NCBI GenBank assembly: GCA_018819325.1
Contig: JAHJQJ010000083.1
Coordinates: 1,067 to 65,066 of the forward strand
Direction of reading: 5' to 3'
Length of the DNA: 64,000 bases
Source: Patescibacteria group bacterium
Lineage (GTDB): Bacteria > Patescibacteriota > Microgenomatia > UBA1400 > MFAQ01
Below are positions 1 through 64,000 of this stretch, one piece after another. Within the stretch, counting starts at the first letter, position 1. Each line of letters opens with the position of its first letter. Position numbers and translations under genes: made by a program. Under the pieces are notes generated by a model, which was given only the letters and a program-made list of their open reading frames with translations, did not search any database and had not been told where the DNA came from.

Positions 1-1162
1 CCCAAGTGAGCGAAGCCCACATTAGCATAAGTTTGAAGGTGATGTGGATTTTACCCACAGCGTTTAAGGCGTTGGTGAGACTAGTAGAAACGGTGGCCCA
101 ACCGGCGTTGTAAAGGTATAAATATAAAGGAATAAGGGCGGGCAACCACTTGGTGTACTTGGGGATTATTTCTACCAATGGTCTTGCCAAAAAGCCCATG
201 GCTATAAAAATGGGGAATACTGCCAAACTTAGATATTTGATGTTTAGTTCTACTGCTCTTTGTAATTTTTCTTTATTGTCTTGGAGCCTGGAAAAAGCGG
301 GGAAGGCTACCTTGCTGACGTTATCCATAAATATTCTTAAGGGCATGTTGGCCCATCTACTTGCCCAGCCAATGTAACCTAAGCCTACTGGGCCGATTAG
401 TTTTCCTAAAAGTATGGTCATACCGTCGTCTTTTAAGACGGCTATAAAAGTATTGGCTTGGTATGGTAGGCCAAATTTTAGAAGTGTTTTTAAAGAGCTT
501 TTTTTGATTGTAAGTCCTGGTCGCCAAGGAGAAACTATGTACATTAAAACCAGACCAGTAATTCCCCTTAACAAAACAGCAATAGTGAAAGAGGTAATAC
601 CATAGCCCTGCCAGGCTAGATAAACGGCTACAAAGTTAAAGACCAAGGTTTCTGCAATTTGAGGAATTATTAGTTTGTTGAATTGTAATCTTCGCTCCAA
701 AAGAATTGAAGGAATGGTTTTTAGAGAGCTTAAGAAAAAAGATATACCTAAGGCGTATAAAAGATAGATTCCGCTTTGAGAGATTGAGTAGAAAGAACGA
801 ATGGTAGGAGTGGCTATTTTTAGTATCAACAAAAGAGACACAACGAGTATTTGTTGAATAGCAAAAGTTGTGGTTAGATCTTCTCTTATAATTTTAGATT
901 TTTTTTGTATTAGGGCGGCGGCTAAACCTATGTCTGAAAAATAGGTAAGAAAGTTAACTACTGAAGAGACTAGAAAAAAGATACCATAAATTTCCGGACT
1001 TAAGAAAACGGTAAGAGCTAAGGTGGCTAAAAAGGTGGTAATCTGAACAAGAAAGGTACGAGAAGTAAGTGATAAAATTCCCGATACAGATCTTTTGCTA
1101 ACTTGAGCCAAATCTATTTCTGGTGTACCTGGATCAAGTTCTAGCGGTTGGGTTTCACTCAT
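1..1162 (-). CDS. Polysaccharide biosynthesis flippase (Wzx/PST family), 5' portion; runs off the window start
   Basis: Not in the ORF track because it has no stop inside the window. Reading the minus strand from the ATG at 1162 gives MSETQPLELDPGTPEIDLAQVSKRSV... then uninterrupted multi-TM sequence (LGYIGWASRWANMPLRIF..., ALNAVGKIHITFKLMLMW) typical of PST-family flippases. Its ATG overlaps the stop of the upstream gene (ATGAGTGA). Confidence 0.6.
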   Translation of the reverse strand, partial: MSETQPLELDPGTPEIDLAQVSKRSVSGILSLTSRTFLVQITTFLATLALTVFLSPEIYGIFFLVSSVVNFLTYFSDIGLAAALIQKKSKIIREDLTTTFAIQQILVVSLLLILKIATPTIRSFYSISQSGIYLLYALGISFFLSSLKTIPSILLERRLQFNKLIIPQIAETLVFNFVAVYLAWQGYGITSFTIAVLLRGITGLVLMYIVSPWRPGLTIKKSSLKTLLKFGLPYQANTFIAVLKDDGMTILLGKLIGPVGLGYIGWASRWANMPLRIFMDNVSKVAFPAFSRLQDNKEKLQRAVELNIKYLSLAVFPIFIAMGFLARPLVEIIPKYTKWLPALIPLYLYLYNAGWATVSTSLTNALNAVGKIHITFKLMLMWASLTW

Positions 1163-2945
1163 TTTTAGAATAGATTATTTTAAATAATACAAGTAACGAT
1201 AAAAGACTGACAAGGTCTGATGCGTGCCGTACAAGTGTTTTGTGAAGTTTAACACTAATATTGGACACACCCCGATTGAGGTCAATTATTATTCTGCCCA
1301 GATCTTCATCTGTTTGATACTGGACTTGTTTATTATTTATTTTTACCTTCATGCCAGGATAGCCAAAGATTGGAATCATTAACTTGGCGTTTTCTGTGGA
1401 TACGTTGGTGGTGAAAGTTGTCCAATTACTACCCCTTTTTAGATCTAGGACTCCTCCATTGCCTTCTATAAACTGAGGAATGCTGAAACCTGCGTCACCT
1501 GGAGGGCGAGAGGCAGTTTTAGGCAGGTAGTCAAAAATTCCACCCGTGACTTGGAGCTCCCAAAGCCAACCTGAAAGTTTTTCTTCTCTGGTAATGTTGA
1601 CCGGATAGTCCATTTTGAAAAATGGCAAGTTCCAAAGGATGACGCCAGTGATTAAGAGAGTTGCCAGGATTTTTCTTTTGTCATCTCGACCGAAGTGAAA
1701 CGAAGTGGAGAGATCCCTGTGGCTGGTAGTCTTACAGTTGAGAGGGATTCCTCCACTACGCTCTGCTCCGGTCGGAATGACAGAGGAGTCTGGTTCTTTA
1801 CCTATAAACATAAAAAGTGCTCCTGCCGTGAATGACATTAGAAAAACCGGAATAGTGAGGAGGCGCCAAGGAAATTGGGTGTAATAAAGGATTGGTAAAT
1901 TGTCCCAGAACCAGACCGAACGGGAATGAACTAAAAAAGTGTAAGCCAAAGACACTGCCAGTAATAAGCCAATGAGTAAGTGTAATCGTCGTTCTTTTTT
2001 ATGTTTCTTGAAACGAAACAGAGCTAATAGACCCACTATACCAGCGGAGATCCAGTGAAAATGACCAAGGGGGAAAGCCATATCGTCATCTGGACCCCAG
2101 AGTGAACTGCCATAGTCCCAAAATCTACTTATAAACATTTGCTTTAAATCGGCAAAGTGGGCCAAGTAGTTAAAGTAGCCAACTGTTATGGATTCTACGT
2201 GAACGGAAGATTTTTCTAAAATTACCGGAATAAAGAAAAAAGCTGACAAACCTATGGCTAAGAGGCCACCAAGAACTAAGAGTTTTAAGTTTTTCCAGGT
2301 TTTCTTTTGCCAAAACCAGAAAAGAGACCAAATTACTGCTACTGGGGCAAAAATCATGGTCATTATGTTGTGTGAAAGCAGGAGGGCGGCAATAGAAAGA
2401 GAAAGGCCCAAGAAATATTTACGGTTGTATTTACTTGCTTTGATTAGTTTGTAGCTAAACAAGAGAATTAATGGAAACCAGACCATGCCCCAAGCTTCGT
2501 TCATGGCTCCACGGACGTAGACGTCTAATGAGTGATACGGAGCGTAAACGTAAAAAACGGCCGCTACCAAACCGCCCATGGTCCCAAAAAATTCGCTGGC
2601 TAAAAAATACATAAAGTAACCAGAAAGCAATAGAGACAGAATAAACATTACTTCAATTGAGGTGAAAAGACTGACCCCCAAAAGGTGCATTACCTCGGCT
2701 GGATAATAAGGTAATGGTGGATAAAAATGGAACATGGGGTAGCCGTAACCAAAGCCACCGTCTGGAATCCACCTGCAGGGTAACTGGCCGTCTTGAACAC
2801 ATTTGTCTAATTCGTAGAGTCTGAAGATTTGCAAGTCGTCGTGCATGGGGAAGTAGCCAGGTTTAAGTAAATCAAAAATTGCGGGAATGAAAAGTAAGGT
2901 AAGAAAAAAAATTACCTTTACTGCGCTGATTTTACCTTTTGCCAT
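1155..2945 (-). CDS. Large polytopic membrane protein with an N-terminal PTPS-related (PF10131-like) motif; putative GT-C-type glycosyltransferase
   Basis: The ORF is open to 3122, but the plausible start is MAKGKISAVKVIFF at 2945, since upstream it overlaps the next gene. Motif PMHDDLQIFRLYELDKCVQDGQLPCRWIPDGGFGYGYPMFHFYPPLPYY followed by many TM helices. Confidence 0.5.
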   Translation of the reverse strand: MAKGKISAVKVIFFLTLLFIPAIFDLLKPGYFPMHDDLQIFRLYELDKCVQDGQLPCRWIPDGGFGYGYPMFHFYPPLPYYPAEVMHLLGVSLFTSIEVMFILSLLLSGYFMYFLASEFFGTMGGLVAAVFYVYAPYHSLDVYVRGAMNEAWGMVWFPLILLFSYKLIKASKYNRKYFLGLSLSIAALLLSHNIMTMIFAPVAVIWSLFWFWQKKTWKNLKLLVLGGLLAIGLSAFFFIPVILEKSSVHVESITVGYFNYLAHFADLKQMFISRFWDYGSSLWGPDDDMAFPLGHFHWISAGIVGLLALFRFKKHKKERRLHLLIGLLLAVSLAYTFLVHSRSVWFWDNLPILYYTQFPWRLLTIPVFLMSFTAGALFMFIGKEPDSSVIPTGAERSGGIPLNCKTTSHRDLSTSFHFGRDDKRKILATLLITGVILWNLPFFKMDYPVNITREEKLSGWLWELQVTGGIFDYLPKTASRPPGDAGFSIPQFIEGNGGVLDLKRGSNWTTFTTNVSTENAKLMIPIFGYPGMKVKINNKQVQYQTDEDLGRIIIDLNRGVSNISVKLHKTLVRHASDLVSLLSLLVLFKIIYSKNE

Positions 2946-3973
2946 AGCCTGTTTATTGTACCGTAAGCTGAGTAGTAAACAAAAGGAATGATAGGAACAA
3001 GATAACGGGGAAAAAATATTCCTAAACTGAAGAGGATTAGGGAGCAGAGTATATATAAATAAATCACTCTTGATCGCCAAGAAAAGAGGCTTAATGAGAA
3101 GATTATTGGCCAAATTATCCACCAGTTTTCAACCTGTATTGTGCCATCACCCCACCAAGTTGGCCATTGGTTGAGATAGATTATTTTCCACACCCCCAAC
3201 GGTGGTGCTTGTGGACCTCCGGCCCACCAGTTGACTTGATAGCGGAAAAACTTGGCAAACGAGATTAATGATGGGTGATGAACAAAGTAGGTAAAGTTGC
3301 CGGCAAGAAAACCCAAGGCTGTCGCGGGTAAGGATTTTATTATACGAGAAAAGTGAGTAAAATCACCGGTGAGGGTGGTGTCGACTATCAAAGCAAGAAA
3401 TAAAGGGATACTGGATGGAAAAAACTTAATGCTGATTGAGAGACCAAGGAATAAACAAGTAAGAAGTGACCATTTGAATGAGTGATTGGCCGATCGGAAG
3501 CGCTGGTATGAAAGAAGTGTTAATAAATGCAAAACAGCCAGTTGGATGTCCAATAAGGAAACTGTTAGCTGACTGAGTAACAGCGGTTCAAAGGTGATAA
3601 CTAAAGTGAGAAATGCTGATTTGGTAAATAGATAGAAAAACAGAATTAGACACAAAAAACTAAGATAAGAAATAATATACGGGTTGCCGAACAGTTTTAA
3701 TGACAAACCAAAGAAGACTTTTCCTAGAGCTGGGTGGCCTGGGAACATTTGTTCTGGGTCTTTACCGTTTACTAAAGAGTAACCCTCGACTATGTAGAGT
3801 TCGCTATCTGATAAGGTTAGTTTGGCTTTATCACCCTGAGTGTACTGTGATTGATTATAACGGTCTATTGATTTGTTGATGTCGTATGGTTTGGTATAAA
3901 GATCAATATTGCTCCAAAAAAGAAAAATGATTCGAACGATAAGAGCAAGAAGCAAGAATCTTTTTATCCACAT
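2918..3973 (-). CDS. Polytopic membrane protein, GT-C/PMT_2-like (putative glycosyltransferase)
   Basis: 351 aa hydrophobic ORF sitting within the glycosyltransferase cluster; no diagnostic catalytic motif recognised. Confidence 0.4.
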   Translation of the reverse strand: MWIKRFLLLALIVRIIFLFWSNIDLYTKPYDINKSIDRYNQSQYTQGDKAKLTLSDSELYIVEGYSLVNGKDPEQMFPGHPALGKVFFGLSLKLFGNPYIISYLSFLCLILFFYLFTKSAFLTLVITFEPLLLSQLTVSLLDIQLAVLHLLTLLSYQRFRSANHSFKWSLLTCLFLGLSISIKFFPSSIPLFLALIVDTTLTGDFTHFSRIIKSLPATALGFLAGNFTYFVHHPSLISFAKFFRYQVNWWAGGPQAPPLGVWKIIYLNQWPTWWGDGTIQVENWWIIWPIIFSLSLFSWRSRVIYLYILCSLILFSLGIFFPRYLVPIIPFVYYSAYGTINRLWQKVKSAQ

Positions 3974-3983
3974 AAATGTTATT

Positions 3984-4238
3984 TTAGAACAAGAAGAGGC
4001 GGTATGCGTCGCGCCGATGGGAAAGACTTAAAATAATTAGTTCTTTTTTATTGAAGGTATAAAGAATACGATGGTTGCCCACCCGAAGACGCCAGTTTTC
4101 TCTGCCAGCTAATTTTTTGGAGTTTGGAGACATTGGGTTTTCTGACAACTTGACAATACTACCAGTTAATAAGATACGCATTTGAGGCGGTAGTTTCTTG
4201 ATCTGTTTTTTGGCTTTGGAGGAAAGAAGAATTTCCAT
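3984..4238 (-). CDS. RelE/ParE-family toxin (type II TA)
   Basis: 84 aa with ...WRLRVGNHRILYTF... RelE-like core; overlaps the upstream antitoxin by 1 nt. Confidence 0.7.
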   Translation of the reverse strand: MEILLSSKAKKQIKKLPPQMRILLTGSIVKLSENPMSPNSKKLAGRENWRLRVGNHRILYTFNKKELIILSLSHRRDAYRLFLF

Positions 4239-4495
4239 TAAGCTTTTTGGATTTCTTCTAAAACTTTTTTAAAAGGCGTTCTTTTTAGATTTATGGTTTC
4301 GTCAAACTCTATGTTGTCTAAGTAGTCCTCGTACGCTTCCTGGAGTGCAAATAAATACTGGGGGCTTACAACAACTACCTTTGGTTTACTGTTTTGTACG
4401 ATATTGACAAACCCATTATCTTCAGCCTCGTTTAAAATTTTAGAGGTTTTTTGTCTTAAATCTGTTACTGAATATGTGTTTAAATTTGTATACAT
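4238..4495 (-). CDS. Phd/YefM-family antitoxin
   Basis: 85 aa (MYTNLNTYSVTDLRQKTSKILNEAED...VVVVSPQ), YefM-like, immediately upstream of the RelE-like gene. Confidence 0.7.
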   Translation of the reverse strand: MYTNLNTYSVTDLRQKTSKILNEAEDNGFVNIVQNSKPKVVVVSPQYLFALQEAYEDYLDNIEFDETINLKRTPFKKVLEEIQKA

Positions 4496-4516
4496 ACTTG
4501 TATATTATTGCACACA

Positions 4517-5125
4517 CTATTGATTGTCAAGGCTTTGCCAGAGATAACGACTGGCTAGGGTGCGGTACGGAGACCATTTTTTGGCTATTATTATCATGGC
4601 CTTTAGATTTTCTCTGTCTAGTTTATATAACTTGCTCATGGCAGTTCTTATTCCTAAATCTCCTACCGGAAAGACGTCTGGACGATTAAGTGAGAACATT
4701 AAGATCATGTTGGCACTCCAAGGACCGATGCCTTTGATACTAGTGAGTTGGTCTATTACTTCTTGGTCAGTGGATTTTTTAAGTTTATTTACATCTAATT
4801 CCCCTGAAATAATGGCGGTGGCCACGTTTTGAATGTAGGATGATTTTTGCCCGGACAAACCCACGCTTTTTAGCTGATCAATGGTAAGTTTAAGGGTATT
4901 TTTGGGGGTGATCGAGTTTTTGAATAGTTTTTTGAATCTAGCGTAGATACTAGCGGCAGACGCCAAAGATAGTTGTTGATTTATAATTGACTCTATTAAG
5001 TCTGTAAATATGTCCCCTGTTTTGGGCCAGTTAAATGGCGGGTAATTTTTTATTAGTTTTTTTAATACTGGATCTTGGGAAAGATGTGTTAAAGCTATTG
5101 CGTTGTTCATGTTTGATGCTTTCAT
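4517..5125 (-). CDS. HhH-GPD DNA glycosylase (AlkA-like 3-methyladenine DNA glycosylase II)
   Basis: LTSIKGIGPWSANMILMFSLNRPDVFPVGDLGIR is a helix-hairpin-helix plus Gly/Pro-Asp loop. The start is taken at MKASNMNN because the upstream part of the ORF is encoded by a palindrome. Confidence 0.7.
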   Translation of the reverse strand: MKASNMNNAIALTHLSQDPVLKKLIKNYPPFNWPKTGDIFTDLIESIINQQLSLASAASIYARFKKLFKNSITPKNTLKLTIDQLKSVGLSGQKSSYIQNVATAIISGELDVNKLKKSTDQEVIDQLTSIKGIGPWSANMILMFSLNRPDVFPVGDLGIRTAMSKLYKLDRENLKAMIIIAKKWSPYRTLASRYLWQSLDNQ

Positions 5126-5129
5126 TTTC

Positions 5130-5177
5130 AAACCGTGACAATTTGTCACGGTTTCAACTGTACGATTTTTTCGTACA
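5130..5177. promoter_or_regulatory. Two tandem perfect hairpins (5130-5154 AAACCGTGACAATTTGTCACGGTTT; 5159-5177 TGTACGA-TTTTT-TCGTACA) in the leader of the alkA-like gene, downstream of a candidate sigma70 promoter (minus strand -35 TTGACT at 5214-5219, -10 TATAAA at 5193-5198)
   Basis: Read directly from the sequence; putative operator or attenuator. Confidence 0.35.
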
Positions 5178-5233
5178 CTTGATTGTACTATTTTTATACC
5201 GAATACTATCCGAAGTCAATAGTAAGTTTTAGT

Positions 5234-6820
5234 CTATTTGATTAACTGGTAGACCTGGAGTTCTTCTTGGGTTCCATCTGGGCGGGCAGGTTTGGGGTAG
5301 GTTTTGATTAACTCTAGTTTTTGAAGATCATGGGGTTTTAAATTATTTCTTGATTTATTGATTACTAAGAAAATTAGATTTTCTTTGGAAGTATTTTCTA
5401 ACGCCTCTGGGATTTTTACAGCCGGTTGACCAATACCAATAACGGTAATGTTTGGACGACCTTCTGTATAGATTTGCAGACCGTCTGGCAGGGTACCGAA
5501 GTAGCCTTCTGCGCCCACCACTATAGTTTTACCTTGATTAGATAGATTGATTAGGTAATTAGCAAAGTCTTTTTGCCCCCAACCAGCGGTCCATTCTTCT
5601 AGGTAACCATGACGCATACGGCTGGGCATGTTGATTTCTGCTGGTTTAAATATGTAGAAAACCGAGGTAATTAGAGGGAACAGAAGAACGAGCAAGATTA
5701 AAAGAGTTTGTTTTTTTACTTTTTTACTAATCCAGACGAGACCAAGAGAGGTTAATATGATTAGGGGTAGGACTGCAAAGTAAAGATATCTTGGGGTGTA
5801 AACCTTGGCGATTAATGCTTGGGCTATTAGGGGTGTCATAGAGATTGTTAAAATTGCTAGGGCCTTTCTTCTAGTTTCTTTTTTTGAGAAAGAAAGAAGT
5901 GCTGACAAGGCTATGGGTGGAGTAAGTAAGGTGAAAATCCAAGAAAGGGTTGACTTTAAGTTACCGGTAAAGGGGTTCAGGGGGTGTTGTAGTACTTCTG
6001 AGAATGAAAATAAATAGTCTTGGTTTCTTGAACCCACCATGTTGAAATTGGAACCTAATCGCAAAATATTATAAATTGCTTGGGAAATAACAAAAGCTAA
6101 AAGCCAGCCAGCGAGCAATTTAATTGCACTTCGGAAGTGCAATTTTTTGAAGAAGAAGATGGCGAGGATGGGTTGCCAGAGGTAGAAAAATATGGCGGGG
6201 GACTTGGTTAGAAAAGCTAAGCCTAAAATTACTCCTAAGATCATTGCCAGATCTAGTCTGGGTTTTTTTACATACAAGTAACCAATGACCAATGACCAGA
6301 TTCCAAACATGGCCAACATACTATCTACTAGGGCTAGTCTGTCGAAGAAAACTGTGTATGGAGTAATGGCGTATAAAAGACCGGTTACTAGACTAATTTT
6401 AAGAGAGGAGAATAATAAATAGGAGAGAGTGGTTAACCCCAAAAGACTACCAAAACCTGCTAATACTGAAAGAACCCTACCAGCTATGACTGGGTCGTTG
6501 AAGATCTTAAACATGGGGATCATGGCCCACATAAAAAGTGGTTGCTTGCCGTCTTGAAGTGGTAAAAATCTTAAGGTTGGTTCTGATCTCATAACCTGGG
6601 CCCAACGAATGTAAATGGCTTCGTCTACAAAAACAGGCAGGCCGTTTAAATTAATCAGGCGGAGGACAAAGAAGGCGACGATCGTTGCGGTGAGGGCGAT
6701 GGTGTGCCAGAGTTTTGGTTTGGGGAATGTTGGCTTGAGGAATGTTGGCTTGAGGAATGTTAGCTTGGGGAGTTTTGACTTGAGGAATGTTGGCTTGGGG
6801 GGGTTTAAAAACTTTTTCAT
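5234..6820 (-). CDS. GT-C fold membrane glycosyltransferase (ArnT/PMT family, VDEAIY motif)
   Basis: LPVFVDEAIYIRWAQ DE-motif followed by many TM helices; N-terminal KPTFLKPTFLKPTF peptide repeat. Confidence 0.6.
   Translation of the reverse strand: MKKFLNPPKPTFLKSKLPKLTFLKPTFLKPTFPKPKLWHTIALTATIVAFFVLRLINLNGLPVFVDEAIYIRWAQVMRSEPTLRFLPLQDGKQPLFMWAMIPMFKIFNDPVIAGRVLSVLAGFGSLLGLTTLSYLLFSSLKISLVTGLLYAITPYTVFFDRLALVDSMLAMFGIWSLVIGYLYVKKPRLDLAMILGVILGLAFLTKSPAIFFYLWQPILAIFFFKKLHFRSAIKLLAGWLLAFVISQAIYNILRLGSNFNMVGSRNQDYLFSFSEVLQHPLNPFTGNLKSTLSWIFTLLTPPIALSALLSFSKKETRRKALAILTISMTPLIAQALIAKVYTPRYLYFAVLPLIILTSLGLVWISKKVKKQTLLILLVLLFPLITSVFYIFKPAEINMPSRMRHGYLEEWTAGWGQKDFANYLINLSNQGKTIVVGAEGYFGTLPDGLQIYTEGRPNITVIGIGQPAVKIPEALENTSKENLIFLVINKSRNNLKPHDLQKLELIKTYPKPARPDGTQEELQVYQLIK
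6719..6797. repeat. 5 x 15-nt tandem repeat (TTGAGGAATGTTGGC and variants) encoding the KPTFL peptide repeat at the N-terminus of the GT-C protein
   Basis: Seen directly in the sequence. Confidence 0.8.
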
Positions 6821-7572
6821 TAGTTGTATTTACCTTTAAGGTCGTTTAATTTTACGGTTATTATTTGATTAAACATGTCGATTGACTCGGTTATGAAATT
6901 TTTACCTTTGCCGGTGGAGACGTCTTCGTTTTGCCAGACTACATCAACTTCTTTTAGTTTGTGACCTGTTTTTTCTGCTAGAAATAGCAGTTCTACGTCG
7001 TAGGCGGAGACGGTCCAACCTTTGGCATTTTTGGCATTTTTTATTACGGATAATTTGGGAAAGATTTGTAAAGCTATTTCTCTCTTTAATGATTTAAAGC
7101 CGCACTGGGTGTCTGAGATATTTTTTAGCAAGAATGTTTGACGGACGACTCTGAAACCCCAAGAGGTGAGTTGACGAACAAATGGGAAATTTTTTCTAGC
7201 CTTACCTCTGGAACCAAAAACTACGTTAAAACCTTTTTTATACCAAGGAAGAAGTTTTTCTATTTCTTTTAGTGGCGTGGACTGATCCATGTCTGCAAAT
7301 AAAACTATTTCTCCCTTAGCTTTTTTTATACCACTCCAAAGACCCTGGGCTTTACCACCATGATTGCCTTTGATTAGTTTGAAACCTTTATGATTATTTA
7401 CAAAGCTTTCTAGAATTTTTATACTGCCATCGGTAGAGCCGTCGTCGTTTATTATTACTTCCCAAGTAAATTTGGCCTTTCTAAGATAATTTACAACTTC
7501 TTCTAGCACCCCACGCTCTAGATTTTCCTTTTCGTTATAGTTGGGGATAATTATGGAGACCTTGGGCTTCAT
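6820..7572 (-). CDS. GT2 glycosyltransferase, polyprenol-phosphate mannose/glucose synthase (Dpm1-like)
   Basis: SIIIPNYNEKENL...INDDGSTDGS...FADMDQS...CGFK motifs. Confidence 0.8.
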   Translation of the reverse strand: MKPKVSIIIPNYNEKENLERGVLEEVVNYLRKAKFTWEVIINDDGSTDGSIKILESFVNNHKGFKLIKGNHGGKAQGLWSGIKKAKGEIVLFADMDQSTPLKEIEKLLPWYKKGFNVVFGSRGKARKNFPFVRQLTSWGFRVVRQTFLLKNISDTQCGFKSLKREIALQIFPKLSVIKNAKNAKGWTVSAYDVELLFLAEKTGHKLKEVDVVWQNEDVSTGKGKNFITESIDMFNQIITVKLNDLKGKYN

Positions 7573-7577
7573 GCGGT

Positions 7578-9047
7578 TTATTGTAGCCTAAGGCGACGGT
7601 GGACTTCTATGCCACCGAAATTTTCTTGTTTATTGATTTCACCGATACCTGACTGGCGGTCCATCCAAGCCTGAAGTCGTTCTGGGTGAGGTGGATCGAC
7701 CTCGCTAAGTGTAATCAGTAAGGGGACAAGTTCTTTGCTTGGTTGGCGGTCATATTTTTTTGGACCGTACCACAAAAATAAATAGTCGTAAGCGTGAGGA
7801 ATTACCGGCGGAACGTAAACGTCGATATTGAAAGGTTCGTTACCAGCTTGCTGGTAAACCCAATCGATGGTCTGGAGTTGATTACCAAAACTAATATTTT
7901 CTGGGCCAGAGAAACTAGAGTTAAGATAGTTCTTTAATAGAATAAAGTTTGGCTTGGCGAATAGAAATAAAATAATTACAGGAATTATAGCCCAATGTTT
8001 TTTGGTAAATAGATGTGCGATACTGCCTGAAACTAGAATAATAAATATGGGAAAAAGACCAACGAGATAGTAGCTATAAAAATTACCTTGATTGCCTCTA
8101 TAAAAACTTAAAACCAGAAGTGGAAAGAATAATAACCAGAGCAGAAGATAATTAATTGAAGTTTTGTATTTTTTGGTAGTTAATGAGACAAAGAGAACTA
8201 AAACTAAAACTAAAGTTAGATACAGATAGTTTTGAGGAATCAAGAGGGTGGCAAAAGTATCTTGATAGAAATGCCAACGGTCAATTGTCTTTGGAATAGA
8301 AAAGATAAAACTTGGATTGGTAGAGTCGGCGAAGTGTTTTATTATAGCCTTGAACATTATGTGGTCATGGCGAAAGTCGAATAAAACCTGGGGGATGAGG
8401 GTTAAAAGAAATACAAAAACCGAGGAAATTAAGGTTTTGACAGATGGCCAGTATTTTTTTTGGAACAAGAAAAACAGAAAAACGGCGGGGATAAACCAGA
8501 TTTCTGAGGCAATCTCTAGTTGAAGGTTTAGACCTAGCATGAGGGCAGTAATGGGCCAGTAGAGTGATGTTTTTTTGGCTTTAATTATTTGAATTAGGCT
8601 GTAGATCATGATGGGGACGGTGGTAAAAATGAGTGAGGGTTCAGAAAGCCAACGAGATAGGGAGACTAAGTGGTTTGAAAACCCTAATAAAAATACAGCT
8701 ACCAGACCAGCCGTGGGAGAAAATAAAGCCTTAGCAGAGAGATAGATAAAGTAGAGACCAACCATGTTGATTATCTGCAACCATATGGCCGCAACTATTG
8801 GACTCCCCTGCCCTATTAGGTAACCTGGAAGAAGAAGGTAATAGAATAAAGGACCCCGTAAGATTCCGGCAAGGCCGGTGGTGGGGCCAACTAAAACTGG
8901 CTTAGGTGTGTGGATCATTTCGTGGATAATTAGAGCATCTCTTCCTTGATCAAAATAAAATCTTAGAAGTGCGTCGGTACGATAAGAGCGAACAAAAAAA
9001 GCACCGAGGAGGAGGATTGCCAAAATTATTTTGTGTTTATTTTGCAT
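7578..9047 (-). CDS. GT-C fold membrane glycosyltransferase (ArnT/PMT-like)
   Basis: 489 aa polytopic protein with FDQGRDALII N-terminal motif; paralog of the next gene. Confidence 0.55.
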   Translation of the reverse strand: MQNKHKIILAILLLGAFFVRSYRTDALLRFYFDQGRDALIIHEMIHTPKPVLVGPTTGLAGILRGPLFYYLLLPGYLIGQGSPIVAAIWLQIINMVGLYFIYLSAKALFSPTAGLVAVFLLGFSNHLVSLSRWLSEPSLIFTTVPIMIYSLIQIIKAKKTSLYWPITALMLGLNLQLEIASEIWFIPAVFLFFLFQKKYWPSVKTLISSVFVFLLTLIPQVLFDFRHDHIMFKAIIKHFADSTNPSFIFSIPKTIDRWHFYQDTFATLLIPQNYLYLTLVLVLVLFVSLTTKKYKTSINYLLLWLLFFPLLVLSFYRGNQGNFYSYYLVGLFPIFIILVSGSIAHLFTKKHWAIIPVIILFLFAKPNFILLKNYLNSSFSGPENISFGNQLQTIDWVYQQAGNEPFNIDVYVPPVIPHAYDYLFLWYGPKKYDRQPSKELVPLLITLSEVDPPHPERLQAWMDRQSGIGEINKQENFGGIEVHRRLRLQ

Positions 9048-10503
9048 GAGTGAGTTTGAAAATTTTTATGTGATCTATTTGCCAGTCTGCTACGGTGTCG
9101 GCCGGACCAAAAATGGCAATTTGCCAAGCAGGGTTACCTTCTGGTTGACAGTCTTGATCTTCACAAATCACGAATAACTGATCTGAGATGCCATCCTCCC
9201 CCCTTATCATTTCTGCCTTTTTATTTTCTAAGAAATACCTATATGATTCGTCGTAGTTTTGTTTGGCAATTAGGCCGAAGTTGAATGGTTCCCCAGCTGA
9301 TTCTTTTATTACTAGGTCAATTACATCTTTAGTTCTTTGAAGCTGATTGTTTGGGGTTTGTTTAAGAGGGGATCTGTTAATGTTAACAATAACTAACCAA
9401 GAAAATAAAGCTATGCTCAAGAATTTATGAGCGTATGTACCTTGGAATAATCGGCTAATTACCCAACCAATCAGTATAAAAATTGCTGGCCAAAAGAAAC
9501 CAAAATAGTGAGCGTAAATAGGATGTTTGTACATACTAAGACCTAAAACGGCAAAACCTATCCAGGTAAACAAGATAATTGCGGGGGCTTTTTTCTTTTC
9601 TTTGGCAAAAGCCCAAAGACCAAGTAGAAAAACCGAAAAAGATATCAAGACAACATTTTCTTCTATTTGTCCAAGCAGTAGATCGGCGGTTATTTTGTTC
9701 CAGACAGGAAATAATCGGTCAGGATTGACTGGATTTAGATTTACGGTGGTCTGTTGAGTGGTGAAAAATGTTTTAAAAGCGTTGTAGTTTAACCCATTAT
9801 GTTTTAGATCGAATAATACCAAGGGACTCATTAAAAATAGAAAAATTACTAAGGATTTTAAACTGGTGGCCAGAAACTGTTTCTTTTTTATTGATAAAAG
9901 CCAGAAGGCTGCTAGAGTTGGAATTAACAATAACCCTAGGTAGTGCATTTGCAAAGCAAAGGCAAAAGATATGGCACTTAAGATTAACCAGCGGCGGTTT
10001 TTACCCTGCCAAACTTGATATATGCTAAAAATACTTAATAGGGCAAAAAGGGGCATAGGATTTGGATTCCATGAAGAACGCGAATAAATTATAGCCACTG
10101 GAGAAATGGCCATAAGAAAAGCGGCTACCAGACCAGAGAGTGGGTTGAACCATGTGCGGGCTACCCACCAAGTTAAACCAATGGTAAGGGCACCAATAAT
10201 GGCATTCAAAACTGCTGGGCCAACTGGATTTAAACCTGATAAGAAAAGGGCGGGGGTCATTAGATAATAGTACAAAGGACCTAAGTACATATTACCGATG
10301 CTGGTTTGCGGGCCAATAAAAGCCAGATTGCCTTTTAGAATATCTCTTACCACCCTAACATCCCTGCCTTCATCGCCTAAAAAAGTGAGATATTCATCGA
10401 TACGATAGAGACGAAGCAAGAGAGCCGCAAAAACGATAACTGTTAAGGCGATTATCTCTAGGCGATTTTTTTGAATAAATTGCTTAATTTTTTTACAACA
10501 CAT
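9037..10503 (-). CDS. GT-C fold membrane glycosyltransferase (ArnT/PMT-like)
   Basis: FLGDEGRDVRVVRDIL motif, polytopic. Confidence 0.55.
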   Translation of the reverse strand: MCCKKIKQFIQKNRLEIIALTVIVFAALLLRLYRIDEYLTFLGDEGRDVRVVRDILKGNLAFIGPQTSIGNMYLGPLYYYLMTPALFLSGLNPVGPAVLNAIIGALTIGLTWWVARTWFNPLSGLVAAFLMAISPVAIIYSRSSWNPNPMPLFALLSIFSIYQVWQGKNRRWLILSAISFAFALQMHYLGLLLIPTLAAFWLLSIKKKQFLATSLKSLVIFLFLMSPLVLFDLKHNGLNYNAFKTFFTTQQTTVNLNPVNPDRLFPVWNKITADLLLGQIEENVVLISFSVFLLGLWAFAKEKKKAPAIILFTWIGFAVLGLSMYKHPIYAHYFGFFWPAIFILIGWVISRLFQGTYAHKFLSIALFSWLVIVNINRSPLKQTPNNQLQRTKDVIDLVIKESAGEPFNFGLIAKQNYDESYRYFLENKKAEMIRGEDGISDQLFVICEDQDCQPEGNPAWQIAIFGPADTVADWQIDHIKIFKLTHAK

Positions 10504-10504
10504 G

Positions 10505-11206
10505 TTATTTTAGGGCCCACCAGAGCTGGAGAGTTTCTTTTACGGCTTTAGAAATTACCTTTAAATTGCCACCGGTGGACTTGCCTGTAGTTCTTGGGTA
10601 ATGGCCTACCGGAACTTCTTTGAACTTATATCCGGCTCTTTTGGCGCGGATCAAAAACTCTGTTTCGGTAATGGCTGACTCTGTTTTTAATTTGGGCAAC
10701 CTATCTACCACTTCTTTCTTTATTAACTTGAAACCACAGTCGGCGTCTTTGACCCAGAATTTGAACCAAAATAAATTCCAAAGTTTTAAAAGATAGGCTG
10801 TGCCAATTCTTAAACCAGAGTCAGCTCTGTTTTGCCTGTAGCCAATAACCAAATCGTAATCATTAATGTATTTAATAAACTTGCCAATTTCTGCAAAGTC
10901 AAACTGGCCATCGGCGTCTATGAAGGAAATGTATTTATATTTTGACCCGTAGAGACCGGTTTTTAAGGCGCCGCCATAACCCTTGTTAGGGTTGTGGGTG
11001 ATCATTCTTACTACGTTTGGATTTTTTTTAATTATCTGGTTAACTACTTCTTCTGTTCTGTCTGTTGAACCATCATTGACCACCAAAATTTCGTATTTTT
11101 TAGCCACTTTCCTTAGAATTGCGTCTGACTTGATGATGGTTTGACTGATTACTTTCTCTTCGTTGTAGGCAGGGAGGAACAAGGAAAGTTCTGAAAGCTT
11201 CTTCAT
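10505..11206 (-). CDS. GT2 glycosyltransferase (Dpm1-like)
   Basis: LSLFLPAYNEEKVI...VNDGSTDRT...DADGQ. Confidence 0.8.
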   Translation of the reverse strand: MKKLSELSLFLPAYNEEKVISQTIIKSDAILRKVAKKYEILVVNDGSTDRTEEVVNQIIKKNPNVVRMITHNPNKGYGGALKTGLYGSKYKYISFIDADGQFDFAEIGKFIKYINDYDLVIGYRQNRADSGLRIGTAYLLKLWNLFWFKFWVKDADCGFKLIKKEVVDRLPKLKTESAITETEFLIRAKRAGYKFKEVPVGHYPRTTGKSTGGNLKVISKAVKETLQLWWALK

Positions 11207-11230
11207 TATTTTTTAAGTATACTATAGATA

Positions 11231-12367
11231 ATGAAGAAACTGGTTAATAAATGGGTGCTGGTTGGTTTAGCGGTTTTTTCTGTTTTTTTGGTGTGGTTAC
11301 CATTTTATTTACGGCTAGATAACTTTTGGGGGCTTAATTTAAGTGAAGGGCCACTTGTTTTATGGAAGAATTTTGACGGGCCAAATTATTTAATTATTGC
11401 TAAGACTTGGTACAACAAAACGGCTATTGCTGCTGATTTTTCTTCTCCTTTACCTTTGGAATACTACCCAGCTCACTGGCCTTTGTATCCAGCAATAATC
11501 TTCTTGTTTGATCTTTTCTTACCAGGTCCTTGGGCCATGCTTTTTGCCAGTCTTTTAGGAGTGGCGATCTTTTACTTGGTGTTATATAAATTTTTAGTTC
11601 ATTTTGGGGTCAAACCCAAACAGGCTTTTTGCTTGGGGGTGGTTAGTTTAGTTTTACCGGCTAGATGGATTGCCTTGCGTTCGACAGGTTCACTCGAGGG
11701 CTGGTTTATGGCCTTTATTTTGCTATCGTTAATGGCTTACAAAAATAAAAAATACTGGCAGGCTGGATTGTGGGGGGCCTTGGCACAACTAACCAAGAGC
11801 CCAGCAATTTTATTGTTTGCCTCGTTTGGACTGTATGAGCTGTTGCAGGTTATAAAAAACCAAACGAGAGTCGCGATCGCGACTGTGAATTGGTTGAAGA
11901 CCAGCTTGATTCCCCTGACGGTATTGTTGGTTTTTGGTTTTTATTGGTTACGGACTGGTAATTTTTGGGCATATTTAAATAGTGGTGATAATTTTCATTT
12001 GTTTTGGCCACCGTTTTCTATATTTGGTAAGGGTGGAGCTTGGGTGGGAGATTTTTGGCTAGAGGAAATTATCTGGCTTTGGTTAATTTATGGCGTGGGG
12101 ACAGCCAAACTTTGGTTAAAAAATGAAAAATTACTGGCTGGGTTTGCAGGCATATTTTTTGCGTCTACTTTGTTTGTTTCACATAGAGACTTGGCCCGTT
12201 ACATTATCCCCATATTCCCGCTAATGCTTTTAGGCTACAAAGATGTGCTGGCTAAAAGGGAGTTTAAATGGGCCTTAGCCATAGTCGTTATTCCCGCTTT
12301 TCTATTTGCTCTTAATTTTATTTTGAACAATATGGCCCCAGTCGCCGATTGGGCACCGTATTTATAA
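11231..12367 (+). CDS. Polytopic membrane protein, possible GT-C-like glycosyltransferase
   Basis: 378 aa, Trp-rich TM protein sitting in the glycosylation locus; no defining motif recognised. Confidence 0.4.
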   Translation: MKKLVNKWVLVGLAVFSVFLVWLPFYLRLDNFWGLNLSEGPLVLWKNFDGPNYLIIAKTWYNKTAIAADFSSPLPLEYYPAHWPLYPAIIFLFDLFLPGPWAMLFASLLGVAIFYLVLYKFLVHFGVKPKQAFCLGVVSLVLPARWIALRSTGSLEGWFMAFILLSLMAYKNKKYWQAGLWGALAQLTKSPAILLFASFGLYELLQVIKNQTRVAIATVNWLKTSLIPLTVLLVFGFYWLRTGNFWAYLNSGDNFHLFWPPFSIFGKGGAWVGDFWLEEIIWLWLIYGVGTAKLWLKNEKLLAGFAGIFFASTLFVSHRDLARYIIPIFPLMLLGYKDVLAKREFKWALAIVVIPAFLFALNFILNNMAPVADWAPYL

Positions 12368-12369
12368 AT

Positions 12370-13527
12370 TCATTTTTTCTTCCAGATGATTTTGTTGTAC
12401 ATGATCCAGTTGTAGGGGAGGACGAGGAAAAGGATTATGAATGGGAGGAGTAATTGGCGATACTGGGCACCAAATACACTGACACCGATGGTGCCGACTA
12501 CAGTTTGAATAATTAAAGCGCCAGCTGAAGTGAAGTTGAACTGGAGGAACTTTTTAGTGAGGGCGGACAAGCCTTTGATTTTATCTGACTTGAAGGTCCA
12601 GATATTATTTAGAGTGAAGTTGGAGATGATGGCGGCTTCTGTGGAGACACCCCAAGCCATCCACTCTGGTTGACCTAGATTGGCAACTAACTGAAGTAAG
12701 GTAGCATTGACTAAGTAACCGATGAAACCTACCGTACCAAACTTTAAGAATTTTTTTACAAAAGGATCGTCATATAATCTTACGTGCAAAACTGTTTTTA
12801 GAGTGTCTGCAGCGGTTTTAGGTTCAATTTTTGACTCACCTACCGTGCGAAGGCCAAACTGTAGGGGAATTTCTTTTATTTTGGCTCCAAGTAAGACCAT
12901 TTTGAACAAAAACTCTAATTTGTAGGCGAAGCTTTTGGTGTAGAGATTGTCCATGTCCATTTTGTTTACAAAACCCTTGACTCTACTGGCCTTAAGACCG
13001 GTGGTGGGGTCGGTGATTTTGAAGAAGTTCTTGAAAGGGAAGAAGAGGATAAAACGGGCCGTAAAACCACCTACTTCTGAGAAGAAAACTCTTTTGAATC
13101 CCCAACCTTTGGGATTACTGCCACCTTTGATTTTTCTGGAACCCAAAACGTAGTCTGCGCCGTTTTCGATTTCTTTTAACATGGCGGGGATAGTTTCTGG
13201 TGGGTGTTGGAAATCGCTATCGAACTCTATGATTGTGTCTGCGTCTAATTTATTCATGGCTTCCTTGAAGCCCTTAACGTAAGCGTTACCTATACCGGCT
13301 TTTTCTTTGTTTAATAGTAAATAAAGGTCTTTGTATTTCTTTTGTTTTTCTTGAACTACTTTGTAGGTGCCGTCGGGTGAGGTGTCGTCGACTACCAATA
13401 ATTTACAGTGCCAGTTTTTTATTTGGGGAAAGGTTTTCTTAAATAGGTGATCAATCATCTTGCCGATTGAATCGACTTCGTTATATGTGGGGATGACTAC
13501 TACGGCGGTTTGTTTTTTGTTGTTCAT
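12370..13527 (-). CDS. GT2 Dpm1-like synthase fused to a C-terminal GtrA-like membrane domain
   Basis: VVVIPTYNEVDSI...VVDDTSPDGT...FDSDFQHPPE plus a C-terminal 4-TM GtrA-like tail; start at MNNKKQ. Confidence 0.75.
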   Translation of the reverse strand: MNNKKQTAVVVIPTYNEVDSIGKMIDHLFKKTFPQIKNWHCKLLVVDDTSPDGTYKVVQEKQKKYKDLYLLLNKEKAGIGNAYVKGFKEAMNKLDADTIIEFDSDFQHPPETIPAMLKEIENGADYVLGSRKIKGGSNPKGWGFKRVFFSEVGGFTARFILFFPFKNFFKITDPTTGLKASRVKGFVNKMDMDNLYTKSFAYKLEFLFKMVLLGAKIKEIPLQFGLRTVGESKIEPKTAADTLKTVLHVRLYDDPFVKKFLKFGTVGFIGYLVNATLLQLVANLGQPEWMAWGVSTEAAIISNFTLNNIWTFKSDKIKGLSALTKKFLQFNFTSAGALIIQTVVGTIGVSVFGAQYRQLLLPFIILFLVLPYNWIMYNKIIWKKK

Positions 13528-13738
13528 GGAGTAAGTATAGCATTTGGATATAGTTTGGTGCACCGACCATCTTGTTCAAACCAAGTTAAATCTAGTGGAA
13601 GGTTCTCACATAGCTTGGTTCCCAGATATGACAGGGTTTCTTTCATTTGATTGATTAAGGTTGATAACTGAATTGTATTATAAACTGTGGTGATCTGGGT
13701 GAGCGTGGTGCAACGACCCCCTGAGTAAATCTGGGTAT

Positions 13739-14317
13739 CTATTTTAAATAAACAGCATAAGGAGCTTTTAACTTACTGCTTGCAATTATATCTCGATATC
13801 TTGATTTCATACCTTGGCTATTTTTTTTAACTACACAAACAGTAGACGCTCCTTGTGATGTTTTTACAGATCTAGAATCATCGAAAAAATCCGAATATTG
13901 CCACAGATCAATCTTTATATTTTTAACAACACCAATCTCATCCAAAACAAGCCCTGTTGTATTGCTGTCTACTTTTCCGGTTACCTTAATTTCCTTAGGA
14001 ACATTTAACCAATTAACATTATCGTCAGAAAACTGTTGTGCTTTTGATATTGTTTTGGTTGGTTGGGCACCGCCTTTTTGAGATGGGGCAATAAAAAGAC
14101 AATAAATTTCTTGTGAATTACTAAGGGCAGTTTGACAGATTTGCTGAATTTGTCCTGTTTTAGCACGAAAAGACTTGATCAACCAAAATGTTTTCCCAGT
14201 GTTATTAATCTCTTGTCGTTTTCTATCGAGGATGCCAAAAAGTGTTTCTCCTGCGTGAACTCCCACCACACTTAAAACGAGAAATTTATTGTTTAGGATT
14301 TTTGAGATGTTCATCAC
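13739..14317 (-). CDS. Hypothetical protein (last ORF of the cassette-like array)
   Basis: 192 aa with no recognised domain; followed at 13699-13718 by a partial copy of the tail motif seen in other cassettes. Confidence 0.4.
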   Translation of the reverse strand: MMNISKILNNKFLVLSVVGVHAGETLFGILDRKRQEINNTGKTFWLIKSFRAKTGQIQQICQTALSNSQEIYCLFIAPSQKGGAQPTKTISKAQQFSDDNVNWLNVPKEIKVTGKVDSNTTGLVLDEIGVVKNIKIDLWQYSDFFDDSRSVKTSQGASTVCVVKKNSQGMKSRYRDIIASSKLKAPYAVYLK

Positions 14318-14343
14318 GATAGAATAGATACTCAGATTTATTT

Positions 14344-14439
14344 CGCCTAACGTTTCGGACTATACGAAGTCCTGATTCTGATTTTATCAGGATTTGGGTT
14401 AAATTTCTTCAAAATTTACCGTATAGTCCGTGTTAGGCG
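14344..14439. repeat. attC-like imperfect palindrome A (CGCCTAAC-GTTT-CGGACTATACG ... CGTATAGTCCG-T-GTTAGGCG)
   Basis: Ends match the integron inverse-core GCCTAAC and core GTTAGGC exactly; 11-bp inner stem; lies 9 nt after the stop of the upstream ORF. Confidence 0.5.
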
Positions 14440-14447
14440 ATGGAAAT

Positions 14448-14726
14448 TTATTCCGCTATACAAATTCTAAAAGTTCCCCAGCCAGTATAGCTTGAGGGGC
14501 GACCTCCAAGCTTACGGCATTCTTCATCATCTTCAACACCTTGATAAATCTTGACCATATATTTCTCTCTAGGCCCAGGACAATAGTCGCTACAAGCAAA
14601 GTGGTCAACAATAGGAGGTTTTTCTATGTCAGTCACCTCTGAACTTTTTGGAACCTTTGATAGAAATACAAAAGCCAAGACGACAATGATTGTTGCTGTG
14701 ATTGTTAAAACAATTAGTTTTTTCAT
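14448..14726 (-). CDS. Small secreted/membrane-anchored Cys-containing protein (cassette ORF)
   Basis: MKKLIVLTITATIIVVLAFVFL signal/TM region then CSDYCPGP...C...C. The longer ORF reaching 14906 is an artefact that reads through the palindrome. Confidence 0.4.
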   Translation of the reverse strand: MKKLIVLTITATIIVVLAFVFLSKVPKSSEVTDIEKPPIVDHFACSDYCPGPREKYMVKIYQGVEDDEECRKLGGRPSSYTGWGTFRICIAE

Positions 14727-14755
14727 AAATTCATTATAAAGGAATAAATTTATTT

Positions 14756-14857
14756 CACATAACGTTTGGGATATACGAAGTTTTTCTGTAGCGTAGTGAA
14801 AGAAAAATTTGGGTGAGGGGCGAGCCGAGCCCCGAACCGTATATCCCTTGTTATACG
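14756..14857. repeat. attC-like imperfect palindrome B (CACATAACGTTT-GGGATATACG ... CGTATATCCC-TT-GTTATACG)
   Basis: Same architecture as A, but the inner stem has a different sequence and still pairs. Confidence 0.45.
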
Positions 14858-14894
14858 CCCAGAACGAAAAGCGATATGATTTCTTATCGCTTAA

Positions 14895-14932
14895 GTGAAA
14901 GTACAACGGGGCGCGACCAAAGGGAGCGAGTT
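14895..14932. repeat. Conserved 38-nt tail motif GTGAAAGTACAACGGGGCGCGACCAAAGGGAGCGAGTT (a second copy is at 17431-17468)
   Basis: Two near-identical copies, each adjacent to an attC-like element. Confidence 0.5.
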
Positions 14933-14992
14933 CAAAAAATATTTTTCAACCTTCACTCTCTTAAGTCTCTCTGGGATAAATTTGTTTTCTCT

Positions 14993-15041
14993 TTTGGGCG
15001 AATGGCAGAGGGGAACCAAAGGGGTGAATGCCTGAGCCCAA
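14993..15041. repeat. Conserved structured motif TTTTGGGCGAAKGGCAGAGGGGAAYYAAAGGGGTGAATGCC (copy 1; copy 2 is at 16179-16231)
   Basis: Two copies, each about 30-110 nt downstream of a cassette ORF stop; nested stems GGGC/GCCC and GGCA/UGCC. Confidence 0.45.
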
Positions 15042-15084
15042 TTCATCTATCGCACTGTCTTTATTTTCAGCTTGGTTGTGTACC

Positions 15085-15882
15085 CTAATTATTACAAAAA
15101 TTGTTTTCAATTGGCTGTTTGATTTCTTTAACAAAGCCACCTGAGTTACCGTCATACCAAAGTTCGTAATAAGGTTGTGACGCCTTATCAGACGATGTAT
15201 CAGTCATTCTGACTTTTAATATAGCTTGATTAGTTTGAATTTCCCAGCCAAAACTTTTATCCCATGAGGTAGATGTGATTCCGTACACTTTTTTAGCAAG
15301 ACAGGGATAGTTTTGTATAGTATATACTCCGGCCTTCTCTTTTAAGAATTCATGATAAGCTATTTTGCTTAGGGTTTTGTAGGAATTTACCTTTATTGCA
15401 GTGGTTGGACCTTGGTAATTCATATCGTCATATTTAGATTTTGGTAAAGTAGTTTTTTCACCAATTACTTGAATGATTAAACCAGAATGACCATCCTCAA
15501 TATTGCCGAGCAAAGGAGTGTAGGATTTCATCTCAGAGTCCCAAAGTTTGTATCTTGGGCCACAACCTTCTGGGATCATGCAATTAGAAACAGTTGTAAA
15601 TATTCCGTAATAAACTTCTCCTGTAACATCGCGATTAACAGCTCCCGAAGATGGTAGTGGGGTTGGTTGTTGATTTTCTAGTGGTTGTTTTACTTGGTAG
15701 GATTTGTATCCTAATACTCCTGTTACACTGATAAGTAGAACAACAAGAGAGATTAATGTCCAAGGTTTTTTCTTAGGAGATGTGGGTTGCTGTGGTGGGG
15801 TTTGTGGTTCTATGGGAGTAGTAGTTGATTGAGGATCAGTAGTTATGGGGATTTGGTCTACTGTTGATTCGTTTGCTTGCAT
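15085..15882 (-). CDS. Membrane-anchored hypothetical protein (Pro/Thr-rich N-terminus, one TM) - cassette ORF
   Basis: 265 aa with no known domain. Confidence 0.45.
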   Translation of the reverse strand: MQANESTVDQIPITTDPQSTTTPIEPQTPPQQPTSPKKKPWTLISLVVLLISVTGVLGYKSYQVKQPLENQQPTPLPSSGAVNRDVTGEVYYGIFTTVSNCMIPEGCGPRYKLWDSEMKSYTPLLGNIEDGHSGLIIQVIGEKTTLPKSKYDDMNYQGPTTAIKVNSYKTLSKIAYHEFLKEKAGVYTIQNYPCLAKKVYGITSTSWDKSFGWEIQTNQAILKVRMTDTSSDKASQPYYELWYDGNSGGFVKEIKQPIENNFCNN

Positions 15883-15982
15883 GTTGTGATAATTGTAGCA
15901 CTTATTTGATTCCCTCTATAGATAACAAATTTGCTTCCCCCTGCTATCAACCTTCACTGGTTGAAAAATATTTTTTGAATTG

Positions 15983-16110
15983 CGTACAACGTTTCTGCGT
16001 ATGCGATGTTTGCCACTGCTATAATATCGCGAAGCGGTAGCAGTGGCAAATATGGGCGTAGGCTTGCGGAGGTACGGAGCAAGCTGTAGCCGCATACGCT
16101 GTGTTATATG
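15983..16110. repeat. attC-like imperfect palindrome D (CGTACAACGTTT-CTGCGTATGCG ... CGCATACGC-T-GTGTTATATG)
   Basis: Same architecture as A-C. Confidence 0.45.
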
Positions 16111-16178
16111 ATGTACATGTTTTCCTTTAGTTTCTTGAAAAGAAACTGCTCTTAAAAAGAATCTGCTTTTATTTTTCC

Positions 16179-16231
16179 GTTTTGGGCGAAGGGCAGAGGG
16201 GAATTAAAGGGGTGAATGCCCGTAGTCCAAA
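16179..16231. repeat. Second copy of the GGGCGAAGGGCAGAGGGGAATTAAAGGGGTGAATGCC motif
   Basis: Direct comparison with 14993-15041. Confidence 0.45.
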
Positions 16232-16344
16232 ACTCCCTGTTCTGCCTTTCTATTTACAGTAAAGCTTCATTAGCCGATGAACAATGAGAGTCTTTTCATA
16301 TTGATTTAAAAAAATCAGCAGATGATTTATTCGCGTATATGACA

Positions 16345-17091
16345 TTAAACGATTTCACAATAACATGGATTAAAAATTTTAATATTTTCCTGCGGATAAC
16401 CTCTTGAATTACACACAATTTTTGTATCCCCAATTTTATAACTTAGCTTCGTATGAACATGTCCATGAATCCATAATTGGATATTGTGAGATAGAATAAA
16501 TTCTTCAAGATTGCTAGCAAATGATGCAGAAAGTACGTCGTTTTTATATTCACAACCAATGGATTGCATACTTGGAGCGTGATGGGTAATCACAACATTC
16601 TTTTCGTGTTTCCTTTTTAGCAATTCACGGGATAACCAATTTTTGGATTTATAGTAAGCGTCTGCCGCAGACAATGGTGAGAATTTTTTGGAAGCTGAAT
16701 TCATTCGAATAATTCTAAAATCATTTATCTGTTGGGTTGCTATAACACTTGCGACATGAAAATCTCCATAAAGTTTAAAATCTGTCCAAAGCGTACAGCC
16801 TAAAAAATTAACCCCATTATATGTAAATACGTCATTTTCAAGAATATGAATATTTGTATTTTTAGCTTGATTCCGAATTTCTTCTAAAATATCTGGATAC
16901 GTATGATGGTAATATTCGTGATTTCCAATGATATACAAGACAGGGACACCAACATCCTGTCTTGTAATCCAATCAATGCCCTTTGCGCCTACATGAATAT
17001 CACCGGCTAATATCAATATATCCGCATCAGTTTTAGGGATTTTGAATTCTTCAAATTCGTTGTGAATATCACTGAGAATGTGGATTTTCAT
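16345..17091 (-). CDS. Metallophosphoesterase (calcineurin-like) - cassette ORF
   Basis: GDIH...GNHEY...ITHHAP...GHVH metal-ligand motifs. Confidence 0.75.
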   Translation of the reverse strand: MKIHILSDIHNEFEEFKIPKTDADILILAGDIHVGAKGIDWITRQDVGVPVLYIIGNHEYYHHTYPDILEEIRNQAKNTNIHILENDVFTYNGVNFLGCTLWTDFKLYGDFHVASVIATQQINDFRIIRMNSASKKFSPLSAADAYYKSKNWLSRELLKRKHEKNVVITHHAPSMQSIGCEYKNDVLSASFASNLEEFILSHNIQLWIHGHVHTKLSYKIGDTKIVCNSRGYPQENIKIFNPCYCEIV

Positions 17092-17278
17092 TTTATGGTG
17101 GTTAAATACTGGCAGTCAAGCCACTTAACACGAGGGCGACATAACAAATATTAAAATTAAAGCGTTTTCGCAACGGAGCGGAGAAAACTCCATATTTCCC
17201 CTCTATATAAAAGAAAAACAAAATCAGATTCTTTTTAAGAGCTGGGGCGATAGCCCCACAAAAGGAAAACATGTATTT

Positions 17279-17393
17279 CACATAACGTTTCTGTATATCT
17301 GATGTCGAAACGCTCTATGCTTGATTTTAGCAGAGCGTGAACGATATGGGTCGAGGAGGTGCAACCGACGAGCCAGATATACAGTGTTATGTG
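17279..17393. repeat. attC-like imperfect palindrome C (CACATAAC-GTTT-CTGTATATCTG ... CAGATATACAG-T-GTTATGTG)
   Basis: 8-bp outer stem and 11-bp inner stem, both perfect; followed by the tail motif at 17431-17468. Confidence 0.5.
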
Positions 17394-17485
17394 TCCCGAA
17401 CAAGGTTGCTAGAATTTTTAAGCAACCGAAGTGAGAGTGCAACGTGGTGCGACCAAAGGGAGCAAGTTGAGTGATATTCTTGAGA

Positions 17486-18337
17486 TCAGGAAAAAAGCAA
17501 GAAAAAAAATACAATCCATGTAATAAAGTATGGAATTATGAATTTCTTTCTTTTTTCTTTCCACTCTAGAAACGCTGGTTTGGTTGCCTTGAACTTGCCA
17601 GGAACTTTTTGGACAATGAAGGTCTTGTAAAGTTCGACCAACATCCGTTCGCCACCCAAACTGGCAACCAATAGTAGCGAATAATTAAAAGTGAAAAAAG
17701 AAAAAATTATGCCCCAAATACCACTAGCGATTGGACTGCGGAAAAACTTGATTCGCTCGAAACCTTCGATGGGCGCATCCTTCCATGCCCCACCACTGGC
17801 GGAACCAACTAGCCCTGCGAAGAAACCCCAGAATAAACCATTAAGTTGGTGATTGCCGAAATCTATCGTTAAAATTGAGGGCATGGAAAAGAGAAGCGAG
17901 ATCAGGAAAAGAAAGGCGACACCGATGAATAGTCTCAGAGACTTATTATCTATTGTGTTGCCAAAAATGTGGAGTCGCGAAGGTATCTTATACTTATCCT
18001 GTTTTTCTTCTCTCACAAAAGCTTTGAATGACTCGGTGAATATACGCTCCAAAGTGACGATAACTGCAAAGACAACTCCTAAGTTGACGCCAGTAATTTG
18101 AAAATATTGAAAGAAGAAAAACAGCAAGATACCGAGCGATGACCCGGCAACAATACTTCTAATAAATCTCTGAGACTGGAAATGCTCATAGAGCGAATCC
18201 TTGTACGCCCCCCAGCATGATGAAAGCAGTCCACTGACTGCTCCGATAATTCCATACTTTATTAATTCCATAATGAAAGTATAGTTGATCGCTACCCAAA
18301 CAACTAGAAGAAATAGTGTAAAAAGAATATCACTCAA
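17486..18337 (-). CDS. Polytopic membrane protein with an internal domain duplication - cassette ORF
   Basis: Two repeats of a G(A/L)VSG...W(G)AYKD...RFIRS-like unit. Confidence 0.5.
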   Translation of the reverse strand: MSDILFTLFLLVVWVAINYTFIMELIKYGIIGAVSGLLSSCWGAYKDSLYEHFQSQRFIRSIVAGSSLGILLFFFFQYFQITGVNLGVVFAVIVTLERIFTESFKAFVREEKQDKYKIPSRLHIFGNTIDNKSLRLFIGVAFLFLISLLFSMPSILTIDFGNHQLNGLFWGFFAGLVGSASGGAWKDAPIEGFERIKFFRSPIASGIWGIIFSFFTFNYSLLLVASLGGERMLVELYKTFIVQKVPGKFKATKPAFLEWKEKRKKFIIPYFITWIVFFFLLFS

Positions 18338-18340
18338 TTA

Positions 18341-18431
18341 CACATAACGTATCCAGCATAAAAGAAGTTTTTGCGAAGCAAAAATTTGGGTGAGTGCCGT
18401 AAGGCACGAACCTTTTATGCTGTGTTATACG
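18341..18431. repeat. attC-like imperfect palindrome E (CACATAACGT-ATC-CAGCATAAAAG ... CTTTTATGCTG-T-GTTATACG)
   Basis: Lies 3 nt from the start of ORF 17486..18337; its loop shares AAAAATTTGGGTGAG-hairpin-GAACC with element B, with a compensating hairpin change. Confidence 0.5.
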
Positions 18432-18462
18432 CTGTTGGTCGCTAAATAAATTGATCATTGTT

Positions 18463-19890
18463 TCACCAGGGAACTGTTCCTTTTTTCCAATATTGTGTTT
18501 GAAGCGATTGCATCAATTCCGACATCTCATTCTCATTCATTACCTGAAGAGTAGTTGCCAGAGCATCTATTGTATAAGATAATGTAATTCCCTCTACTAA
18601 TTGATATACGATCTTCAGTTCGTTTGCTTCATCAGGATATTTTTCTGTAGCAAAAACCCTAAAAGTAGCAGCAGTAATTTCACCCGTGCTGTTAAGAATG
18701 TTAATCAAATCTTGTTTGCATTGGTCTGAGAGATTACTTTCGTTTATAGTTTTTAATATCTCGTTCTTGATATTATCTTCATTTGCTCGCATCTGTTCGG
18801 AAATTTTGTTTAATAATTGAATCCTCCAAGTATGACCAGAAGGCATGTAATAGAATGGCGTTTTGTCAGGAGTATTGAATGAAAGTTTGTAGCCCCACGG
18901 TGCATATGGGATTTCTTCTGTTTGAAAGTATGATGTAAGTTGTACCTCATCATTTCCACCATATTCATTACACATAATTGGCACCTGAAAGTTGTTCTGA
19001 AATGTTTGATACTGCTGCACCTTACTTTGGCTCTCTCCAAGAGATAAGTAAGTATGGAATATATAAACAATGTTGTCTCCAAGGGAAGGTGGATTGAACA
19101 TACTGAGATCATAAGCATAATTGTTGCCATCTAAAAAAATTATGTGCTTATTATCAATTGTGCGAATAGCAGTAATGGCTTGTTGATATAATGAAACAAG
19201 TTGTGTACCTTCTGGTGCTTCTGGTTCATTGAGTAATTCATATCCAACCACTGTTGGCTCATCCTTATACCTTTGTGCCAAAATCTTCCATAAGTTGATA
19301 AATTGTTGCTGATAAGTAGTATTACTCCATAAATAAGCATTCCCATCGCTGTCTGAATGATACGCAGTATTCTGACTACCCGGGGCAACTTGCAAATCAA
19401 TCATAACATAAATTCCATTATTTTTTGCCCAAGAAATTGCTTCATCTAATTTTGTAAGTTGTCCTTCTTGTACATAGCGATGATGAAATGGTAAGCGGAT
19501 AAAATTAAGTCCCATAGATTTTGCACCGGCAAAATCTTCTGCTAAAATGTAATTTGCTAAAATTAAATTAAAGAAATTGTCAACTTCTGTCTTAGGCATT
19601 CTTTTCTCCATCTCATTGCGTAGTTGATGTTCAGGATTATTAGGTAATTCCAATGCTCCACCTTCCCAGAGTAGCCAGCAACCAAAGTTCACCCCTTTCA
19701 AGAATACTTTCTCACCTGATTCATTTACAATATCTTTTCCTTGAGTCTTTAAGAAGGATAAATTTGTAGTGGGTGGTGTAGGTGCAATTATTGTTTCCTT
19801 CTTATTACGACAATAGAAAAAGGCAAACGCTCCAAAAAGAAGCAAAATTACCATTAAAACCCCAATTTTTTTCATATTTTTTCTTTTCAT
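18463..19890 (-). CDS. Glycoside hydrolase family 5 (cellulase/beta-glycanase-like), secreted - first cassette ORF
   Basis: Catalytic acid/base LLNEPEAP and nucleophile IMCNEYGG; N-terminal signal/TM. Alternative start at 19875. Confidence 0.8.
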   Translation of the reverse strand: MKRKNMKKIGVLMVILLLFGAFAFFYCRNKKETIIAPTPPTTNLSFLKTQGKDIVNESGEKVFLKGVNFGCWLLWEGGALELPNNPEHQLRNEMEKRMPKTEVDNFFNLILANYILAEDFAGAKSMGLNFIRLPFHHRYVQEGQLTKLDEAISWAKNNGIYVMIDLQVAPGSQNTAYHSDSDGNAYLWSNTTYQQQFINLWKILAQRYKDEPTVVGYELLNEPEAPEGTQLVSLYQQAITAIRTIDNKHIIFLDGNNYAYDLSMFNPPSLGDNIVYIFHTYLSLGESQSKVQQYQTFQNNFQVPIMCNEYGGNDEVQLTSYFQTEEIPYAPWGYKLSFNTPDKTPFYYMPSGHTWRIQLLNKISEQMRANEDNIKNEILKTINESNLSDQCKQDLINILNSTGEITAATFRVFATEKYPDEANELKIVYQLVEGITLSYTIDALATTLQVMNENEMSELMQSLQTQYWKKGTVPW

Positions 19891-19921
19891 AAATTTACCC
19901 CCTACTTTAAGCGACCAATTG

Positions 19922-19998
19922 CGTATAACTAGGGTTTATGCAAACTTTTTGTTTGGATAAACACTGGGGTTTGCGTGAAATGCAAACTTGTGTTATAT
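19922..19998. repeat. Sixth attC-like/attI-position palindrome (GCGTATAAC ... ATGCAAAC x2 ... GTGTTATAT) between the array and the recombinase gene
   Basis: Same end motifs as elements A-E; internal hairpins GTTTGC/GCAAAC and CAAAC/GTTTG. Confidence 0.35.
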
Positions 19999-20034
19999 TT
20001 TTTGTTAGTAATTACTTACATAATATCATAAATA

Positions 20035-20848
20035 ATGATGAGGGTTCTTGAGAAAACAGACAGGTTGTTGCGATTGAGGGGTTATAGTGCTAAAACGCGA
20101 AAAAGTTATTTGTTATATATTAAAAATTATTTATTATTTGCAAAACTACGGAAGCTACAGGAAAGAGATCGAGCCATTGAGCAATATTTGTTGGATAAAC
20201 AACGTAGAGGACTTGCTCCCCAAACCATAAATCTAGCATTAAATGCTGTTAAATTTATGTACAGAAAGGTATTGGATGACAAAAAACCTATTAAGTTTAA
20301 ATGTACCAAGAGAAACAAAAGATTGCCTGTAGTACTTTCTCGTAATGAAATTCAAAAAATAATTGCAGTGATTCAGAATCCAAAGCACAAACTAATGCTT
20401 TCTTTGGCTTACGCGACTGGACTGCGGGTTAGTGAGGTTGTTAACTTGAGGACTGGAGATCTTGCCTGCGACGAGTTGACAGTACATATTAAAAATGCAA
20501 AAGGGAAAAAAGACCGTATAAGTATTTTCCCTGAAAAACTGATTTCTGATATTACAAATTTGATTAAAGAGAAATCTGTGGATAGTTTTGTTTTTGAAAG
20601 TGCTCGGGGAGGTAAGTTAACCACCACTTCTTTGCAAAAGGTTTTTAGAAATGCTTTGGAAAAATCTAAGATACAGAAACCAGCCACGTTTCATAGTTTG
20701 AGGCACAGTTTTGCTACCCACTTGTCTGGAAAATGGAGTTGATGTAAGATACGTGCAGGAGTTGTTGGGACATGCGAATATTAGAACTACGCAAATATAT
20801 ACTAAAGTGACAAATCCTAAATTAAAAAATATTAAGAGTCCGTTGTAA
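20035..20848 (+). pseudogene. Tyrosine site-specific recombinase (XerC/XerD/IntI superfamily) with a +1 frameshift near 20725
   Basis: ORF 20035..20742 ends ...[16 protein letters not shown]. Shifting one base restores the canonical C-terminus [28 protein letters not shown] with catalytic Tyr, ending at TAA 20846-20848. The ~35-aa IntI-specific extra domain before HxLRH is absent. Confidence 0.6.
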
Positions 20849-20852
20849 AAAG

Positions 20853-20874
20853 ATTCTGGACAAGCCAGAATGAC
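20853..20874. repeat. R1 hairpin repeat ATTCTGGACAAGCCAGAATGAC
   Basis: Further copies at 23024-23045, 30720-30743 (reverse complement), 32029-32050, 39451-39603 (cluster) and 57511-57572. Confidence 0.8.
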
Positions 20875-20897
20875 GGATAAGGAAGTATAATATCTTT

Positions 20898-21659
20898 ATG
20901 AGGATTGATGTTTTGACGCTTTTTCCAGAAATGTTTGAGGGACCGTTTAGTGAGAGTATTTTAAAAAGGGCTCAGGAGGATGGGAAAATTGATATACGGG
21001 TACATAATTTGAGAGACTGGGCGGAAGATAAACATAGGACTACTGATCTGCCTCCGTATGGCGGAGGACCTGGAATGGTGATGAAGATTGATGTGATTGA
21101 TAGGGCGGTGGAGGGGTTGAAAAAACAGATGGATTCCACCCCGGGGGAGACTTCCGCTCCGCTACAGCCACCCGCCGGGGAGAAATCCCATGTGGTGCTA
21201 CTTGACACCAAGGGGTCTGTTTATAACCAGAGGAAGGCCGTGGAGCTTTCTAGGTTTGATCATTTGATATTGATTGCTGGGCATTATGAAGGAGTAGATC
21301 ACAGGGTACATGAGTATGTGGCAGACGAGGTTGTTTCTATTGGTGAGTTTGTTTTAACTGGTGGAGAGATTCCGGCCATGGTGGTGGTAGACAGTGTGGT
21401 TAGACTGGTTCCTGGAGTGCTAGGGAATGCGGAGAGTTTGGAGGAAGAGTCGTATTCTATGATGATGGATTCCACCCCGGGGGTTCGCCGCAGGCGCAAC
21501 ACAACCCCCGGGGAGAAATCCTTGGAATATCCGCAGTATACTAGGCCGGAGGAGTATAAAGACTGGAAAGTACCAGAGGTGCTTTTGTCTGGAGATCATA
21601 AAAAAATTGAAGAGTGGAGGAGGGGTTATTTTTTGGGGAGACCTACAGGAATCAAGTAA
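20898..21659 (+). CDS. trmD: tRNA (guanine37-N1)-methyltransferase TrmD, carrying two in-frame GC-rich insertions
   Basis: [13 protein letters not shown]...LLSGDH are TrmD hallmarks. The insertions encode [20 protein letters not shown] and [20 protein letters not shown]. Confidence 0.85.
21131..21190. repeat. R4 GC-rich palindromic insertion (CCACCCCGGGGGAG-N-GCCACCCGCCGGGGAGA) inside trmD
   Basis: Other copies at 21466-21525 (in trmD) and 25325-25385 (in the surface-protein gene); the GC-rich islands stand out in the AT-rich genes. Confidence 0.7.
21466..21525. repeat. R4 GC-rich palindromic insertion, second copy in trmD
   Basis: CCACCCCGGGGG...CCCCCGGGGAGAAATCC. Confidence 0.7.
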
Positions 21660-22360
21660 ATAATGGTTTCTTCTTCTGGAATTTGCAGGATTTCTTTTAA
21701 TACGTCTTGATCAATATTACTTATTTCTGCCATGCCTAAGCCTAAACTTTCTGACTGTAAGAATAGATTTTGAGTTGCGTGACCTGCTTCTAGGTAGGCT
21801 TCTATTTTGTTTGTGTTGCTGGTGATAATTAAAATTAATGGGGCGTGTTGGAGGGAGTATTGCTTGGTGTTTTCTATAAACAGCTGACGAAGATCAGCCT
21901 TGTATAAAGAATAAAGTTGATGGGCTGGTTGAAGATCCCCTGGAATATATTTATAAAGACCTTGGTCTATATCGGTAACTTGATTGGTTACTGCATAAAT
22001 ACTTAGCGGATAAGCTGATTTTGACGAATAAACGGTGCGACCGCCCCAGTCTACGGTTACACCTTGAGCTGACCAAAGTAACTGAGAGAGGTTGTTAAGA
22101 CTTAATGGTTTGTCTTGAAAACTGGTGTAACTTCGCCAATTATTTAAGGCTTTTTCTAGCGAAACTTTTGAGTCTTTATTTGGATAGGGTAAATCAATTA
22201 AATTGGCGTCTGATTCTTGTTCTGTCTGGGGTAAAGAGAGTGTGGTGGAAGTATGAGTTTTGTTAGTTTTAAAAAGAGAAGCTACCACCAACAGGAAGAC
22301 TATGCCTATGGTAGTTAAAGGAACAATGAAGTCTTTCTTTTGCTTTTTTAGGGCAGGCAT
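21626..22360 (-). CDS. SagB/nitroreductase-family dehydrogenase with an N-terminal TM anchor
   Basis: LLWSAQGVT...[17 protein letters not shown] core of the SagB-type nitroreductase fold. Confidence 0.55.
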
Positions 22361-22366
22361 GTTCGT

Positions 22367-23002
22367 TTAGATAAACGAGCGAATACTGGCTTTTTCTTTT
22401 TGTTCTGTGAACCAAGTGTTGAATTCTTGTTGTAGTTTTTGATCTAGAAGACCAGTTTTAATTTCTTCTGTGACTTCTTCTAATGTTTTAGTTTCAAACA
22501 TGGCTTTATTTTGTATGTAGTATTGAGATACTTCTTCATCGGTGACTTCTAAGTTAAACAAACCTTGGGCCAGTTTCTTTTGGCCAAGGGTGATTGTTAA
22601 CCTTTCTTTTAGTTGATCTAGAGTTAGTCCATACTGAGCTAAAGTGGTTTCGAATACTTCACCACCACCTAGTTGTGTTTTTAGATTGTTAATTTCTTCT
22701 TCTATATCACCTTCAGTAATTTTTATGTTATTTTCTTTGAGCAAGTCTTTTATTAAAGCTTGGTTTATAAGTTCGTTTAGAGTCTCTTGACCATATCTTT
22801 CGGTTAATAATTTGTTTAGTTCAAAGCGACTGATGGGTTGATAGTTGACAGTAGCTACGATGAATTGGCTTTTGTATTTTTTTGCCAAAAGGAATGAGAC
22901 TGAACCAACCAGAAAAACTATAGCAAGGTTTTTGACAAACTTTGATTTTAGGCTTAGTTCTAATTTTTTAATTTTTTTCTTGGATATTTTTATTTTAGTC
23001 AT
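22367..23002 (-). CDS. SurA N-domain-like/PpiC-type periplasmic chaperone-like protein
   Basis: TM anchor then a coiled, Gln/Glu-rich SurA_N-like region; start at MTKIKIS. Confidence 0.45.
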   Translation of the reverse strand: MTKIKISKKKIKKLELSLKSKFVKNLAIVFLVGSVSFLLAKKYKSQFIVATVNYQPISRFELNKLLTERYGQETLNELINQALIKDLLKENNIKITEGDIEEEINNLKTQLGGGEVFETTLAQYGLTLDQLKERLTITLGQKKLAQGLFNLEVTDEEVSQYYIQNKAMFETKTLEEVTEEIKTGLLDQKLQQEFNTWFTEQKEKASIRSFI

Positions 23003-23049
23003 GTTTGTTATGTTATCACAAAGATTCTGGACAAGCCAGAATGACATTT

Positions 23050-23370
23050 TTAATCTTCAAGTGTAATTGAGTCGTTGAATTCGGGCATGAGTGGGTCTGG
23101 TAGTTGGGGGTTGAACTGACCGATTGATTGTTTTAGTGGGGTGAGACTAGAGTCTATTGGAAGTGTGATGGTAGTGGGAAGATCCGCTGGTTTGGGAATA
23201 TTGATTGACTGATTAGAAAGGAAGGCGATTCTTTTACCTATGGCCAGACCAATAACCAAAACCAGAACGGTGATAATTATTGGAAGGTATTTTTTTAGGG
23301 TCTGACCTTTCTGACGGAGCCGTCCGAGGAGAGATCCTTTGAGACTGATTAGGTTTATTTTAATTGACAT
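23050..23370 (-). CDS. Small membrane-anchored hypothetical protein
   Basis: 106 aa with one TM. Confidence 0.35.
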   Translation of the reverse strand: MSIKINLISLKGSLLGRLRQKGQTLKKYLPIIITVLVLVIGLAIGKRIAFLSNQSINIPKPADLPTTITLPIDSSLTPLKQSIGQFNPQLPDPLMPEFNDSITLED

Positions 23371-24118
23371 AATTCTTTTCTAGGTCTACTAAGATATTTA
23401 CTAGTTCAACCTGAAGGGTTTTTATTTGACTTAGATTTTCTGTTTGCTTGCTGTAGAAACTTGATTTGCTGGAGGTGGTAACTTCTGAAGACTTGATTAT
23501 GTTTATACTTGATAAAATTTTATTGTTAATATTGTCTGCTAACTGGGTGATTTTGTCTAAACCTGCGGAGACAGGAGTTAAGGTTTTGTCACTTATTTTG
23601 GGCAAAAGATCATCGTAGGCATTTTTGATATCTGTTTGCAAACGAATTAATATGGCTAATTTATTGGTAGCTAAGGACTTGATAATTTCAGTTTGATAAG
23701 GCGGTTGAGTTGCAAGATACTCTTTGGTGAATTTGGTAAGATCTTCTACATTGACGATATTTTTGGCTAATATTATTTGATTTTTATAAAATTCTTGGGC
23801 ACTAATTAGTTCGCTTTCTGTTTGAAGTATGTAACCTTGAGTAGGGTTTTGAGATCTAATTGAACTTAGAATAACTTCTATATAGACGATTTTTGTTGTA
23901 TCTCTACTTATGATTGTTTGCTTGGCGGCCTGGAGAGCTTTTTGCTGATTGTCTAAGGTGGGATTTTTTTGATTGTCTTCTTTTAAAACCTTGAACTCTG
24001 TATTGTGTTTTCTGTATTGTGTAAGTTGATATTCGTAGTCTGATTGAGGAGAAGTAGCCTGAATACTAGAGGTAGAGAGTAAGATTATAAATAAGAATGA
24101 AATTAATTTAGCGATCAT
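23360..24118 (-). CDS. Secreted hypothetical protein
   Basis: Signal peptide followed by polar repeats. Confidence 0.4.
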   Translation of the reverse strand: MIAKLISFLFIILLSTSSIQATSPQSDYEYQLTQYRKHNTEFKVLKEDNQKNPTLDNQQKALQAAKQTIISRDTTKIVYIEVILSSIRSQNPTQGYILQTESELISAQEFYKNQIILAKNIVNVEDLTKFTKEYLATQPPYQTEIIKSLATNKLAILIRLQTDIKNAYDDLLPKISDKTLTPVSAGLDKITQLADNINNKILSSINIIKSSEVTTSSKSSFYSKQTENLSQIKTLQVELVNILVDLEKNYVN

Positions 24119-24124
24119 TAAATG

Positions 24125-24355
24125 TTAAGGGATGCTTATTATTAACCATAATCCTAGCATAGCTATAATAAAATATTCTAGGGCGATTTTTGGATGAAGT
24201 GATTTTTCTCTTTTGTGATGCCATAATCCCCAGATAAAGTAAAGTAGGGTAAAACCAATGGTGAGAAACTTGATGTATTGGTGGCTAAAACTGGTGAGTA
24301 ACACCAAAGAAAGATAGGTTACAACTAGAAACAAAAGGGCAATGTAATCAATCAT
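24125..24355 (-). CDS. Small integral membrane protein
   Basis: 76 aa with two TM helices. Confidence 0.3.
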   Translation of the reverse strand: MIDYIALLFLVVTYLSLVLLTSFSHQYIKFLTIGFTLLYFIWGLWHHKREKSLHPKIALEYFIIAMLGLWLIISIP

Positions 24356-25194
24356 AGAACTATTCCGTGTTTAATAATGATGGCCACAACCAAGATGGCG
24401 ATGAAAAATGTGGTATGGGCCCAACTTTTACCAGAAATTCTAACTAATTTTTTTCTAAAGACAAAGAACCAGTCGAGACTTAGAGTAACCAGTAGGAGGA
24501 TAATAAATGACAAGGAGATAATTTTAGACATGGTGAAAGAGGAAATGGCGGTGTTTAAGTTGTTGGAAATGTCTTGAGTGGCATAAGCCTTACTGACGAA
24601 CTCTGATGATCCCAAGATGGACGTTTGTTCTGATGATGAAGAACCAAACATTTGAACTACTAATGTCGTTTCCTTTCCGTTAATTGTGCCATTTACTACG
24701 GCGACTCCAATATTTTCAAATCTTGAGTCTAGGATATTTTTCTTATGAGTAGGTGAGGCCATCCAGGCAGAGACCACTTCTGCAGAATTTTCAAAATCTC
24801 TGGCTAGATTTTCACCTGCGTGCTTGTATTGGTAATCTGCTTGGGAAATGAAGTACCAAGGTTCTGTACCGCTGGGTGAAGCGTGTGACCAGTAGTTGCT
24901 AGCAAACATATCTGAGGCTTTGGCTAAGGCGGCTTGGTTTAGTTTGTTGCTGGTGGTAAGTGATTTCTGGTCATTTTGTAGACGTTGGTTGTTGGTTAGG
25001 ATGATTATTTTTTCTGGATCGATGTTGGTGGCAAATCCTAATATCTTTGGTTGTAGCACTGATAACATGCTAATAACTGACTGAGCCATGATTAAGACGC
25101 CAAGCAGGGTTAGTAGTGAGTTAGTATGGAGAATTTTTGGTTTGTGATTGTTCTTATGGTGTGGAACAAACAAACGATAGGTGGTGGACAGCAT
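24352..25194 (-). CDS. CAP/SCP/PR-1 domain protein with flanking TM segments
   Basis: HAGENLA...SPTHKKNILD...NIGVAV CAP-domain motifs. Confidence 0.55.
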   Translation of the reverse strand: MLSTTYRLFVPHHKNNHKPKILHTNSLLTLLGVLIMAQSVISMLSVLQPKILGFATNIDPEKIIILTNNQRLQNDQKSLTTSNKLNQAALAKASDMFASNYWSHASPSGTEPWYFISQADYQYKHAGENLARDFENSAEVVSAWMASPTHKKNILDSRFENIGVAVVNGTINGKETTLVVQMFGSSSSEQTSILGSSEFVSKAYATQDISNNLNTAISSFTMSKIISLSFIILLLVTLSLDWFFVFRKKLVRISGKSWAHTTFFIAILVVAIIIKHGIVL

Positions 25195-25206
25195 GAGTTT
25201 ATTATG

Positions 25207-26445
25207 TCAAATTTTACGCCGTCTGGAAAGGAGATAAAATAGATATGAAAACGAGATAAATATAGACAAAATCAGCATCCAAGTTTTGGGTTTTTCTGTG
25301 GTGGTTTTACCAAGGACTTCCTTAACTTCAGCCACCCCGGGGGAGTCCTTCACTGTGTTACGGCCACCCGCCGGGGAGACTTCCGTTGGTTGCCATGAGT
25401 AAGGTGAACTAAAAGCGGAATCGGCCGAGTTGACCAAGGTAGTTAAATCTGTCAAGGGATCGCTTGCATCAGATGTATCGTCTGATGAGGTTTCGGAGGT
25501 GGTGGTTGTGGATGTTGTGGAAGAAATGTTGTCGAAGGTAACTGGCCTGATTGTTGTGGTCCATTCTCCAGCATTATCTTTAGTTTTTACCTGCAAATAA
25601 TATTGACCGTTTGAGTAATTGTTTGTATTTATCTGACAGGAAATTGAGATAGATGTAGTAGAGTAAATTGTTGCCTGTAGGCAGGTAATAACTAGATTTT
25701 GATTTTCGTCTAGTAAGTTTAACTGGTATTCTGTGATGCCAAAGTCGTCCGTGGCTGAAGCACTGAAGGTTATCTCACCTTTAAGTACCTGATTTTCGTT
25801 TGGAGCACTGATCGTGCTTACTGGAGGAGAGTTGGTTAGTGTGTTGTAGTAGTCTATGTCTAGTTTAATCAGATCTATAATGGATGAGAGGTTAGCATAG
25901 CCGTCGTCACCGTAAATCGAAAGTCTAGTTAATAGATTGTTTAAACTAGTGGCGTTTAAGTAACTTGCTGGCAATGAGACTTGTGAAGTGCTGTAATTAT
26001 TTGGTGTTGCTGGCCAAAGATTGGTAGATAAAACTTCCCAGGTTGAACCATTATCCTTGGAGATTTCTAGTTTAATATCGTAGTTTAACCCCTTTGAGCC
26101 TTGAACTTCGTTTACTTGATGAGAAATTATGAGATTTGAACTTAAAATAGTATCTGTTGATAAAAGATTAGGATCTTCAAAATCAAACATTAAATATCGG
26201 TCTGGGGTAAAGTATATCTGTGGCCAGGCTCCGTTTGCAAAAAGACCCGTATGGTCTTTGATTTGATAGCCTTGGTTGTCTTGAGTGTTTAAGTTGGACA
26301 ACTCTTGATCCGAAAGGCTACAGGTGTAGATGGAGTTGCAAAAATTACCGTCGCTAGCTTGGTCGGTAACGATTGATAAAGAAAACGACTTGGCACTTAT
26401 AGTGGTGGCAAGAGGAAATAACGCTACCACAAGACAGGAAGCCAC
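25207..26445 (-). CDS. Cell-surface protein (signal peptide, Ser/Thr-rich linker, C-terminal TM anchor) with an R4 in-frame insertion
   Basis: GTG start; ...TTSTTTTSETSSDDTSD...; C-terminal KTWMLILSIFISFSYLFYLLSRRRKI. Confidence 0.45.
   Translation of the reverse strand: MASCLVVALFPLATTISAKSFSLSIVTDQASDGNFCNSIYTCSLSDQELSNLNTQDNQGYQIKDHTGLFANGAWPQIYFTPDRYLMFDFEDPNLLSTDTILSSNLIISHQVNEVQGSKGLNYDIKLEISKDNGSTWEVLSTNLWPATPNNYSTSQVSLPASYLNATSLNNLLTRLSIYGDDGYANLSSIIDLIKLDIDYYNTLTNSPPVSTISAPNENQVLKGEITFSASATDDFGITEYQLNLLDENQNLVITCLQATIYSTTSISISCQINTNNYSNGQYYLQVKTKDNAGEWTTTIRPVTFDNISSTTSTTTTSETSSDDTSDASDPLTDLTTLVNSADSAFSSPYSWQPTEVSPAGGRNTVKDSPGVAEVKEVLGKTTTEKPKTWMLILSIFISFSYLFYLLSRRRKI
25325..25385. 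repeat. R4 GC-rich insertion, third copy (encodes ...VSPAGGRNTVKDSPGVAEV...)
   Basis: CAGCCACCCCGGGGGAG...GGCCACCCGCCGGGGAGA. Confidence 0.65.
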
Positions 26446-26518
26446 AAATAAATGATGTGTAATAATTTTTTTTATTATCAGATACCTTGACTATATCAAA
26501 AAGACCTCCGTAATTGGA

Positions 26519-26650
26519 AGTCTTTTTAGTTGCCCGGCGATGATCTATTTTCGCATTCAGTCGCCCGAATACTATCGTCAACGCTGACCTGTTTCACTTC
26601 TGAGTTCGAAATGGGATCAGGTGGGGCCAGATCGCTTTGATCACCGGACA
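26519..26650 (-). rRNA. rrf: 5S rRNA
   Basis: The reverse complement contains CCCACCTGATCCCATTTCGAACTCAGAAGTGAAAC, the universal 5S loop B/C region, and helix I forms between its ends. Confidence 0.75.
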
Positions 26651-27005
26651 GATAAGGAAACCTTGATTTACTTATCTGCACAGTGATAAAGATTTATTTT
26701 AAGGTTCACTTACCCTCTAAAAAGTGAATAGATTAGTATAAGTAGATCACTAATAATTTATCTACTTTTCGACCATTAGTAAGGGTCGGCTAAATACATT
26801 GCTGCACTTACACCTCCCTCCTATCAACGTAGTAATCTCCTACGGGTCTTTCAGTCGCCCGAAGGCGACTATGGATTTCTCATCTTGGGAACGGCTTCCC
26901 GCTTAGATGCATTCAGCGGTTATCACGTACCAATGTAGCTACCCAGCAGTGCTCTTGACAGAAACAACTGGTTCACTAGGGATTGGCTCATCTCGGTCCT
27001 CTCGT

Positions 27006-27309
27006 CATGTACTCCTCTGTTACCAGAGGCATAGACTATACCTTCATCCTCCTAAAAATCTTAGGATAGGATGTTTGCCGTATTATAAGTGTGTATATTT
27101 ATCCATCAAAGATGGAGGAACACTTATCTTCACCTTGAACATTACTTCAAGGATTCAGTCGTTACAGGGATTATCTTATTTTAAAACATGATAATCTTCC
27201 CTCGGTATTGTCCTCTAAAGCCCTGGGACCATGGCTATAATTATAGAGGATTTCACCGATTTGGACAAATTTTTCTTTCTCCACATTACTGTGGAATGTA
27301 GCATTTTTT
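27006..27309 (-). ncRNA. Putative ORF-less group I intron (~304 nt) splitting the sarcin-ricin loop (E. coli ~2655)
   Basis: Removing it restores CTCTAGT|ACGAGAGGACC. The 5' exon ends in U and the intron ends in G; a P1 helix UAGU/GCUA is possible; it shares GGGAAGAU, GACUGA and AUAGUC segments with the second intron. Confidence 0.6.
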
Positions 27310-27344
27310 ACTAGAGACAAACTCCCTCAAAAATCCAACGCTGG

Positions 27345-27390
<46 letters not shown>

Positions 27391-27461
27391 ACGTAGCGCT
27401 TTAATGGGCGAACAGACCAACCCTTGGGAGCTTCTTCACCCCCAGGATGCGCTGAGCCGAC

Positions 27462-27727
27462 CAAATGGCTCCATCTATTACTAGTGGTTTGGACTATATC
27501 TTTCAAAATTAATTACCTTTTCTTATCCTTTTGGTAACTAAATTGAGTTGGCGTGTGTACAGTTCTCCAATGAAGAACTATCTCAATTCCGATTAAATCG
27601 GAATATCAGTCTCTACGGGGATCTCGATCATGGATCGGATCTTCCCACGGGGTTAACCTTTGGTTGTTCATTTCCAAGGCATTCTCCGTTATTAGCCAAC
27701 TTTATCCTCGACATTCGTTCTTGGTTT
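27462..27727 (-). ncRNA. Putative ORF-less group I intron (~266 nt) after the equivalent of E. coli U2504 in the peptidyl-transferase ring
   Basis: Removing it restores ACCTCGAT|GTCGGCTCA. The 5' exon ends in U and the intron ends in G; a P1 helix CCUCGAU/GUCGAGG with a U-G pair at the splice site is read directly from the sequence. Confidence 0.65.
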
Positions 27728-29755
27728 ATCGAGGTAGCGAACTGCGCCGTCGCTATGGACGCTCAGGCGCAACTACTCTGTTATCCCTGGCGTAGCTTTT
27801 ATCCGTTAGGCCCGGAGCTTCCCACGAAGCTCACGAGGATCACTTAGACCTACTTTCGTATCTGCTTGACTTGTTTGTCTCACAGTTAAGCACCCATATA
27901 CCTATATGCTTACACTCCGATTTCCATCCGGAGCTCAGGGTACCTTTGTACGCTTGCGTTACTCTTTAGCAAGCAACCTCCCCAGTTAAACTACCTTCCA
28001 GACAGTGTCCCCGGTGTTGTTTGCAAACACCTTAGGTAAGAAATACATAAAGAAAAGAGAGGTATTCCACTGACGGGCTGAATATAAATATTCAGCCCTC
28101 CCTCCTATTCTCGACAGTTACAATACATATTTCAGTGCCAAGTAGTAGTAAAGCTGCACAGGGTCTTTTTGTCCTGCTGCCAGTAGGCCGCATCTTCACA
28201 GCCATTTCAAATTCGCCGAGCTCTTTCTCAAGACAGTTGAAGGGTGGTTAAACCATTCGTGCACGTCACCAATTAAGTGACAAGGAATTTCGCTACCTTT
28301 GGACTCTTATAGTTAAAGCCGCCCTTCACCGGGGCTTCAATCACAGGCTCAATATCCGAAGACATATCACCCGCTCATTTAACCTTCCGGCAGTGGGCAG
28401 GTCGCAGCCCGTATACTTAAGCTTTCGCTTTGGCACAGACCTGTGTTTTTGATAAACAGTCCCCCCTCAATCATTTGCTGTGGCCCGAATCGTGCAAGCA
28501 CGTTCCGGGCAGGGCATCTCGCATAGCTTACGCCCAGTTAATTTGCCTAGTTCCTTAAGAAAGATTCGCTCGTCCACCTTAGTCTACTCGACCTACCCAC
28601 CTGTGTCGGTTTTCGGTACGGATTGTATAGTTTCTATTTGCGACACTTTTCTCGGAAACTGAAGTCATCCAACTCTCTATTGATTACTCTCAAGATTGTA
28701 TTTACAGTTCGTGTTAACGCTCTAGCGGATTTGCCTACTAGAACTGCCTTACTGCTTAAACAGTGCATGTTCAACGCACTGCTCGGATTATCCAACTTCG
28801 TCATGCCCCAACTTAAAACGAAACTACACAAGGACCGGAATATTAACCGGTAATCCATCGGCTACGCCTTTTGGCCTCACCTTAGGGTCGCCTAACCCAA
28901 TGCTGACAAACATGGCGTTGGAAACCTTGGGTATTCGGTGGGGAAGATTCTCACTTCCCTCTCGCTACTCATGCCGACATTCTCACTTCTTGCCGCTCCA
29001 ACAAGCCTTACAGCTTGCCTTCAATGCTACAAGAACGCTCCCCTACCACTTTATATAAATATAAAATTCTTAAGTTCGGTAGTATATTTTAGCCTCGTTA
29101 TATCTTCGGTCACATATCTCTCGGCTAGTGAGCTGTTACGCTTTCTTTCAAGGATGGCTGCTTCTAAGCCGACCTCCTAGGTGTTTGAGAGATGATGTAT
29201 CCTTTTCCACTTAATATACATTTAGAGACCTTACTTGAAGATCTGGGATGTTTCCCTTTCGCCTCTGGAGCTTAGCCCCCAGACACTGAGTCCCTTGCAA
29301 TAAAACGGGGTATTCTTAGTTTGATTGGAAGTAAAGGTTTTACCCCTCAAATCCATTCAGTGCTTTACCCCCCCGTTTCTTAACAAAAGCCTACGCCTAG
29401 ACGTATTTCGGGGAGAACCAGCTATTTCCGAGTTCGTTTGGCATATTACCTCTAACCACAAGTCATCCGAGCCATTTGCGACTGACATCGGTGCGGGCCT
29501 CCACTAAAACTTAATTTAGCTTCACCCTGCTCATGGTTAGCTCACTCGGTTTCGGGTTTATACCACACAACTTAGCGCCCTGTTAGGACTTGGTTTCCCT
29601 TCGACTCCACTGCGGAGCAGCTTAATCTTGCTGTATGGAATAACTCGTCGGCTCATTCTTCAATAGGCACGCCATCATCCTCGATAAAATCGGGACTCTG
29701 GCTGCTTGTTAGCAATCAGTTTCAGGTACTTTTAAACGGGCTACCAACCCTGCTA

Positions 29756-29794
<39 letters not shown>

Positions 29795-30384
29795 ATAAGA
29801 GTAATTAGTCTTGGACCGTGGTCGGCCCGGATTCAATCTGGAGTTTGCCGTCTCCAGACCTACTTAGGAGTCTGACTATTGTTTTGTTGACAGTTTTGCG
29901 TACAAGACTTTCACTTTCTATGGTCGTCTATTCCAAAACGTTCTGCTACCTTATAAAACAAATATTGTTAGTCCTACAACCCCTGATATAAATACCAGGT
30001 TTAGACTCATCCCTTTTCGCTCGTCGCTTACTAAGGGACTCTCGTTCGATTTCTTTTCCTCTGGGTACTAAGATATTTCAGTTCCCCAGGTTCCCACTCC
30101 GACATAAAGTCGAAAGTACTCCGGTATAAACCGGAGTGGGTTACCCCATTCGGACACCGTCGGATCATAGGTTCTTGCCACCTACCCGACGACTTTCGCA
30201 GGCTTGAAACGTCCTTCATCGGCTCTTATTGCCAAGGCATCCACTGATTGCGTTATGAGTACATAAATTATTATTTGATGCGATCTACTTTTCTAATCTA
30301 TTCACTTTTTAATGAGCAAGTGCTCTGATTTATATAGAGCTAACGTTTTTACCTAAAATTAAGTAAGAAGGCTAGATCTACTGT

Positions 30385-30457
30385 GGAACGTAATATCGCT
30401 TTGCGATAAACGTTCCTAACCACGTTGAACGTAATATTGCCCTGCAATAAACGTTCT
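30385..30457 (-). promoter_or_regulatory. Two tandem covarying hairpins (GGAACGTAATATCGCTTTGCGATAAACGTTCC and TGAACGTAATATTGCCCTGCAATAAACGTTCT) in the tRNA-Ala/23S spacer
   Basis: Compensatory change ATCGC/GCGAT versus ATTGC/GCAAT; candidate rRNA processing stems. Confidence 0.4.
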
Positions 30458-30461
30458 TGCG

Positions 30462-30537
30462 TGGTGGACCGTGTCGGGCTCGAACCGACCACCTCATCGT
30501 TGCAAACGATGTGCTCTACCAGATGAGCTAACGGCCC
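30462..30537 (-). tRNA. tRNA-Ala (TGC)
   Basis: The reverse complement GGGCCGTTAGCTCATCTGGTAGAGCACATCGTTTGCAACGATGAGGTGGTCGGTTCGAGCCCGACACGGTCCACCA has a G3:U70 pair, a TGC anticodon and an encoded CCA. Confidence 0.85.
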
Positions 30538-30778
30538 ATTGGCTTCAGCCAAAGGCTGATCGTCCTTGCGGACGAAAAAGCTCCGCATAGCGGAGCTTGC
30601 GCACACAATACAAAAACAGTTTTAAGTTGAGTATAAAAGAAGTTGTTTTGAATTTGTTTGCATAGTTGTTTCCGCTAAAGTGGTATTTTAGCAGAATACT
30701 CTTAAGCTTTCAATCACCAGTCATTCTGGCTTGTCCAGAATCGATTCTTTGTCATCCCGCACTTGATGCGGGATCTAT

Positions 30779-31159
30779 TTATATAGATTCCCGCCTGCGC
30801 GGGAATGACGGGAGGTGGCGGGAATGACGGGAGATGAGTTTGGTGGCAATAATGATACCCAGAAGGTCAATTAAGACGTCTGAAATTCTGCCACCTCTGC
30901 CGGGCACAAAAAGCTGATGGATTTCATCTGTGAAGGCGTAAGACCAGGCTAGTAAAAAGCTCAGATCTGGTTTTTTGAATTTAAAAGCTTTTGATAATAA
31001 AAAGGCAAGAATACCAAACTCTACCATGTGGGCAGATTTTTTGATAATGAAATCAAGAATATAAATTTGATTACTGGGAATATCTGGACGGCTGGAAAAG
31101 AAAAAGATAAGGCCTGCCCATAGAACAACTGGTGACCAAGATAAAAATTTGTTTTTCAC
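30779..31159 (-). CDS. VanZ-like family membrane protein; the C-terminus runs into R1 repeat units
   Basis: LAWSYAFTDEIHQLFVPGRGGRISDVLID... is VanZ-like; the last ~20 codons (SRHSRHLPSFPRRRESI) are encoded by GGGAATGAC repeats. Confidence 0.5.
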   Translation of the reverse strand: MKNKFLSWSPVVLWAGLIFFFSSRPDIPSNQIYILDFIIKKSAHMVEFGILAFLLSKAFKFKKPDLSFLLAWSYAFTDEIHQLFVPGRGGRISDVLIDLLGIIIATKLISRHSRHLPSFPRRRESI

Positions 31160-31176
31160 AATAGGGTATTTTACAT

Positions 31177-32004
31177 CTAATAGGGGTTGTTGCGAAAGAA
31201 CAAAACAGAGCCTGACAAAGTAAGTAACCCTAGGCCAACAAGAGTAAGATTGACACCAAGTTTGGATTTGACGGAAGCAGACTGAGAACTTGTCGATGCA
31301 CTAACGGTGGAGTCTTGAAAAAATACGTTGTAAGGGCTGGAGTCTGTGGCGGCGGATAACACTTCTGCCGCGCCTAACTTTTCCTCTGGCAAAACTTGGG
31401 CGGGTGAAGGGGTAGAAGTGGGAATAGAAGTTGTTTTAGGAGTGGGTGCTGAAGTTGGAATGGAGGTGGGTTTTTTAGTGGGTACAGAGGTTGGCTCATC
31501 TGTTGGGGCTGGTTCTTCAGTTGGAGTTGGGGTAGGAGTTGGACAAGGGTCCTGAGAAGCTGAGTTTGTGGCATCTCTTGTCTGCGAAATGAACCTTACA
31601 AAATTTCCCGTTCCATCAGGAGACCTTCCTACTGATTGCCCTTCATTAGGAATACAAACATCGGCCTGATCATCATCACCATAACTTACTTGATCTACTA
31701 GAGTGAAGTCGTCTTCTTTGAAAAGTTTTATCGTGTCCCCGTCCTTATTGAGACGATTTTTAGCATCGAATACAAAAAACTTGGAAGTTGATGGACCAAT
31801 AGAGACTCCCGAAGATATTGTGTTTACCTTAGTTGAAGCTGTGTCTCTTAATATCCAACCAGATATATCCGTGTCCTCGTCTGAATAGAGTTCAACCCAA
31901 TCACCGGAACTTTCCCATGAGCTAAACTCGTTAATGACTATTTGGGCGTTAATAACTTTAGGAAAGGCAAGAAATATGGCAAGAACGGCGAGCAGAGCCG
32001 ACAT
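31177..32004 (-). CDS. Lamin-tail-domain (LTD) secreted protein with a Pro/Thr-rich linker and C-terminal TM anchor
   Basis: IVINEFSSWESSGDWVELYSDEDTDISGWIL is the LTD signature. Confidence 0.6.
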   Translation of the reverse strand: MSALLAVLAIFLAFPKVINAQIVINEFSSWESSGDWVELYSDEDTDISGWILRDTASTKVNTISSGVSIGPSTSKFFVFDAKNRLNKDGDTIKLFKEDDFTLVDQVSYGDDDQADVCIPNEGQSVGRSPDGTGNFVRFISQTRDATNSASQDPCPTPTPTPTEEPAPTDEPTSVPTKKPTSIPTSAPTPKTTSIPTSTPSPAQVLPEEKLGAAEVLSAATDSSPYNVFFQDSTVSASTSSQSASVKSKLGVNLTLVGLGLLTLSGSVLFFRNNPY

Positions 32005-32067
32005 GACTTAAGTGTAGCAAAAGAAGAAAGATTCTGGACAAGCCAGAATGACGAAGGAAGATCCTCT

Positions 32068-33243
32068 TTAGAAGTAGTTTACGTGGAGGTAGTAGGTGTC
32101 GATATCGGAATCGGCGTGATCAACACGAACGTATTTTAGAGAACAACCGGCAGAGCCTGTATAACCACCTCTGTATAACTTGCCTGATTTAACCGCCATT
32201 ACTGAAGTGGAACCACCAGAGATGTCTATACCGTTATGAAATGAATAAATACTACTAACCCAGGTATTTTGAATTGCCCAAGTAGAACCATAGCCCTGGT
32301 TAAAATAAATGGGTGATGAAAGTGGCCAATCCCAACTACCACTAGGGTTGAAGGGGTCGCCACCAGAGTTATTGTAATAATCAACGGACTTTAAATAATC
32401 AAATGGGTTTTTTACTAGAGAGTTATCACCAATCATAAAATGAAGATGAGTCCCTGACGAGTTACAAGACGAACCAGTGATAACGTTGGCAATGACGTCA
32501 CCTTGGTTTATCTCACCTACTTCTTCTTCTACACCTTTACCGGCGATGATTGCTTCTATGGCTTCGAGTTCGGCTCTGGCACTGGCTAGTAGGGCTTGGA
32601 ATTTTTGTTCGTCGTTTTTGGTGATAACCAAAAGATCTTGCTTTTGAGCTTTTTGGCCACCTAGAGCTACTCTTTGACCGACCAATTTGGTTTTTAAGTC
32701 TTCTACTTCTTGCTGTTTATTTTCTTTGGTGAGCTTTTGTTGATCAAAATCGAGTCTGGCTTTTTCTAGCTCTTGGAGAATCAATCTATCTCTGGTCTTT
32801 ACCGAATTAAAGTACTTAAGTTTGATGATTAGTTGACCAAACGAGTCTGATGAGAAAAATAGCCTAAGTGGATTTAGATCTCTTTGTTTATAACTTTCTC
32901 TAACGCGGGCGACGTAGGTTACGGATAGTTCATCTAAAGATTTATTTAAGTCTACCAAAATTGTAGAAAGGAGACTAATTTCTTGTTCCAAACCATCAAT
33001 TTGGGCTTGAGTTTGATTTATCTGGCCTTGAGCCAGATTAATTTTGGAGTTTAAAACGATAATGGCGGAGTTTAGAGTGTATTGTTGCCCCTTGGATTCG
33101 TTGATTTTTTCATTGCAGTTTTTTATGTAATCGATTAATTGACTAGGATCGCTTGGGGGTGTGCCATCACATTCTAAAGCTATAGCGGGGATTGAGAGGG
33201 TGACGGTGAGGCTAATTAGAAAAAGGACTAGCCATTTTTTCAT
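32068..33243 (-). CDS. EnvC-like coiled-coil protein with an M23 (LytM) peptidase-related domain
   Basis: Long N-terminal coiled coil; ...GSSCNSSGTHLHFMIGDN (an M23 C-terminal HxH-type segment) lies before ...FHNGIDISGGSTSVMAVKSGKLY (an M23 N-terminal-type segment); sits next to ftsX and ftsE. Confidence 0.55.
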   Translation of the reverse strand: MKKWLVLFLISLTVTLSIPAIALECDGTPPSDPSQLIDYIKNCNEKINESKGQQYTLNSAIIVLNSKINLAQGQINQTQAQIDGLEQEISLLSTILVDLNKSLDELSVTYVARVRESYKQRDLNPLRLFFSSDSFGQLIIKLKYFNSVKTRDRLILQELEKARLDFDQQKLTKENKQQEVEDLKTKLVGQRVALGGQKAQKQDLLVITKNDEQKFQALLASARAELEAIEAIIAGKGVEEEVGEINQGDVIANVITGSSCNSSGTHLHFMIGDNSLVKNPFDYLKSVDYYNNSGGDPFNPSGSWDWPLSSPIYFNQGYGSTWAIQNTWVSSIYSFHNGIDISGGSTSVMAVKSGKLYRGGYTGSAGCSLKYVRVDHADSDIDTYYLHVNYF

Positions 33244-34139
33244 CTCTTAAGAAATCTTAATACAGCCCAGAAGCTGGAAATAAGGCTTAAGATTAGTGAG
33301 AAAATAATCAGTAACCCTAATGGAATTAGGACAATGAGAAAGGGGATTGGGAAAGTAATGATACCCCCCAGTCTTTGAGACAAGAATGGAGTGGAATAAA
33401 GAAGGGCTATATAACTAAATAACCAGCCTATGACGGCGCCAAATAAGCCGTAGATTATAGATTCCTGAACGTATGGTTTAAGGACAAATAGTTGCTTGGC
33501 TCCGAGTAACTTTAGAGTGCCTATTTCCATGCGCCTAGAAGAAATTTTAAGGGAAATAATTATCATTATGGTAAGAATGGAAGTAAGGGAAAGGGCTGAT
33601 ATTAAGACTATTCCGGCTGTTCTAATGGCTTGAGTCCATCTGGTTAGCTCCCCTATTATGTCTTTGGGGAAGTCGATTTCTTTTTGACCTTGTGGAGTGA
33701 TACTTACTAGCTCGGACGCGCTTAAAACTTCTACAATAGAATCGAAGTCTTTGGGAGTTTTGGCGGTTACCTCTATACTGGCTGGTAAGATTTCTGCGGT
33801 TACCAAACCTAACTCAGTAACGCTACCTAGTAATAACGGATCATTGCCCACGCTTTGTTTGTAGATTTCTAGAGCTTGGTCTTTACTTATGTACAGGGCG
33901 TCTTGAACGTTTGTTTTGGCGGTAATTACATTTATTAACTGGTTAGCTTGTTCTTGGGTGTGATCGTCTTTAAGGTAAGCAATTATTTGTGGTTTTGTTT
34001 CAAAATGGTTAAGAACCACTTGTGAAGCCATGGAAATGAAGATAAACATGGAGATTATAAATAGAGTTAAGCTGGTGACCATTATGGCGGCTAGGGCTTG
34101 GTATGGTGAGCGACGGATGTTTTTAAGAGTTAGTTTCAT
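33240..34139 (-). CDS. ftsX: Cell division permease-like protein FtsX
   Basis: 299 aa with 4 TM helices and a large periplasmic loop; overlaps ftsE by 4 nt. Confidence 0.75.
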   Translation of the reverse strand: MKLTLKNIRRSPYQALAAIMVTSLTLFIISMFIFISMASQVVLNHFETKPQIIAYLKDDHTQEQANQLINVITAKTNVQDALYISKDQALEIYKQSVGNDPLLLGSVTELGLVTAEILPASIEVTAKTPKDFDSIVEVLSASELVSITPQGQKEIDFPKDIIGELTRWTQAIRTAGIVLISALSLTSILTIMIIISLKISSRRMEIGTLKLLGAKQLFVLKPYVQESIIYGLFGAVIGWLFSYIALLYSTPFLSQRLGGIITFPIPFLIVLIPLGLLIIFSLILSLISSFWAVLRFLKR

Positions 34140-34840
34140 TTTTTCTTTGATTTTTTAGATTTTGATTTTGGTTTTGGCGGATGCGAGTCACTTACTATTT
34201 TACCTTTATCTAGAGCAATGTGGTGTAAGCCGTTTGGATCAAGAAGGTCTTGATTGTGCGTGGCAATTATGACCGTGGTGCCAGCTTTATTGATTTCTTT
34301 TAAAAGTTTAAATATTTCTTTGCTAGTAACGCTGTCTAGATTACCTGTTGGTTCATCTGCAAATAGGATGTGTGGTTCTGTAGCTATGGCCCTGGCTAGC
34401 GAGGCTCTTTGAAGCTCTCCACCAGAAAGTTGCGATGGGAAAAGGTCTGTTTTGTTGGGTATACCAACTATCTCTAGTATTTTTTGAATTTTTTCAGCGA
34501 TGTCTTCTTTTGCGTAACCTATTACTTCAAGGTTAAGAGCTATGTTTTCGTAGGTGGTTTTGTCTGGAATGATCTTGTAGTCCTGGAAAACTGTGCCTAT
34601 TTTACGCCTTAAAGAAATTAAGTCTTTTGGTTTGGCTCCTACAATGCTTTCTCCGTCTACAAGTATATCCCCTTCTGAAGGCCCAAGATCACCAATAAGT
34701 AGTCTGCCTATGGTGGTTTTACCCGCCCCTGATTTTCCGGTGATTACCACCATTTCACCCTGGCTAATGTGAAAGTCTATTTGAGTTAAAACTTCATCGC
34801 CGTTTGGGAAAATCTTAGTAACTGAGTTGAATATAACCAT
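34136..34840 (-). CDS. ftsE: Cell division ATP-binding protein FtsE
   Basis: Walker A GKSGAGKTT, signature LSGGELQRASLARA, Walker [13 protein letters not shown]. Confidence 0.85.
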   Translation of the reverse strand: MVIFNSVTKIFPNGDEVLTQIDFHISQGEMVVITGKSGAGKTTIGRLLIGDLGPSEGDILVDGESIVGAKPKDLISLRRKIGTVFQDYKIIPDKTTYENIALNLEVIGYAKEDIAEKIQKILEIVGIPNKTDLFPSQLSGGELQRASLARAIATEPHILFADEPTGNLDSVTSKEIFKLLKEINKAGTTVIIATHNQDLLDPNGLHHIALDKGKIVSDSHPPKPKSKSKKSKKK

Positions 34841-34846
34841 TGTTTT

Positions 34847-35344
34847 TTATTCTTCAAATGGAGTTGGGTTTAATTCCTCTACTTTAACCCTGCCAACGTC
34901 CATTAGCCAACCAGCTTTTTGGGCTGAAAATGTTTCTGCCCAGACAGTAATTTTGAAACCGACGAACTGGTCAAGGTCTAGAACTGAACTAGTTAGGTAG
35001 GCGGTTTGACTAACTCCGCCTGGACGCAAGAGCTTGTGGGTGCCTTCGCCGTCCATTCCGCCTTCTTCTAAAATTCCAATAGCCTGGTCGGGAAAGTCGG
35101 ATTCGTCTTTGGCTCCAAAGACATCGCCAACCTTGATAGTACTACTATCCCCTGGAGCCTTGACTCCAGATCCACCACCCAGACCTGATCCTGATTTTAG
35201 ATTCTTTAAAATGGCCCCAGAAGATACACCTAAAATAAGGGCTAGAATTATGAGAAGCGGAGTGGTGAATTTATTTTTAGAAGCTGGAGAATCTGCCACC
35301 TCGGAGGTGGAAGGTTGATCTAGATCAATTTTTTTTATTTCCAT
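34847..35344 (-). CDS. Secreted Gly-rich hypothetical protein
   Basis: TM/signal region followed by Gly-rich sequence. Confidence 0.35.
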   Translation of the reverse strand: MEIKKIDLDQPSTSEVADSPASKNKFTTPLLIILALILGVSSGAILKNLKSGSGLGGGSGVKAPGDSSTIKVGDVFGAKDESDFPDQAIGILEEGGMDGEGTHKLLRPGGVSQTAYLTSSVLDLDQFVGFKITVWAETFSAQKAGWLMDVGRVKVEELNPTPFEE

Positions 35345-35365
35345 GGATATTTAATATTTGTTAAC

Positions 35366-36436
35366 TTACTTAAGTTTAGCAGAAAGTTCTGCTTCTATGA
35401 AGATGTCTAGTGAGCCGTTTAAAACGGCGTCGGGGTCTTTAGACTCTACCTTGGTTCTATGGTCTTTTACCTGTTTATAAGGATGGAGAACGTAGGAGCG
35501 AATTTGCTGACCCCAGCCAGGAACCTTGTGTTCTCCTTTGATTTTTTCTAATTCTTTCTCTCTTTTTTCTTCTTCTAATTTTTCCAACTTACTGGCCAAG
35601 ACCTGCATGGCAATTTTTCTGTTTTGCTCTTGGGTTCTTTGGGTTTGACACTCTACAACGGTACCGGTGGGTTTGTGTTTTAGACGAACGGCCGTGCTTA
35701 GCTTGTTTACATTTTGACCACCCGGACCACCCGAGCGAAAAAATTCGATGTCTAAATCCTCTGCTTTTATGTCTGCCAAGACGCTTTCTTCTATTATAGG
35801 GGTTACTTCCACACCTGCGAACGAAGTTTGTCTTAAGCTGTCTGCGTTGAATGGACTAAGGCGAACCAGTCTATGGGTACCGGCTTCACCTTTAAGATAT
35901 CCGTAAGCATAAGGAGCGTTTACCAAGATTTCAGCCGATTTTATACCCGCTTCTTCCCCTGGCGATTCTGACACTTGTTGCCATTTCCAACCTTTAAGGT
36001 CAAAAAATCTTTGATACATTCTTTGCAGCATTGCTGCCCAGTCCATGGCTTCTGTGCCACCTTGACCAGAATGAATAGAGATAATGGCTCCCAACAGGTC
36101 ATGTTTGCCAGACAAGAAAGTCTGAAGCTCTAGGTCTTTGATTTTTTTTACAAGTTTTTCTTGAAGAATGTTTATTTCTTCTGTTAATGATTGATCGTCT
36201 TGAGATTTCCCAAGTTCTGATAAGCTAATTAGATTTTCTGAGTCTTTTTCAAGTGAGTTGATCTTGTCTAGAGTATCTTGGGTGTGAGAAAGTTCTTGAA
36301 GAGTTTTTTTGGCCTTTTCTTCGTCTTGCCATAATTTGGGGTCTTGTGATTCTTGCTGGAGACGGGCAAGTTTTTGTTCTAGGCCTTTGATATCTAGCTT
36401 TTGCTTGATTTCTTGAATTTTTAAAGGTATGTCCAT
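35366..36436 (-). CDS. prfB: Peptide chain release factor 2, single uninterrupted frame (no programmed +1 frameshift)
   Basis: SPF tripeptide (LVRLSPFNA) and GGQ (GGPGGQNVNK); start at MDIPLKIQEIK. The ORF-track N-terminal extension overlaps the neighbouring gene. Confidence 0.85.
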   Translation of the reverse strand: MDIPLKIQEIKQKLDIKGLEQKLARLQQESQDPKLWQDEEKAKKTLQELSHTQDTLDKINSLEKDSENLISLSELGKSQDDQSLTEEINILQEKLVKKIKDLELQTFLSGKHDLLGAIISIHSGQGGTEAMDWAAMLQRMYQRFFDLKGWKWQQVSESPGEEAGIKSAEILVNAPYAYGYLKGEAGTHRLVRLSPFNADSLRQTSFAGVEVTPIIEESVLADIKAEDLDIEFFRSGGPGGQNVNKLSTAVRLKHKPTGTVVECQTQRTQEQNRKIAMQVLASKLEKLEEEKREKELEKIKGEHKVPGWGQQIRSYVLHPYKQVKDHRTKVESKDPDAVLNGSLDIFIEAELSAKLK

Positions 36437-36446
36437 ATTTAGTATT

Positions 36447-37670
36447 TTACTCGTACTTAATGGCAACAATTGGAGGTAGGTCGGCGGCTCGTTTGGCTGG
36501 GAAAACTCCAAAGAAGACGCCAATGAAGCCAGAGACGCCAAAGGCAATGACCACAGCCAAGGTATTGATGGCCGCTGGGAAAAAGATTCTAATGGCCATG
36601 ACAATCAGAACTGATAATAAAAGCCCGACCAGACCACCCAAGGTAGAAAGGACAACAGACTCTGCTAAAAACTGAACCAAAATATCTTTTTTGGTGGCAC
36701 CAATAGCACGTCTGATACCAATTTCTTTGGTTCTTTCGGTAACGGTGGCGTACATAATATTCATGATACCTATGCCACCAACTAGTAAAGATATTGAACC
36801 AATGGCTACAAGAATGGCGTTTAAGACGGCAAATATTTGGTTAACGGTGGATAAGATTTCTGATTGCTCGGTGATGGAAAACTCGTCTTCTTTGTAGCGT
36901 TTGAGTAAAGTTTCTTCTGCTTTTTCAGAGGCTGTTTCCACGTCGTCTTCGGAAGTTACTCCCAGATAGATTGACCAAAATGTTTTATCGGGATTAAGAC
37001 TGGCAAAGGTGGTGGTGTAGGGAATAACAGCGGCCTTATCCATTTCTCTATCACCGGTTTTTTCTAAAACTCCAATTACTTTGAGTCTCATGTTATCTAC
37101 CCTAATGGTTCTACCGGCTCCGTCACCGGCTTCGCCAAAAAGGTTTTCAGACAAGTTGTGGCCTAAAACGGCAACTTTGGTTCTACCCTGTAAGTCTGAT
37201 TTGTCAAACACATTACCCTCTAACATTTCACTATTCATAAGGCCAAAAAATTCTTCATTTACTCCCATTACATAACCTGTTTCTTCATTATCTTCTGCCT
37301 CGATACTTAAGGATTTAAAGTAAGTGGGGACAACGTACTCTATTTCTTGAATCCTTCTTAAAGAAGAAACGTCTCTTTCGTCGAACTCTATTACGGAGCC
37401 AAACATACCAGCCGGCCCACTGAAACCACCACCCTCATCACCACCGCCGCCAAGACCACTACCACCCATGACCATGATAAGGTTTGCTCCCAATCCCTCG
37501 AACTGCTCTGAGATGTAGTTTTTTAAACCTAAACCTAAAGCAATTAACATAACAACGGACATTACCCCAATGGTGATACCCAAAGAGGTTAAAAATGTTC
37601 TTATTTTATTTCTTTTAAAGTCGGCTATGGCGGACTTTATTAAATGGTAGGTGCCGTTTCTTAACTTCAT
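36447..37670 (-). CDS. ABC transporter permease, MacB/FtsX-like
   Basis: N-terminal TM, large periplasmic MacB_PCD-like domain and a C-terminal FtsX-like 3-TM bundle. Confidence 0.75.
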   Translation of the reverse strand: MKLRNGTYHLIKSAIADFKRNKIRTFLTSLGITIGVMSVVMLIALGLGLKNYISEQFEGLGANLIMVMGGSGLGGGGDEGGGFSGPAGMFGSVIEFDERDVSSLRRIQEIEYVVPTYFKSLSIEAEDNEETGYVMGVNEEFFGLMNSEMLEGNVFDKSDLQGRTKVAVLGHNLSENLFGEAGDGAGRTIRVDNMRLKVIGVLEKTGDREMDKAAVIPYTTTFASLNPDKTFWSIYLGVTSEDDVETASEKAEETLLKRYKEDEFSITEQSEILSTVNQIFAVLNAILVAIGSISLLVGGIGIMNIMYATVTERTKEIGIRRAIGATKKDILVQFLAESVVLSTLGGLVGLLLSVLIVMAIRIFFPAAINTLAVVIAFGVSGFIGVFFGVFPAKRAADLPPIVAIKYE

Positions 37671-37672
37671 TT

Positions 37673-38344
37673 TTATTTGCTTATTACTTGGCCGTCTTTC
37701 ATTACTATCTTTCTCTTGGTCCTTTTAGCTATGTCCATTTCGTGAGTGATTAAAACAATGGTGACATTGAGTTTTTTGTTAAGGTCACTTAGTAGGTCTA
37801 GGATTTCGTGACCAGCTTTGGTGTCTAGATTACCAGTGGGTTCGTCTGCCAGGATAATGCTTGGTTTCATTATTAAAGCTCTGGCCACGGCCACCCTTTG
37901 CTGTTGGCCACCAGAAATCTTGTTGGGGAAGAAGTCTTTTCTATCCCAGATGCCAAACTGTTTAAGAAGCTCTTCAGCTCTTTCTTGTGGATCAAAATCT
38001 AGCTTGTCTTTTAAGTATTTAGTAGGCAATAGCACATTTTCTAGAGCGGTGAACTTGTTGATTAGATTGAATGATTGAAACACAAAACCAATTTTCTGGT
38101 TTCTTAAATGAGACAGTTCTTCGTCTGTTAATTTACTAACGTCTTGGCCGTCTATATAGACGCTACCAGAGGTTGGGGTATCGAGTAAGCCAATGGTATA
38201 CATAAGGGTAGACTTACCACAACCTGAAGGACCAACGATACTTACATACTCACCTTTTTTAATTTCTAATGAAACGTTATCGACCGCCTTGACTTTTTCT
38301 TCACCTAGAAAATATGTTTTGGAAACATTTTTAAGTTTAATCAT
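37673..38344 (-). CDS. ABC transporter ATP-binding protein (MacB/LolD-like)
   Basis: [35 protein letters not shown]. Confidence 0.8.
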
Positions 38345-39347
38345 AAACAATGTCACCTTGACTGATGTCACCTTTAATCTCTACTCTTTTTTCTCCATCG
38401 ATTCCTACTTCAACGTAAACCTTGTCGTTCTTGGGAGAAAGTTTTATGAACTTTCCGTCTTTATCGGAATTTAAGTATTTGGGAGGGATGTATAGAACGT
38501 CATCTTTTATTTCTAAGATAAAACTGGCGTCGCCTGTCATGCCGATTCTGTATTTTTCTGTGTCTAGTTCGTTAAAGGCTACCCTGACCTCGTAAACCGT
38601 GCCTTGTTGTCCTGTGCTGGGAGTAAAGGCAATGCTTTTAACGGTTGCTTCTATTTCTTTTTCTGGGTAGGAGTCTAGGGTGATATAGACGGGTTGGTCA
38701 ACAGCAAGATCTTTTATCTCTGTTTGGTCTGCTTGAATCTCGAAGTACATGGTTTCTGGGTTTAGAATCTCTATTTGAGATTGGGCAGAAGTGGTGTTTA
38801 TACCGGAGAATGGCAAAACTACACTGGTGATTAAACCGGCGAATGGCGCTTTTAGGTAACCGTTTCTTAGATTTTCTTGGGCAATTTCTAAGGCTCTGTA
38901 GGCTCTGTCTCTTCCGGCTTCTGCTGTGGTTCGTAGGTCTTTTTGGGCCATGGTTTCGTCGTCGTCGTGATCTTTAACTTGGTCTAGAATGTTGTCTACT
39001 GTGGCTTGGTATTTTCTTAGATCGGCTACAGCCTGTTCATACTGGGACTGCAGGCTGTTGGCGTTTAGCCTTAATAGGTACTGACCTTTTTTGACCCAGT
39101 CGCCCTCTTTTACACCTATCCAGGAAAGTTCACCTGAAGATTGAAAATTAAGTTGAGCGTGCTCTACCGCTCTAATTCTTCCGGTAAGAATAATTTCATG
39201 GCGAACCGAGCCTTTTTCTATAGTGGCGCTGTCTAGGTCTTGGTTGGCTGAAGACTTGTTTTTAAACCAAAGGCCACCACCTATGGCCAGTACAACAACG
39301 ACTGCCCAGACCCATTTTTTTTGAAATAACTTATTTTTTTTAGCCAT
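38337..39347 (-). CDS. Efflux periplasmic adaptor (HlyD/MacA-like membrane fusion protein)
   Basis: N-terminal TM, coiled-coil hairpin and beta-barrel-like regions; first gene of the tripartite operon. Confidence 0.65.
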   Translation of the reverse strand: MAKKNKLFQKKWVWAVVVVLAIGGGLWFKNKSSANQDLDSATIEKGSVRHEIILTGRIRAVEHAQLNFQSSGELSWIGVKEGDWVKKGQYLLRLNANSLQSQYEQAVADLRKYQATVDNILDQVKDHDDDETMAQKDLRTTAEAGRDRAYRALEIAQENLRNGYLKAPFAGLITSVVLPFSGINTTSAQSQIEILNPETMYFEIQADQTEIKDLAVDQPVYITLDSYPEKEIEATVKSIAFTPSTGQQGTVYEVRVAFNELDTEKYRIGMTGDASFILEIKDDVLYIPPKYLNSDKDGKFIKLSPKNDKVYVEVGIDGEKRVEIKGDISQGDIVYD

Positions 39348-39386
39348 AATCTTTTTCTATTTTATCACTACTTGAACCTAATTTCT

Positions 39387-39411
39387 CTAGGCACGACCCG
39401 CGGGGTTGAGC
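39387..39411. repeat. R3 repeat CTAGGCACGACCCGCGGGGTTGAGC (second copy at 39741-39765)
   Basis: Direct repeats flanking a ~330-bp block made entirely of R1 and R2 units. Confidence 0.6.
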
Positions 39412-39450
39412 GTGGATAATCTATATTGCGATTCGGGATCATTCATTCCC

Positions 39451-39603
39451 CGTCATTCTGGTCTGTCCCCTCGTCATTCCCGCGCAGGCGGGAATCCAGC
39501 ATTAGTGCCCTGCTCGTCATTCTGGTAAGTGAGTCTTCGAACGCATCCAGAATCGTTATCAGAGCATGGTATACGGAATGGATTCTGGACAAGCCAGAAT
39601 GAC
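39451..39603. repeat. Cluster of R1 units (GTCATTCTGG..., GTCATTCCCGCGCAGGCGGGAATCC, ...GGATTCTGGACAAGCCAGAATGAC)
   Basis: Includes the ATTCCC-N8-GGGAAT core; the sub-unit GAGTCTTCGAACGCATCCAGAATCG recurs reverse-complemented at 57528-57560. Confidence 0.75.
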
Positions 39604-39656
39604 GAAGATACGCTGATGCTAGATCCTTCGCCAGAGCTCAGGATGACGTGGGGTAG

Positions 39657-39680
39657 GTGCAGAAAGGACTGTCCTTTCCT
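39657..39680. repeat. R2 palindrome (consensus ACAGAAAGGAC-NGN-CCTTTCTGT)
   Basis: Copies at 39657, 40337-40361, 43894-43918, 44288-44312 (degenerate), 46005-46031, 47317-47340 and 49398-49465 (split variant); all are intergenic. Confidence 0.8.
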
Positions 39681-39774
39681 CGGCTCTATAGCCGAGGAGC
39701 CCGCGGCTGTAGCCGCTCCTTTTAAGGACAGACCTTTCTTCTAGGCGTGACCCGCGGGGTTAAGCCTAATCTTA

Positions 39775-40305
39775 TTAACCTTTAGGAAGTAGTTTTTTAT
39801 ATTTTTCAATCTTTTCATTCAACCTCATCGTCGCATAACGTGGAGAGGGGGATGGTAACGTAACAAGCTCAATCTCTGGATGTCGAATAATAATTTCTTT
39901 AAAAATTTGCTTAAATTTTTTCTCCACAAAACAACTGGAAAAAAGGATTTTATTGATTGGGTACCTATTTAAAATTTTCGCAATTGCTTTTGTGTTGTAA
40001 ATAAAATTTGTTAAATTTGTATCAAGGTTGTTTCCTTTTTTCCTTTCACATTGGTAAATTATATCCGCCATAGCAATCCCCAGATCAGTAAATAACTTCT
40101 TTCTCATAACTGTGTCTTTTAACTCAAGTCCATAAACTGCTTCTAAAATTGGCCAGAATTGATTTCTTTTTGTTGCATAAAACCAGTCATAAGAAGGATC
40201 ATTGGCTATATTTCCTTTTACCGCTTGCCTGCCAGTAAAACTTCCTAAAATTATGCAACCTGCCTTTGGAGGAACAAAGTTGCCGAAAGCGTGTGTTTCT
40301 ATCAT
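39775..40305 (-). CDS. Uracil-DNA glycosylase superfamily protein (Mug/TDG- or hypoxanthine-DNA glycosylase-like)
   Basis: GCIILGSFTG ... LVTLPSPSPRY resemble the UDG-fold motif pair; bracketed on both sides by R2 palindromes. Confidence 0.5.
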   Translation of the reverse strand: MIETHAFGNFVPPKAGCIILGSFTGRQAVKGNIANDPSYDWFYATKRNQFWPILEAVYGLELKDTVMRKKLFTDLGIAMADIIYQCERKKGNNLDTNLTNFIYNTKAIAKILNRYPINKILFSSCFVEKKFKQIFKEIIIRHPEIELVTLPSPSPRYATMRLNEKIEKYKKLLPKG

Positions 40306-40370
40306 GAGTTATTTATTTTATCATGAGGTTTATGAGATCCAGAAAGGACTGTTCTTTCTCTGGGTAGTGG

Positions 40371-41213
40371 TTATTTTAAGAGGGCGTGGGTGGCTTGGAT
40401 GTTTTTTAGGTCTGGGCCGGATTTGTTTTGACCTGGGGTCTCTAAGATTATTGGCAGGTGATTTAGTTTAGGATGATTGATAAAGTTTGATAAACCAACC
40501 TTACCTATTTCTCCTTGGCCAATGTTTTCGTGCTGGTCGTGGCCGGAACTTAGAGGAGTTTTAGAGTCATTTAGGTGCAAACAGACCAAATGTTTTAGTA
40601 GTTTTTTGGTTTGTAAGTCATTAACTAGGTCTTGAACAACTTTTAGTTTTCTTAAGTCGTAGCCTGCTTCAAAAAGATGGGCGGAGTCCAAACAGATTTT
40701 GACTCTGGGAGAATTAATTTGATTGACTAAAGTATTAATTTCTTCTATTGAGCCAATTTTGTTTTTTTCACCAGCAGAGTTTTCAATGATAAAAGGTGTG
40801 TCTTGGGTGTTTTTTAATAATTTTTTAATTAATTTAACTACTTGGTCTTTGGTCGAGTCGAATCCCCTGCCTTGGTGGGAGCCAATATGAACAATGACGC
40901 CAGCGGAGTTTATTTTTTGGCCATTGCTTAGATCTATTAATAAAGCCTGGTAAGATTTGTTTAATAAATTAGGATTATCTGAGGCGAGATTGACCAAATA
41001 TAAGGCATGAATAAAAACAGGGGTTAGATTTTGTTGTTTAATTTGCTTATTAAAATTTTGGACTTGATCTTGGGGGAAGGGGTTTCTGGCCCAACTGCGA
41101 GGAGAGCCAGCAAATATTTGCAGACAATTTCCGGACATATCAAGGGTATTTTTAACAGAGTTAGTTAAACCACCAGCGATAGAGACATGACCACCTACTT
41201 TACGGGGTGACAT
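40371..41213 (-). CDS. nfo: Endonuclease IV (AP endonuclease family 2)
   Basis: VSIAGG...IVHIGSH...ENSAGE...[13 protein letters not shown]...LHLNDSK are TIM-barrel Nfo motifs. Confidence 0.8.
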
Positions 41214-41829
41214 TTATTGATACTATGACAACATCTTCTATTGGCTTGTCTTGAGCGCCCACTTCTACATTACCTATTTTTTCTAAGATATCCATGCCTG
41301 CTATTACCTGGCCAAAAATGGTGTGTAAGCCGTTTAAGTGGGGTGTGGGGGCTAGGGTAATAAAAAACTGAGAACCGTTGGTATTAGGGCCGCTGTTGGC
41401 CATAGCCAAAATTCCGGCTTTATCAAAGGTGAGACCTTGGTTAAATTCGTCTGCGAATGAGTAACCTGGTCCACCAGTGCCGGTACCTAAAGGGTCACCA
41501 CCCTGGATCATAAAACCACTAATAACGCGATGAAATATAAGATTATTATAAAAAGGATCCTTGCCTTCACTGCCAGTTGAAAGATCAACAAAGTTGGCCA
41601 CGGTTAGAGGAGCCTTGTTAGGGAAAAGTTCTAAGGTTATTGGCCCTAGACTAGTATTAATGGTGGCCGAAATGGGAAGGGTGGGTGGTGTGGATGTGGG
41701 TGTCATTTGATTTGTGGTTTGATTATTAACTAATACTTTATCATCATCCACTAATGGAGAGATGGGTTTGGTCGTACAGGCTGAAAGAAAAATAGCAGAG
41801 AGAAGAAGGAGGCTGATTTTTTTTAACAT
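41200..41829 (-). CDS. Cyclophilin-type peptidyl-prolyl cis-trans isomerase, lipoprotein
   Basis: [11 protein letters not shown] lipobox; [25 protein letters not shown]. Confidence 0.8.
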
Positions 41830-41860
41830 TTAAGTTATTCTACCAAGAAAATGATAAGAT

Positions 41861-42073
41861 TTGTTTATGGAAATGCCTGTGGTTGTAGGAGTTATTTTGG
41901 CTTTGATATTTATTGTTTCTTTTTCAGGCTGGTTTTACAATGTGATCAGTGGAGCAAGGCAATTGGTGTTGGACGACGAGTTTTTTGGTTGGAGAATAGC
42001 CTGGACAAGTTTTATTTCTATGGCTTTTATGGTAGCCGTGTTTTTTGGCTTAGTAGCTCTAGGAAACGGTTAA
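41861..42073 (+). CDS. Small membrane protein (2 TM), hypothetical
   Basis: Hydrophobic 70-aa ORF, preferred over the overlapping 41851..42099 frame. Confidence 0.25.
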   Translation: MFMEMPVVVGVILALIFIVSFSGWFYNVISGARQLVLDDEFFGWRIAWTSFISMAFMVAVFFGLVALGNG

Positions 42074-42295
42074 TCAGTTTTTCCAAACAGAAATGGTGAT
42101 CCAATCATTTCCTCGACGTTTAATGGCAACGGCTATCTGATAGGTACCGAAGTTTTTAATATGTTTTTTTGAAGTGTAAGCTTTACTGTTTACAACCTGA
42201 TCTGGGAAACGAACGGTTTTGTCTAGATCGTTTAAATTTACGCCACGCTCTAAAGCTCTTTGTTTTACGTGATTAGTTAGGATAATTTGTGCCAT
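42074..42295 (-). CDS. Small hypothetical protein (DUF4258-like?)
   Basis: 73 aa: ILTNHVKQRALERGVNLNDL. Confidence 0.3.
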   Translation of the reverse strand: MAQIILTNHVKQRALERGVNLNDLDKTVRFPDQVVNSKAYTSKKHIKNFGTYQIAVAIKRRGNDWITISVWKN

Positions 42296-42583
42296 CTACA
42301 TACCAGAAGGAGTCACATCGTCTGGGTTTTCGGCTAATGGAGAAGCCAGAGGAGTTTCTACCGGGGCTACTGGGGTTTCAACTGGGGGCAATGGGGCTTC
42401 AACCGTGGGAGTAACTTCTGGAGTGGGGTCTGGGTCCACAGAAGGAGAGGGGGTTAAAGGAGGCAGGGGGTCTGTTGCGGGAGCTGGTGGGGTGACTGGT
42501 GGGGCGGGGGTTGTTAACTTAGGATCTATGTTTAGATCCATACCTGAAGTGGTTGGGGGGGTTGGGTTTGTGTTGTCGTCCAT
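42296..42583 (-). CDS. Pro/Thr-rich low-complexity protein
   Basis: 95 aa with PxxP repeats; could equally be non-coding. Confidence 0.25.
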   Translation of the reverse strand: MDDNTNPTPPTTSGMDLNIDPKLTTPAPPVTPPAPATDPLPPLTPSPSVDPDPTPEVTPTVEAPLPPVETPVAPVETPLASPLAENPDDVTPSGM

Positions 42584-42655
42584 TTGTTTTTTTATTTAAT
42601 TAACAATATCTTAATATTAAAGGTAACTGTAATGGTTGTCAAATCTAGTTTTGTT

Positions 42656-43540
42656 TTAGATTTTTTGACCTACTATGATTACAACGTCGAATTCGGAGTC
42701 TTCTTCTAGAGCGTCACCCAATTTTACGTCGTAATCGCTGTTTAAAGCTCTTTCTATTGTGTCGTAAACAGCCTTGGGTGTATCTGCTTTGAGTTGTACC
42801 TCTGTGTCTTGATAGTCATAAGAGTCGGCGTTGGTGGTGTCTGCTTCGTTAAAACCTTCTGCTTGAAGTATTTCATCTACAGCACCGGCTTGGCCAGCGG
42901 TGCCGGAGCCGTTTTGAATTTGGAGGGTGTATTCGGTTAGGTCAAGTTCTTCGGGTGTTGGTGTAGGTGTTTCAGTAACGGTTTCGGTAACAACTGCTTC
43001 TGGAGTCTCGTTGGCTTTGGAGCGAATGTCTTGATTATTAGTGGCTGAACGAGAGTAAAGAATGCCGCCGGTTAGGGCTCCGCCAACAACCAAGGTTATT
43101 GCTAGGGCCATAAATAAGCCTTTGTTGGATTTAGTTTTGACATCATTTTTTTCTGATGGTTCCTGGTCGAACTTTATTTCTGGTGTGTTTGGAATAGGGG
43201 TGGTGTCTACAACTGGTTCAGTAACGGATTCCACTTCAGCCACTGGCTCCACGACTTCGGCCTTTGGCTCTGGTTCTGCTACGGGGTCGGATGCCGGTTT
43301 TATTTCTAACTCGTCTTGATCTTTAGTAATGGTTTTGTTCTTCTTTGCTGCAGTAGCCATAATATTAATATTCTTTTTGACTACTTCCCATTGTGCAGGA
43401 ACATCTATGCTTTTGTCAATATGATCACCCGATATAATAATTCCTTTGATCTTAAGATTGTATTTTTGTTTTATGGTAGAGGCTATGCTAACCAAAGTCT
43501 CTATGCCCAGACTAGACTGATTATGGGCTAAGAAAACCAC
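42656..43540 (-). CDS. LytR_C-domain protein (TM plus C-terminal LytR cell-envelope-related domain); the N-terminus may be disrupted
   Basis: C-terminal YTLQIQNGSGTAGQAGAVDEILQAEGF...VVIIVG is LytR_C. The start is GTG, and the in-frame upstream sequence continues as protein-like back to a TAA with no ATG. Confidence 0.45.
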   Translation of the reverse strand: MVFLAHNQSSLGIETLVSIASTIKQKYNLKIKGIIISGDHIDKSIDVPAQWEVVKKNINIMATAAKKNKTITKDQDELEIKPASDPVAEPEPKAEVVEPVAEVESVTEPVVDTTPIPNTPEIKFDQEPSEKNDVKTKSNKGLFMALAITLVVGGALTGGILYSRSATNNQDIRSKANETPEAVVTETVTETPTPTPEELDLTEYTLQIQNGSGTAGQAGAVDEILQAEGFNEADTTNADSYDYQDTEVQLKADTPKAVYDTIERALNSDYDVKLGDALEEDSEFDVVIIVGQKI

Positions 43541-44348
43541 ACCCTTAAAACTAGCGATGATCAGAGGTTCTTGAGTATGATGAAGAATAAGGTGGGGATA
43601 TTTGATATGTGCGGTTGATTGAGCAAGAATAACGGCGGCGGTTTGAAAAATCTGGTTCGTTTAGTAGCTAGTTCCGGATCTTCTATTTCTTTTACCCTTT
43701 CAAAACCCACTCGCGCTAGCCATCTTTAAGTCACTCCAATATTTCCTGGGCCTACCACTACCAGTTAATGCTTCAATGACATCTATAACCGAAAACCACC
43801 ACTCATTTTTGTAAATTATCCGTCTGATTTCTTTTTGGCGGAAGATGGCGATTTTGAAAAAATGAAAGAGTAGGAGTGGGAAGAAGTACCAGGCACAGAA
43901 AGGACGGACCTTTCTGTGGATAGGTTAAAAATCTAGGCCTTCTACCGCAAGAATACCTTTATCAAATGAGTGTTTAACCTTTCTCATCTCTGTTACCAAA
44001 TCGGCTTTTTCTATCATTCATAGCCAGATTCTACCATATAGCAAGACTTAAATAGATTAAGCGGTTTGGAATTACAAAAAGGACAGCCTGACTTTTAATT
44101 ATGGCAAATTCGCCATAATTAAAATTTGGATTGTTAAGTCTTTCCCATATTCCCAAAAATTCAACGGTGTTTCTGTTCCGAAGCCAATCAGAAATAAAAA
44201 AATCACCCTCTTTTACCTTCAAGAAGAGAGGTTACACATCTGAACAGTCACGACCGGAGTCGAGGACAGTTCCGATGAGAAACCTTTCCACCACAGAAAG
44301 GACTGTCCCTTGGGGCGGAGGGCAGTGTTGCAATGGGTTGAACAACCG

Positions 44349-44648
44349 TTATTTTTTGGCTTTTTTAATTTCTCGGTTGATGTCTTTTAAATATTTGTCT
44401 GTAAGTTCTTTTAATTTTTTGAAATCAATTTTTTGATATATCTCATTGTTAAATCTATCGGCAAAATTAAACCGCCTCCCCGCCGCAATCTCCTTCCCCC
44501 ATTCAGCATAAGCATAATGAACAAATTTTTCAGAATTTTCTTTATCGCCAAGCGCAGAATGCCACCCTGCCCAAGCCGCATGCCTCAGCGAACAAGACGT
44601 AAATAAAAATACTGGCTCTTTGTATGATTGTTTTGACATATTTTTCAA
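44349..44648 (-). CDS. Hypothetical protein
   Basis: 99 aa with no recognised domain. Confidence 0.3.
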   Translation of the reverse strand: MKNMSKQSYKEPVFLFTSCSLRHAAWAGWHSALGDKENSEKFVHYAYAEWGKEIAAGRRFNFADRFNNEIYQKIDFKKLKELTDKYLKDINREIKKAKK

Positions 44649-44683
44649 ACTAGTCCGCTTAAAAACTCACCTGCGATCAACTG

Positions 44684-45826
44684 TTAACTAATAATTGAAC
44701 TGGCCCATAAATTCTCAAGGAATGTTTTCCAGGGCATAATGGTGATGTCGCCAACTTTCCGTGGTTTAGTGTCTAACGAGACAACGATGGCCTGTTTGGG
44801 TTTATATTCTTCACAAAAAGCGTTTAAACCCCGCAAATGTTGCGTGTGGACTTCTGGGACACCTTTTACTTCTAGAGCAATTTCCCCATCGCCAAGAATA
44901 AAGTCTACCTCTAACCCAGATGTTGTTCTCCAATAAGAAATTGGGTACGCCAAGCCAGAATAATGACTATGGGCGCTGATTTCTTGCCAAATAAACTGTT
45001 CAAATGCCCGGCCAAAAATCTCACTGCCGGCGGCAATGGTTCCCCGTTTAAGAAGCGTGTTAGCGACACCAAGATCAAAGAAATAAAACTTTGGCGTGAC
45101 AACAATCCGCCGTTTTGGTTTTTTTTGGAATGCTGGGACAAAACGTGCCAGTAAGGTATCTTCTAAAATCTGAAAATATTCTCTAACTGTGGGGCTACTT
45201 ACGCCGCATTCCCTGGCAATATTAACGAAATTTACCACCTCTCCGTTGGAAAATGACGCGGCTTCAAGAAACTTGGCAAAGGCCGGAACGTTTCTGGTTA
45301 AGGCTTCGGCGGCGATTTCTTCTTTTAAATAATCCCCCACATAAGAGCGGCCCAAAAGTTCCACTTGGTCAGCCTGATAATGCCGTGGCAAAAGGCCGTG
45401 ATTTAATGCCCGCAGAAGATTAAACTGGGGAATTTCTGCTGAAACCAAAGGGAAAAGTTCGTATCGTAAAGCCCGTCCGCCCAAAAGATTTCCGCCGCCA
45501 CGTTTAAGTTTACGGGCGCTGGAATCGCAGAGGATAAACTGAATTTTTTGGTTGACAATCAGCCACTGGATTTCATCAAGAAGCGAGGGGATCTTTTGCA
45601 CTTCATCAATAATGACCGGATGGGTGGGATAATTTGCCAGCAGTTCTTCTCTAAGTAATGACGGCCGACGATTCAATCGCTCGAATTCATTGGACAAAAG
45701 TAAATCGTAATATGGCGAATCGGGAAAGAGGTTTTTTAATAAAGTGCTTTTTCCGCTTTGACGCGGTCCCCACAGAAAACAACTTTCCGACCCTAAACCT
45801 TTAAATTGCTGCAGTCTTTGGTACAT
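44684..45826 (-). CDS. AAA-family ATPase with a C-terminal DUF4143 domain
   Basis: Walker A GPRQSGKST; architecture typical of AAA_14 plus DUF4143 proteins. Confidence 0.7.
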   Translation of the reverse strand: MYQRLQQFKGLGSESCFLWGPRQSGKSTLLKNLFPDSPYYDLLLSNEFERLNRRPSLLREELLANYPTHPVIIDEVQKIPSLLDEIQWLIVNQKIQFILCDSSARKLKRGGGNLLGGRALRYELFPLVSAEIPQFNLLRALNHGLLPRHYQADQVELLGRSYVGDYLKEEIAAEALTRNVPAFAKFLEAASFSNGEVVNFVNIARECGVSSPTVREYFQILEDTLLARFVPAFQKKPKRRIVVTPKFYFFDLGVANTLLKRGTIAAGSEIFGRAFEQFIWQEISAHSHYSGLAYPISYWRTTSGLEVDFILGDGEIALEVKGVPEVHTQHLRGLNAFCEEYKPKQAIVVSLDTKPRKVGDITIMPWKTFLENLWASSIIS

Positions 45827-46032
45827 AAATCTTAAAATTACATGTTATTTTAAATAACAACTTTATTATATCATGTAAACCTGTGATGTCAATCTTATTC
45901 GAGTGATCCCACTTTCGCGGGAATGACAGAGGGGGGAATTGTATGGGTCCCGCATCCCAGCCAAAGGCGGGCACGGCAAGTGCGGGATGACAGAGGGGGG
46001 GAAGTTACAGAAAGGACGGACCTTTCTGTAAA

Positions 46033-47235
46033 TTACAGGAAGGGTTCTGGTTTGTATCCAACAGGCAGGACACCTAATTTAGACTCAACAAACTTGGCTC
46101 TTTTAAGATAAAGGTCTTCTTCTGCCAGATCAAGATTTAAGCTATAAAAAACAGATTTACCTTGTTTTCTTTTTTGAACCCAGCCCTGGCTGACCCCCTT
46201 TTGCAGCTGGTTATTAAATGACTGCTCTGCCATTTTGCGTTTGATTCTTTTGTGTAAATTAGTATAGGTCAAGCTTTTTTCTTTAACCAAGGGTTTTAAT
46301 ATTTTCTTTTGCCTACTGTCACTTGTGTTTTTCTCTAGAAACTGCATACGCTGGAACTCGATGCTTGTTTTGTAGACCCCTAAGATCGACATGGCTAATG
46401 CTTCTATTATGAAGCTAGAAAAAATGGTTAGGTCTTTTTGCAGAAGAGAAGAGATTAACCTTTTGTAGTACTTGGGTTTGAACTGATGGTAGTAATATGA
46501 GGTACTGTATGTGTTTTTACTGTTTAAGTTAAGAAGTCTGTACAGAATGTGTTCTGTTACTCTGCACAAGCGTTTGTTGCCGTTGCAAAAGGGGTGGAGA
46601 GCATACAGAGCGTTGTGAAATATAGCGACGTTGGTGATGGTAAAGTTGTTTTTTAACCAGTTAATGAAGTCTGTTATGTTTCTATTGAGATCTTTGGCAG
46701 GCGAAGGTTGGTAATCGCCAACTTTGATGTTGTCGTTTTTTCTTAGATGCCCAGAGTTGTATACCTCAAATTGAAAAATATGTTCTTTGAATATGTCCAT
46801 TCCGGCTGTTAACTGGGCATGGATGTCTTTTAATAAATCTACGCTTAAGTCTGCCAACTTAAATGGTTTTTGATTTAGGTTGCGGAAAGTTTTAATGATA
46901 TTGAAGTACTCTAGCTTTTCATAGTCTGTTTGAGTAAGCTCCTCTTGGTTGTTGATTTTTTGCTCAATTAAGTTCCACTGCCGGTTGTCTTTGATAAATT
47001 TATAAATATTTTGGGCCTGTACTAAGGTTAGGTTAGAGTCTTCTGCCTTGGAGATAGCAAAAGAGGCAAATAGTTCGTTTTTGGAAATCAAGTTTGCTTC
47101 TATATCTGGGTTGAGAAACTTTTTTTCGTACAAGGATAGCTCTTGATCTAAATCTTGAATTTCTTTGTTGGAAAAAGGAATCTTGCCAGGGTGGAATTGA
47201 AGCTGTGAAAGGTATTTATTGGTCTTGGTGAACAT
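46033..47235 (-). CDS. Fic/DOC family protein
   Basis: Fic motif HPFCNGNKRLCR (HPFx[DEN]GNxR); C-terminal wHTH-like region. Confidence 0.7.
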   Translation of the reverse strand: MFTKTNKYLSQLQFHPGKIPFSNKEIQDLDQELSLYEKKFLNPDIEANLISKNELFASFAISKAEDSNLTLVQAQNIYKFIKDNRQWNLIEQKINNQEELTQTDYEKLEYFNIIKTFRNLNQKPFKLADLSVDLLKDIHAQLTAGMDIFKEHIFQFEVYNSGHLRKNDNIKVGDYQPSPAKDLNRNITDFINWLKNNFTITNVAIFHNALYALHPFCNGNKRLCRVTEHILYRLLNLNSKNTYSTSYYYHQFKPKYYKRLISSLLQKDLTIFSSFIIEALAMSILGVYKTSIEFQRMQFLEKNTSDSRQKKILKPLVKEKSLTYTNLHKRIKRKMAEQSFNNQLQKGVSQGWVQKRKQGKSVFYSLNLDLAEEDLYLKRAKFVESKLGVLPVGYKPEPFL

Positions 47236-47362
47236 TGATTTTTGCTCTAATATAACTCTAGTTATTACTCTAATTTTAACTCTATTTTTACTCTAAAGTC
47301 AAGAGTGATGGCAGGCACGAAAGGACTGTCCTTTCTGTGAAGTGGTAGGTTAGACATTTACT

Positions 47363-48232
47363 TTACTTTAGCAATTTTCCAGATGCCTTTTTCTTGTGTG
47401 TTGGCAAAATATTTTCTCTGGTAACAACTTTTTGCCCCGTCTGTAATTCATAATCTCTGCGTGCTCTTTTAGCCACGGCGCCGCCCTTTTTAGCTGGAGG
47501 GACATTTTTTCTAAAACCTCTGGCTTGTTCCTTCTTAGCTATATTTGCAGTTGAAAGTTCTGCCAAGGTTGTAAACAACAATTCTGCTTCAGACATATGA
47601 TCCCGCAAATTTTCCTGTTTTATTTTCTTTAGATTTTTGTGCTGACGGGTGGTTAAATCCGTCCATTCTTTATGAATAATGTTGGTAAGTAGTGCAAATT
47701 CTTTTTCTTTTGTGACTTCGTGTTCACTCCAATAATCTGTTAGCTTGTTTCTGATTTCCTGCCCCATCATTCTTTGCTGAATCCATTTTGCGCTCCGTCC
47801 CATTCTTTGCCAATAATCACGGCTACGATTAAGCGCTTTTCCTGGGTCGTTTATTTCTTCTATTCTTTCATAGCCAACGCGAGCCAACCAAAGTTTAACT
47901 GGCTCGGCCTTGGGGCTGGGAACCGATTGAATAAGGCGCAAAATTGTTTCCACATCCGCAACGTCGGTTTTATAATACTTTCCATCGGCAGACTGCAATT
48001 TCAGTTTGTCACATTTTGTGACAGACTCATTTCCCTCTTGTTTTAAACGACTTTTAAGCGTTGTCCAGTAGCTTTGTGCCTTTTTAAAATCGGGCTGTTC
48101 AATAAGAATAGCTATAATATCAATAACCGAAAAGTGCCATTTTTCTTGTTTTTCATCCCATAGGCGACGGATTTTGTTACCCTCAAAAATTGTAATTTGT
48201 TTTTTTGGTTGTTTGGGTAGAGTTCGGGTCAT
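47363..48232 (-). CDS. DinD-like DNA-damage-inducible protein with a Bro-N/KilA-N-like N-domain
   Basis: ITIFEGNKIRRLWDEKQEKWHFSVIDIIAIL N-terminus; C-terminal part resembles DinD. Confidence 0.5.
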   Translation of the reverse strand: MTRTLPKQPKKQITIFEGNKIRRLWDEKQEKWHFSVIDIIAILIEQPDFKKAQSYWTTLKSRLKQEGNESVTKCDKLKLQSADGKYYKTDVADVETILRLIQSVPSPKAEPVKLWLARVGYERIEEINDPGKALNRSRDYWQRMGRSAKWIQQRMMGQEIRNKLTDYWSEHEVTKEKEFALLTNIIHKEWTDLTTRQHKNLKKIKQENLRDHMSEAELLFTTLAELSTANIAKKEQARGFRKNVPPAKKGGAVAKRARRDYELQTGQKVVTRENILPTHKKKASGKLLK

Positions 48233-48258
48233 GATTTAATAATGGTCTTTCTTCCCGA

Positions 48259-49317
48259 CTAAATTTTTCTATACCTACTGCTTCTGGCCTGACCAATTCT
48301 TTCTAGTAATTGGCATTTTACCAGCCTGGATAAGGCTTGTTTAATGGTTGGTTGTGGCATTTTACCCCTAAGTAAGGTGTTAATATCGGCTACGCTTAAT
48401 GTTTTGCCTTTAGAGAACAAATGATAAACTTCTAGTTGTTTCTTGGACAAAAGTTTTTCTGGCTGATCTTCTTCTATAATTTTTCGGGCTCTGTTTGCCT
48501 GCACAAGAAGAGCTTCAAGAAAATACTTAACCCACGGGGTAATATCCTGATGGTTGGTTTTATGATTTTTTTGAGTGGCTCGCAACGCCAGATAATAATC
48601 TGTTTTTGTTTCTTCAATAATTTCGTCTAAAGAAACATAGGGGATGTATTCGTAGCCGATTTTAAGAAGTAAGAGATTGGTTAGGGCGCGACTCATTCGG
48701 CCATTGCCATCTTTGAAGGGGTGGATTGCCAAAAACTCAAAAATAAAATTTGCAACAACTAAGAGTGGATGAACCTCTCCTGTTTTTAGTTGTTTATTTG
48801 TCCAGTTAAGAATGGTTTCCATTTCTGGTTTTACGAGATAGGGAGCCGTAGGTTTAAATAAGATTACCTGTTCACCCTGTTTGTTAAACATAACTACCGT
48901 ATTGGATCCGGATTTATATTTCCCCTTATGGATTTGGTCTTTTTTGGAGAAATGCAAGAGGATACTGTGAAATTGTAGAATCCAATTTTCGGATAATTTA
49001 AGTGTGCGCCAATTGTCAAAAATCCTGCCAATTAAATTAGCATAGCCCGCTACCCCTTGTTCGTCTCGACTCTTTGGAGCTTTGACTTTCAGACCGCGTA
49101 AAAAACGGGCAATTTCTTCATCTGTCATTTGCGCACCTTCAATACGGGTACTGGCGCCAGTTGAGGTAATAATGACCCATTGCTTAAGACGCCCCAAAAT
49201 TTGAGGACTTAATTTAATTCCTCCTTGCCAGAGCCCCTTAAATTCATCGATTTTACCGATTGAAGCCAAGATACTTTGAGTTAGTTTGATGCGCTGATTG
49301 AGTTGATTTTTGGACAT
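48259..49317 (-). CDS. Fic/DOC family protein
   Basis: Fic motif HPFKDGNGRMSRAL; C-terminal wHTH. Confidence 0.75.
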   Translation of the reverse strand: MSKNQLNQRIKLTQSILASIGKIDEFKGLWQGGIKLSPQILGRLKQWVIITSTGASTRIEGAQMTDEEIARFLRGLKVKAPKSRDEQGVAGYANLIGRIFDNWRTLKLSENWILQFHSILLHFSKKDQIHKGKYKSGSNTVVMFNKQGEQVILFKPTAPYLVKPEMETILNWTNKQLKTGEVHPLLVVANFIFEFLAIHPFKDGNGRMSRALTNLLLLKIGYEYIPYVSLDEIIEETKTDYYLALRATQKNHKTNHQDITPWVKYFLEALLVQANRARKIIEEDQPEKLLSKKQLEVYHLFSKGKTLSVADINTLLRGKMPQPTIKQALSRLVKCQLLERIGQARSSRYRKI

Positions 49318-49475
49318 AGGAATTGAATATAATTAACTATATTCAATAGTATACGATAGTATCTGAAAAGTCAATCTGACTCAAATGTTCCCACGTTGGC
49401 CTTTCTGTAAAGGGCTAGAGGAGAGTCCTCTAAGTACAGAAAGGACAGTCCCCTTTTTGAGTGGTGGGCAGATAT

Positions 49476-50204
49476 TTAAACTCCTGCCAGTTCTTTTTTT
49501 AGGGCAGTGGGGAGATCCTTGATAATTTGCCAAAAACTTTTTGGTAAAAATCTTTTTAACTCAAAGGCTAACTTGTCTTTTGATAATTTAGTCGTTAGCT
49601 CTAGAATTTTTTTTCTTTGCTGGTTGTCAATCTTTAACAATGGTCGAAAGTCATCTTTTCGAAGGATAAAATAGAGGTCAAAAAAATCTCTAACCTTAGA
49701 TCGGTCAAGCAGGGCGGCGACTTTTTCTGCTATTAGTAGTTTTCTGTCTAGCAAGTAAATACTATAACTTGGAAAGATGTTTGAGGCTATCAGAACGTTT
49801 TCTTTGATAAGTTTATCTTGAGGTCTAAAAGAAATCTGGTTTTGAATTTCAATTTTCTGGTTAAATAATTCAACTTCTATAACCGCTAGATGCCCGCCAG
49901 AAGTTAGTTTTGATTCTTTTAAATCGACCCCTATTCCTTGGGTGGATAATTCTATTAAAACCGTCTCTAGAATTTTTTCGTAAGTATTGGAATTTTTTTC
50001 CCCTGAAAAATCTAAATCCTCAGAAAACCTTGGAGATCCAAACGCTAATCTTAAAGCTGTGCCGCCTTTAAATAAAAAGTTTTGGCTATTTTCTTGGCTA
50101 TAAAAACTCTTTAGAAAAAGGTGCTGAACATACTCTCTTAATATATTGCTTAGGCTTGTTTCTGATTTGGTGGCATGGTTTTTTAAAAAATTTTCGTCTA
50201 TCAT
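49476..50204 (-). CDS. AbiEii/AbiGii-family nucleotidyltransferase toxin
   Basis: GGTALRLAFGSPRFSEDLDFS is the pol-beta-type NTase motif of AbiEii. Confidence 0.65.
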   Translation of the reverse strand: MIDENFLKNHATKSETSLSNILREYVQHLFLKSFYSQENSQNFLFKGGTALRLAFGSPRFSEDLDFSGEKNSNTYEKILETVLIELSTQGIGVDLKESKLTSGGHLAVIEVELFNQKIEIQNQISFRPQDKLIKENVLIASNIFPSYSIYLLDRKLLIAEKVAALLDRSKVRDFFDLYFILRKDDFRPLLKIDNQQRKKILELTTKLSKDKLAFELKRFLPKSFWQIIKDLPTALKKELAGV

Positions 50205-50806
50205 AAGCGGTGATTTAATAGTTGACTGGCAAAGGAAATCAGTTTTGGTTTAAGAAATAATTTTAAGTATTTTTTAAGCTGAACGAAGTCAAGAGTCTTT
50301 GTTTTTAATCGATCGTTGTAATTTCTTTTGCCCAGAAAGACATAGTAAAGAAAGTCGGCCACTGCTTTTTCTGGAGTAGCAATGAAAATAGTTTCTTGGG
50401 CGATAACTTTGGGAACATAGCCAGTATAAGCTGACTTTTTGATACGGCGATAATCGAAAAGTAAGTTGCCAACTTTGAACTCTCTGGTGGCTTTAGTAGT
50501 GACCGAAGAAATGGCGTAAATTGTTTCTGGTATTAATTGATAGTAAGAAAGAGCTGAGTCTAAGGAAATATAGGAAGGAGAATAGAGGTGGTTGGCAATG
50601 GAAAACTCTGATGGTGAGTTGTCTTTTAGAGCATAAATGCCCGCTTTAAGGCGGACAAAAACACCTTTTTTGACGTTGTAAGACAAAAAGGCTTGAGTGG
50701 CTCTTTGGGTAGTGTTAAACATGGCTTTTAGATCATCAGTAGTAAAGATTTTTAGATTAAGTGAAATTAGGCGGTTTTTTACTTGATGTGAATTCAGTTT
50801 CTTCAT
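50201..50806 (-). CDS. AbiEi-family antitoxin/transcriptional regulator
   Basis: ~200 aa wHTH protein immediately upstream of, and overlapping, the AbiEii gene. Confidence 0.55.
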   Translation of the reverse strand: MKKLNSHQVKNRLISLNLKIFTTDDLKAMFNTTQRATQAFLSYNVKKGVFVRLKAGIYALKDNSPSEFSIANHLYSPSYISLDSALSYYQLIPETIYAISSVTTKATREFKVGNLLFDYRRIKKSAYTGYVPKVIAQETIFIATPEKAVADFLYYVFLGKRNYNDRLKTKTLDFVQLKKYLKLFLKPKLISFASQLLNHRL

Positions 50807-50928
50807 AATATTATGGTATATCTGAATTGGAGGCTTGTCAAGCAGGCGATTTTTTGGTAGTTGCTTGTTTATTATTTAATGTATAGTTAATATGTATTAA
50901 CAACTTACTTAAGTAATAACTGCCCGTT

Positions 50929-51498
50929 ATGAAAATATATTTTACTGCCCCGCTGAAAGGAGGCGTGTCGTTTGATAAAAGATACCAACTAATTGAAAAA
51001 ACATTAGAAGGTTTGGGGCATAAAGTTTTGGCTGGTCAGGCAATTAAAAAAAGTCTAGAGAAAAAGAATTACAACAAAAAAGAATCGGTCAAGATATATA
51101 GACAACTATATAGAACACTAAAATCAGTAGAGATTGCTATTGTGGATATCTCAAACCCTAGTTTATCGGTTGGATATGAGATTTCTTTGGCGCTTGAGCT
51201 TAACAAGCCGGTGATTGCTATTCATTTTAAAAGCAGACGGTACCACCTGCTTAATTCTATACCTAATGAAAAGTTGCAAATTGTTCGCTACGACAGTAAA
51301 AACCTAAAAAGGCAGTTAGAAAAAGCGATTAAGACTGCATTAGATATGGTTGATGTTCGTTTTAACTTTTTTATTACCCCCCAACTGCTTTCATATTTAG
51401 ATTGGATTTCCGGTAAAAGACGAATTCCTAGATCTGTGTTTATTAGGGGCTTAATAGAAAATGACATGGAGAAAAACAAAGAGTATTTAGAAGATTAG
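50929..51498 (+). CDS. Nucleoside 2-deoxyribosyltransferase-like domain fused to a C-terminal ribbon-helix-helix (CopG-like) domain
   Basis: MKIYFTAPLKGG...VDISNPSLSVGYEISLALELNKPVIAI is NDT/Rcl-like; the C-terminal ...RRIPRSVFIRGLIENDM is RHH-like. Confidence 0.4.
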   Translation: MKIYFTAPLKGGVSFDKRYQLIEKTLEGLGHKVLAGQAIKKSLEKKNYNKKESVKIYRQLYRTLKSVEIAIVDISNPSLSVGYEISLALELNKPVIAIHFKSRRYHLLNSIPNEKLQIVRYDSKNLKRQLEKAIKTALDMVDVRFNFFITPQLLSYLDWISGKRRIPRSVFIRGLIENDMEKNKEYLED

Positions 51499-51689
51499 GT
51501 ATCTGTTTTACGGCTTGGCTTGACAAAGGTAGTTGTTGTATGTTTTGATGTAGTTATATATTAAATATGAGTTTATTATATATTTAATGTATATTTACTG
51601 CTAATGAACAAAATAACTGCCCAACCCACTTTGCCTATTTCAAATTTATTATTTTTGAATAATACATAAAGGAAAGGGGGTGAGAAAGA

Positions 51690-52304
51690 ATGAATGAAAA
51701 AAGAATAGCACTAGGAGTTTTAGTTTTAATAGCAGTAATTGGAGGAACATTTGCCGTTACCCGTGCCTTCTTCACCGATACTGAGACCAGCACCGGCAGT
51801 ACATTTACTGTTGGTACTTTAGACCTGGACGTTGGAGGAGCTAATGGCTCAAACGTTGAGCCCTTTGTTATTGAAAACATAGGGGATACAGGCGATATAG
51901 ATGGTTCCAAGGTTTGGACGGTTAACAATACTGGATCTTTACCTGGACGCCTTTACTTTAAGTTAGACAACGTTTTAAACTATGAAAATGGCTGTAATGA
52001 GCCTGAAGCATTAGTTGACGTAACTTGTCTAGACCCAGGAGTAGGAGAAGGTGACTTGGGTGGTGTGGTTACGATTCACGCTTACCTTGATGGAGTAGAA
52101 AAAGCTTCGTCTACCTTAGCAAGCGCAAACCAGGCCGTGATTGGTAATACATGGACGGCTTTGCCAGCGATGACTATCCCTGCAAACAGCAGTGTCCAAG
52201 TAATGTTGGACTGGTCTACTGGTGAAAATGATTATGGTAACGAGATCCAAAGTGACAGCATCACATTTGATGTTGGTTTTGATCTAGTACAGATAATCGA
52301 CTAG
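51690..52304 (+). CDS. TasA/camelysin-like secreted protein with a SipW-cognate signal peptide
   Basis: TM then RAFFTDTETSTGSTFTVGTLDLDV, the SipW-cognate motif. Confidence 0.55.
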   Translation: MNEKRIALGVLVLIAVIGGTFAVTRAFFTDTETSTGSTFTVGTLDLDVGGANGSNVEPFVIENIGDTGDIDGSKVWTVNNTGSLPGRLYFKLDNVLNYENGCNEPEALVDVTCLDPGVGEGDLGGVVTIHAYLDGVEKASSTLASANQAVIGNTWTALPAMTIPANSSVQVMLDWSTGENDYGNEIQSDSITFDVGFDLVQIID

Positions 52305-52344
52305 AACCTTTCTTGCCAACAGGGGACCATTAATATGTCCCCTG

Positions 52345-52863
52345 TTGAGTGAGAAATTAAATATGAAAAAAACACTAAATATTATTGTTGGAATATTTTC
52401 TTGGATCCTTATTGGTTCCTTTGTGGTTATATTAGGAATGACTTTACTGTCTAACTTGAATTTATTGCAGGGATATCGCTCTTTTTTGGTTCAGTCGGGG
52501 TCTATGGAGCCTTCGATTATGATTGGTGACGTAGTAATAACCACCAAGGCAAGGCAGTACCACCAAAATGACGTGGTTACTTTTAGAGACAATGACGGCA
52601 GAACGGTTACCCACAGAGTTATTGAGATTGAGAAGACGAACTACACGCCACTATTGGTTACCAAAGGAGACGCTAACGATACTAAAGACAGACATAAAAT
52701 TAATACAGATCAGGTTTTGGGTAGGGTTAGTTTGGTAATTCCAAAGCTGGGCTTTGTGATTGCTTTTTCTAGAACACCAATTGGTCTTTTGGTATTGGTA
52801 ATTATTCCGGGTGGAATCATTGCTGCTGATGAAATAAAGAACATTTTTAAGAAACGTGAATAG
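52345..52863 (+). CDS. sipW: Signal peptidase I, SipW type (S26B)
   Basis: VQSGSMEPSI catalytic Ser box and THRV His box; N- and C-terminal TM helices. Confidence 0.7.
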   Translation: MSEKLNMKKTLNIIVGIFSWILIGSFVVILGMTLLSNLNLLQGYRSFLVQSGSMEPSIMIGDVVITTKARQYHQNDVVTFRDNDGRTVTHRVIEIEKTNYTPLLVTKGDANDTKDRHKINTDQVLGRVSLVIPKLGFVIAFSRTPIGLLVLVIIPGGIIAADEIKNIFKKRE

Positions 52864-53443
52864 GAGGGTAGCTTTAAGAATAGCTTTTTTCTTTATGATG
52901 TCTATTTTGCTTTTTAGCGGTGCCACTGATGCTGATATTTCTGACAGTGAGGTGAGCACGGGCAATACTTTTACTGCCACGACTTTGGATATTACCCAAA
53001 ACCAGACTAGTAATAACCTGCCTATTTCTTCATTGTTTAATGTAACCTCATTGGTTCCTGGTGGTTTTGATATAAGGGCGATGAGAATACTGAAAGCAGG
53101 GAAGATGGATTTTAATTACCGAATAATTGCTAATAAAACAATTGGAGATGATAACTTTTGCCAATCTTTAACGCTGGTTCTTCTTCAAGACTGGCAGATT
53201 AAGTACGAGGGAGTGATGAATGACTTGGTTTTGGATGACAGGATTAACGAAAATGGGATTGACGACTGGATTATGCTGGTGAAACTTAGTAGCAATGACC
53301 AAGCTTTAGTTTTAAAGGAATGCCAATTTGACATTATCTTTAAGACCTGGAAGAATGACCCATATGAAACAAACGGGTTCTATGATGAAGAGATTATTAC
53401 CAACCGAGTCACCAGTGGTAGCTGGGCAAATAATGAAGAATAG
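52856..53443 (+). CDS. Second TasA-like protein with a SipW-cognate signal peptide
   Basis: ADISDSEVSTGNTFTATTLDI. Confidence 0.5.
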   Translation: MNRRVALRIAFFFMMSILLFSGATDADISDSEVSTGNTFTATTLDITQNQTSNNLPISSLFNVTSLVPGGFDIRAMRILKAGKMDFNYRIIANKTIGDDNFCQSLTLVLLQDWQIKYEGVMNDLVLDDRINENGIDDWIMLVKLSSNDQALVLKECQFDIIFKTWKNDPYETNGFYDEEIITNRVTSGSWANNEE

Positions 53444-53936
53444 TATCCACGCCATATTAATTGTTTGGATTGTAGTTATAGCAATGTTAGATGTTGTAAC
53501 CTCTGCTAAAAACTTACCAGGTGAAGTTAGGTTCTACACGATGGAATTAAATTCCATGGGTCCGGCTGTTCCGGCAAATAGTTTAATTCTTACTAAGCCA
53601 TATCCTAATTATCTTGTTAATGAGATTATCACTTTTGAGTTCCCCGGTAGTAAAGAAACTGTAACTCACCGGATTGTTAACTTATATGAACAAAATAATC
53701 AAACCTATTATATTACCCAAGGGGATAATAATGAGGCGGTTGACAGAAGACTTATCCCTATAGAAAATATTTTTGGTAAAGCGACTGCTGTAATTCCTTT
53801 ACTGGGGTGGTTGGTTAAGTTTGTAGACACAGAGCTGGGGCTTATATTACTGGTGGCCGTACCGGCAACCTTGGTGGTAAGAAGAGAAATTATGGTTATT
53901 AAAAGGGAGATTAAAAAAGGTATGCGTAAGGGTTAG
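53433..53936 (+). CDS. Second SipW-type signal peptidase I
   Basis: ELNSMGPAVP Ser box, THRIV His box, TM helices at both ends; start chosen at MKNSIH. Confidence 0.55.
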   Translation: MKNSIHAILIVWIVVIAMLDVVTSAKNLPGEVRFYTMELNSMGPAVPANSLILTKPYPNYLVNEIITFEFPGSKETVTHRIVNLYEQNNQTYYITQGDNNEAVDRRLIPIENIFGKATAVIPLLGWLVKFVDTELGLILLVAVPATLVVRREIMVIKREIKKGMRKG

Positions 53937-54814
53937 GCACTTATCTTAGAAATTTTCCAGATGCCTTTTTCTCTAAATGCTGGAATTGTTTGGCGCTTGG
54001 CCTTGTTGAGTAAAATAGAAGTGGATTCTTTTTCTGCCTTGGCGTACTGAGATAGTTTTATAATGGTATTACCTTTAAGGTAAGCAATTCTTTTGTGCAT
54101 TGATTCCAGTAATGCTAGGGTTAGTATTTTTTCCATAGATGTAGATTTTTGGCTATTTCGGTATTCGCCAAAGGATTTGTAGTATAGAGATTTTTCTTTA
54201 TCGCGAATAATTATGGGCGGAAAGCCAAGCTGTGTTAACTGATAGTTAATAAGTACTCGACCAATACGACCGTTTCCGTCTATAAATGGGTGGATGTTTT
54301 CAAACTCTAGATGAAACTGGGCAATTTTTTCTAGAAAATATTTTCTGTGATCGCTTGAGTACTCAACAAGGACCGACTCTATCATTCTATCTATATGTTC
54401 TGGTGCGGGTGCAATATGCATACCTACCCTGACGTACTCGTTTTTCTTTCTAAATCTGCCGGATATGTTTTCGTTGATATTTTCAATAAGCATTTTGTGC
54501 AATAGCAGAATTAGATCTTTATTAATATCTTTTACAGTTACCTTGTTTTTTATATACTCGGAAACCCTGGCTAAGTTTTTGGCTTCAAAAATCTCTATAA
54601 CAGAAACGTGACGTGAGGCTTCCATTTCCATTAAAATTTTTTCTGTTTCTGCTATGGTTAAGGTAGAACCCTCAATTGCGTTTGAGTTATAAACAGCCTC
54701 GGACAACTCTGTTTCAAATAAAATATCTAAAAGAGAGTCTTTACCCTTTTTCAAGGAGTCATAGTCTTTTTTAAGCCTGTTTATGTTTTGTCTGAGATTT
54801 TTAGTGATTGCCAT
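53933..54814 (-). CDS. Fic/DOC family protein
   Basis: Fic motif HPFIDGNGRIGR. Confidence 0.7.
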   Translation of the reverse strand: MAITKNLRQNINRLKKDYDSLKKGKDSLLDILFETELSEAVYNSNAIEGSTLTIAETEKILMEMEASRHVSVIEIFEAKNLARVSEYIKNKVTVKDINKDLILLLHKMLIENINENISGRFRKKNEYVRVGMHIAPAPEHIDRMIESVLVEYSSDHRKYFLEKIAQFHLEFENIHPFIDGNGRIGRVLINYQLTQLGFPPIIIRDKEKSLYYKSFGEYRNSQKSTSMEKILTLALLESMHKRIAYLKGNTIIKLSQYAKAEKESTSILLNKAKRQTIPAFREKGIWKISKISA

Positions 54815-54890
54815 GGATTTATTTTACTATATTCACGCTAAAATGTCAATATACCGTGAATTTATACTAAAAGTGGCACAAATTCACGTT

Positions 54891-57488
54891 TTAGGCGGTC
54901 TGGGGGTAGTGGCAGGTTTTGAATTTTTTGAGCGAACCGCACCAGCAAGGGTCGTTGCGACCAAGTTTTTTAGGTTTGGCCACCTCGGGAGAGGGAGTTG
55001 GTGGTGGAGTGGCGGGACGGGCTTGGATGCGGAAGATACGGCGGGCAATTTGACTGTCCATTTTGTTTAAGAGCGATTCGAACAAAGAGTAGGCTTCTTT
55101 TTTGTACTCTACTACCGGGTCTTTTTGAGCGTAACCTCTTAGACCGATGCCGTCCCGCAGTGAGTCTAGGGTGTCTAGGTGTTGCATCCAGAGCTCGTCG
55201 TAGGTTCCTAGTTGGACGAATTTTTCTGCTTCTCTGGTTGTTTCTTTACCCAACCCCAGCTCTTGCTCTTTTCTTGCTTGGGCTACTATGTTGTTGAATA
55301 ATTTGTTAATTTCTTTTGGGGTTTGACCTACCAACCTTTTTTCTAAAGGATCAGCCGACTGAGGGTGTAGGGGTAAGATTAGCTGGAACTCTTTTATTAA
55401 ACGATCGGCGTCATCTTTGGTTAACTTATCAAAATAGGGAACAAGAAGGTTGTCTACTTCTTGGGCAAGAAGTTCATCTGTCTCTTGCTTTAAACCGCTT
55501 GAGTCGTTTATTTTTTCTAGTATTTGTTGGCGTTTCTTGTAGAAAATGTCTCTGTGTTTGTTTAAAACGCCGTCGTACTCGACCACGTTTTTTCTTTGAT
55601 CAAAGTGGAAAGATTCTACCTTAGCTTGGGCTGTTTCTATGGCTTTGGAAACCATACCTGCTTCTAGGGGTTGATCTTCCGGGACTTTTAGTAGATCCAT
55701 TAACCTTGAAACACGGTCACCACCAAAGATACGCATAATATCATCCCCTAGTGAAACGTAAAAGCGTGACGATCCGGGGTCACCCTGACGGCCGGACCTG
55801 CCCCTGAACTGGTTGTCTATTCTTCTGGACTCGTGTCTGACGGCGCCAATAATATGGAGACCACCCAGCTTTACAACTTTTTGGTGTTCTTTTTGCCAAT
55901 CGGCTTTGGTTCTACCAGACGGATCGCCACCCAAAACTATGTCTACTCCCCTGCCAGCTATATTAGTAGCCACGGTGACACCACCTACTCTACCGGCTTG
56001 GGAGATTATTTCTGCTTCGTTTTCGTGATTTTTAGCATTTAGAACTTGATGTTTTACTCTTTTCTTTTTTAGGAATTGAGTAATTATTTGGTTTTGGTCT
56101 ATTGATTTTGTACCAATAAGAATGGGTTGGCCCTTTTTATTTCTTTCTATTATTTCTTGAACGATTTTGGAGTATTTAGCTGCCTGGGTTTTATAAACAA
56201 TGTCTTGATTGTCCGTTCTTTGTACTGGTTGATTGGTGGGAATAACGACTACGTCTAGGTCGTAGATTTTTTTAAACTCTACTTTTTCGGTAACGGCGGT
56301 ACCTGTCATGCCAGCCAGTTTTTGGTACATTCTGAAATAGTTTTGTAAAGAAATGGTGGCTAAGGTTTTTGATTCTTGCTGAATTTTTACGCCCTCTTTT
56401 GCCTCTATAGCTTGATGAAGTCCGTCGGAGTAACGCCTGCCGTACATTAACCTGCCGGTGTGTTCGTCTACTATTATTATTTGGTCATCTTTGACCACGT
56501 AGTCTTTGTCTTTGGCGAACAAGGTTCTAGATTTTAAGGCTTGCTCTATGTGGTGCAGGGTTTGGTAGTCTTGCTCGTATAAATTTTCTACTTTTAGAAT
56601 TTTTTCTACTTTTCTTAGACCGTGGTCGGTAAGATTGACGGTTCTTTGTTTTTCGTCTAAGTCGTAATCGGTGTCTTTTGAGAGAGAGGTAATAAGTTGA
56701 GAGAATTGGTAGTATTTTTGGGTTGGTTCGGAGTCTGGGGCGGAAATAATTAATGGAGTTCTGGCCTCGTCTATTAAAATTGAGTCAACCTCGTCTACTA
56801 TGGCAAAGTGGTGCTCACGCTGGACCTGGCCTTCTAAGCTTCTGGCCATGTTGTCTCTTAGATAGTCAAAACCAAACTCATTATTGGTGCCGTAGGTTAT
56901 GTCTGCTTTGTAGGCCTCACGTCTAGAGCAAGGTTTTAGGTTATGTAGTCTTTTATCGTGGTGAGTTTTGTCTTGGTAGTCAGGATCGTAGATAGAAGCG
57001 GGCTGGTCTCCCTTGCCGGAATAGATCACACCGGTGGAAAGACCTAAAAGGTGAAAGGCTGGGGCCATCCAACCCGCGTCTCTTTGGGCTAGATAGTCGT
57101 TGACGGTAACCAGATGAACGCCGCGGCCGGTGAGGGCGTTTAAGGCAATGGCAAGAATGGCGGACAGGGTTTTACCCTCCCCTGTTTTCTGCTCGGCAAT
57201 TTTTCCCTGGTGAAAAGCAATGGCGGCCATGAGTTGAACGTCGAAGGCGCGCATACTTGTAGTTCTTTTGGCGGCTTCACGGGTAAGTGCGTAAACTTGA
57301 GGCAAGATATCGTCTAATGTCTTGCCTTGAGATAATTCTTTTTTTAACTTGCCTATTTCTGCCTTGAGTTGACTGTCCTTAAGCTTAGACACACCCGATT
57401 CAAGATTGTTAATAAGGTCAACGGTTGCTTGGAATTTGCTTAGGTCTTTTTGATTTGAGTCAAAGAGGCCTTTTAGTTTTTGGAACAT
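54891..57488 (-). CDS. secA: Preprotein translocase ATPase SecA
   Basis: 865 aa with DEAD-like motor motifs and the C-terminal zinc-binding CWCGS...C.H tail. Confidence 0.9.
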   Translation of the reverse strand: MFQKLKGLFDSNQKDLSKFQATVDLINNLESGVSKLKDSQLKAEIGKLKKELSQGKTLDDILPQVYALTREAAKRTTSMRAFDVQLMAAIAFHQGKIAEQKTGEGKTLSAILAIALNALTGRGVHLVTVNDYLAQRDAGWMAPAFHLLGLSTGVIYSGKGDQPASIYDPDYQDKTHHDKRLHNLKPCSRREAYKADITYGTNNEFGFDYLRDNMARSLEGQVQREHHFAIVDEVDSILIDEARTPLIISAPDSEPTQKYYQFSQLITSLSKDTDYDLDEKQRTVNLTDHGLRKVEKILKVENLYEQDYQTLHHIEQALKSRTLFAKDKDYVVKDDQIIIVDEHTGRLMYGRRYSDGLHQAIEAKEGVKIQQESKTLATISLQNYFRMYQKLAGMTGTAVTEKVEFKKIYDLDVVVIPTNQPVQRTDNQDIVYKTQAAKYSKIVQEIIERNKKGQPILIGTKSIDQNQIITQFLKKKRVKHQVLNAKNHENEAEIISQAGRVGGVTVATNIAGRGVDIVLGGDPSGRTKADWQKEHQKVVKLGGLHIIGAVRHESRRIDNQFRGRSGRQGDPGSSRFYVSLGDDIMRIFGGDRVSRLMDLLKVPEDQPLEAGMVSKAIETAQAKVESFHFDQRKNVVEYDGVLNKHRDIFYKKRQQILEKINDSSGLKQETDELLAQEVDNLLVPYFDKLTKDDADRLIKEFQLILPLHPQSADPLEKRLVGQTPKEINKLFNNIVAQARKEQELGLGKETTREAEKFVQLGTYDELWMQHLDTLDSLRDGIGLRGYAQKDPVVEYKKEAYSLFESLLNKMDSQIARRIFRIQARPATPPPTPSPEVAKPKKLGRNDPCWCGSLKKFKTCHYPQTA

Positions 57489-57556
57489 TGTAGTAATTAT
57501 AACGCGTTCTTGTCATTCTGGCTTATCCAGAATCGATTCTGGATGCGTTCGAAGAC

Positions 57557-58210
57557 TCACTTACCAGAATGACGAAAAAAGGAGATGACTAGATTGGAGG
57601 GGGTGCGGCAAGTGGTGGTAGTGAAGAATTTGTTTAGTTTTTTTAAGAATTCAAGGGTTTTTTGCTTGTGATTGTCCCAGAATAAACGGTTTATAAGCAC
57701 TACATGGCCAATTTTTTTTAAGGTTTTTAAGAATTTTATGTCTTCAAATACAGTGGGGATTCTGTAGCCCTGGTAGCAATCTACCAGGATTAAATCGTAC
57801 ACCTCCCTGTCATTCCCGCGCAGGCGGGAATCCATAACAAACTTTTCTGCGTCTTGGTTGATTATTTTTAAGTTGGGGATTTTACCTATTCCAAAGTACT
57901 CCTTGGCTATTTTTATGACCACGGGGTCTATTTCTACACCTGTCATTTTGGCTTTGGGCCATTTTTTACTTATTACCTTGGCAACAGAGCCAGCACCAAA
58001 ACCCAAAATCAAGACAGAAGAAAAACACACTTCCGAAGTGTGTTTTTTTAGGGCTTTGGCCCAGATTTTTTCTATTACTTGACCGGACTGGGTTAGATTT
58101 CCCATGTCTAGTCTTAGTTGGCCAGAAAAATTAACCAGTTGGATTTTGGTGTTGAATTTTGACTTGAAGGTTTTGATTACTTCTGGGGCAAAGTATGCTT
58201 TTACAGACAT
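57557..58210 (-). CDS. Spermidine/spermine synthase-like methyltransferase carrying an in-frame R1 repeat insertion
   Basis: ILGFGAGS...VEIDP...LVDCY; the segment MDSRLRGNDREV is encoded by GTCATTCCCGCGCAGGCGGGAATCC at 57809-57833. Confidence 0.5.
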   Translation of the reverse strand: MSVKAYFAPEVIKTFKSKFNTKIQLVNFSGQLRLDMGNLTQSGQVIEKIWAKALKKHTSEVCFSSVLILGFGAGSVAKVISKKWPKAKMTGVEIDPVVIKIAKEYFGIGKIPNLKIINQDAEKFVMDSRLRGNDREVYDLILVDCYQGYRIPTVFEDIKFLKTLKKIGHVVLINRLFWDNHKQKTLEFLKKLNKFFTTTTCRTPSNLVISFFRHSGK

Positions 58211-58211
58211 G

Positions 58212-59258
58212 TTAGTTTGACTCTTGGCGGATTTTGGTGGCTAGGTTGGCCCAGACTTGGTAACGAGCTTTTATTTTACTACTGGTTATTTTAGCGGGGA
58301 CGACGTTTTCTGCTGTAAAAGCATGGTTTAGCAAAGCGGCGGCGGCCATGTCTCTTTCTATTATTGAGTCGGCACCAGAAAGAATAACTACTACACTCAC
58401 ACTTTCTCTTTCGGCGGTAACTATGGTGGAATAACCGGCGTTTTCTGTGTAGGCAATTTTTAAACCGGTTACACCCGGGTAGACGCCAAGTAAGCCGTTC
58501 CAGTTGGGAAGATAGTAGTGATCATGAAATTGGGTTTTTTCTATATCTTGGTTGTCTGAGACGGCACTTTTAAGTATTTCTGGATAATTTTGTTGCACGT
58601 TGTGGATAAGTTTGGCTATGTCTTCTAAATTTGAGTACTGTTTTTGATCATCTAGTCCGTCTGGGTTGGTAAATCGGCTGTTTGTCATGTTTAAGTTTTG
58701 AGCTTTTTTGTTCATTAAATCAACAAAATCGGTAAGAGGTTCACCATATAGGCTGGCAACCCCCTCGGCTAAGGTTTGAGCGGCGTCGTTGGCCGATGTA
58801 GCTACGGAGGCTCTAACCAAATCGCTTACCGTTAACTGTTCGCCTGGTTTTAAACCTAAAATTGTAGGGACTTTGTTAACACTGTTTACGGTAGCAGTTA
58901 TATATTGCTCAGGATTAACTAAATCTAGAGCAACCTGTGTGGTTAGTAATTTGGTAAAGGAGGCTGGTGAGAAAGATTTTTGTTGATTTTTAGCGGCGTA
59001 AACTATTTGAGTTTCAGAGTTATATGAGAGATAGCGCGGAATGTTATTTAAGCTTGGTAGTGTTTCTGATTTAGAGTAATCTAAATTTTGAACTTTAGAT
59101 ATTTTTGGGAGAATTTTTGAGGTTAAGTCGAGTGAATGGGAACTTTTGGGAGAAATCAAGCTGGGTGAAAAAAAGAAATACAAGAAATAAGCAACACCTA
59201 TAAGACTAATTAGAAATAGCAACAGGGAGGGAAGTTTATTTAACTTTATTTTCACCAT
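58212..59258 (-). CDS. D-alanyl-D-alanine carboxypeptidase (peptidase S11, PBP5/6-like)
   Basis: SxxK motif PASFTKL; N-terminal TM/signal. Confidence 0.7.
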   Translation of the reverse strand: MVKIKLNKLPSLLLFLISLIGVAYFLYFFFSPSLISPKSSHSLDLTSKILPKISKVQNLDYSKSETLPSLNNIPRYLSYNSETQIVYAAKNQQKSFSPASFTKLLTTQVALDLVNPEQYITATVNSVNKVPTILGLKPGEQLTVSDLVRASVATSANDAAQTLAEGVASLYGEPLTDFVDLMNKKAQNLNMTNSRFTNPDGLDDQKQYSNLEDIAKLIHNVQQNYPEILKSAVSDNQDIEKTQFHDHYYLPNWNGLLGVYPGVTGLKIAYTENAGYSTIVTAERESVSVVVILSGADSIIERDMAAAALLNHAFTAENVVPAKITSSKIKARYQVWANLATKIRQESN

Positions 59259-60528
59259 TAATTACTTCTTTACCCATGTAAGGCACTAAGACTGGGGGGA
59301 CTTTAATAGAACCGTCTTCTTGTTGATATGTTTCCCAAACAGCTATAAGAGCTCTAACTGAAGGTAGGGCGGTGTTGTTTAACATATGAACAAACTTGGT
59401 TTCGCCCTTACTGGTTACGTATTTGATATTGGCTCTTCTTGCTTGAAAATCGGTCATGATGGAGTCTGAGCCGGTTTCACCGTAACTGTTTCTGCCAGGC
59501 ATCCAGGTTTCTAGGTCATATTTTTTGGCTTGTGGCTCCCCCATGTCACCAGTACACATAAGCATAACTTGATAATGCAAACCTAGGTCTTGTAAAATTT
59601 CTTCTGAGAATTCTAGCATTTTTTCGTGCCATTTTATTGATTCGTTTAGATCATTCTTACAAATTACTACTTGTTCTATTTTAGTGAACTCGTGGACTCT
59701 GTAAAAACCTTTGGTGTCTTTACCGTAGTTGCCTATTTCTCTTCTATAACAGGGCGAGTAGCCTACCATTTTTATGGGTAGATCCTTTTCTTTAAAGGTC
59801 TCACCAGCATACATGGAAACCAGTGGAACCTCGGCAGTTCCGGATAGGAAGTATTCATTGTCTGGATCGGTTTCGTCTGATGCCAACTTGTAAGCTTCTG
59901 ATTCGCCCCAAGGAAAGTGGCCGGAATTAATAAATGTCTGTCGTTTAGTTATTACTGGAGGGATGATTGGGGTGTAACCTTTTTCTACAAATTTTTTCAA
60001 GGCAAACTGCATCAGGGCGTTTTGCATTAAGACAGCGTCATTTTTTAGATAGTAACCTCTAAACCCAGCTACCTTGGATCCCCGTTCCAAATCGAGCATG
60101 TTTAAGTTTGTACCAAGTTCAATGTGGTTTTTGGGCTTAAAATCAAACCTTGGTTTCTCACCCCAAGTTTTAACTTGTCTATTGCCAGATTCGTCCTTGC
60201 CAATTGGCACGTCGTCTAGTGGAACGTTAGGAACCTGAAGCATAAGCTGTCCAAACTCTGTTTCTGTTTGCTTTAGTTGTGGTTCAATGTCTTGTAGGGC
60301 TTTTTTTTGCTCGGCGGCTTTTTTTAAAAGATCATCAGTTCTTTTTTGTTTAAGTTTATCGTTTAGAGTATTTCTTTGAGCACGTAAGACTTGGACAGTA
60401 CCCATTAGCTGACGGCGTTTTATGTCTATTTCTAGTAGATTACCAACCACCTTGGGGTTTAGACCCTTATTGGTGCAGGCTGTCTCTACCTTTTTTTTAT
60501 TTTCTCTAATAAAATTAATATCAAGCAT
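59236..60528 (-). CDS. serS: Seryl-tRNA synthetase
   Basis: N-terminal coiled-coil arm plus class II core motifs. Confidence 0.9.
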   Translation of the reverse strand: MLDINFIRENKKKVETACTNKGLNPKVVGNLLEIDIKRRQLMGTVQVLRAQRNTLNDKLKQKRTDDLLKKAAEQKKALQDIEPQLKQTETEFGQLMLQVPNVPLDDVPIGKDESGNRQVKTWGEKPRFDFKPKNHIELGTNLNMLDLERGSKVAGFRGYYLKNDAVLMQNALMQFALKKFVEKGYTPIIPPVITKRQTFINSGHFPWGESEAYKLASDETDPDNEYFLSGTAEVPLVSMYAGETFKEKDLPIKMVGYSPCYRREIGNYGKDTKGFYRVHEFTKIEQVVICKNDLNESIKWHEKMLEFSEEILQDLGLHYQVMLMCTGDMGEPQAKKYDLETWMPGRNSYGETGSDSIMTDFQARRANIKYVTSKGETKFVHMLNNTALPSVRALIAVWETYQQEDGSIKVPPVLVPYMGKEVINGENKVK

Positions 60529-60597
60529 ATTCTGTAGTATATCACTAGTGTTTTTTGAGTATTGACAACATGTTGTACAACATGTTACTATTAATGT

Positions 60598-60849
60598 ATG
60601 CTAAGAACATATTTATATATTCCCCAAGACCTAAATACAAAAATAAACACTTTGTCCGCAAACCAAAAGGTAAGCAAAGCAGAACTGATTCGACAAGCTT
60701 TAAGGGCGGGCTTAAAAAGGTTAGATACAGGAACTTCTAGTTCTGTTGAGTTATTATTAAAATTGAAAGACATAGGGGGTAGGCATGATTTAAAAGGGCC
60801 TGCTGATTTAACCAAAAACATGGATAACTATTTATGGAAAGCAAAGTAG
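60598..60849 (+). CDS. Ribbon-helix-helix antitoxin (VapB/CopG-like)
   Basis: LYIPQDLNTKINTLSANQKVSKAELIRQAL; overlaps the downstream PIN gene. Confidence 0.5.
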   Translation: MLRTYLYIPQDLNTKINTLSANQKVSKAELIRQALRAGLKRLDTGTSSSVELLLKLKDIGGRHDLKGPADLTKNMDNYLWKAK

Positions 60850-61283
60850 GCAGACTTTTAATAGTGGTGGATGCCGATGCAATTGTGGCTCAAGTTTTTA
60901 AAGGAGATTCTAACCATGCGCGAGCAACAGAAATTGTCCAAAAACTAATGAAGGCTGGGGTAAAAATTATCTACCCCGTAACGGCTGTGTGTGAAGCCGT
61001 GACCGTAATTCAAAGAGTATTAGGTAGTAAGATAGTGGCGCGCGAAACAGCTAAACTTTTTACCGAGTCTGACACCAGTGTGGTAAATGTGAATGGAGAA
61101 ATTTATTTTAAGGCCGTAAGTAAATATTTTTCAAATGCAGTAAGCAAAAAAGATACTATTTTTGACTGTTGCGTGGCAGCAGTTGCTGATGAATACCAAG
61201 CTGACGCTATTTTCAGCTTTGATGCTTTTTATAAGAAAAAGGGCTTTGTTCTTGCCTCTGAGCTAGTTAAAGACCTAAACTAG
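60834..61283 (+). CDS. PIN-domain toxin (VapC-like)
   Basis: LLIVVDADAIVA ... DCCVAAVADEYQADAIFSFD contain the acidic PIN residues. Confidence 0.65.
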   Translation: MESKVGRLLIVVDADAIVAQVFKGDSNHARATEIVQKLMKAGVKIIYPVTAVCEAVTVIQRVLGSKIVARETAKLFTESDTSVVNVNGEIYFKAVSKYFSNAVSKKDTIFDCCVAAVADEYQADAIFSFDAFYKKKGFVLASELVKDLN

Positions 61284-61830
61284 AGGAAATATCTTGCAGG
61301 GCTTTTAGGCAGATTTCTATAAACTGGGGAAGTTTTATGCCTAGTTTTTCTTCTGACATTTCTGCTGGTTCACGGTGAGCGCCGGTAGCAAAGGCTTTTT
61401 GCTTCCATTTTTTTAAGACTGAGTCTACGGAAACACTGGCTAGTTTCTTGTCTGGTTTAACCAAAGCACAGGCAATAATAAGGCCAGATAAATCATCGGA
61501 GCAATATAAGGCCCAGTCTAGTTTGGAGACTGGTTCTGGGGCATTTTTTTGCCAGCCCCAAGCGTGAGCTTTAATAGCCTGAATAATTTTTTTGTCTGCA
61601 TTTATATTCCCAAGTTCTTCAAAAATTTTGCTGGGGTGTTTCTCTGGTTCCTTGGCAAACATTTCGTAGTCGGCGTCGTGAAGTAAACCCACCAACCCCC
61701 ACAAGTCCTCGTCTTCTTTAAAGTATTTAGCCAAGGCCCGCATTTGAACCTCTACTGCCAGCATGTGTTTTACCAAGTTTTTGTTCTTAGTCCAGTTTTC
61801 TACTAGTTCTAACGCTTGATCTCGAGTCAT
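61267..61830 (-). CDS. HD-domain phosphohydrolase
   Basis: H...HD motif (HMLAVE...LLHDADY). Confidence 0.6.
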   Translation of the reverse strand: MTRDQALELVENWTKNKNLVKHMLAVEVQMRALAKYFKEDEDLWGLVGLLHDADYEMFAKEPEKHPSKIFEELGNINADKKIIQAIKAHAWGWQKNAPEPVSKLDWALYCSDDLSGLIIACALVKPDKKLASVSVDSVLKKWKQKAFATGAHREPAEMSEEKLGIKLPQFIEICLKALQDISSSLGL

Positions 61831-61832
61831 GA

Positions 61833-63293
61833 TTATTTTTTTGGTTTAAGTGTGGGGAAAATGATGGTATCTTTTAGGTTATCACTGTCAGTGATAATGG
61901 CAGTGAAACGATCTATGCCCATTCCCCAACCAGCTGTTGGGGGCATGCCGTATTCCAGGGCTCGAATGTAGTCCTCGTCCATCATTTGGGCTTCCTCGAA
62001 GCCTGCATCGGCTAATTTTTTTTCTTCTTCCCAACGTGCCTTTTGGTCAACTGGATTATTTAGCTCTGAGTAAGCATTGAAAACTTCAAAACCTGATATG
62101 AGCAAGGCGACACTGGCGACCTTGCTTGGTTCGTCTGGTTTTCTTTTGGCTAGGGGTTTGGCTTCGTATGGGTGATCAATTAGGAAAACGGGGCCTTTGA
62201 TTTTGGGGCGAGAGTAGGTTTTGTAGAGTTCATCTAGGACATTAGCATAGCCGGTTATTCCCTTAAGATCGATTTTTATTTTCTTTTCCTTGATGGTTTT
62301 AAGTAAATCTGTTTCTGTAACAACTTTGTCGATGTCTATGTTTGTATCTTTTAGAACTATTCTACGGAAGGTGATTCTTTTCCAAGGGGGTTTGAAGTTT
62401 ATTTTTCGTCCTTGGTAGATTATTTGGTAACTACCGGCAACTTCTTTGACTGCTTTACTTAACATGTCTTCTGAAAGATCCATTAGGTCATTGTAGTCTG
62501 CGTAAGCCCAGTAAAACTCTATTTGGGTAAATTCTGGGTTGTGCTGGCGATCTATACCTTCGTTTCTGAAGTCTTTGGACACCTCGTAGACCTTTTCGTA
62601 ACCACCCACAATGAGCCGTTTTAGATAAAGTTCATTGGCAATACGAAGATAGAAATTGGCTTTTAAGGCATTGTGAAAGGTAGTAAAGGGTTTGGCGGTA
62701 GCACCACCATAGATTGGCTGGAGAATGGGTGTTTCCACTTCGCTAAAACCGTGGTTGTCTAAGTATTTTCTGAAATATGAAAGGAGCCTGGTGCGGGTAT
62801 CGAAGACCTTTCTGACGTCTGGATTTATAAGCAGGTCAACGTATCTCTGACGATAGCGTTCTTCGATATCTTTTAACCCATGCCACTGACTGGGTAAAGG
62901 TCTAAGTGACTTGGTGAGCAAGGTGAAACTGTTTACATCTATACTAATTTCCTCTGTTTTAGACTCGATTACCTTACCTGATACCCCAACTATATCTCCA
63001 ATATCTATAAGGGAAATTATTTCGCCATCCTTCTTATTTAAATTGTCTTGACGCAGAATTAGTTGAATTTTTCCGGTTTCGTCTACCAAGTCCATGAATA
63101 TCAGAGCTCCATGTCCACGGACAGACATAACTCTGCCAGCAGTTTGAGTGCTTGTTCCTAAAAGCTCACGACTTTTGGAGATTAAGTGTTTCTTGTCAAA
63201 TTTGTGGGCAAAGGGGTTAACTCCAAGTTTTCTTAGCTTTTCTATTTTTTCTAGTCTTTGGTCTTTGGTGTCTTGTAGCCGACTCATGACCAA
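61833..63293 (-). CDS. lysS: Lysyl-tRNA synthetase (class II)
   Basis: OB-fold anticodon-binding N-domain plus class II motifs 1-3. Confidence 0.9.
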   Translation of the reverse strand: MVMSRLQDTKDQRLEKIEKLRKLGVNPFAHKFDKKHLISKSRELLGTSTQTAGRVMSVRGHGALIFMDLVDETGKIQLILRQDNLNKKDGEIISLIDIGDIVGVSGKVIESKTEEISIDVNSFTLLTKSLRPLPSQWHGLKDIEERYRQRYVDLLINPDVRKVFDTRTRLLSYFRKYLDNHGFSEVETPILQPIYGGATAKPFTTFHNALKANFYLRIANELYLKRLIVGGYEKVYEVSKDFRNEGIDRQHNPEFTQIEFYWAYADYNDLMDLSEDMLSKAVKEVAGSYQIIYQGRKINFKPPWKRITFRRIVLKDTNIDIDKVVTETDLLKTIKEKKIKIDLKGITGYANVLDELYKTYSRPKIKGPVFLIDHPYEAKPLAKRKPDEPSKVASVALLISGFEVFNAYSELNNPVDQKARWEEEKKLADAGFEEAQMMDEDYIRALEYGMPPTAGWGMGIDRFTAIITDSDNLKDTIIFPTLKPKK

Positions 63294-63302
63294 TATTGTA
63301 GC

Positions 63303-63773
63303 TTATTTGATGGCTTTGATGGTGTAGACAATTGTGCCAGCTGGGGCTTCTACTTCTGCCTTGTCTCCTACTTTTTTACCAATCAGGGCTAAGCCCAGGG
63401 GTGATTTATGGCTGATTTTCTTAACTTGAGGGTCTGCTTCCCACTCGCCCACGATGGTAAAGGTGTGGTCGGAGTCGTTGATGGTAACATCTACTTGATG
63501 ACCGATGTTAATGGTAGAGTTACTGGTACTTTTTTTGATTATCTGACAACGGTTTAGGATGTCTGTTACATCTTCTATTCTGCCAACTAGAGTCAAGTGG
63601 TCTTCTTTGGCAGATTGGTATTCGTAGTTTTCTGATAAGTCACCCAGGGTTCTAGCCACAGAAATACGATTAATTGCCTTAGGCAATACCTTTTCCCTTA
63701 GGGTCTTGAGTTCATTTTTGAGCTCGTTGAACCCTTCTGGGGTTAGCTGGACTTTATTGTTGTTTATTGTCAT
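63303..63773 (-). CDS. greA: Transcription elongation factor GreA
   Basis: N-terminal coiled coil with acidic tip residues plus a C-terminal FKBP-like domain. Confidence 0.85.
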   Translation of the reverse strand: MTINNNKVQLTPEGFNELKNELKTLREKVLPKAINRISVARTLGDLSENYEYQSAKEDHLTLVGRIEDVTDILNRCQIIKKSTSNSTINIGHQVDVTINDSDHTFTIVGEWEADPQVKKISHKSPLGLALIGKKVGDKAEVEAPAGTIVYTIKAIK

Positions 63774-63949
63774 GTTTTATTATTTTTGCCATTTTTATCC
63801 TTCATTAAGCTTTTTAATTCTTAAGGCAGAACACTTTCCTTAGTTATTATTATTATTAGAAAACCGGGCAGATTTCCTACCGTGAATTGGTATTCTATGC
63901 TAATTTTAGTTGATTGTCAATAGATTTGAATGTAAAATCAGCCTTACAT

Positions 63950-64000
63950 GGCCCCATCGTCTAACGGTTAGGACATCAGGTTCTCAATCTGATAATTAGA
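63950..64000 (+). tRNA. tRNA-Glu (CTC), 5' ~51 nt; continues past the window end
   Basis: GGCCCCATCGTCTAACGGTTAGGACATCAGGTTCTCAATCTGA: acceptor and D arms, and an anticodon loop TTCTCAA. Confidence 0.65.

Follow-up and report, generated by a model that had tools for sequence, protein, structure and literature searches.

The 64 kb stretch of DNA analysed here (the window) carries an array of six gene cassettes headed by a tyrosine recombinase gene, and we consider it very likely (a probability of roughly 0.85) that the array is a gene-cassette platform of the chromosome, operating in the manner of an integron although its recombinase is from a different clade and its recombination sites are of a different type. 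As the platform adjoins the same recombinase family across Patescibacteria, gene capture by this system appears to be widespread; in the literature that we searched we found no description of an integron-like platform with a Xer-type recombinase in Patescibacteria.

Organization of the Array

A first-pass annotation of the window, made from sequence alone, had read this region as an integron-like array of six co-oriented, unrelated ORFs, and the ORF calls and Pfam searches agreed with this reading. The features, from the recombinase end, are as follows.

20035..20848, + strand: tyrosine recombinase gene of a predicted Xer/XerA-like 'candidate phyla' family, pseudogene (PF00589, PF13495)
19919..20034, + strand: attI-like site (element F), palindrome 19922-19999, from a comparison of the upstream regions of 80 homologous loci
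18463..19890, - strand: cassette 1 ORF, GH5 glycoside hydrolase (PF00150, E 5e-32); cassette ~18348-19928
18341-18431, + strand: attC-like site E of the GH5 cassette, 77.7 bits with the covariance model
17486..18337, - strand: cassette 2 ORF, 283-aa multi-pass membrane protein; cassette ~17286-18347
17279-17393, + strand: attC-like site D of the membrane-protein cassette, 105 bits with the covariance model
16345..17091, - strand: cassette 3 ORF, metallophosphoesterase (PF00149); cassette ~15990-17285
16166..16250, + strand: structured motif copy 1, 94.7 bits, with covariation, in cassette 3, past the stop of the ORF and before attC-like site C
15983-16110, + strand: attC-like site C of the metallophosphoesterase cassette, 82 bits with the covariance model
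15085..15882, - strand: cassette 4 ORF, 265-aa protein without a Pfam family, with a single membrane span at the N terminus; cassette ~14763-15989
14978..15061, + strand: structured motif copy 2, 74 bits, in cassette 4
14756-14857, + strand: attC-like site B of the 265-aa protein cassette, 93.9 bits with the covariance model
14448..14726, - strand: cassette 5 ORF, 92-aa small membrane or secreted protein; cassette ~14351-14762
14344-14439, + strand: attC-like site A of the 92-aa protein cassette, 95.7 bits with the covariance model
13739..14317, - strand: cassette 6 ORF, 192-aa (or 176-aa) hypothetical protein, last in the array
13649-13753, + strand: tentative attC-like site at the array end, degenerate and surviving as a remnant, 5.5 bits (E 0.48 in 351 nt)

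Four of the six ORFs reached no threshold match in Pfam, the membrane protein of cassette 2 giving one weak sub-threshold match to DUF1290. In a database search the nearest non-self homolog of the cassette 3 metallophosphoesterase was 54% identical, followed by proteins from cyanobacteria and other phyla at 46–50% identity. For none of the window cassettes did we find a homolog in another array.

Sites A–E are 91–128 nt each, and A–F share a common plan, R-box(8) - GTTT/GTAT - L-box(10-12) ... L' - T - R', the ends of site A reading CGCCTAAC...GTTAGGCG on the + strand. The attC-like palindromes thus read as first described, and when folded as single-stranded DNA all six were far more stable than shuffled sequences (z -4.0 to -9.1), the + strand being the more stable in each case (6/6); the 4-nt versus 1-nt asymmetry between the boxes was likewise found, on the 5' arm. 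A covariance model built from A–E and run over the window scored these sites at 78–105 bits and gave no other match above 10 bits, except the palindromic reverse of A (21.5 bits). Gaps between a site and the next start codon at four junctions are 31, 3, 29 and 26 nt, and 8 nt separate a stop codon from site A.

Some details of the initial description required correction. Each ORF had been said to be followed by a site, which is so on the 3' side of five of the six; the 192-aa ORF has only the degenerate remnant at 13649-13753, which retains the central TCTGGGTGAGCG...GCAACGACC motif, has lost its stems, and tentatively is probably the array end beside a core glycosyltransferase gene. On the 5' side a site is present for all six ORFs. 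The sites whose two ends do not match one another are B, C and E rather than B, D and E, D being perfectly self-complementary.

The attI-Like Site

The sixth palindrome had been placed at the attI position. The A–E covariance model does not match it, and it is no copy of that family but a conserved attI-type site in its own right. Its cassette-side arm CGTATAA runs up to the predicted crossover, which falls between A19928 and C19929; past this lie a 7-bp central region (CTAGGGT) and the recombinase-side arm TTATGCAAAC (19936-19945), then a second ATGCAAAC copy at 19980-19987, followed by the recombinase start codon. A motif AAC|T[CG]GTT[TA]TTAT was present in 69 of 79 loci, 75–149 nt before the recombinase start codon, and nine contigs start 2–8 nt to the left of the attI junction.

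A Site Family Upstream of Homologous Recombinases

We ran a refined covariance model on 80 species-representative genome loci, and it identified 101 site copies, all on the recombinase strand and all within the 322 kb upstream of the recombinases, while the 586 kb downstream held none. At least one site was found in 40 of the 44 loci having at least 1.5 kb upstream. A second set of 98 further loci replicated this (99 matches, all upstream and all on the + strand), which brings the total to ~200 further copies in ~180 loci near homologous recombinases, so that the integron-like array first noticed in the window belongs to a recurrent arrangement. The arrays reach up to 11 sites, each of 90–200 nt. 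Their spacers (n = 58) have a median length of 726 nt and are 79% coding, and in 54 it is the strand opposite the recombinase that carries the longest ORF; hardly any of the 58 cassette proteins are related to one another, and 52 Pfam families are represented.

The sites conserve structure rather than sequence: the L-box helix is 93.6% paired, with compensatory changes in 10 of its 11 pairs, and G-T wobbles outnumber A-C mismatches (113 vs. 65). The inner part of the site has conserved sequence (AAGT, AAATTTGGGTGA and GAAC), far more than canonical attC sites have, which may point to a further factor or to a function as RNA.

Cassette Boundaries and Turnover

The crossover had been put at a G|TT-type position, with one R-box half contributed by the neighboring cassette, and the R-box halves indeed pair across cassettes as an AA|C crossover predicts. 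The left R-box of a site was complementary to the right R-box of the preceding site, across the ORF, with 1.02 mismatches; against the right end of its own site there were 2.31, in a reverse control 2.52 and against non-neighbors of the same locus 2.37 (0/20000 permutations). Two independent sets gave the same pairing (1.10 vs. 2.38 and 1.14 vs. 2.05, each 0/10000); the R boxes of integrated sites are hybrids.

Near-identical strains turn over their cassettes at this junction. Two loci (L142 and L146) are 99.7–99.8% identical to a third (L145) over 950 nt of recombinase and attI, and homology ends 8–10 nt to the left of the junction C, with >2.5 kb of unrelated sequence upstream; a further pair (L148 and L150) loses homology in like manner, and in locus pairs of 91–96% identity it ends at -3 to -13. 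These ends locate the crossover to within a few nucleotides. In addition, L112 has an extra 561-nt cassette between two sites that is absent from the 99.3% identical L111, the distal R-box half being 2 nt off the prediction for a simple one-step excision or insertion, and a 208-nt cassette piece is common to L051 and L182 at different array positions. Together, the R-box pairing, the homology ends and the one-cassette indel show, by sequence comparison, integron-type cassette exchange. Identical gene order in all relatives had been named as an argument against such exchange; while near-identical strains elsewhere differ in array content at the junction, the window population itself is invariant in cassette order, its five assemblies being 99.97–100% identical in their overlap.

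The Recombinase and Its Relation to Xer/dif Systems

The gene at 20035..20848, previously called as a divergent tyrosine recombinase, does encode one, but as written the protein ends at 235 aa: because of a +1 frameshift near 20724-20742 the gene falls into two reading frames, of 235 aa and 31 aa, and a 1-nt correction gives a protein of 270 aa. The identical frameshift is found in five independent assemblies that are 99.97–100% identical to the window, and the window copy is therefore probably frozen, the array probably being a record that could be moved only in trans. Many chromosomal integrons likewise have an inactivated integrase beside a frozen array. Across Patescibacteria lineages the recombinase family shares 57–78% identity, which seems unusually conserved in comparison to housekeeping Xer proteins.

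The corrected protein is colinear with XerA, scoring 211 bits against the XerA model NF040815 (cut-off 220) and 142.5 bits over its full length against the XerA structure 4a8e, and it is, by its sequence, Xer/XerA-like and not an IntI. This raises an alternative that we consider unlikely, in which the attI-like site is a dif site used by a housekeeping Xer, and the cassettes are IMEX-like elements that hijack this enzyme rather than parts of a dedicated gene-capture platform. Besides the size of the recombinase and its colinearity with XerA, the platform shares with the single-recombinase systems (XerA/dif, XerS/difSL and XerH/difH) the dif-like arm–7 bp–arm layout of the attI site, whose arm TTATGTGAAAT resembles the E. 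coli XerD arm, TTATGTTAAAT. In XerS/difSL systems dif adjoins the recombinase gene, the phages CTX and TLC hijack Xer at the Vibrio dif site, and the CTX attP is a folded single-stranded hairpin that mimics dif and is recombined by the Xer enzyme.

By description, the recombinase probably belongs to the 'Cand' subgroup, Xer-related simple tyrosine recombinases from candidate phyla, which Smyshlyaev et al. (2021, PMC8138268) discuss in the context of class-specific recombinases with a possible role in compensating for Xer; the account of 'Cand' in the sections of that paper concerned with it includes no cassette array, attI or attC-like site.

However, several observations argue against a housekeeping role. 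GC skew is positive on both flanks of the array in the window and the - strand holds most genes on both, so the locus is not a terminus; one Roizmanbacteria MAG has at least two copies (L031 and L072), and an attI accompanies each of the two; in the window lineage the gene is a pseudogene; and the chromosomal neighborhood of the platform is not conserved among loci. An ordinary dif-associated Xer had been named at the outset as the reading to exclude, and while the sequence is Xer/XerA-like, its position off the GC-skew switch and its multiple copies in one MAG mean that the enzyme is not of that kind. Rather than self-contained elements, the inserts are cassettes of one ORF each that have a covarying site family dedicated to them, and where Xer/dif systems have a single resolution site, the arrays here have as many as 11 sites and a high turnover. 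As the array would be integron-like even if the enzyme also resolved dimers, this alternative overlaps the integron-like platform that we favor and is not exclusive of it.

The pdif modules of Acinetobacter plasmids are also discrete gene modules, lying between XerC/XerD sites in varying contexts. However, pdif sites are 28-bp duplexes that alternate in orientation, form no hairpin and have neither a dedicated recombinase nor an attI beside them, whereas the sites described here are 90–200 nt, folded, in direct orientation and beside a recombinase gene.

Comparison with Canonical Integrons

The likeness to integrons, sedentary chromosomal integrons and CALINs included, is extensive: an attI lies beside a tyrosine recombinase gene, the arrayed cassettes are co-oriented, functionally unrelated and mostly of one ORF, following the same cassette logic, and each cassette ends in an imperfect palindrome with RYYYAAC/GTTRRRY ends in which structure is conserved more than sequence, with hybrid R boxes and a crossover at AA|C on the cassette-relative 'bottom' strand. 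With respect to the integrase gene the sites are oriented as in class 1 integrons, e.g., the blaOXA-1 attC reads CGTCTAACGTTT...GTTGGGCG on the intI1 sense strand. The top NCBIfam match of the recombinase was to the 'integron integrase' model TIGR02249 and its top PDB match was to VchIntIA (2a3v). One might thus suppose that this is a canonical integron, with a true IntI and ordinary attC sites, merely in an unusual phylum, which we think improbable, somewhat more so than the Xer/dif alternative. The TIGR02249 match (214 bits) falls below the curated cut-off (265), is split into two stretches and is essentially equaled by the XerA model, and the IntI-specific domain is absent, ~40 residues of IntI1 and IntI4 around it having no counterpart. 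As the recombinase is Xer/XerA-like and has no IntI domain, the platform is not a canonical integron.

The sites also differ. Six genuine class 1 attC sites went unrecognized by our site model (the best scoring 9.3 bits, E 6.3, over the R-box only). In integrons the IntI domain reads extrahelical bases, and attC sites have an unpaired, roughly symmetric central spacer (UCS) together with G/T extrahelical bases (EHB) on the 3' arm, whereas here the asymmetry is on the 5' arm as a 3-nt bulge, a TAT core is conserved in the L box, and the branched tip contains a linker, AAATTTGGGTGA, that is conserved as well. The attI is a simple dif-like core site, and the host range is Patescibacteria, together with some records labelled DPANN archaea.

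A reading of the palindromes as structural repeats between genes (REP-like elements, terminators or structured RNA), with the recombinase an unrelated neighbor, is very improbable: while they are strongly structured with conserved inner motifs, lie just past an ORF in terminator position and co-occur with a second structured motif, this reading is already contradicted by their distribution (0 of ~200 copies outside recombinase-upstream arrays and none on the other strand), by R-box halves that pair across the ORF and not within the element, as neither RNA nor terminator models predict, and by the homology of near-identical strains ending at AA|C, and the sites gave no Rfam match and no enrichment of terminator-like sites.

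Proposed Mechanism

In the integron-like platform that we propose, a ~270-aa Xer/XerA-like tyrosine recombinase would be encoded beside a double-stranded, dif-like core site, attI, of the general form nnnnTAA (cassette-side arm), 7-bp central region, and TTATSCAAAC (recombinase-side arm). As a rule a cassette would comprise one promoter-distal ORF and one 90–200 nt site. When single-stranded, on the strand corresponding to the sense strand of the recombinase gene, the site is predicted to fold into an R-box stem (nnnTAAC/GTTAnnn), a 3-nt TTT bulge, an 11-bp L-box stem with the TAT core, and a branched, variable tip with the linker noted above. The recombinase would cut between A and C of 5' nnnTAA|C, and exchange of the cut strand with attI would insert a cassette, whereas exchange with a second folded site would excise one; given exchange at this position, every integrated site would be a hybrid whose 5' R-box half comes from the neighboring cassette. 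We infer that the adjacent recombinase is the acting enzyme, that its substrate is folded single-stranded rather than duplex DNA, and that the strand used is the one named above.

A Second Structured Motif

The additional structured motif of cassettes 3 and 4 has the conserved consensus GTTTTGGGC-GAA-GGGCA-GAGGGGAAnnAAAGGGGTGAA-TGCCC-GnA-GCCCAAAAC.

Layout of the window array

The array of the window lies between a core glycosyltransferase gene (12370–13563) and trmD (20898–21659), and its six minus-strand ORFs encode a GH5 glycoside hydrolase, a 283-aa membrane protein, a metallophosphoesterase, and proteins of 265, 92 and 192 aa. The window is part of a Patescibacteria (CPR) contig, and its recombinase and metallophosphoesterase match NCBI records that bear the label Patescibacteria group bacterium. 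The other features are as follows.

Sites and recombinase gene of the window array
14344–14439, plus strand, attC-like site A, A–E family
14756–14857, plus strand, attC-like site B, A–E family
15983–16110, plus strand, attC-like site C, A–E family
17279–17393, plus strand, attC-like site D, A–E family
18341–18431, plus strand, attC-like site E, A–E family
19922–19999, plus strand, element F, at the head of the array and adjoining the recombinase gene; differs from A–E
20035–20848, plus strand, tyrosine recombinase gene

Each of A–E consists of an R-box (CACATAAC-like), GTTT, an L-box of 10–12 nt, two variable hairpins linked by ATtTGGGt, CC, L', T and R' (GTTATGTG-like). A covariance model built from the five sites and run unfiltered over the 64 kb yielded A–E alone, and the proposal of the first-pass annotation, six co-oriented unrelated ORFs with sites between them and a divergent tyrosine recombinase, describes a real array. 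Some of its details needed revision: the recombinase gene is present on the plus strand but is frameshifted; the ORFs have a 3' site except the last (192 aa), which has only a degenerate remnant behind it; and the sites with non-self-complementary ends are B, C and E rather than B, D and E, D being self-complementary. Folding of both strands, as had been suggested, showed that the plus strand folds better than the minus strand for every element of the window, and as single-stranded DNA all of them are far more stable than shuffled sequences (z −4.0 to −9.1).

A search of Rfam (gathering cut-off and E ≤ 1) returned no family for the sites or for a second structured motif of the arrays (described below). 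The string ATAACGTWT alone is not distinctive, with 4 matches versus 1.2 expected. Two repeats, D3 and D6, were considered as degraded sites and rejected, as the site model matched neither; D3 is a separate structured motif. Promoter and terminator scans gave counts equal to those in shuffled sequence. A candidate for a Pc promoter, which in integrons lies in or near intI/attI and drives the cassettes, is a sigma-70-like match on the minus strand (20054–20025) within the 5' end of the recombinase gene, though promoter-like matches in general were no commoner than in shuffles.

The same module in homologous loci

In 80 species-representative genome loci around homologues of the window recombinase, the window-derived model identified 101 elements, and a refined model gave the same number of significant matches. 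All 101 lie on the recombinase strand and within the 322 kb upstream of the gene, with none in 586 kb downstream; at least one element was present in 40 of the 44 loci having at least 1.5 kb of upstream sequence, the largest arrays seen holding seven. An independent set (80 metagenome and 18 IMG/VR loci) added 99 matches of unchanged polarity. In these loci no element lies outside an array upstream of a recombinase homologue; occurrence outside ORF–site arrays had been named as part of the evidence that would count against the proposal. Their consensus, TttcnnaTAAC...GTTAtnnG, fits the RYYYAAC...GTTRRRY ends of attC sites, and they are imperfect palindromes in which structure is kept over sequence: in the 101 elements 93.6% of the L-box helix is paired, with compensatory changes at 10 of 11 pairs. 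On the plus strand there are 113 G-T wobbles and only 65 A-C mismatches, which points to the plus strand as the one that would be folded.

Two loci with archaeal labels, L058 (Pacearchaeota) and L085 (Altiarchaeales), encode members of the same recombinase family (58–60% identity) with sites upstream, two strong matches in L058 (66 and 60 bits) and one weak match in L085. MAG labels being unreliable, these loci reflect either misbinning or a real presence in DPANN-type archaea.

Cassette content and hybrid R boxes

Of 58 spacers between sites, 54 have their longest ORF on the strand that does not encode the recombinase; the median length is 726 nt, and the ORF covers 79% of it. Only two similar pairs were found among the 58 cassette proteins, which are almost all unrelated to one another and to the window cassettes and belong to 52 Pfam families, among them methyltransferases, hydrolases, GNAT, NUDIX, radical SAM and GmrSD proteins and a lipoprotein. 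As in integrons, these are short, mostly single-ORF, co-oriented and unrelated cassettes.

In integron cassettes strand exchange takes place at AA|C of the 5' R box (PMC7439510). Were the same true here, the 5' R-box half of an integrated site would belong to the neighbouring cassette, and its complement would be found in the adjoining site beyond the ORF, in the 3' R box there, and not in the 3' R box of the site itself. We compared R-box complementarity in 52 adjacent pairs from 25 loci.

Mean R-box mismatches in adjacent pairs
Adjacent site beyond the ORF: 1.02
3' end of the same site: 2.31
Reverse control: 2.52
Non-neighbours within the same locus: 2.37

Neighbour mismatches totalled 53, against 126.5 ± 6.5 in 20,000 permutations, none of which was as low. 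This was replicated in the metagenome set (neighbour 1.10 versus own 2.38) and in the IMG/VR set (1.14 versus 2.05), with none of 10,000 permutations as low in either. The two ends of a given site were no more complementary than random pairs, so the arrays have been assembled from independently acquired cassettes. In the window alone, with five junctions, the signal is weak: the GH5 and membrane-protein cassettes fit perfectly, two junctions have one mismatch and one has three. The earlier suggestion of hybrid sites with crossover within the R box is thus upheld, and the mismatch test, together with the breakpoints and the one-cassette indel described below, indicates crossover at A|C and the cassette as the mobile unit.

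The IMG/VR contigs of this comparison (L087–L104, filed as viral) have distant XerA-like recombinases (33–41% identity) that are free of the IntI insert. Upstream of these genes are arrays of up to 11 related, simpler sites (e.g., L093, 1–8900), in which the neighbour rule also holds; in L093 the cassette ORFs are on the recombinase strand, opposite to the arrangement in Patescibacteria. A reading of the window gene as a phage integrase was rejected, since IMG/VR contains no relatives closer than these.

The attI site and array turnover

Nearly every homologue is preceded by a conserved sequence, nnnnTAAC|T[CG]GTT[TA]TTATnCnAAn, found in 69 of 79 loci at 75–149 nt before the start codon. Element F, which had been described as a sixth palindrome in the attI position, is the window version of this attI-type site (CGTATAAC|TAGGGTTTATGCAAAC), but it stands outside the A–E family. 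The attI reads as a putative duplex core site: its cassette-side arm varies but ends in TAA, the central region measures 7 bp, and the arm on the recombinase side, TTATSCAAAC, is conserved. This last arm occurs a second time about 40–50 nt beyond the first.

Nine contigs from independent assemblies start 2–8 nt left of the AA|C position, the outcome expected of a de Bruijn assembler when the population differs in sequence beyond that point. Direct comparisons of assembled loci confirmed array turnover. L142 and L146 are 99.7–99.8% identical to L145 over the 950 nt of recombinase and attI, and homology then ends 8–10 nt left of the junction C (the C after the predicted crossover), with more than 2.5 kb of unrelated sequence upstream and sites in both versions; L148 and L150 behave in the same way. 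In pairs of 91–96% identity (L049/L051/L054/L182, L154/L156 and L134/L140) homology ends at −3 to −13, so that breakpoints overall fall 3–13 nt left of the junction C. L112 differs from its 99.3% identical relative L111 by one additional 561-nt unit flanked by two sites, the distal half of the R box being off by two positions from the single-step prediction, and L051 and L182 have a 208-nt cassette piece in common at unequal distances from attI. The motif, the contig breaks and the divergence of the arrays mark attI, beside the recombinase gene, as the preferred insertion point.

A decayed copy in the window

The comparison of related genomes that had been called for revealed near-identical loci differing at the junction and one single-cassette indel. 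In the window population itself, the frameshift of the recombinase gene is outside any homopolymer run and identical in five assemblies from different samples; cassette order is invariant across these assemblies wherever they overlap the array, and the last site is degraded. The most fitting view of the window array is that of a platform now inactivated; many chromosomal integrons likewise have decayed integrases. DNA of the window is also present in ENA, Logan and two NCBI MAG assemblies, and exact-protein look-ups for the window cassettes returned the same population alone (99.97–100% identical to the window). No homologues of these cassettes were found in the 80 genome loci. In a database search, relatives of the metallophosphoesterase were at most 54% identical, and an exact 35-nt search for the window's own attI gave no match in JGI metagenomes.

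Other assemblies of the population have contig ends at window positions 17200, 17358, 19892 and 20105–20207, that is, inside or beside site D, 30 nt left of the attI junction, and within the 5' part of the recombinase gene. These ends hint at unresolved repeats or minor variants.

A recombinase between XerA and IntI

The frameshift-corrected product is 270 aa and has thousands of homologues; the best 120 listed, self-match aside, are 64–78% identical and 267–309 aa long, those with names being annotated as belonging to many Patescibacteria lineages. Among NCBIfam models it scored 214 bits against the integron integrase TIGR02249, in two stretches and below the cut-off of 265, and 211.3 bits against the archaeal XerA NF040815, a near miss (cut-off 220) colinear with the model. 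Among solved relatives, VchIntIA (2a3v) matched with 149.8 bits, again in two stretches with IntI4 residues about 214–239 unmatched, and Pyrococcus XerA with 142.5 bits over its full length. In a BlastP alignment with genuine IntI1 from a Klebsiella plasmid (30% identity), the 47 gap positions fall mainly in a single block that faces IntI1 residues about 217–251, and the IntI-specific additional domain around patch III is missing from the window recombinase. The protein is therefore not an IntI; it lies between XerA and IntI, without the feature that defines the latter.

Another reading is that of a chromosomal dif site with IMEX-like inserts, whose enzyme would be of the same type as that of an integron-like system. 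We regard it as improbable, for neither the location nor the copy number fits it well, nor does the fact that the inserts are cassettes. The gene does not look like an ordinary dif-associated Xer, as had been allowed for: in the one window looked at, GC skew is positive on both flanks of the array, giving no terminus signature; the one Roizmanbacteria MAG looked at has two copies, each with its own attI; the neighbourhood of the recombinase loci is not conserved; and the window copy is a pseudogene. Genes on either side of the window array are mostly on the minus strand. Conserved synteny with trmD was rejected, trmD occurring in only 4 of 80 loci and at varying positions.

Comparison with canonical attC sites

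In canonical attC sites the R and L boxes are separated by an unpaired central spacer, and G/T bases are extrahelical (PMC7439510). Six genuine class 1 attC sites went unrecognised by the refined site model; the highest score was 9.3 bits (E 6.3) for that of blaOXA-1, a match confined to the R box with the AACGTTT start in common; from it, the polarity of canonical attC relative to the integrase gene is the same as that of our sites. When we folded genuine class 1 attC sites they had unpaired spacers of about 5–6 nt in both arms and an extra base on the 3' arm. The asymmetry noted in the first-pass annotation, 4 nt versus 1 nt between the boxes, does exist (GTTT in the 5' arm faces a single T in the other), but the resulting 3-nt bulge is on the 5' arm, and the geometry is not that of canonical attC. 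Further differences lie in the L box, whose TAT core is invariant, and in the tip, which is branched and has the conserved junction sequences AAGT, AAATTTGGGTGA and GAAC. The sites are related to canonical attC yet distinct from it, and with the IntI-specific domain also missing, a canonical integron is a very unlikely description of these loci. That the elements are simply structural repeats or RNAs has next to no probability, as it would leave unexplained the complementarity between neighbours, the homology limited by the junction and the fact that, relative to the recombinase gene, the elements keep without exception to a single side and a single strand.

In our reading, the plus strand when folded would mimic a duplex attI or dif-like site: one arm would end in TAA, the bulge would shorten the central region, and the second arm would carry TATGCGAA, resembling the attI arm TATGCAAA. 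A bolder interpretation, to which we give a probability of roughly 0.6, is that Patescibacteria, and possibly some DPANN archaea and their viruses, have an unrecognised class of integron with an insert-less Xer/XerA-like integrase and attC-type sites that are folded dif mimics.

Implications and prior reports

By definition an integron has IntI, with the extra domain of that enzyme, and whether integrons arose from Xer-like recombinases, and how, is an open question. If this bolder interpretation is true, cassette capture through folded single-stranded sites needs no IntI-specific domain, and such capture is either older than that domain or evolved twice; a widespread cassette platform whose recombinase is between XerA and IntI in sequence and lacks the domain would be a concrete, testable intermediate or convergent case. 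The platform points to one way in which ultra-small, host-dependent bacteria could gain genes; how they acquire accessory genes is, to our knowledge, poorly characterised. Annotation pipelines would gain a recombinase-plus-site signature, which may account for orphan attC arrays and for contig breaks beside these genes in MAGs; many "orphan" attC clusters, and "integron-type" recombinases in metagenomes that lack recognised attC, may belong to such systems. Compact new structure-specific recombination sites would also be on offer for engineering.

The literature searched (integrons, attC or integron integrase with Patescibacteria, CPR or Saccharibacteria; XerA with attC) contained no account of such arrays, and one may exist elsewhere. 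Three papers come nearest. A passage of Smyshlyaev et al. 2021 (PMC8138268) discusses an Xer-related "Cand" subgroup from candidate phyla beside recombinases possibly compensating for Xer. In the 75 archaeal MAGs reported by Ghaly et al. 2022, with Nanoarchaeota among the phyla, attC sites numbered 539 and IntIs only six; the supplementary tables of the archaeal-integron paper held no sequence matching the A–E site family. In a 2026 permafrost study, IntegronFinder detected no complete integron on 97.4% of contigs with "integron-type" recombinases, and attC detection was suggested as limiting.

Other conserved motifs

The second structured motif has the form GTTTTGGGC-GAA-GGGCA-GAGGGGAAnnAAAGGGGTGAA-TGCCC-GnA-GCCCAAAAC and is placed between the ORF stop and the site. 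Copies occur at 16166–16250 and 14978–15061 of the window, in L014 (6332–6416), L026 (7859–7941) and L039 (3165–3247), five times in L083, and elsewhere. All 20 significant copies are inside arrays, on the recombinase strand and 50–140 nt from a site; pairing in the motif amounts to 94%, compensatory changes occur at 11 of 14 pairs, and identity between species reaches 94%.

A 40-nt repeat (…GTGCAACG.GG.GCGACCAAAGGGAGC.AGTT) at 14893–14932 and 17429–17468 of the window (88% identity) begins 36 nt right of sites B and D. L026, L066 and L086 hold short matches 16–19 nt right of their sites, and the repeat appears to extend the flank of one subtype of site. At 15963–15982 and 14931–14951 of the window, and in L079, L042, L030, L024, L014 and L140, there is a leader, GTTGAAAAATATTTTTTGAA, that is AT-rich and nearly palindromic. 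In several sites and attI junctions it directly touches the 5' half of the R box, where the cassette begins, and it could be an operator or promoter carried by the cassette. The 5' untranslated part of cassettes from several species, just within the site or attI junction, contains a conserved segment of about 50 nt (86–93% identity), located at 17151–17207 of the window and in L055 (295–341), L083 (9752–9789), L033 (4679–4728), L039 (3928–3956) and L079 (5586–5616). Away from the array, the 23S rRNA gene of the window (26756–30266) has a group I intron at 27013–27341 (61 bits), with a 5S rRNA and a tRNA gene nearby.

Follow-up and report, generated by a model that had tools for sequence, protein, structure and literature searches.

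Hundreds of integron cassettes were found to carry a previously undescribed hairpin in the interval between their gene and their recombination site, attC. Integron cassettes are usually described as an open reading frame (ORF) plus an attC, which is conserved in structure only. The hairpin is a second cis element, shared by hundreds of unrelated cassettes, whose loop hardly varies and whose position and strand are fixed, and it forms one arm of a larger architecture of inverted repeats that surrounds attC. The structure, conservation, position, orientation and distribution of the hairpin were observed directly and are described below. Sequence comparisons make it a probable new cis-acting signal of mobile DNA.

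The hairpin occurs twice in the window, which is the whole 64-kb stretch of DNA that was analyzed. A degenerate 37-mer matched exactly at 14996-15032 and 16184-16220 of the + strand, with 0 matches expected from 100 shuffles, and the two copies were 90% identical over 48 nt (repeat family D4), which agrees with the two highly similar copies reported in the original prediction. The prediction had placed both copies inside a cassette array, each between an ORF stop and an attC-like site, and they do lie there, between ORF stop and attC, beside a truncated integron-integrase gene. When a CM built from relatives was run with filters off over the whole 64 kb, only these two copies were recovered (87.2 and 60.8 bits), with the next best match scoring 11.9. 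Both copies are in the array, and the host's own genes in the 64 kb have no such hairpin. The features of the array are as follows.

14757..14856, - strand: attC of the cassette of copy 1, boxes ACATAAC ... GTTATAC (as read on the + strand); repeat families D1-D3 and D13
14993..15042, + strand: trailer hairpin copy 1, in the cassette of the ORF at 15085-15882(-); CM score 60.8 bits
Parts of copy 1: 5' arm ~14991-15006; loop AGAGGGGAACCAAAGGGGTGAAT 15007-15029; 3' arm 15030-15044
15085..15882, - strand: cassette ORF, 265 aa, stop ~42 nt before hairpin copy 1
15984..16101, - strand: attC of the cassette of copy 2, boxes GTACAAC ... GTTATAT (as read on the + strand)
16179..16233, + strand: trailer hairpin copy 2, in the metallophosphoesterase cassette; CM score 87.2 bits
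Parts of copy 2: 5' arm GTTTTGGGCGAAGGGC 16179-16194; loop AGAGGGGAATTAAAGGGGTGAAT 16195-16217; 3' arm GCCCGTAGTCCAAAAC 16218-16233
16345..17091, - strand: cassette ORF, 248 aa, calcineurin-like metallophosphoesterase (PF00149, E 2e-14), gene-sense upstream of copy 2
20035..20742, + strand: truncated integron-integrase gene (intI), divergent from the cassette array; Pfam Phage_integrase and SAM_4

The 265-aa ORF at 15085-15882(-) was without a match in a family search. The truncated intI aligned to positions 2-179 of the 315 of the TIGR02249 integron integrase, with a score below the cut-off. Copy 1 is the more degenerate of the two hairpins, as its 3' arm is one base short and its pairing is shorter. 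The stem and loop of copy 2 are identical or nearly identical to those at many other loci, and the attC at 15984..16101 is likewise almost identical to attCs adjoining the same hairpin elsewhere (for example, at loci L011, L019, and L021). The repeat formed by the two window copies extends little past ~60 nt. Since the cassette ORFs are on the minus strand, the purine-rich strand of the hairpin, which is the strand written out in the original prediction, is antisense to the genes.

The stem is 10 to 16 bp long, free in sequence but with its pairing kept and strongly covarying, and the loop of 18 to 23 nt is near-invariant. The loop consists of two invariant blocks, [A/C]AGAGGGG and GGGGTGAAT[G/T] on the window + strand, with 2 to 7 unconstrained bases between them, a range that was widened by the CM matches. 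Among 117 hairpins, 203 double-change cells were counted versus 64.6 +/- 7.9 in shuffles, and compensatory changes were present in 15 of the 16 stem pairs (slid controls, 55 to 122). The nested stems that had been proposed from the sequence are present in the MFE folds of both copies and are supported by this covariation. The single-sequence folding energies of the window copies were no better than those of shuffles (z of -0.15 and -0.86), and so the argument for the structure comes from covariation alone. Constraint on the loop was determined without ascertainment bias by a search in which the stems were fixed and the loop was left free, and both loop blocks were present in 118 of 118 metagenome matches. 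Three frames are open in both window copies, one of them a 38-aa hydrophobic ORF on the + strand with its ATG at 15028. Across relatives, no frame stays intact, since the loop varies in length (18, 19, 21, 22, and 23 nt) and the arms contain single-base indels, and the hairpin comes after stop codons; a coding or small-peptide reading was therefore rejected.

The two invariant tracts of four to five Gs in the loop could have another meaning, which is that G-quadruplexes would form on the bottom strand, either bimolecular or, in hairpins with a G-rich 5' arm, intramolecular, and would bridge two DNA sites or obstruct polymerases. The free spacer of 2 to 7 nt fits the quadruplex loop rule, the commonest stem family constitutes a full G3-N4-G3-N4-G4-N7-G4 motif, and tandem copies and extra G/C tracts are found nearby in phages and some cassettes. 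Quadruplex formation would nonetheless leave the invariant non-G positions (AGA, TGAAT) unexplained, many stems are without G tracts, and there is no precedent for it in integron recombination; we regard it as very improbable.

A total of 332 copies were found in 237 public contigs, mostly from Patescibacteria/CPR metagenome-assembled genomes (MAGs). Further carriers were MAGs bearing the labels of various phyla and a small number of MAGs from archaea; automated chimera detection gave noisy output. The idea that the motif travels with cassettes was borne out by its presence in hundreds of cassettes elsewhere, and its occurrence with cassettes in numerous other genomes excludes a local duplication. 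Within loci, the copies were co-oriented in 332 versus 0 cases, and an inversion of the loop was seen once, at locus L054. The stem starts 0 to 12 nt past the stop codon in about half (~55%) of the cassettes, with TAA-GGW-stem as the modal arrangement from stop to stem, and the hairpin lies 60 to 220 nt upstream of attC. With a relaxed finder and a random-position control, an attC was called downstream of 191 of 279 hairpins versus 23 of 450 random positions; a stricter finder that demanded complementary R boxes called 46 of 314. Counted from the recombination site, a hairpin was present 40 to 330 nt upstream of 163 of 420 called attCs. IntI homologues were present at 23 loci. Successive copies are 1188 nt apart in the window and 700 to 3000 nt apart elsewhere, or form tandem pairs ~66 to 150 nt apart.

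The original prediction had matched the motif to no known RNA family, and Rfam 15, whose families include the DUF1874 and Transposase-resistance motifs, riboswitches, and ribozymes, likewise gave no match to the hairpin, either in the window at the gathering score and at E<=10 or at locus L126 at E<=1. The Rfam matches obtained were limited to rRNA, tRNA, a group I intron, and chance miRNA-like matches to palindromes. A full-text literature search for the loop sequence returned unrelated eukaryotic primers only, and topic searches returned nothing describing the motif. Several known classes of element were also rejected. The arms, GTTTTGGG...CCCAAAAC, are in GTT...AAC order and the invariant part is the loop and not the ends, which excludes an attC; the hairpin is attC-like in that it lies at the 3' end of the cassette and is co-oriented through the array. 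A REP/BIME identity was rejected on the window scan, with its two copies only, both inside the cassette array, and a CRISPR repeat was rejected on spacing, as copies are separated by whole ORFs or stand in the tandem pairs given above, versus spacers of 25 to 50 nt.

One suggestion of the original prediction, that of a terminator variant, did not hold: a T-run is present on neither strand, the loop is 18 to 23 nt long, and a terminator scan made no call. An intrinsic terminator needs a GC-rich stem, a short loop (3 to 8 nt), and a U-tract, and the flanks here are GGAAAAAG (sense) and WCCTTATT (antisense). The hairpin might still be an mRNA 3'-end element of another kind, such as a stabilizing or processing hairpin for monocistronic transcripts or a factor-dependent terminator or insulator, in which, for example, the G-free, C-rich loop would be a loading site for Rho or another protein right after the stop. 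Its placement immediately after stop codons is consistent with this, as are the G-free and C-rich sense loop, the A-rich unstructured linker that then follows, the existence of tandem copies, and the location of phage copies in inter-operon gaps. However, in addition to the missing U-tract and the negative terminator scan, the host's own genes in the 64 kb never use the hairpin, neither a stabilizer nor a terminator would need an invariant 16-nt loop sequence, and the orientation of the hairpin in phages L254, L258, L260, and L241 is unfit for terminating neighboring operons. For a 3'-end stabilizer or small RNA, the wobble bias and the variable phage orientation described below also point away, to the purine strand. 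We consider a role at mRNA 3' ends unlikely.

The hairpin and the linker that joins it to attC have a counterpart at the other end of the cassette. The features concerned in the metallophosphoesterase cassette are as follows.

16103..16177, + strand: trailer linker from attC to copy 2, an inverted repeat of the cassette 5' end at 17213-17286
17150..17286, - strand: leader of the metallophosphoesterase cassette, reading in order R' box, linker', box TATAGAGGGGAAATATGGAG, and small hairpin GTTTTCTCCGCTCCGTTGCGAAAAC
~17186-17209 (+ coordinates), read on the - strand: leader box TATAGAGGGGAAATATGGAG, the inverted homologue of the trailer loop
17164-17188 (+ coordinates), read on the - strand: leader small hairpin GTTTTCTCCGCTCCGTTGCGAAAAC

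Conserved cassette leaders carry a G-rich box that resembles a ribosome-binding site and is Shine-Dalgarno (SD)-like, a GTG or ATG start, and a hairpin, and the trailer loop copies this box in inverted form. The alignment of leader to trailer covers the R box, the linker, and the box. In the window, the inverted repeats between linker and 5' end are I1 (30 nt, 93%) and I2 (29 nt, 86%), and the leader gave a weak CM match at 17152-17222(-). Because the loop and the adjoining linker invert the cassette's own 5' leader, attC lies inside a long, cassette-specific inverted repeat and, because many cassettes have a matching leader in common, their ends constitute long inverted repeats on either side of attC. 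The trailer linker had an inverted copy upstream, on the same-cassette side, in 29 to 36 of 186 cases and beyond attC in 1 of 186, versus 0 in shuffled controls; for ~80% of trailers, no matching leader was detected over a distance of 3 kb. Subtypes of loop and box go together within a cassette, a short GGGGT-type loop being accompanied by a GGGGT-type leader. Masking of the next cassette's leader by the trailer loop across attC was rejected as a general feature, the inverted linker being downstream in 1 of 186.

The homology between the two ends could mean that the trailer loop has no function of its own and is a mere inverted duplicate of the leader box, produced by concerted evolution or foldback copying. 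Both the alignment of leader with trailer from R box through linker to box and the co-variation of their subtypes within cassettes would be expected in that case. The trailer, however, has invariant features that the leader does not have, namely a second GGGG tract, TGAAT, and the covarying arms; most cassettes have a trailer without a leader; phage copies have neither attC nor leader; and orientation was kept in 332 versus 0 cases, although inversion of the loop through the arms would be possible. A trailer loop devoid of function thus appears quite unlikely.

The same hairpin was present in ~14 low-GC contigs of uncultured phages, where it is noncoding and lies 200 to 800 nt upstream of terL. 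These copies sit in inter-operon gaps, upstream of promoter-like AT-rich start regions and in either orientation relative to the genes, with no attC or leader there and no G-rich box before the downstream ORFs. Matches to CAGAGGGG...G in high-GC viral contigs were discarded as chance, since they are inside ORFs and have no complementary arms, and BLAST searches of GenBank phages and PLSDB plasmids gave chance AT-rich matches only.

The sense-strand sequence of the loop in the cassette mRNA, AUUCACCCC-N-CCCCUCU, contains no G and has two C4 tracts. Cassette ORFs and leaders have strong G-rich SD-like boxes, and the host's own genes are mostly without a Shine-Dalgarno sequence. The hairpin could be viewed as a sense-strand RNA whose anti-Shine-Dalgarno-like, C-rich loop would control translation via the G-rich box of the leader (AGAGGGGAA..GGUG). 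It would mask ribosome binding at the leader or hand it over, either acting in cis or after processing to an RNA with the C-rich loop. Ribosomes that terminate a few nucleotides before the hairpin would open it, which would provide translational coupling or gating between cassettes. The stop codon lies 0 to 12 nt before the stem in ~55% of cases, the CCCCUCU and CACC of the loop exactly complement the AGAGGGG..GGUG of the leader box, and MFE folds contain an alternative in which the loop pairs with the leader in place of the local hairpin. The contrast between cassettes and host genes in their use of G-rich boxes favors this explanation as well, and there is a precedent in the attC RNA structures and short ORFs that control cassette translation (PMC8876359). 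Against it, the wobble asymmetry favors the other strand, the phage hairpins occur in either gene orientation and with no G-rich box before the downstream ORFs, and the second loop block (CACCCC) pairs with the leader over 4 bp only. In addition, a matching leader directly follows the neighboring attC in 1 of 186 cases and ~80% of trailers have no detectable leader partner, so that complementarity to a ribosome-binding site is found but a partner site at a consistent position in the same transcript is not. We view translational control by the sense strand as possible, though doubtful.

Which strand is the structured one was assessed from the wobble pairs of the stem. On the purine strand, G:T exceeded A:C by 84 versus 53 in a MAFFT alignment and, when 99 distinct stems were aligned to the CM, by 83 versus 34 (naive p 7e-6); the counts are phylogenetically non-independent, and the purine-strand orientation was the one used in fitting the CM alignment. 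Stem mismatches were mostly purine-purine on the purine strand. The L-stem of attC, which is known to act as bottom-strand single-stranded DNA (ssDNA) and was used as a control, gave 57 versus 44 (p 0.23), a comparison in which the conserved G.T at stem position 12 is a confounder; with only this difference in the control, the wobble test has low power. An internal loop (G.A, N.N, A.G; GNA/GNA sheared pairs) was considered as proof of the purine strand and was dropped, the 3' arm of that internal loop being quite variable. Being antisense to the cassette ORF, the purine-rich strand is the bottom strand of attC. Tentatively, and as the reading we prefer, the hairpin may be an ssDNA signal on the attC bottom strand, which the wobble asymmetry and the variable phage orientation both favor.

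From these sequence patterns we infer both that the acting molecule may be ssDNA rather than RNA and what the role of the hairpin may be. As an ssDNA signal, the hairpin would act on the recombinogenic bottom strand and display its fixed G-rich loop to a putative host factor, as do the single-strand initiation (ssi) and origin (sso) signals of rolling-circle plasmids and ssDNA phages, whenever cassette or phage DNA is single-stranded. Candidate roles are the priming of complementary-strand synthesis, for which excised cassettes have a putative need, or other handling of ssDNA near attC. Orientation specificity and the bottom-strand wobble asymmetry, with its low-power attC control, are compatible with a single-strand origin or ssi. 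The specificity of the copies to acquired DNA within the window (2 in 64 kb, both in the array) speaks for an ssDNA signal. A role at the level of DNA rather than mRNA is favored by the phage copies, noncoding, near terL, in either gene orientation and upstream of promoter-like regions, and by the scarcity of Shine-Dalgarno sequences among the host's own genes. The link of the trailer to the cassette as a unit, through the inverted linker copies on the same-cassette side, is in favor as well. Other observations speak against an ssDNA signal: the sense strand is certainly transcribed with the ORF, the tight stop-codon spacing is most naturally a feature of RNA or translation, no sequence resemblance to known sso or ssi signals was seen, and ~80% of trailers have no detectable leader partner. 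That the hairpin is a dedicated ssDNA-handling signal of mobile DNA in CPR bacteria and their phages, with a specifically recognized bottom-strand loop through which cassettes, excised or incoming, would recruit priming or some other ssDNA factor of the host, seems to us somewhat unlikely.

If the hairpin does act in ssDNA handling, cassettes carry a second conserved cis-acting module besides attC, and this module together with the leader would make the cassette a self-contained unit with terminal inverted repeats of ~110 nt. It would also provide a handle on the life of the excised cassette (single- or double-stranded, primed or not) and could shed light on the long-standing question of cassette assembly. 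Were it to act as RNA instead, it would be a new portable module for translation control in polycistronic arrays, in hosts that barely use Shine-Dalgarno sequences. Such an inverted-repeat architecture would bear on how cassettes are built, and in either case the hairpin is a ready marker for a class of cassettes that attC models alone miss at present.

Among known systems, attC itself has terminal R'' (RYYYAAC) and then R' (GTTRRRY) boxes, paired L boxes, and a variable central loop. The hairpin resembles it in being cassette-borne, at the cassette 3' end, specific in strand and orientation, and kept in structure by covarying arms, on the same strand. It differs in having no R''/R' boxes in AAC...GTT order, no L boxes, and no extrahelical bases, in its invariant rather than variable loop, and in its presence in phages with no attC nearby. 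The ssoA and ssoU elements of rolling-circle plasmids and the ssi elements of plasmids and ssDNA phages are, like the hairpin, noncoding, strand- and orientation-specific hairpins on mobile DNA. They too place a short conserved loop on a stem that is variable in sequence and kept in structure, and are absent from host chromosomal genes, whereas the hairpin is much shorter than ssoA and, by eye, neither its loop nor its arms resemble the consensus of the ssoA-type CS-6 (TAGCGT) or RSB. RNAs of the RsaE/RoxS type pair their C-rich loops with G-rich SD sequences. The hairpin shares with them unpaired CCCC tracts in a loop, complementary to G-rich ribosome-binding sites, but it has no terminator and no independent gene, is embedded in trailers, and has strand evidence for the opposite strand. 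Cassette translation is gated by attC RNA structures, short ORFs (ORF-11/17/18), and the cmlA leader attenuator (PMC8876359). Those elements also act in cis between cassette cistrons and involve SD sequestration, stop-proximal structures, and short leader ORFs, but they are attI- or attC-embedded or cassette-specific, and they include no independent hairpin whose conserved loop recurs in hundreds of unrelated cassettes. The DUF1874 and Transposase-resistance motifs recur in consecutive intergenic regions of cassette-like arrays and, like the hairpin, are structured motifs for which action as ssDNA or RNA is ambiguous (PMC5737381); they are in Rfam and are read as attC sites themselves, whereas the hairpin has no Rfam match and is additional to attC. 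REP/BIME elements are, like the hairpin, imperfect palindromes immediately past stop codons, but REPs are present in high copy over the host chromosome and conserve their stem and foot, whereas the hairpin is confined to cassettes and phages and conserves its loop.

Two exact matches to the 37-mer of the original prediction were found in the window, at 14996-15032 and 16184-16220 (+), where chance would produce none. The two copies of the ~50-nt hairpin (copy 1, 14993-15042; copy 2, 16179-16233) were identical at 43 of 48 positions, a likeness that faded within about 60 nt. Folding each copy to minimum energy did give the nested stems proposed for them, but with energies no better than those of shuffled sequence, so a single sequence proves nothing about structure. 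Both copies lie in an integron cassette array at 13.7-20.0 kb, where a row of minus-strand ORFs extends to the left of the integrase gene and every ORF has, behind it in gene sense, an imperfect palindrome bearing AAC...GTT boxes.

Features of the cassette array in the window
20035-20742, + strand: truncated integron-integrase gene (Pfam Phage_integrase and SAM_4; TIGR02249 positions 2-179 of 315)
~18341-18432, 17280-17392, 15984-16101, 14757-14856 and 14345-14440: attCs, AAC...GTT palindromes after minus-strand ORFs
16345-17091, - strand: ORF of the copy 2 cassette, metallophosphoesterase
15085-15882, - strand: ORF of the copy 1 cassette

Each copy lay between the stop of its cassette ORF and an attC, as had been described, and since both ORFs are on the minus strand, the purine-rich motif strand is antisense to the genes. 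A scan of the whole 64 kb with the full covariance model gave no further copy, so the hairpin is not a signal that the host uses generally. The integrase is truncated at 235 aa, and in two related MAG assemblies (L248 and L249) the same gene is cut differently, to 161 or 177 aa plus a 31-aa ORF, where the contigs stop. A second repeat (14893-14932 and 17429-17468, 88% identical, AAGTGARAGTRCAACGKGGYGCGACCAAAGGGAGCRAGTT) resembles the 3' half of a degenerate attC; its minus strand carries an R'-like GTTGTAC/GTTGCAC, and longer versions precede R'' in other loci (e.g., L022, L028, and L030). Elsewhere in the window, an rRNA cluster (26532-30537, -) comprises tRNA, 23S, and 5S genes, with 16S not adjacent and a group I intron in the 23S gene (27013-27341, 61.1 bits), an arrangement that some CPR genomes typically show. 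A MAG of the Patescibacteria/CPR is the probable source of the window, whose TrmD protein is identical to proteins in GCA_018819865.1 and GCA_018821105.1.

The 22 fixed loop bases were used to query one genome per species, and at least 119 contigs carried them. Among the matches listed, 80 contigs were labeled as 47 Patescibacteria/CPR, 17 Gammaproteobacteria type, 4 Bacteroidota/Ignavibacteria type, 3 archaeal, and 9 unclassified MAGs, although MAG labels may be unreliable. In aligned copies the center was constant, and the arms varied between loci yet remained complementary (for example, GGGCGAAGGG/CCCGAAGCCC, GGGTGGTGGG/CCCGCCACCC, GGATTTTGGG/CCCAAAATCC, AATTTTTTAAG/CTAAAAAATT, and CGACAGGGGA/TCCCCTGGAG). 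Over 117 distinct sequences, 81% of the pairs in the 16-bp helix were standard, and cells changed on both sides numbered 203, compared to 64.6 +/- 7.9 in shuffles and 55 to 122 in register-slid controls, with compensatory change in 15 of the 16 pairs. Because the loop had been fixed in this search, the design was reversed in metagenomes, with a single stem family held constant and any loop of 16 to 30 nt allowed. The loop was the same in all 118 matches and came in three lengths (AGAGGGG-AATTAAA/ATTAA/TTA-GGGGTGAAT), and covariance model R1 added copies of greater divergence, whose spacers included TCA, CA, CTG, and ATG. The hairpin is thus a stem free in sequence but paired, enclosing a loop of two invariant blocks, [A/C]AGAGGGG and GGGGTGAAT[G/T], with 2 to 7 free bases between them. 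Loop lengths of 18 to 23 nt and arm indels ruled out a conserved reading frame. In six loci (L026, L111, L102, L099, L031, and L041) the 5' arm came from one stem family and the 3' arm from another, as would result from recombination between two cassettes within the conserved loop; at L054:409-487 the loop was inverted relative to its flanks. One trailer subfamily (L036, L040, L066, L074, L100, and L105) has the stem CTATGGCGAAAGGGGG/CCCCCTGTAGCCAT, beyond which GTGATTGAC and a homopolymeric C10-12 tract come in gene sense.

The motif travels with cassettes in other genomes: 332 hairpins were collected from 237 loci, mostly beside ORF stops and attCs, and their strand was uniform within each locus (332 to 0). 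An opposite-strand ORF ended just past the motif in 101 of 112 first-round loci. In ~55% of 280 distinct cases, the stop codon ended 0 to 12 nt ahead of the stem, most commonly as TAA-GGW-stem; a second mode at 67 to 74 nt is due to tandem hairpins. Such tandems, ~66 to 150 nt apart, occur in L019, L021, L126, and other loci, and also in the contigs L254 and L258. Past the hairpin, in gene sense, the order is A-rich linker, small hairpin, and attC; an attC finder called the last of these in 191 of 279 assessable cases versus 23 of 450 random positions; most cases without a call do have one by eye. The hairpin accompanies 163 of the 420 attCs in these loci, 23 of which encode an IntI homologue, and is part of the 3' trailer in a large integron cassette family. 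The attCs of L001 to L237 and the window are long (median, ~112 nt) and contain two inner hairpins. They share at their center a conserved C(A/G/T)CCCA(T/A)ATT, a motif similar to the trailer loop read on its sense strand, and 105 of 235 sites have G.T at L-stem position 12.

The trailer linker recurs inverted at the 5' end of the same cassette, as in the window.

16103-16177 and 17213-17286: inverted repeats I1 and I2, linker versus cassette 5' end

An inverted copy was found upstream in 29 to 36 of 186 cases, beyond the attC in 1 of 186, and with shuffled queries in none; for about 80% of trailers no leader partner could be detected. The conserved leader consists of an R' box, linker', TATAGAGGGGAA(A)TA(T/A)GGTG, and a small hairpin, GTTTTC-TCCGCTCCGCTAC-GAAAAC, and its box looks like a Shine-Dalgarno (SD) sequence plus a GTG/ATG start. 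The module occurs at 17150-17286 (-) and in more than 60 loci (e.g., L030, L086, L098, and L126); its small hairpin resembles the inner hairpin of these attCs and is followed by a second AAGGGG box. The module may code for a short leader peptide, V/M-FSPLRYEN..., or have a purely structural role. The leader (sense) aligns with the trailer (antisense) from R box through linker to box, making the trailer loop the inverted homologue of the leader box, and loop and box subtypes co-vary within cassettes. That the hairpin is a functionless inverted copy of the leader is improbable: a second GGGG tract, TGAAT, and paired arms are invariant in the trailer and not in the leader. That these G-rich tracts form a G-quadruplex device is very hard to credit. 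The canonical junction folds as a ~300-nt hairpin with the attC at its apex, the alternatives being the local hairpin versus loop-leader pairing.

The hairpin is also present in phages of uncultured, low-GC hosts. Scans of IMG/VR recovered the same loop on good stems (9 to 12 of 12 arm pairs) in ~14 low-GC contigs (phage contigs L240, L241, L243, L251 to L256, and L258 to L260), reading AATTCACCCC(C)-N-CCCC(C)TCTT on the sense-like strand; high-GC matches lacked arms and were rejected as chance, and in the 71-kb "viral" contig L257 the hairpin belongs to an ordinary cassette trailer. An ORF of ~410 to 440 aa lying 200 to 800 nt from the hairpin was identified by Pfam Terminase_6N as the large terminase in the three contigs scanned (L240, L251, and L254), followed by portal genes in L251 and L254, and most other phage contigs have a similar-sized ORF there. 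The hairpin stands either way round relative to terL, the sense strand being C-rich in L251 and G-rich in L254, L258, L241, and L260, and has CCCCCCTA-type repeats after it. It is located upstream of start regions that are AT-rich and promoter-like. This region may be a cos, pac, or ori site. The non-coding regions upstream of terL span 0.3 to 1.3 kb, with a conserved CCGAATAAC after the hairpin, and several hairpins lie within ~100 to 230 nt of a contig end. Nothing similar was found in cultured phages and plasmids.

On the purine-loop strand, G:T exceeded A:C by 84 to 53 in a MAFFT alignment and by 83 to 34 (naive p, 7e-6) over 99 distinct stems in a model-fitted alignment, counts that are not independent events, the latter alignment having been made in the purine-strand orientation; attC stems as a control gave a weak asymmetry (57 to 44). 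Stem mismatches on this strand were mainly purine-purine. This bias favors folding or single-stranded exposure of the purine strand, which is the attC bottom strand. Two features speak for RNA: the spacing to stop codons is tight, and the sense loop is complementary to G-rich ribosome-binding boxes. A sense-RNA anti-SD or translational gate is conceivable but doubtful. A role at the mRNA level alone is made less likely by the changing orientation in phages and by host genes that nearly lack SD sequences. Almost none of ~40 host ORF upstream regions in the window (e.g., 20898, 24352, 39775, and 54891) had an SD sequence, exceptions being ORF 51690 (AAAGGGGGTGA) and the GH5 cassette (TAGGGGGTAAA), and many have a TAnAAT-like box ~7 to 12 nt before ATG and look leaderless. 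An mRNA end, insulator, or factor-loading element is unlikely; the hairpin is not an intrinsic terminator, contrary to one earlier suggestion. The likeliest reading, a tentative one by analogy with ssi/sso signals, is that the hairpin would act as single-stranded DNA on the recombinogenic strand, as a recognition hairpin specific to its loop.

The hairpin is new, widespread, and strand specific, with an invariant loop. It matched no family in a search of Rfam, and it is not an attC, REP, or CRISPR repeat. It is also distinct from the DUF1874 and Transposase-resistance motifs, which are attC-like (PMC5737381). We rate it as belonging among the cis-acting hairpin signals of mobile DNA and as a member of no described family. 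Among functional analogies, the nearest are attC itself, sso/ssi signals, and those features of attI and attC that control translation (review, PMC8876359).

Follow-up and report, generated by a model that had tools for sequence, protein, structure and literature searches.

Organization of the locus

The window, the whole 64,000-nt stretch of DNA from a Patescibacteria group bacterium that was analysed, contains a gene for a tyrosine recombinase on the + strand. Directly upstream of this gene, and divergent from it, lie an attI-like site and five cassettes with one open reading frame (ORF) each (14345-19929). A first-pass annotation, made from the sequence alone, had placed the recombinase at the head of a palindrome array. 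The gene does adjoin a true array; this array occupies 14.3-19.9 kb of the window, upstream of the gene, and the abundant GTCATTC...GAATC palindromes are separate from it.

The recombinase gene is interrupted by a frameshift

The gene is divided as follows:

20035..20848, + strand: integrase pseudogene; frame 1 covers 20035-20724 (codons 1-230)
20725, + strand: one inserted T, absent from the intact allele of L003/L004 (+1 frameshift)
20726-20845, + strand: integrase codons 231-270, after the inserted T; stop at 20846-20848

The ORF that starts at 20035 (+ strand) ends after 235 aa at an early TGA (20740-20742), and the conserved C-terminus of the recombinase is encoded in the next frame, which runs to a TAA at 20846-20848. 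Owing to the extra T, the last 40 codons, including those for His246 and for the nucleophile Tyr255, are out of frame. The frame is restored by deleting a single base at 20725/20726 (cac ttg T ctg gaa), which yields a protein of 270 aa, not the 271 aa of the first-pass annotation. The catalytic residues of the repaired protein (R131, K156, H220, R223, H246, and Y255) are all invariant columns in intact relatives. In the window the set R-K-H-R-H-Y is not present in a single frame, as H246 and Y255 lie 3' of the T insertion.

The frameshift at ~20725 is confirmed by the displaced catalytic C-terminus and by the recurrence of the same T in independent assemblies. The sequence around the T is not a homopolymer, and the identical insertion is present in the Logan assemblies of SRR26275509 (L001), which is 100% identical to window positions 18439-23742, and of ERR2191545 (L002). 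JGI and ENA records include the same truncated product, and it is also represented by three proteins from NCBI metagenome-assembled genomes (MAGs), MBU1200792.1, MBU1256820.1, and MBU1457652.1; the strain with the inactivated recombinase has been recovered in at least five datasets. The nearest intact allele, which is that of L003 and L004 and encodes the 270-aa protein P0124, lacks the T in a DNA alignment (CACTTG-CTGG). Since this allele is ~5% divergent from the frameshifted contigs, the latter are not mis-assemblies of it. The recombinase gene is intact in 80/80 relatives. Within the recombinase pN/pS is 0.12 overall and 0.07 in the 40 codons past the shift; the latter value indicates that the frameshift is recent. 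Programmed frameshifting appears to be ruled out by the sequence CAC UUG U CUG, which has no slippery or re-pairing codon and is followed by a 0-frame stop five codons on. No recombinase paralogue was found within the window by tblastn.

The first-pass annotation had left open whether the shift was a sequencing error or the mark of a decayed recombinase heading a static array. A sequencing error is disfavoured by the repetition of a non-homopolymer insertion in independent assemblies, and the best reading of these sequences for this strain is that its integrase was recently inactivated by a real frameshift. With the second catalytic His and the nucleophilic Tyr lost through the 1-nt insertion, the local integrase would be dead, and the five-cassette array would consequently be frozen, barring another copy of the integrase in trans.

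The repaired protein lacks the IntI-specific domain

The Pfam domains of the repaired protein are Phage_int_SAM_4 and Phage_integrase. The additional domain specific to IntI (~35 aa around patch III, from the beta-hairpin to HxLRH) is absent from the protein, as the first-pass annotation had noticed. The interval between KGKKDR and HSLRH is 58 residues; the HMMER alignment to VchIntIA (2a3v) breaks into two pieces that skip IntI residues ~214-239; and the match to the IntI model TIGR02249 likewise falls into two stretches, with a score of 214.2 bits that does not reach the cut-off of 265. The missing insert amounts to ~35-45 residues.

Clustering within XerC or XerD, together with an intact frame and a nearby dif site, had been named at the outset as the outcome that would argue for a housekeeping Xer protein. 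In the profile-HMM comparison, the repaired protein scored 172.2 against XerC (cut-off 335.15) and 181.8 against XerD (cut-off 329.6), and thus falls well short of both. The archaeal XerA model NF040815 matches over its full length with 211.3 bits (equivalog cut-off 220), and PRK15417 gives 141.6 where 435 is required. The same pattern of NCBIfam scores is seen in 30 relatives, all of which match TIGR02249 and PRK15417. One of them, P0002, scores 214.4 and 138 with these two models (both below cut-off) and 221.3 with XerA, where the cut-off is 220; the family straddles the XerA equivalog threshold.

A sequence search of the PDB with the repaired protein returned IntI4 at 150 bits, XerA at 142 and 131 bits, and XerD at 84 bits. 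For the AF2 model (pLDDT 85.7), the top Foldseek match is VchIntIA (E = 6e-17), followed by XerA; 314 alignment columns were needed to align a 269-aa relative with 2a3v. The family is very large in Patescibacteria, with proteins of ~270 aa (269-273 aa among the matches listed) that share 55-78% identity across classes. As judged from these scores, the repaired tyrosine recombinase is roughly as close to IntI as to archaeal XerA and is far from XerC/XerD, and by sequence and predicted fold the family sits between the integron integrases and archaeal XerA. The viral contigs searched contain relatives at only 33-41% identity, so that carriage of the family by phages appears unlikely.

The attI-like region

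The region between the cassettes and the recombinase gene contains the following features:

19929..20005, + strand: attI-like region, indicated by a conserved motif, the start of synteny, and contig ends
19936-19945, + strand: first direct copy, TTATGCAAAC
19951-19962, + strand: inverted copy, GTTTGGATAAAC
19979-19987, + strand: second direct copy, AATGCAAAC, overlapping the putative int promoter
19971-19999, + strand: putative int promoter, TTGCGT at 19971-19976, 17 nt, and TGTTATATT to 19999

The junction with the cassettes reads ...GCGTATAAC|TAGGG at 19929/19930. The crossover, placed only by the start of attI conservation and by contig ends, would be TAA(C)|TAGGG. Synteny between the window and the strain with the intact allele begins at 19915; this sister strain retains attI, int, and trmD, and has other cassettes upstream of the same junction. 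In most of 80 loci from other species (see below), the attI motif is (ATTTC)nnnTAAC|TSGTTWTTATnCrAA...TTGTATrTTATrCrAA, and in most it starts right after TAAC, ~75-165 nt 5' of the start codon. Its core consists of 11-(7/8)-11 inverted arms with inner ATAA/TTAT, an arrangement that looks like that of E. coli dif. Thus, an integrase gene next to an attI insertion site, one of the criteria for an integron, is indicated here by the motif, the synteny break, and the contig starts.

Scans around attI for σ70 consensus promoters and for terminators gave promoters no better than those in shuffled sequences, and no cassette promoter (Pc) was identified by consensus scan in or near attI or intI. Some cassettes may have promoters of their own. 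The exact attI sequence had 0 matches in JGI metagenome contigs. Complementarity of the R boxes, compared by hand cassette-wise and site-wise in the window, was tried as a test of the crossover position and does not discriminate (35/40 vs 33/40).

The attC-like sites and the cassettes

Upstream of the attI-like region, sites and ORFs alternate:

18463..19890, - strand: cassette 1 ORF, secreted GH5 cellulase, 475 aa
18342..18430, + strand: attC-like site E, ACATAAC GTATC CAGCATAAAAG ... CTTTTATGCTG T GTTATAC; single-stranded (ss) DNA fold z = -5.5
17486..18337, - strand: cassette 2 ORF, 283-aa membrane protein; no Pfam match
17280..17392, + strand: attC-like site D, ACATAAC GTTT CTGTATATCTG ... 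CAGATATACAG T GTTATGT; fold z = -6.2 (+ strand) and -4.9 (- strand)
16345..17091, - strand: cassette 3 ORF, calcineurin-like metallophosphoesterase, 248 aa
15984..16109, + strand: attC-like site C, GTACAAC GTTTCT GCGTATGCG ... CGCATACGC TGT GTTATAT; fold z = -5.3
15085..15882, - strand: cassette 4 ORF, 265 aa; no Pfam match
14757..14856, + strand: attC-like site B, ACATAAC GTTT GGGATATACG ... CGTATATCCC TT GTTATAC; fold z = -3.3
14448..14729, - strand: cassette 5 ORF, ~93 aa, N-terminal hydrophobic segment; no Pfam match
14345..14438, + strand: attC-like site A, distal end of the array, GCCTAAC GTTT CGGACTATACG ... CGTATAGTCCG T GTTAGGC; fold z = -10.2

The five sites are hairpins of 89-126 nt with RYYYAAC...GTTRRRY ends, and those of site A are identical to the canonical attC R''/R' boxes. 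Sites with the organization AAC-spacer-stem...stem-spacer-GTT are confined to 14.3-18.4 kb of the window, in a block that abuts attI. Their end boxes, ATTTCnnnTAAC, recur at the junction, right beside the conserved attI. With ssDNA fold z values of -3.3 to -10.2, they have what is expected of attC, that is, R''/R' boxes and a stable hairpin of 55-140 nt. Most sites have a GTTT spacer on one arm that faces a T on the other, with a resulting bulge of 3 nt. The L stem pairs perfectly over 10-11 bp, and the interior often branches. In classical attC sites the central spacer is unpaired and roughly symmetric, and the L/R stems contain two extrahelical bases; this canonical spacer and the extrahelical bases were not found in the attC-like sites. 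Rfam searches in gathering and E-value modes yielded no relevant match in the array.

Each interval between sites contains a single ORF, which runs antiparallel to int. The array is thus oriented in the manner of an integron, with one ORF and one attC-type palindrome per cassette (five of each). A 192-aa ORF at 13739-14317 was considered as a sixth cassette and treated as outside the array, as no terminal attC-like site was found for it. A weak attI-like string is present at ~13664-13690.

The GTCATTC...GAATC palindromes occur in 13 copies in the window, compared with 0.16 expected. Their scatter across the whole window and on both strands rules them out as the array; they are a separate, REP-like family. 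One copy lies just 3' of the int stop codon.

Association across 80 loci

The recombinase family was surveyed at 80 loci from other species of Patescibacteria. Upstream of the gene (169 kb), 65 stereotyped sites have the same orientation and 15 the opposite one, with 6 expected from a shuffled null, and the downstream sequence (282 kb) has 11 and 10 sites in the two orientations. Hairpins of one orientation are thus enriched ~10-fold upstream of the gene. Upstream sequence of 1 kb or more is available for 48 loci; at least one stereotyped site is present at 35 of them, and the simple scanner found none at the other 13. The ORFs between sites point away from int in 43 cases and toward it in 4. 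The median cassette size is 815 bp and the median site length 102 nt; in the single-cell genome L059, at least seven sites alternate with single ORFs. Two loci, L056 and L083, are on contigs labelled archaeal.

When sites are defined by their flanks only, 70% have at least 9/10 complementarity between L'' and L', compared with 4.8% when halves of different sites are re-paired; 31 distinct stem sequences were counted among 40 sites. Junction breakpoints are also evident at the population level: contigs end within 260 nt of the gene on the upstream side at 23/80 loci and on the downstream side at 3/80, and in five cases the contig starts at (T)AAC|T. One Roizmanbacteria MAG contains two diverged copies of the gene (L029, L070), each with its own attI motif. 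A recombinase lineage distinct from IntI that services attC-like sites, the remaining possibility raised by the first-pass annotation, is strongly supported at the level of the family by the recurrence of gene, attI, and oriented cassettes across the 80 loci.

Comparison with known systems

The locus resembles the VchIntIA/VCR chromosomal integron of V. cholerae, in which attI is also adjacent to, and divergent from, the gene for a tyrosine recombinase. As in the VCR array, the cassettes are unidirectional, have single ORFs, look mostly promoter-less, and end in imperfect palindromes of the form RYYYAAC...GTTRRRY (GCCTAAC...GTTAGGC at site A). As in chromosomal integrons, the stems covary between sites and the cassette content varies between close strains, and in the structural comparison the recombinase family matches VchIntIA best. 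However, unlike IntI, the family has no ~35-45-residue domain that reads the extrahelical bases and scores below the IntI HMM cut-off. The additional domain of IntI has been reported to be necessary for activity (Messier & Roy 2001, as cited in PMC9668308). The sites differ from VCR/attC in having spacers of 4 nt and 1 nt on the two arms (hence the bulge of 3 nt), a perfect 10-11-bp L stem in place of two extrahelical bases, and an often branched interior, and the hosts here are Patescibacteria.

With archaeal XerA (Pyrococcus abyssi, 4a8e; Thermoplasma, 5hxy; NF040815), the family shares a length of ~270-290 aa, the domain layout, a full-length HMM match near the cut-off (211-221 vs 220 bits), the lack of the IntI insert, and the use of a single recombinase, presumably as a homodimer on inverted arms. 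However, XerA resolves dimers at one chromosomal dif, located at the replication terminus, and has no cassettes, whereas the site here abuts an oriented array of hairpin cassettes, two copies of the gene are possible per genome, and this strain can do without the gene.

Xer-type enzymes and dif-like cores also serve in the insertion of foreign DNA. CTX-phi integrates at dif as a single-stranded hairpin that mimics the double-stranded site, with exchange of only one pair of strands; in Acinetobacter, pdif modules are discrete gene modules between recombinase sites. These systems share with the present one the Xer-type enzyme and the dif-like core, but they use the host XerC/XerD, carry phage genomes or plasmid modules, and have no gene-adjacent, unidirectional array of single-ORF hairpin cassettes.

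Among archaea, 75 genomes with integrons or integrase-less attC arrays (CALINs) have been described, with 539 attC sites and 6 IntI proteins (Ghaly et al. 2022, PMC9668308). The six archaeal IntIs carry the additional domain, and an integrase lacking it was not proposed (PMC9668308). Like those CALINs, the loci described here are attC arrays in uncultivated lineages, where most arrays have no recognisable IntI. The 'Cand' subgroup of simple, Xer-related tyrosine recombinases from candidate phyla (Smyshlyaev et al. 2021, PMC8138268) was described from sequence only and consists of presumed Xer substitutes; its description gives no attI/attC context. Compared by description, the family of the window is probably part of this subgroup. 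In the full-text literature searched, which mostly lay outside the subscription journals, there was no description of such a system for Patescibacteria or the candidate phyla radiation (CPR), and no report of integrons in Patescibacteria was found in the same literature, where coverage of those journals is thin.

Alternative explanations

The gene could instead encode a housekeeping, XerA-like single Xer protein that resolves dimers, the neighbouring site being its dif and the cassettes being parasites of a Xer site, in the manner of IMEX elements or dif modules. A site beside the recombinase gene is known for XerH/difH and XerS/difSL, and the 11-(7/8)-11 inverted arms of the attI core with ATAA/TTAT look dif-like. 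The full-length match to the XerA model, with some members at the cut-off, and the very high conservation of the family (55-78% identity across classes) are what a Xer protein would show, and a Xer-like role has been assigned to candidate-phyla recombinases (PMC8138268). However, a gene of this kind would not be expected to be inactive in a strain found in at least five datasets, nor to occur as two diverged copies, each with an attI motif, in one Roizmanbacteria MAG. There is no inflection of GC skew at the locus, and the gene lies at 8%, 33%, and 95% of three near-complete contigs, a weak argument, as contig position need not reflect distance from the origin. Oriented, single-ORF, hairpin-bounded cassettes are the defining layout of integrons and are unlike known IMEX arrays. 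We therefore regard the housekeeping explanation as unlikely, with the proviso that a Xer role and an integron role are not mutually exclusive.

Two further explanations would remove either the inactivation or the array. If the frameshift were an artefact of assembly or sequencing, the integrase would be intact and active, which would agree with the strong purifying selection downstream of the shift (pN/pS of 0.07) and with the intact genes of all 80 relatives. But the extra T is outside any homopolymer, it recurs in the separately assembled SRR26275509, ERR2191545, JGI, ENA, and NCBI MAG data (three proteins), and the ~5% difference from the nearest intact allele speaks against a mis-assembly of that allele; an artefact is thus very improbable. 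The hairpins, for their part, could be generic intergenic palindromes (REP-like elements or terminators) whose proximity to a recombinase gene is coincidental and on which the enzyme does not act. The window does contain an abundant, unrelated palindrome family, GTCATTC...GAATC, with a copy after the int stop. However, the attC-like sites of the window are present only in the block abutting attI, the ~10-fold upstream enrichment across 80 loci applies to one orientation only, the end boxes match the sequence abutting attI at the junction, and contigs break at that junction. A chance association has hardly any probability left.

A model for the platform

Our preferred explanation, which we hold to be quite probable, is that the locus is an integron-like platform for gene capture that belongs to an insert-less lineage of integrases and has recently been inactivated in this strain. 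The platform would have three components: the tyrosine recombinase gene, the divergent attI-like site, and the five single-gene cassettes with attC-like ends. The attI-like site, directly upstream, would be used in its double-stranded form and would overlap the integrase gene's own promoter. The proposed target of the enzyme is an arm motif of ~11 bp, TTATryGAwGT, which is present twice in attI and also in both the R boxes and the L stems of the attC-like sites. In such a site, one strand would fold into an R stem of 7-9 bp, a bulge of 3 nt where GTTT faces T, and a fully paired L stem of 10-11 bp, and the folded hairpin would thereby mimic the dif-like 11-(7/8)-11 core of attI. The proposed point of strand exchange is TAA|C, or G|TT on the complementary strand, with circular cassettes being inserted and excised as in classical integrons. 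In this model the bulge would mark the reactive strand, in place of the two extrahelical bases that the IntI insert reads. Integrase-catalysed recombination of attI with attC and of attC with attC would, as in an integron, proceed through the folded bottom strand; its signs here are indirect, namely the different cassettes of the sister strain at the same junction and the assembly breaks there. Upon loss of the integrase, the array would have been frozen, save for the action of another copy in trans.

At the level of the family, the evidence leans toward the insert-less XerA/IntI-like recombinases being the working integrases of an undescribed class of integron that is widespread in the CPR. 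This class is possibly also present in some DPANN or Altiarchaeal genomes.

Significance

Integron integrases are defined, and detected by programs such as IntegronFinder, through the extra domain that is considered necessary for the use of folded attC. Consequently, current surveys of integrons would overlook platforms of the kind described here or label them as integrase-less arrays, and the family could account for part of the CALINs of uncultivated lineages. The array in the window should be read as recently frozen rather than active. The proposed class would extend integron-type gene capture to the CPR, whose members have tiny genomes and whose uptake of accessory genes, such as those for the cellulase and the phosphoesterase here, is poorly understood. 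It also provides a concrete, testable model for the origin of integrons from Xer/dif-like systems. If the model is correct, the IntI-specific domain is no prerequisite for the recombination of hairpin cassettes, and the family would be a living link between Xer/dif systems and classical integrons, or else would have been invented independently.

Inactivation of the integrase gene

The integrase gene, int (20035-20848, + strand), begins with an ATG at 20035 and reaches a TGA at 20740-20742, which yields 235 aa; the conserved recombinase C-terminus is encoded in the next frame, up to a TAA at 20846-20848. The first-pass annotation had described this sequence and a frameshift at about 20725, and both are confirmed. 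With one base deleted at 20725/20726, the gene encodes a 270-aa protein whose catalytic residues are R131, K156, H220, R223, H246, and Y255. Because H246 and Y255 fall past the shift, the encoded 235-aa product is predicted to be unable to cleave DNA. An intact 270-aa allele from a sister strain (P0124, loci L003/L004) belongs to the same 90% cluster as the truncated product. Its DNA reads CACTTG-CTGG where the window, in alignment, reads CACTTGTCTGG, a comparison that identifies the lesion as a single T insertion at 20725.

The annotation had also offered sequencing error in an intact gene as one explanation. Such a sequencing or assembly artefact is very unlikely, since the T lies outside any homopolymer and is present in separately assembled datasets. 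In SRR26275509, a Logan contig matches window 18439-23742 at 100% identity, and an ERR2191545 contig has the same sequence across the shift. The truncated product has exact matches in JGI, ENA, and Logan entries, and three NCBI MAG proteins match it with shorter N-termini. Between the window and intact alleles, pN/pS is 0.12 overall and 0.07 in the 40 codons past the shift (pS 0.46 there). By these ratios the C-terminus has been under selection through nearly all of the divergence from the intact allele, and the inactivation is for that reason judged to be recent. Window 19915-20225 (the attI region and the first 64 int codons) is identical to L003/L004, with pS = 0, while pS is 0.26-0.46 in the remainder of int; this pattern suggests a mosaic created when lineages recently exchanged the attI-5'int segment by homologous recombination.

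A recombinase family without the IntI insert

The protein contains the Pfam domains Phage_int_SAM_4 and Phage_integrase. In the profile-HMM comparison suggested at first pass, the integron-integrase, XerA, XerD, and XerC models all score below their cut-offs. The top two NCBIfam models are TIGR02249 (integron integrase; 214 bits, cut-off 265, with the match split in two stretches) and NF040815 (archaeal XerA; 211 bits, cut-off 220, full length), followed by XerD (182 bits) and XerC (172 bits), both with cut-offs near 330. Thirty relatives give the same pattern, one of them narrowly above the XerA cut-off. Among PDB sequences, VchIntIA (150 bits) ranks above XerA (142 and 131) and XerD (84), in an alignment of two pieces that skips IntI residues ~214-239. 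A Foldseek search with an AlphaFold model (pLDDT 85.7) of a relative at 78% identity likewise ranks VchIntIA first (E = 6e-17, 314 alignment columns spanning 269 residues) and XerA second. The absence of the IntI-specific insert, noticed at first pass, holds for the whole family. This comprises at least 8000 matches, which among those listed are almost all 269-273 aa long, and its conservation is unusually high, with 55-78% identity across Moranii-, Peregrini-, Gracili-, Roizman-, Kaiser-, and other Patescibacteria.

The cassette array and the attI-like site

The ORFs directly upstream of int all lie on the opposite strand, and the gaps between them hold five elements of like design: (ATTTC)nnnTAAC, a 4-6-nt spacer (mostly GTTT), a 9-11-bp stem, a variable interior, the complementary stem, a 1-3-nt spacer (mostly T), and GTTAnnn.

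attC-like sites in the window
14345-14438, site A (ends GCCTAAC...GTTAGGC)
14757-14856, site B
15984-16109, site C
17280-17392, site D
18342-18430, site E

The ends of site A are those of textbook attC R''/R' boxes. As ssDNA, the five sites fold (z -3.3 to -10.2) into an R stem, a 3-nt bulge, an L stem, and an often branched interior. Each interval contains one ORF. Among the products are a GH5 cellulase, a membrane protein, and a metallophosphoesterase; the other two match nothing in Pfam. The last junction, GCGTATAAC|TAGGG, lies at 19929/19930, with the start codon 105 nt further on. Rightwards of 19915 the sister strain is collinear with the window (attI, int, a post-stop hairpin, and trmD); leftwards its cassettes differ, consisting of a 122-aa ORF and a creatininase with two like-designed sites between.

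Several repeats accompany the array. An inverted repeat of ~75 nt, an extension of the R boxes, is present on both sides of cassette 3 (16103-16177 and 17213-17286), and a similar leader (GGGCGATAGCCC...AAAAC...ATTTCACATAAC) adjoins attI in the distant loci L025, L031, L076, and L081; the likeness suggests that cassette ends have a module in common, which might be a promoter, a terminator, or an extended binding site. Different cassettes also have 40-48-nt repeats with 88-90% identity (14985-15032/16173-16220 and 14893-14932/17429-17468) between their ORF ends and attC-like sites. At ~13664-13690, left of a 192-aa ORF beyond the last attC-like site, GATAAC|TGAATTGTATTATAAAC loosely resembles the attI junction motif and may be a relic or chance.

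Alignment of the 190 nt ahead of each start codon reveals an attI layout common to most loci: (ATTTC)nnnTAAC | T[CG]GTT[TA]TTAT[ACG]C[GA]AA ... ~30 nt ... TTGTATrTTATrCrAAnnnnTGnTAnnnT. The sequence left of the bar is the left-end box of every attC-like site; on the right, conservation is seen only beside int. TTATrCrAA occurs as two direct copies, the second of which overlaps a putative -35/extended -10-like promoter. Contigs end within 260 nt upstream of int in 23/80 loci, compared with 3/80 downstream, and five start within 3 bases of the bar; such breaks are expected if populations differ in inserted content at this junction.

Sites across other species

Eighty loci from genomes of other species, with int set on the + strand, were scanned for AAC, a 3-6-nt spacer, a 10-bp stem (at most 1 mismatch), the complementary stem, a 1-3-nt spacer, and GTT.

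Sites found by the scanner
Upstream, 169 kb, same orientation: 65
Upstream, 169 kb, opposite orientation: 15
Downstream, 282 kb, same orientation: 11
Downstream, 282 kb, opposite orientation: 10
Shuffled upstream sequence (orientation not applicable): 6

With this simple scanner at least one site is present in 35 of the 48 loci having at least 1 kb upstream, and the single-cell genome L059 has at least seven, in alternation with single ORFs. Of the longest ORFs between sites, one per interval, 43 point away from int and 4 toward it, and the cassettes have a median length of 815 bp. As a control for circularity, sites were picked by flanking motifs alone, blind to the stem. Stem complementarity is at least 9/10 in 70% of these, versus 4.8% for re-paired halves of different sites, and 40 such sites contain 31 distinct stem sequences. 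By this comparison, what is conserved is stem pairing, not a fixed sequence. A second attC-like subtype, with spacer ATC and L stem AGGATT(T/A)..., is found in the upstream regions of L012, L013, L016, L022, and L060 and at L003 1426-1507, sometimes in one array with the GTTT type.

Other elements in the window

Between 1746 and 57832 lie 13 copies (0.16 expected) of a REP-like hairpin, GTCATTC-N8-36-GAATC, on both strands and mostly intergenic (e.g. 20852-20874, 23023-23045, 30720-30742, 32030-32052, 39473-39496, 57512-57534), sometimes clustered (30.7, 39.5, and 57.5 kb). One copy, also conserved in the sister strain, immediately follows the int stop codon. This hairpin family has no relation to the attC-like sites. 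Within trmD, two in-frame copies of a GC-rich segment that opens with GATTCCACCCCGGGGGAG (21132-21188 and 21468-21485) encode DSTPGE...PGEKS-type stretches; a 53-nt copy, 81% identical, lies at 25332-25384 inside ORF 25207-26445. The segment looks like a palindromic element tolerated in coding sequence, reminiscent of Rickettsia palindromic elements. Seven copies of a short palindrome, ACAGAAAGGAC(N)GTCCTTTCTGT, at gene ends between 39659 and 49458 look like terminators. The rRNA region contains:

26532-26648, 5S rRNA
27013-27341, - strand, group I intron inside the 23S rRNA gene (26756-30266)
30462-30537, tRNA-Ala

Group I introns in the 23S rRNA gene are typical of candidate phyla radiation genomes.

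Proposed mechanism and interpretation

A candidate binding motif of 11 bp, TTATryGAwGT, recurs in R' plus flank, inverted in R'' plus flank, in the second attI repeat, in the L'' arm, and as the attI right arm, where its distance from TAA|C is 7-8 bp. The junction formed by attI and the terminal box of the first cassette thus resembles a dif-like 11-(7/8)-11 core; with the 3-nt bulge extruded, a folded attC strand would form such a core anew. On the model of integrons and CTX-phi/XerCD, a single strand exchange at TAA|C would join a folded cassette site to attI, and replication would complete the reaction. The IntI insert reads extrahelical bases; perfect L stems lacking such bases would fit an enzyme without it.

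The locus layout is like that of a sedentary chromosomal integron. The protein fails two defining tests of IntI (the extra domain and the HMM cut-off), and the sites depart from the canonical attC pattern of spacer and extrahelical bases. Against the XerA model the protein is borderline, but its genomic context is unlike XerA/dif. Candidate-phyla recombinases have been grouped as Xer-related "Cand", with context not given (Smyshlyaev et al., PMC8138268), and IntegronFinder 2 requires an IntI-specific profile (PMC9024848). In the literature on Patescibacteria, for which full-text coverage is incomplete, no report of integrons or recombinase-tied attC arrays was found.

It is hardly credible that the attC-like sites are unrelated REP-like palindromes: that description is true of a different family, GTCATTC...GAATC, and the attC-like sites occur only in the block adjoining attI. 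A housekeeping Xer beside its dif, with the cassettes as parasitic modules, is unlikely, even if such a function could coexist with an integron role. The strain in which the gene is dead is present in several datasets; a single MAG carries two diverged copies, L029 and L070, both of them paired with a separate attI; GC skew has no inflection at the locus; and the arrangement is the one that defines integrons. We therefore favour a dedicated capture platform. Two further possibilities raised at first pass both hold, at different levels: a decayed recombinase heading a static array in this strain (the T insertion puts H246/Y255 out of frame), and a non-IntI lineage with attC-like sites in the family (the 80-locus association). 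The window thus probably contains a recently inactivated member of an integron-like system with an insert-less integrase.

Among archaeal MAGs, 539 attC sites are reported versus only six IntIs, all with the extra domain (Ghaly et al., PMC9668308). Family members (58-60% identical) are encoded on two contigs labelled archaeal (L056, a Pacearchaeota MAG contig, and L083, a 1.39-Mb contig of Altiarchaeales IMC4), each with the attI motif and attC-like sites upstream. These labels may reflect mis-binning or cross-domain spread, and the two loci may bear on the many integrase-less attC arrays reported in Archaea.
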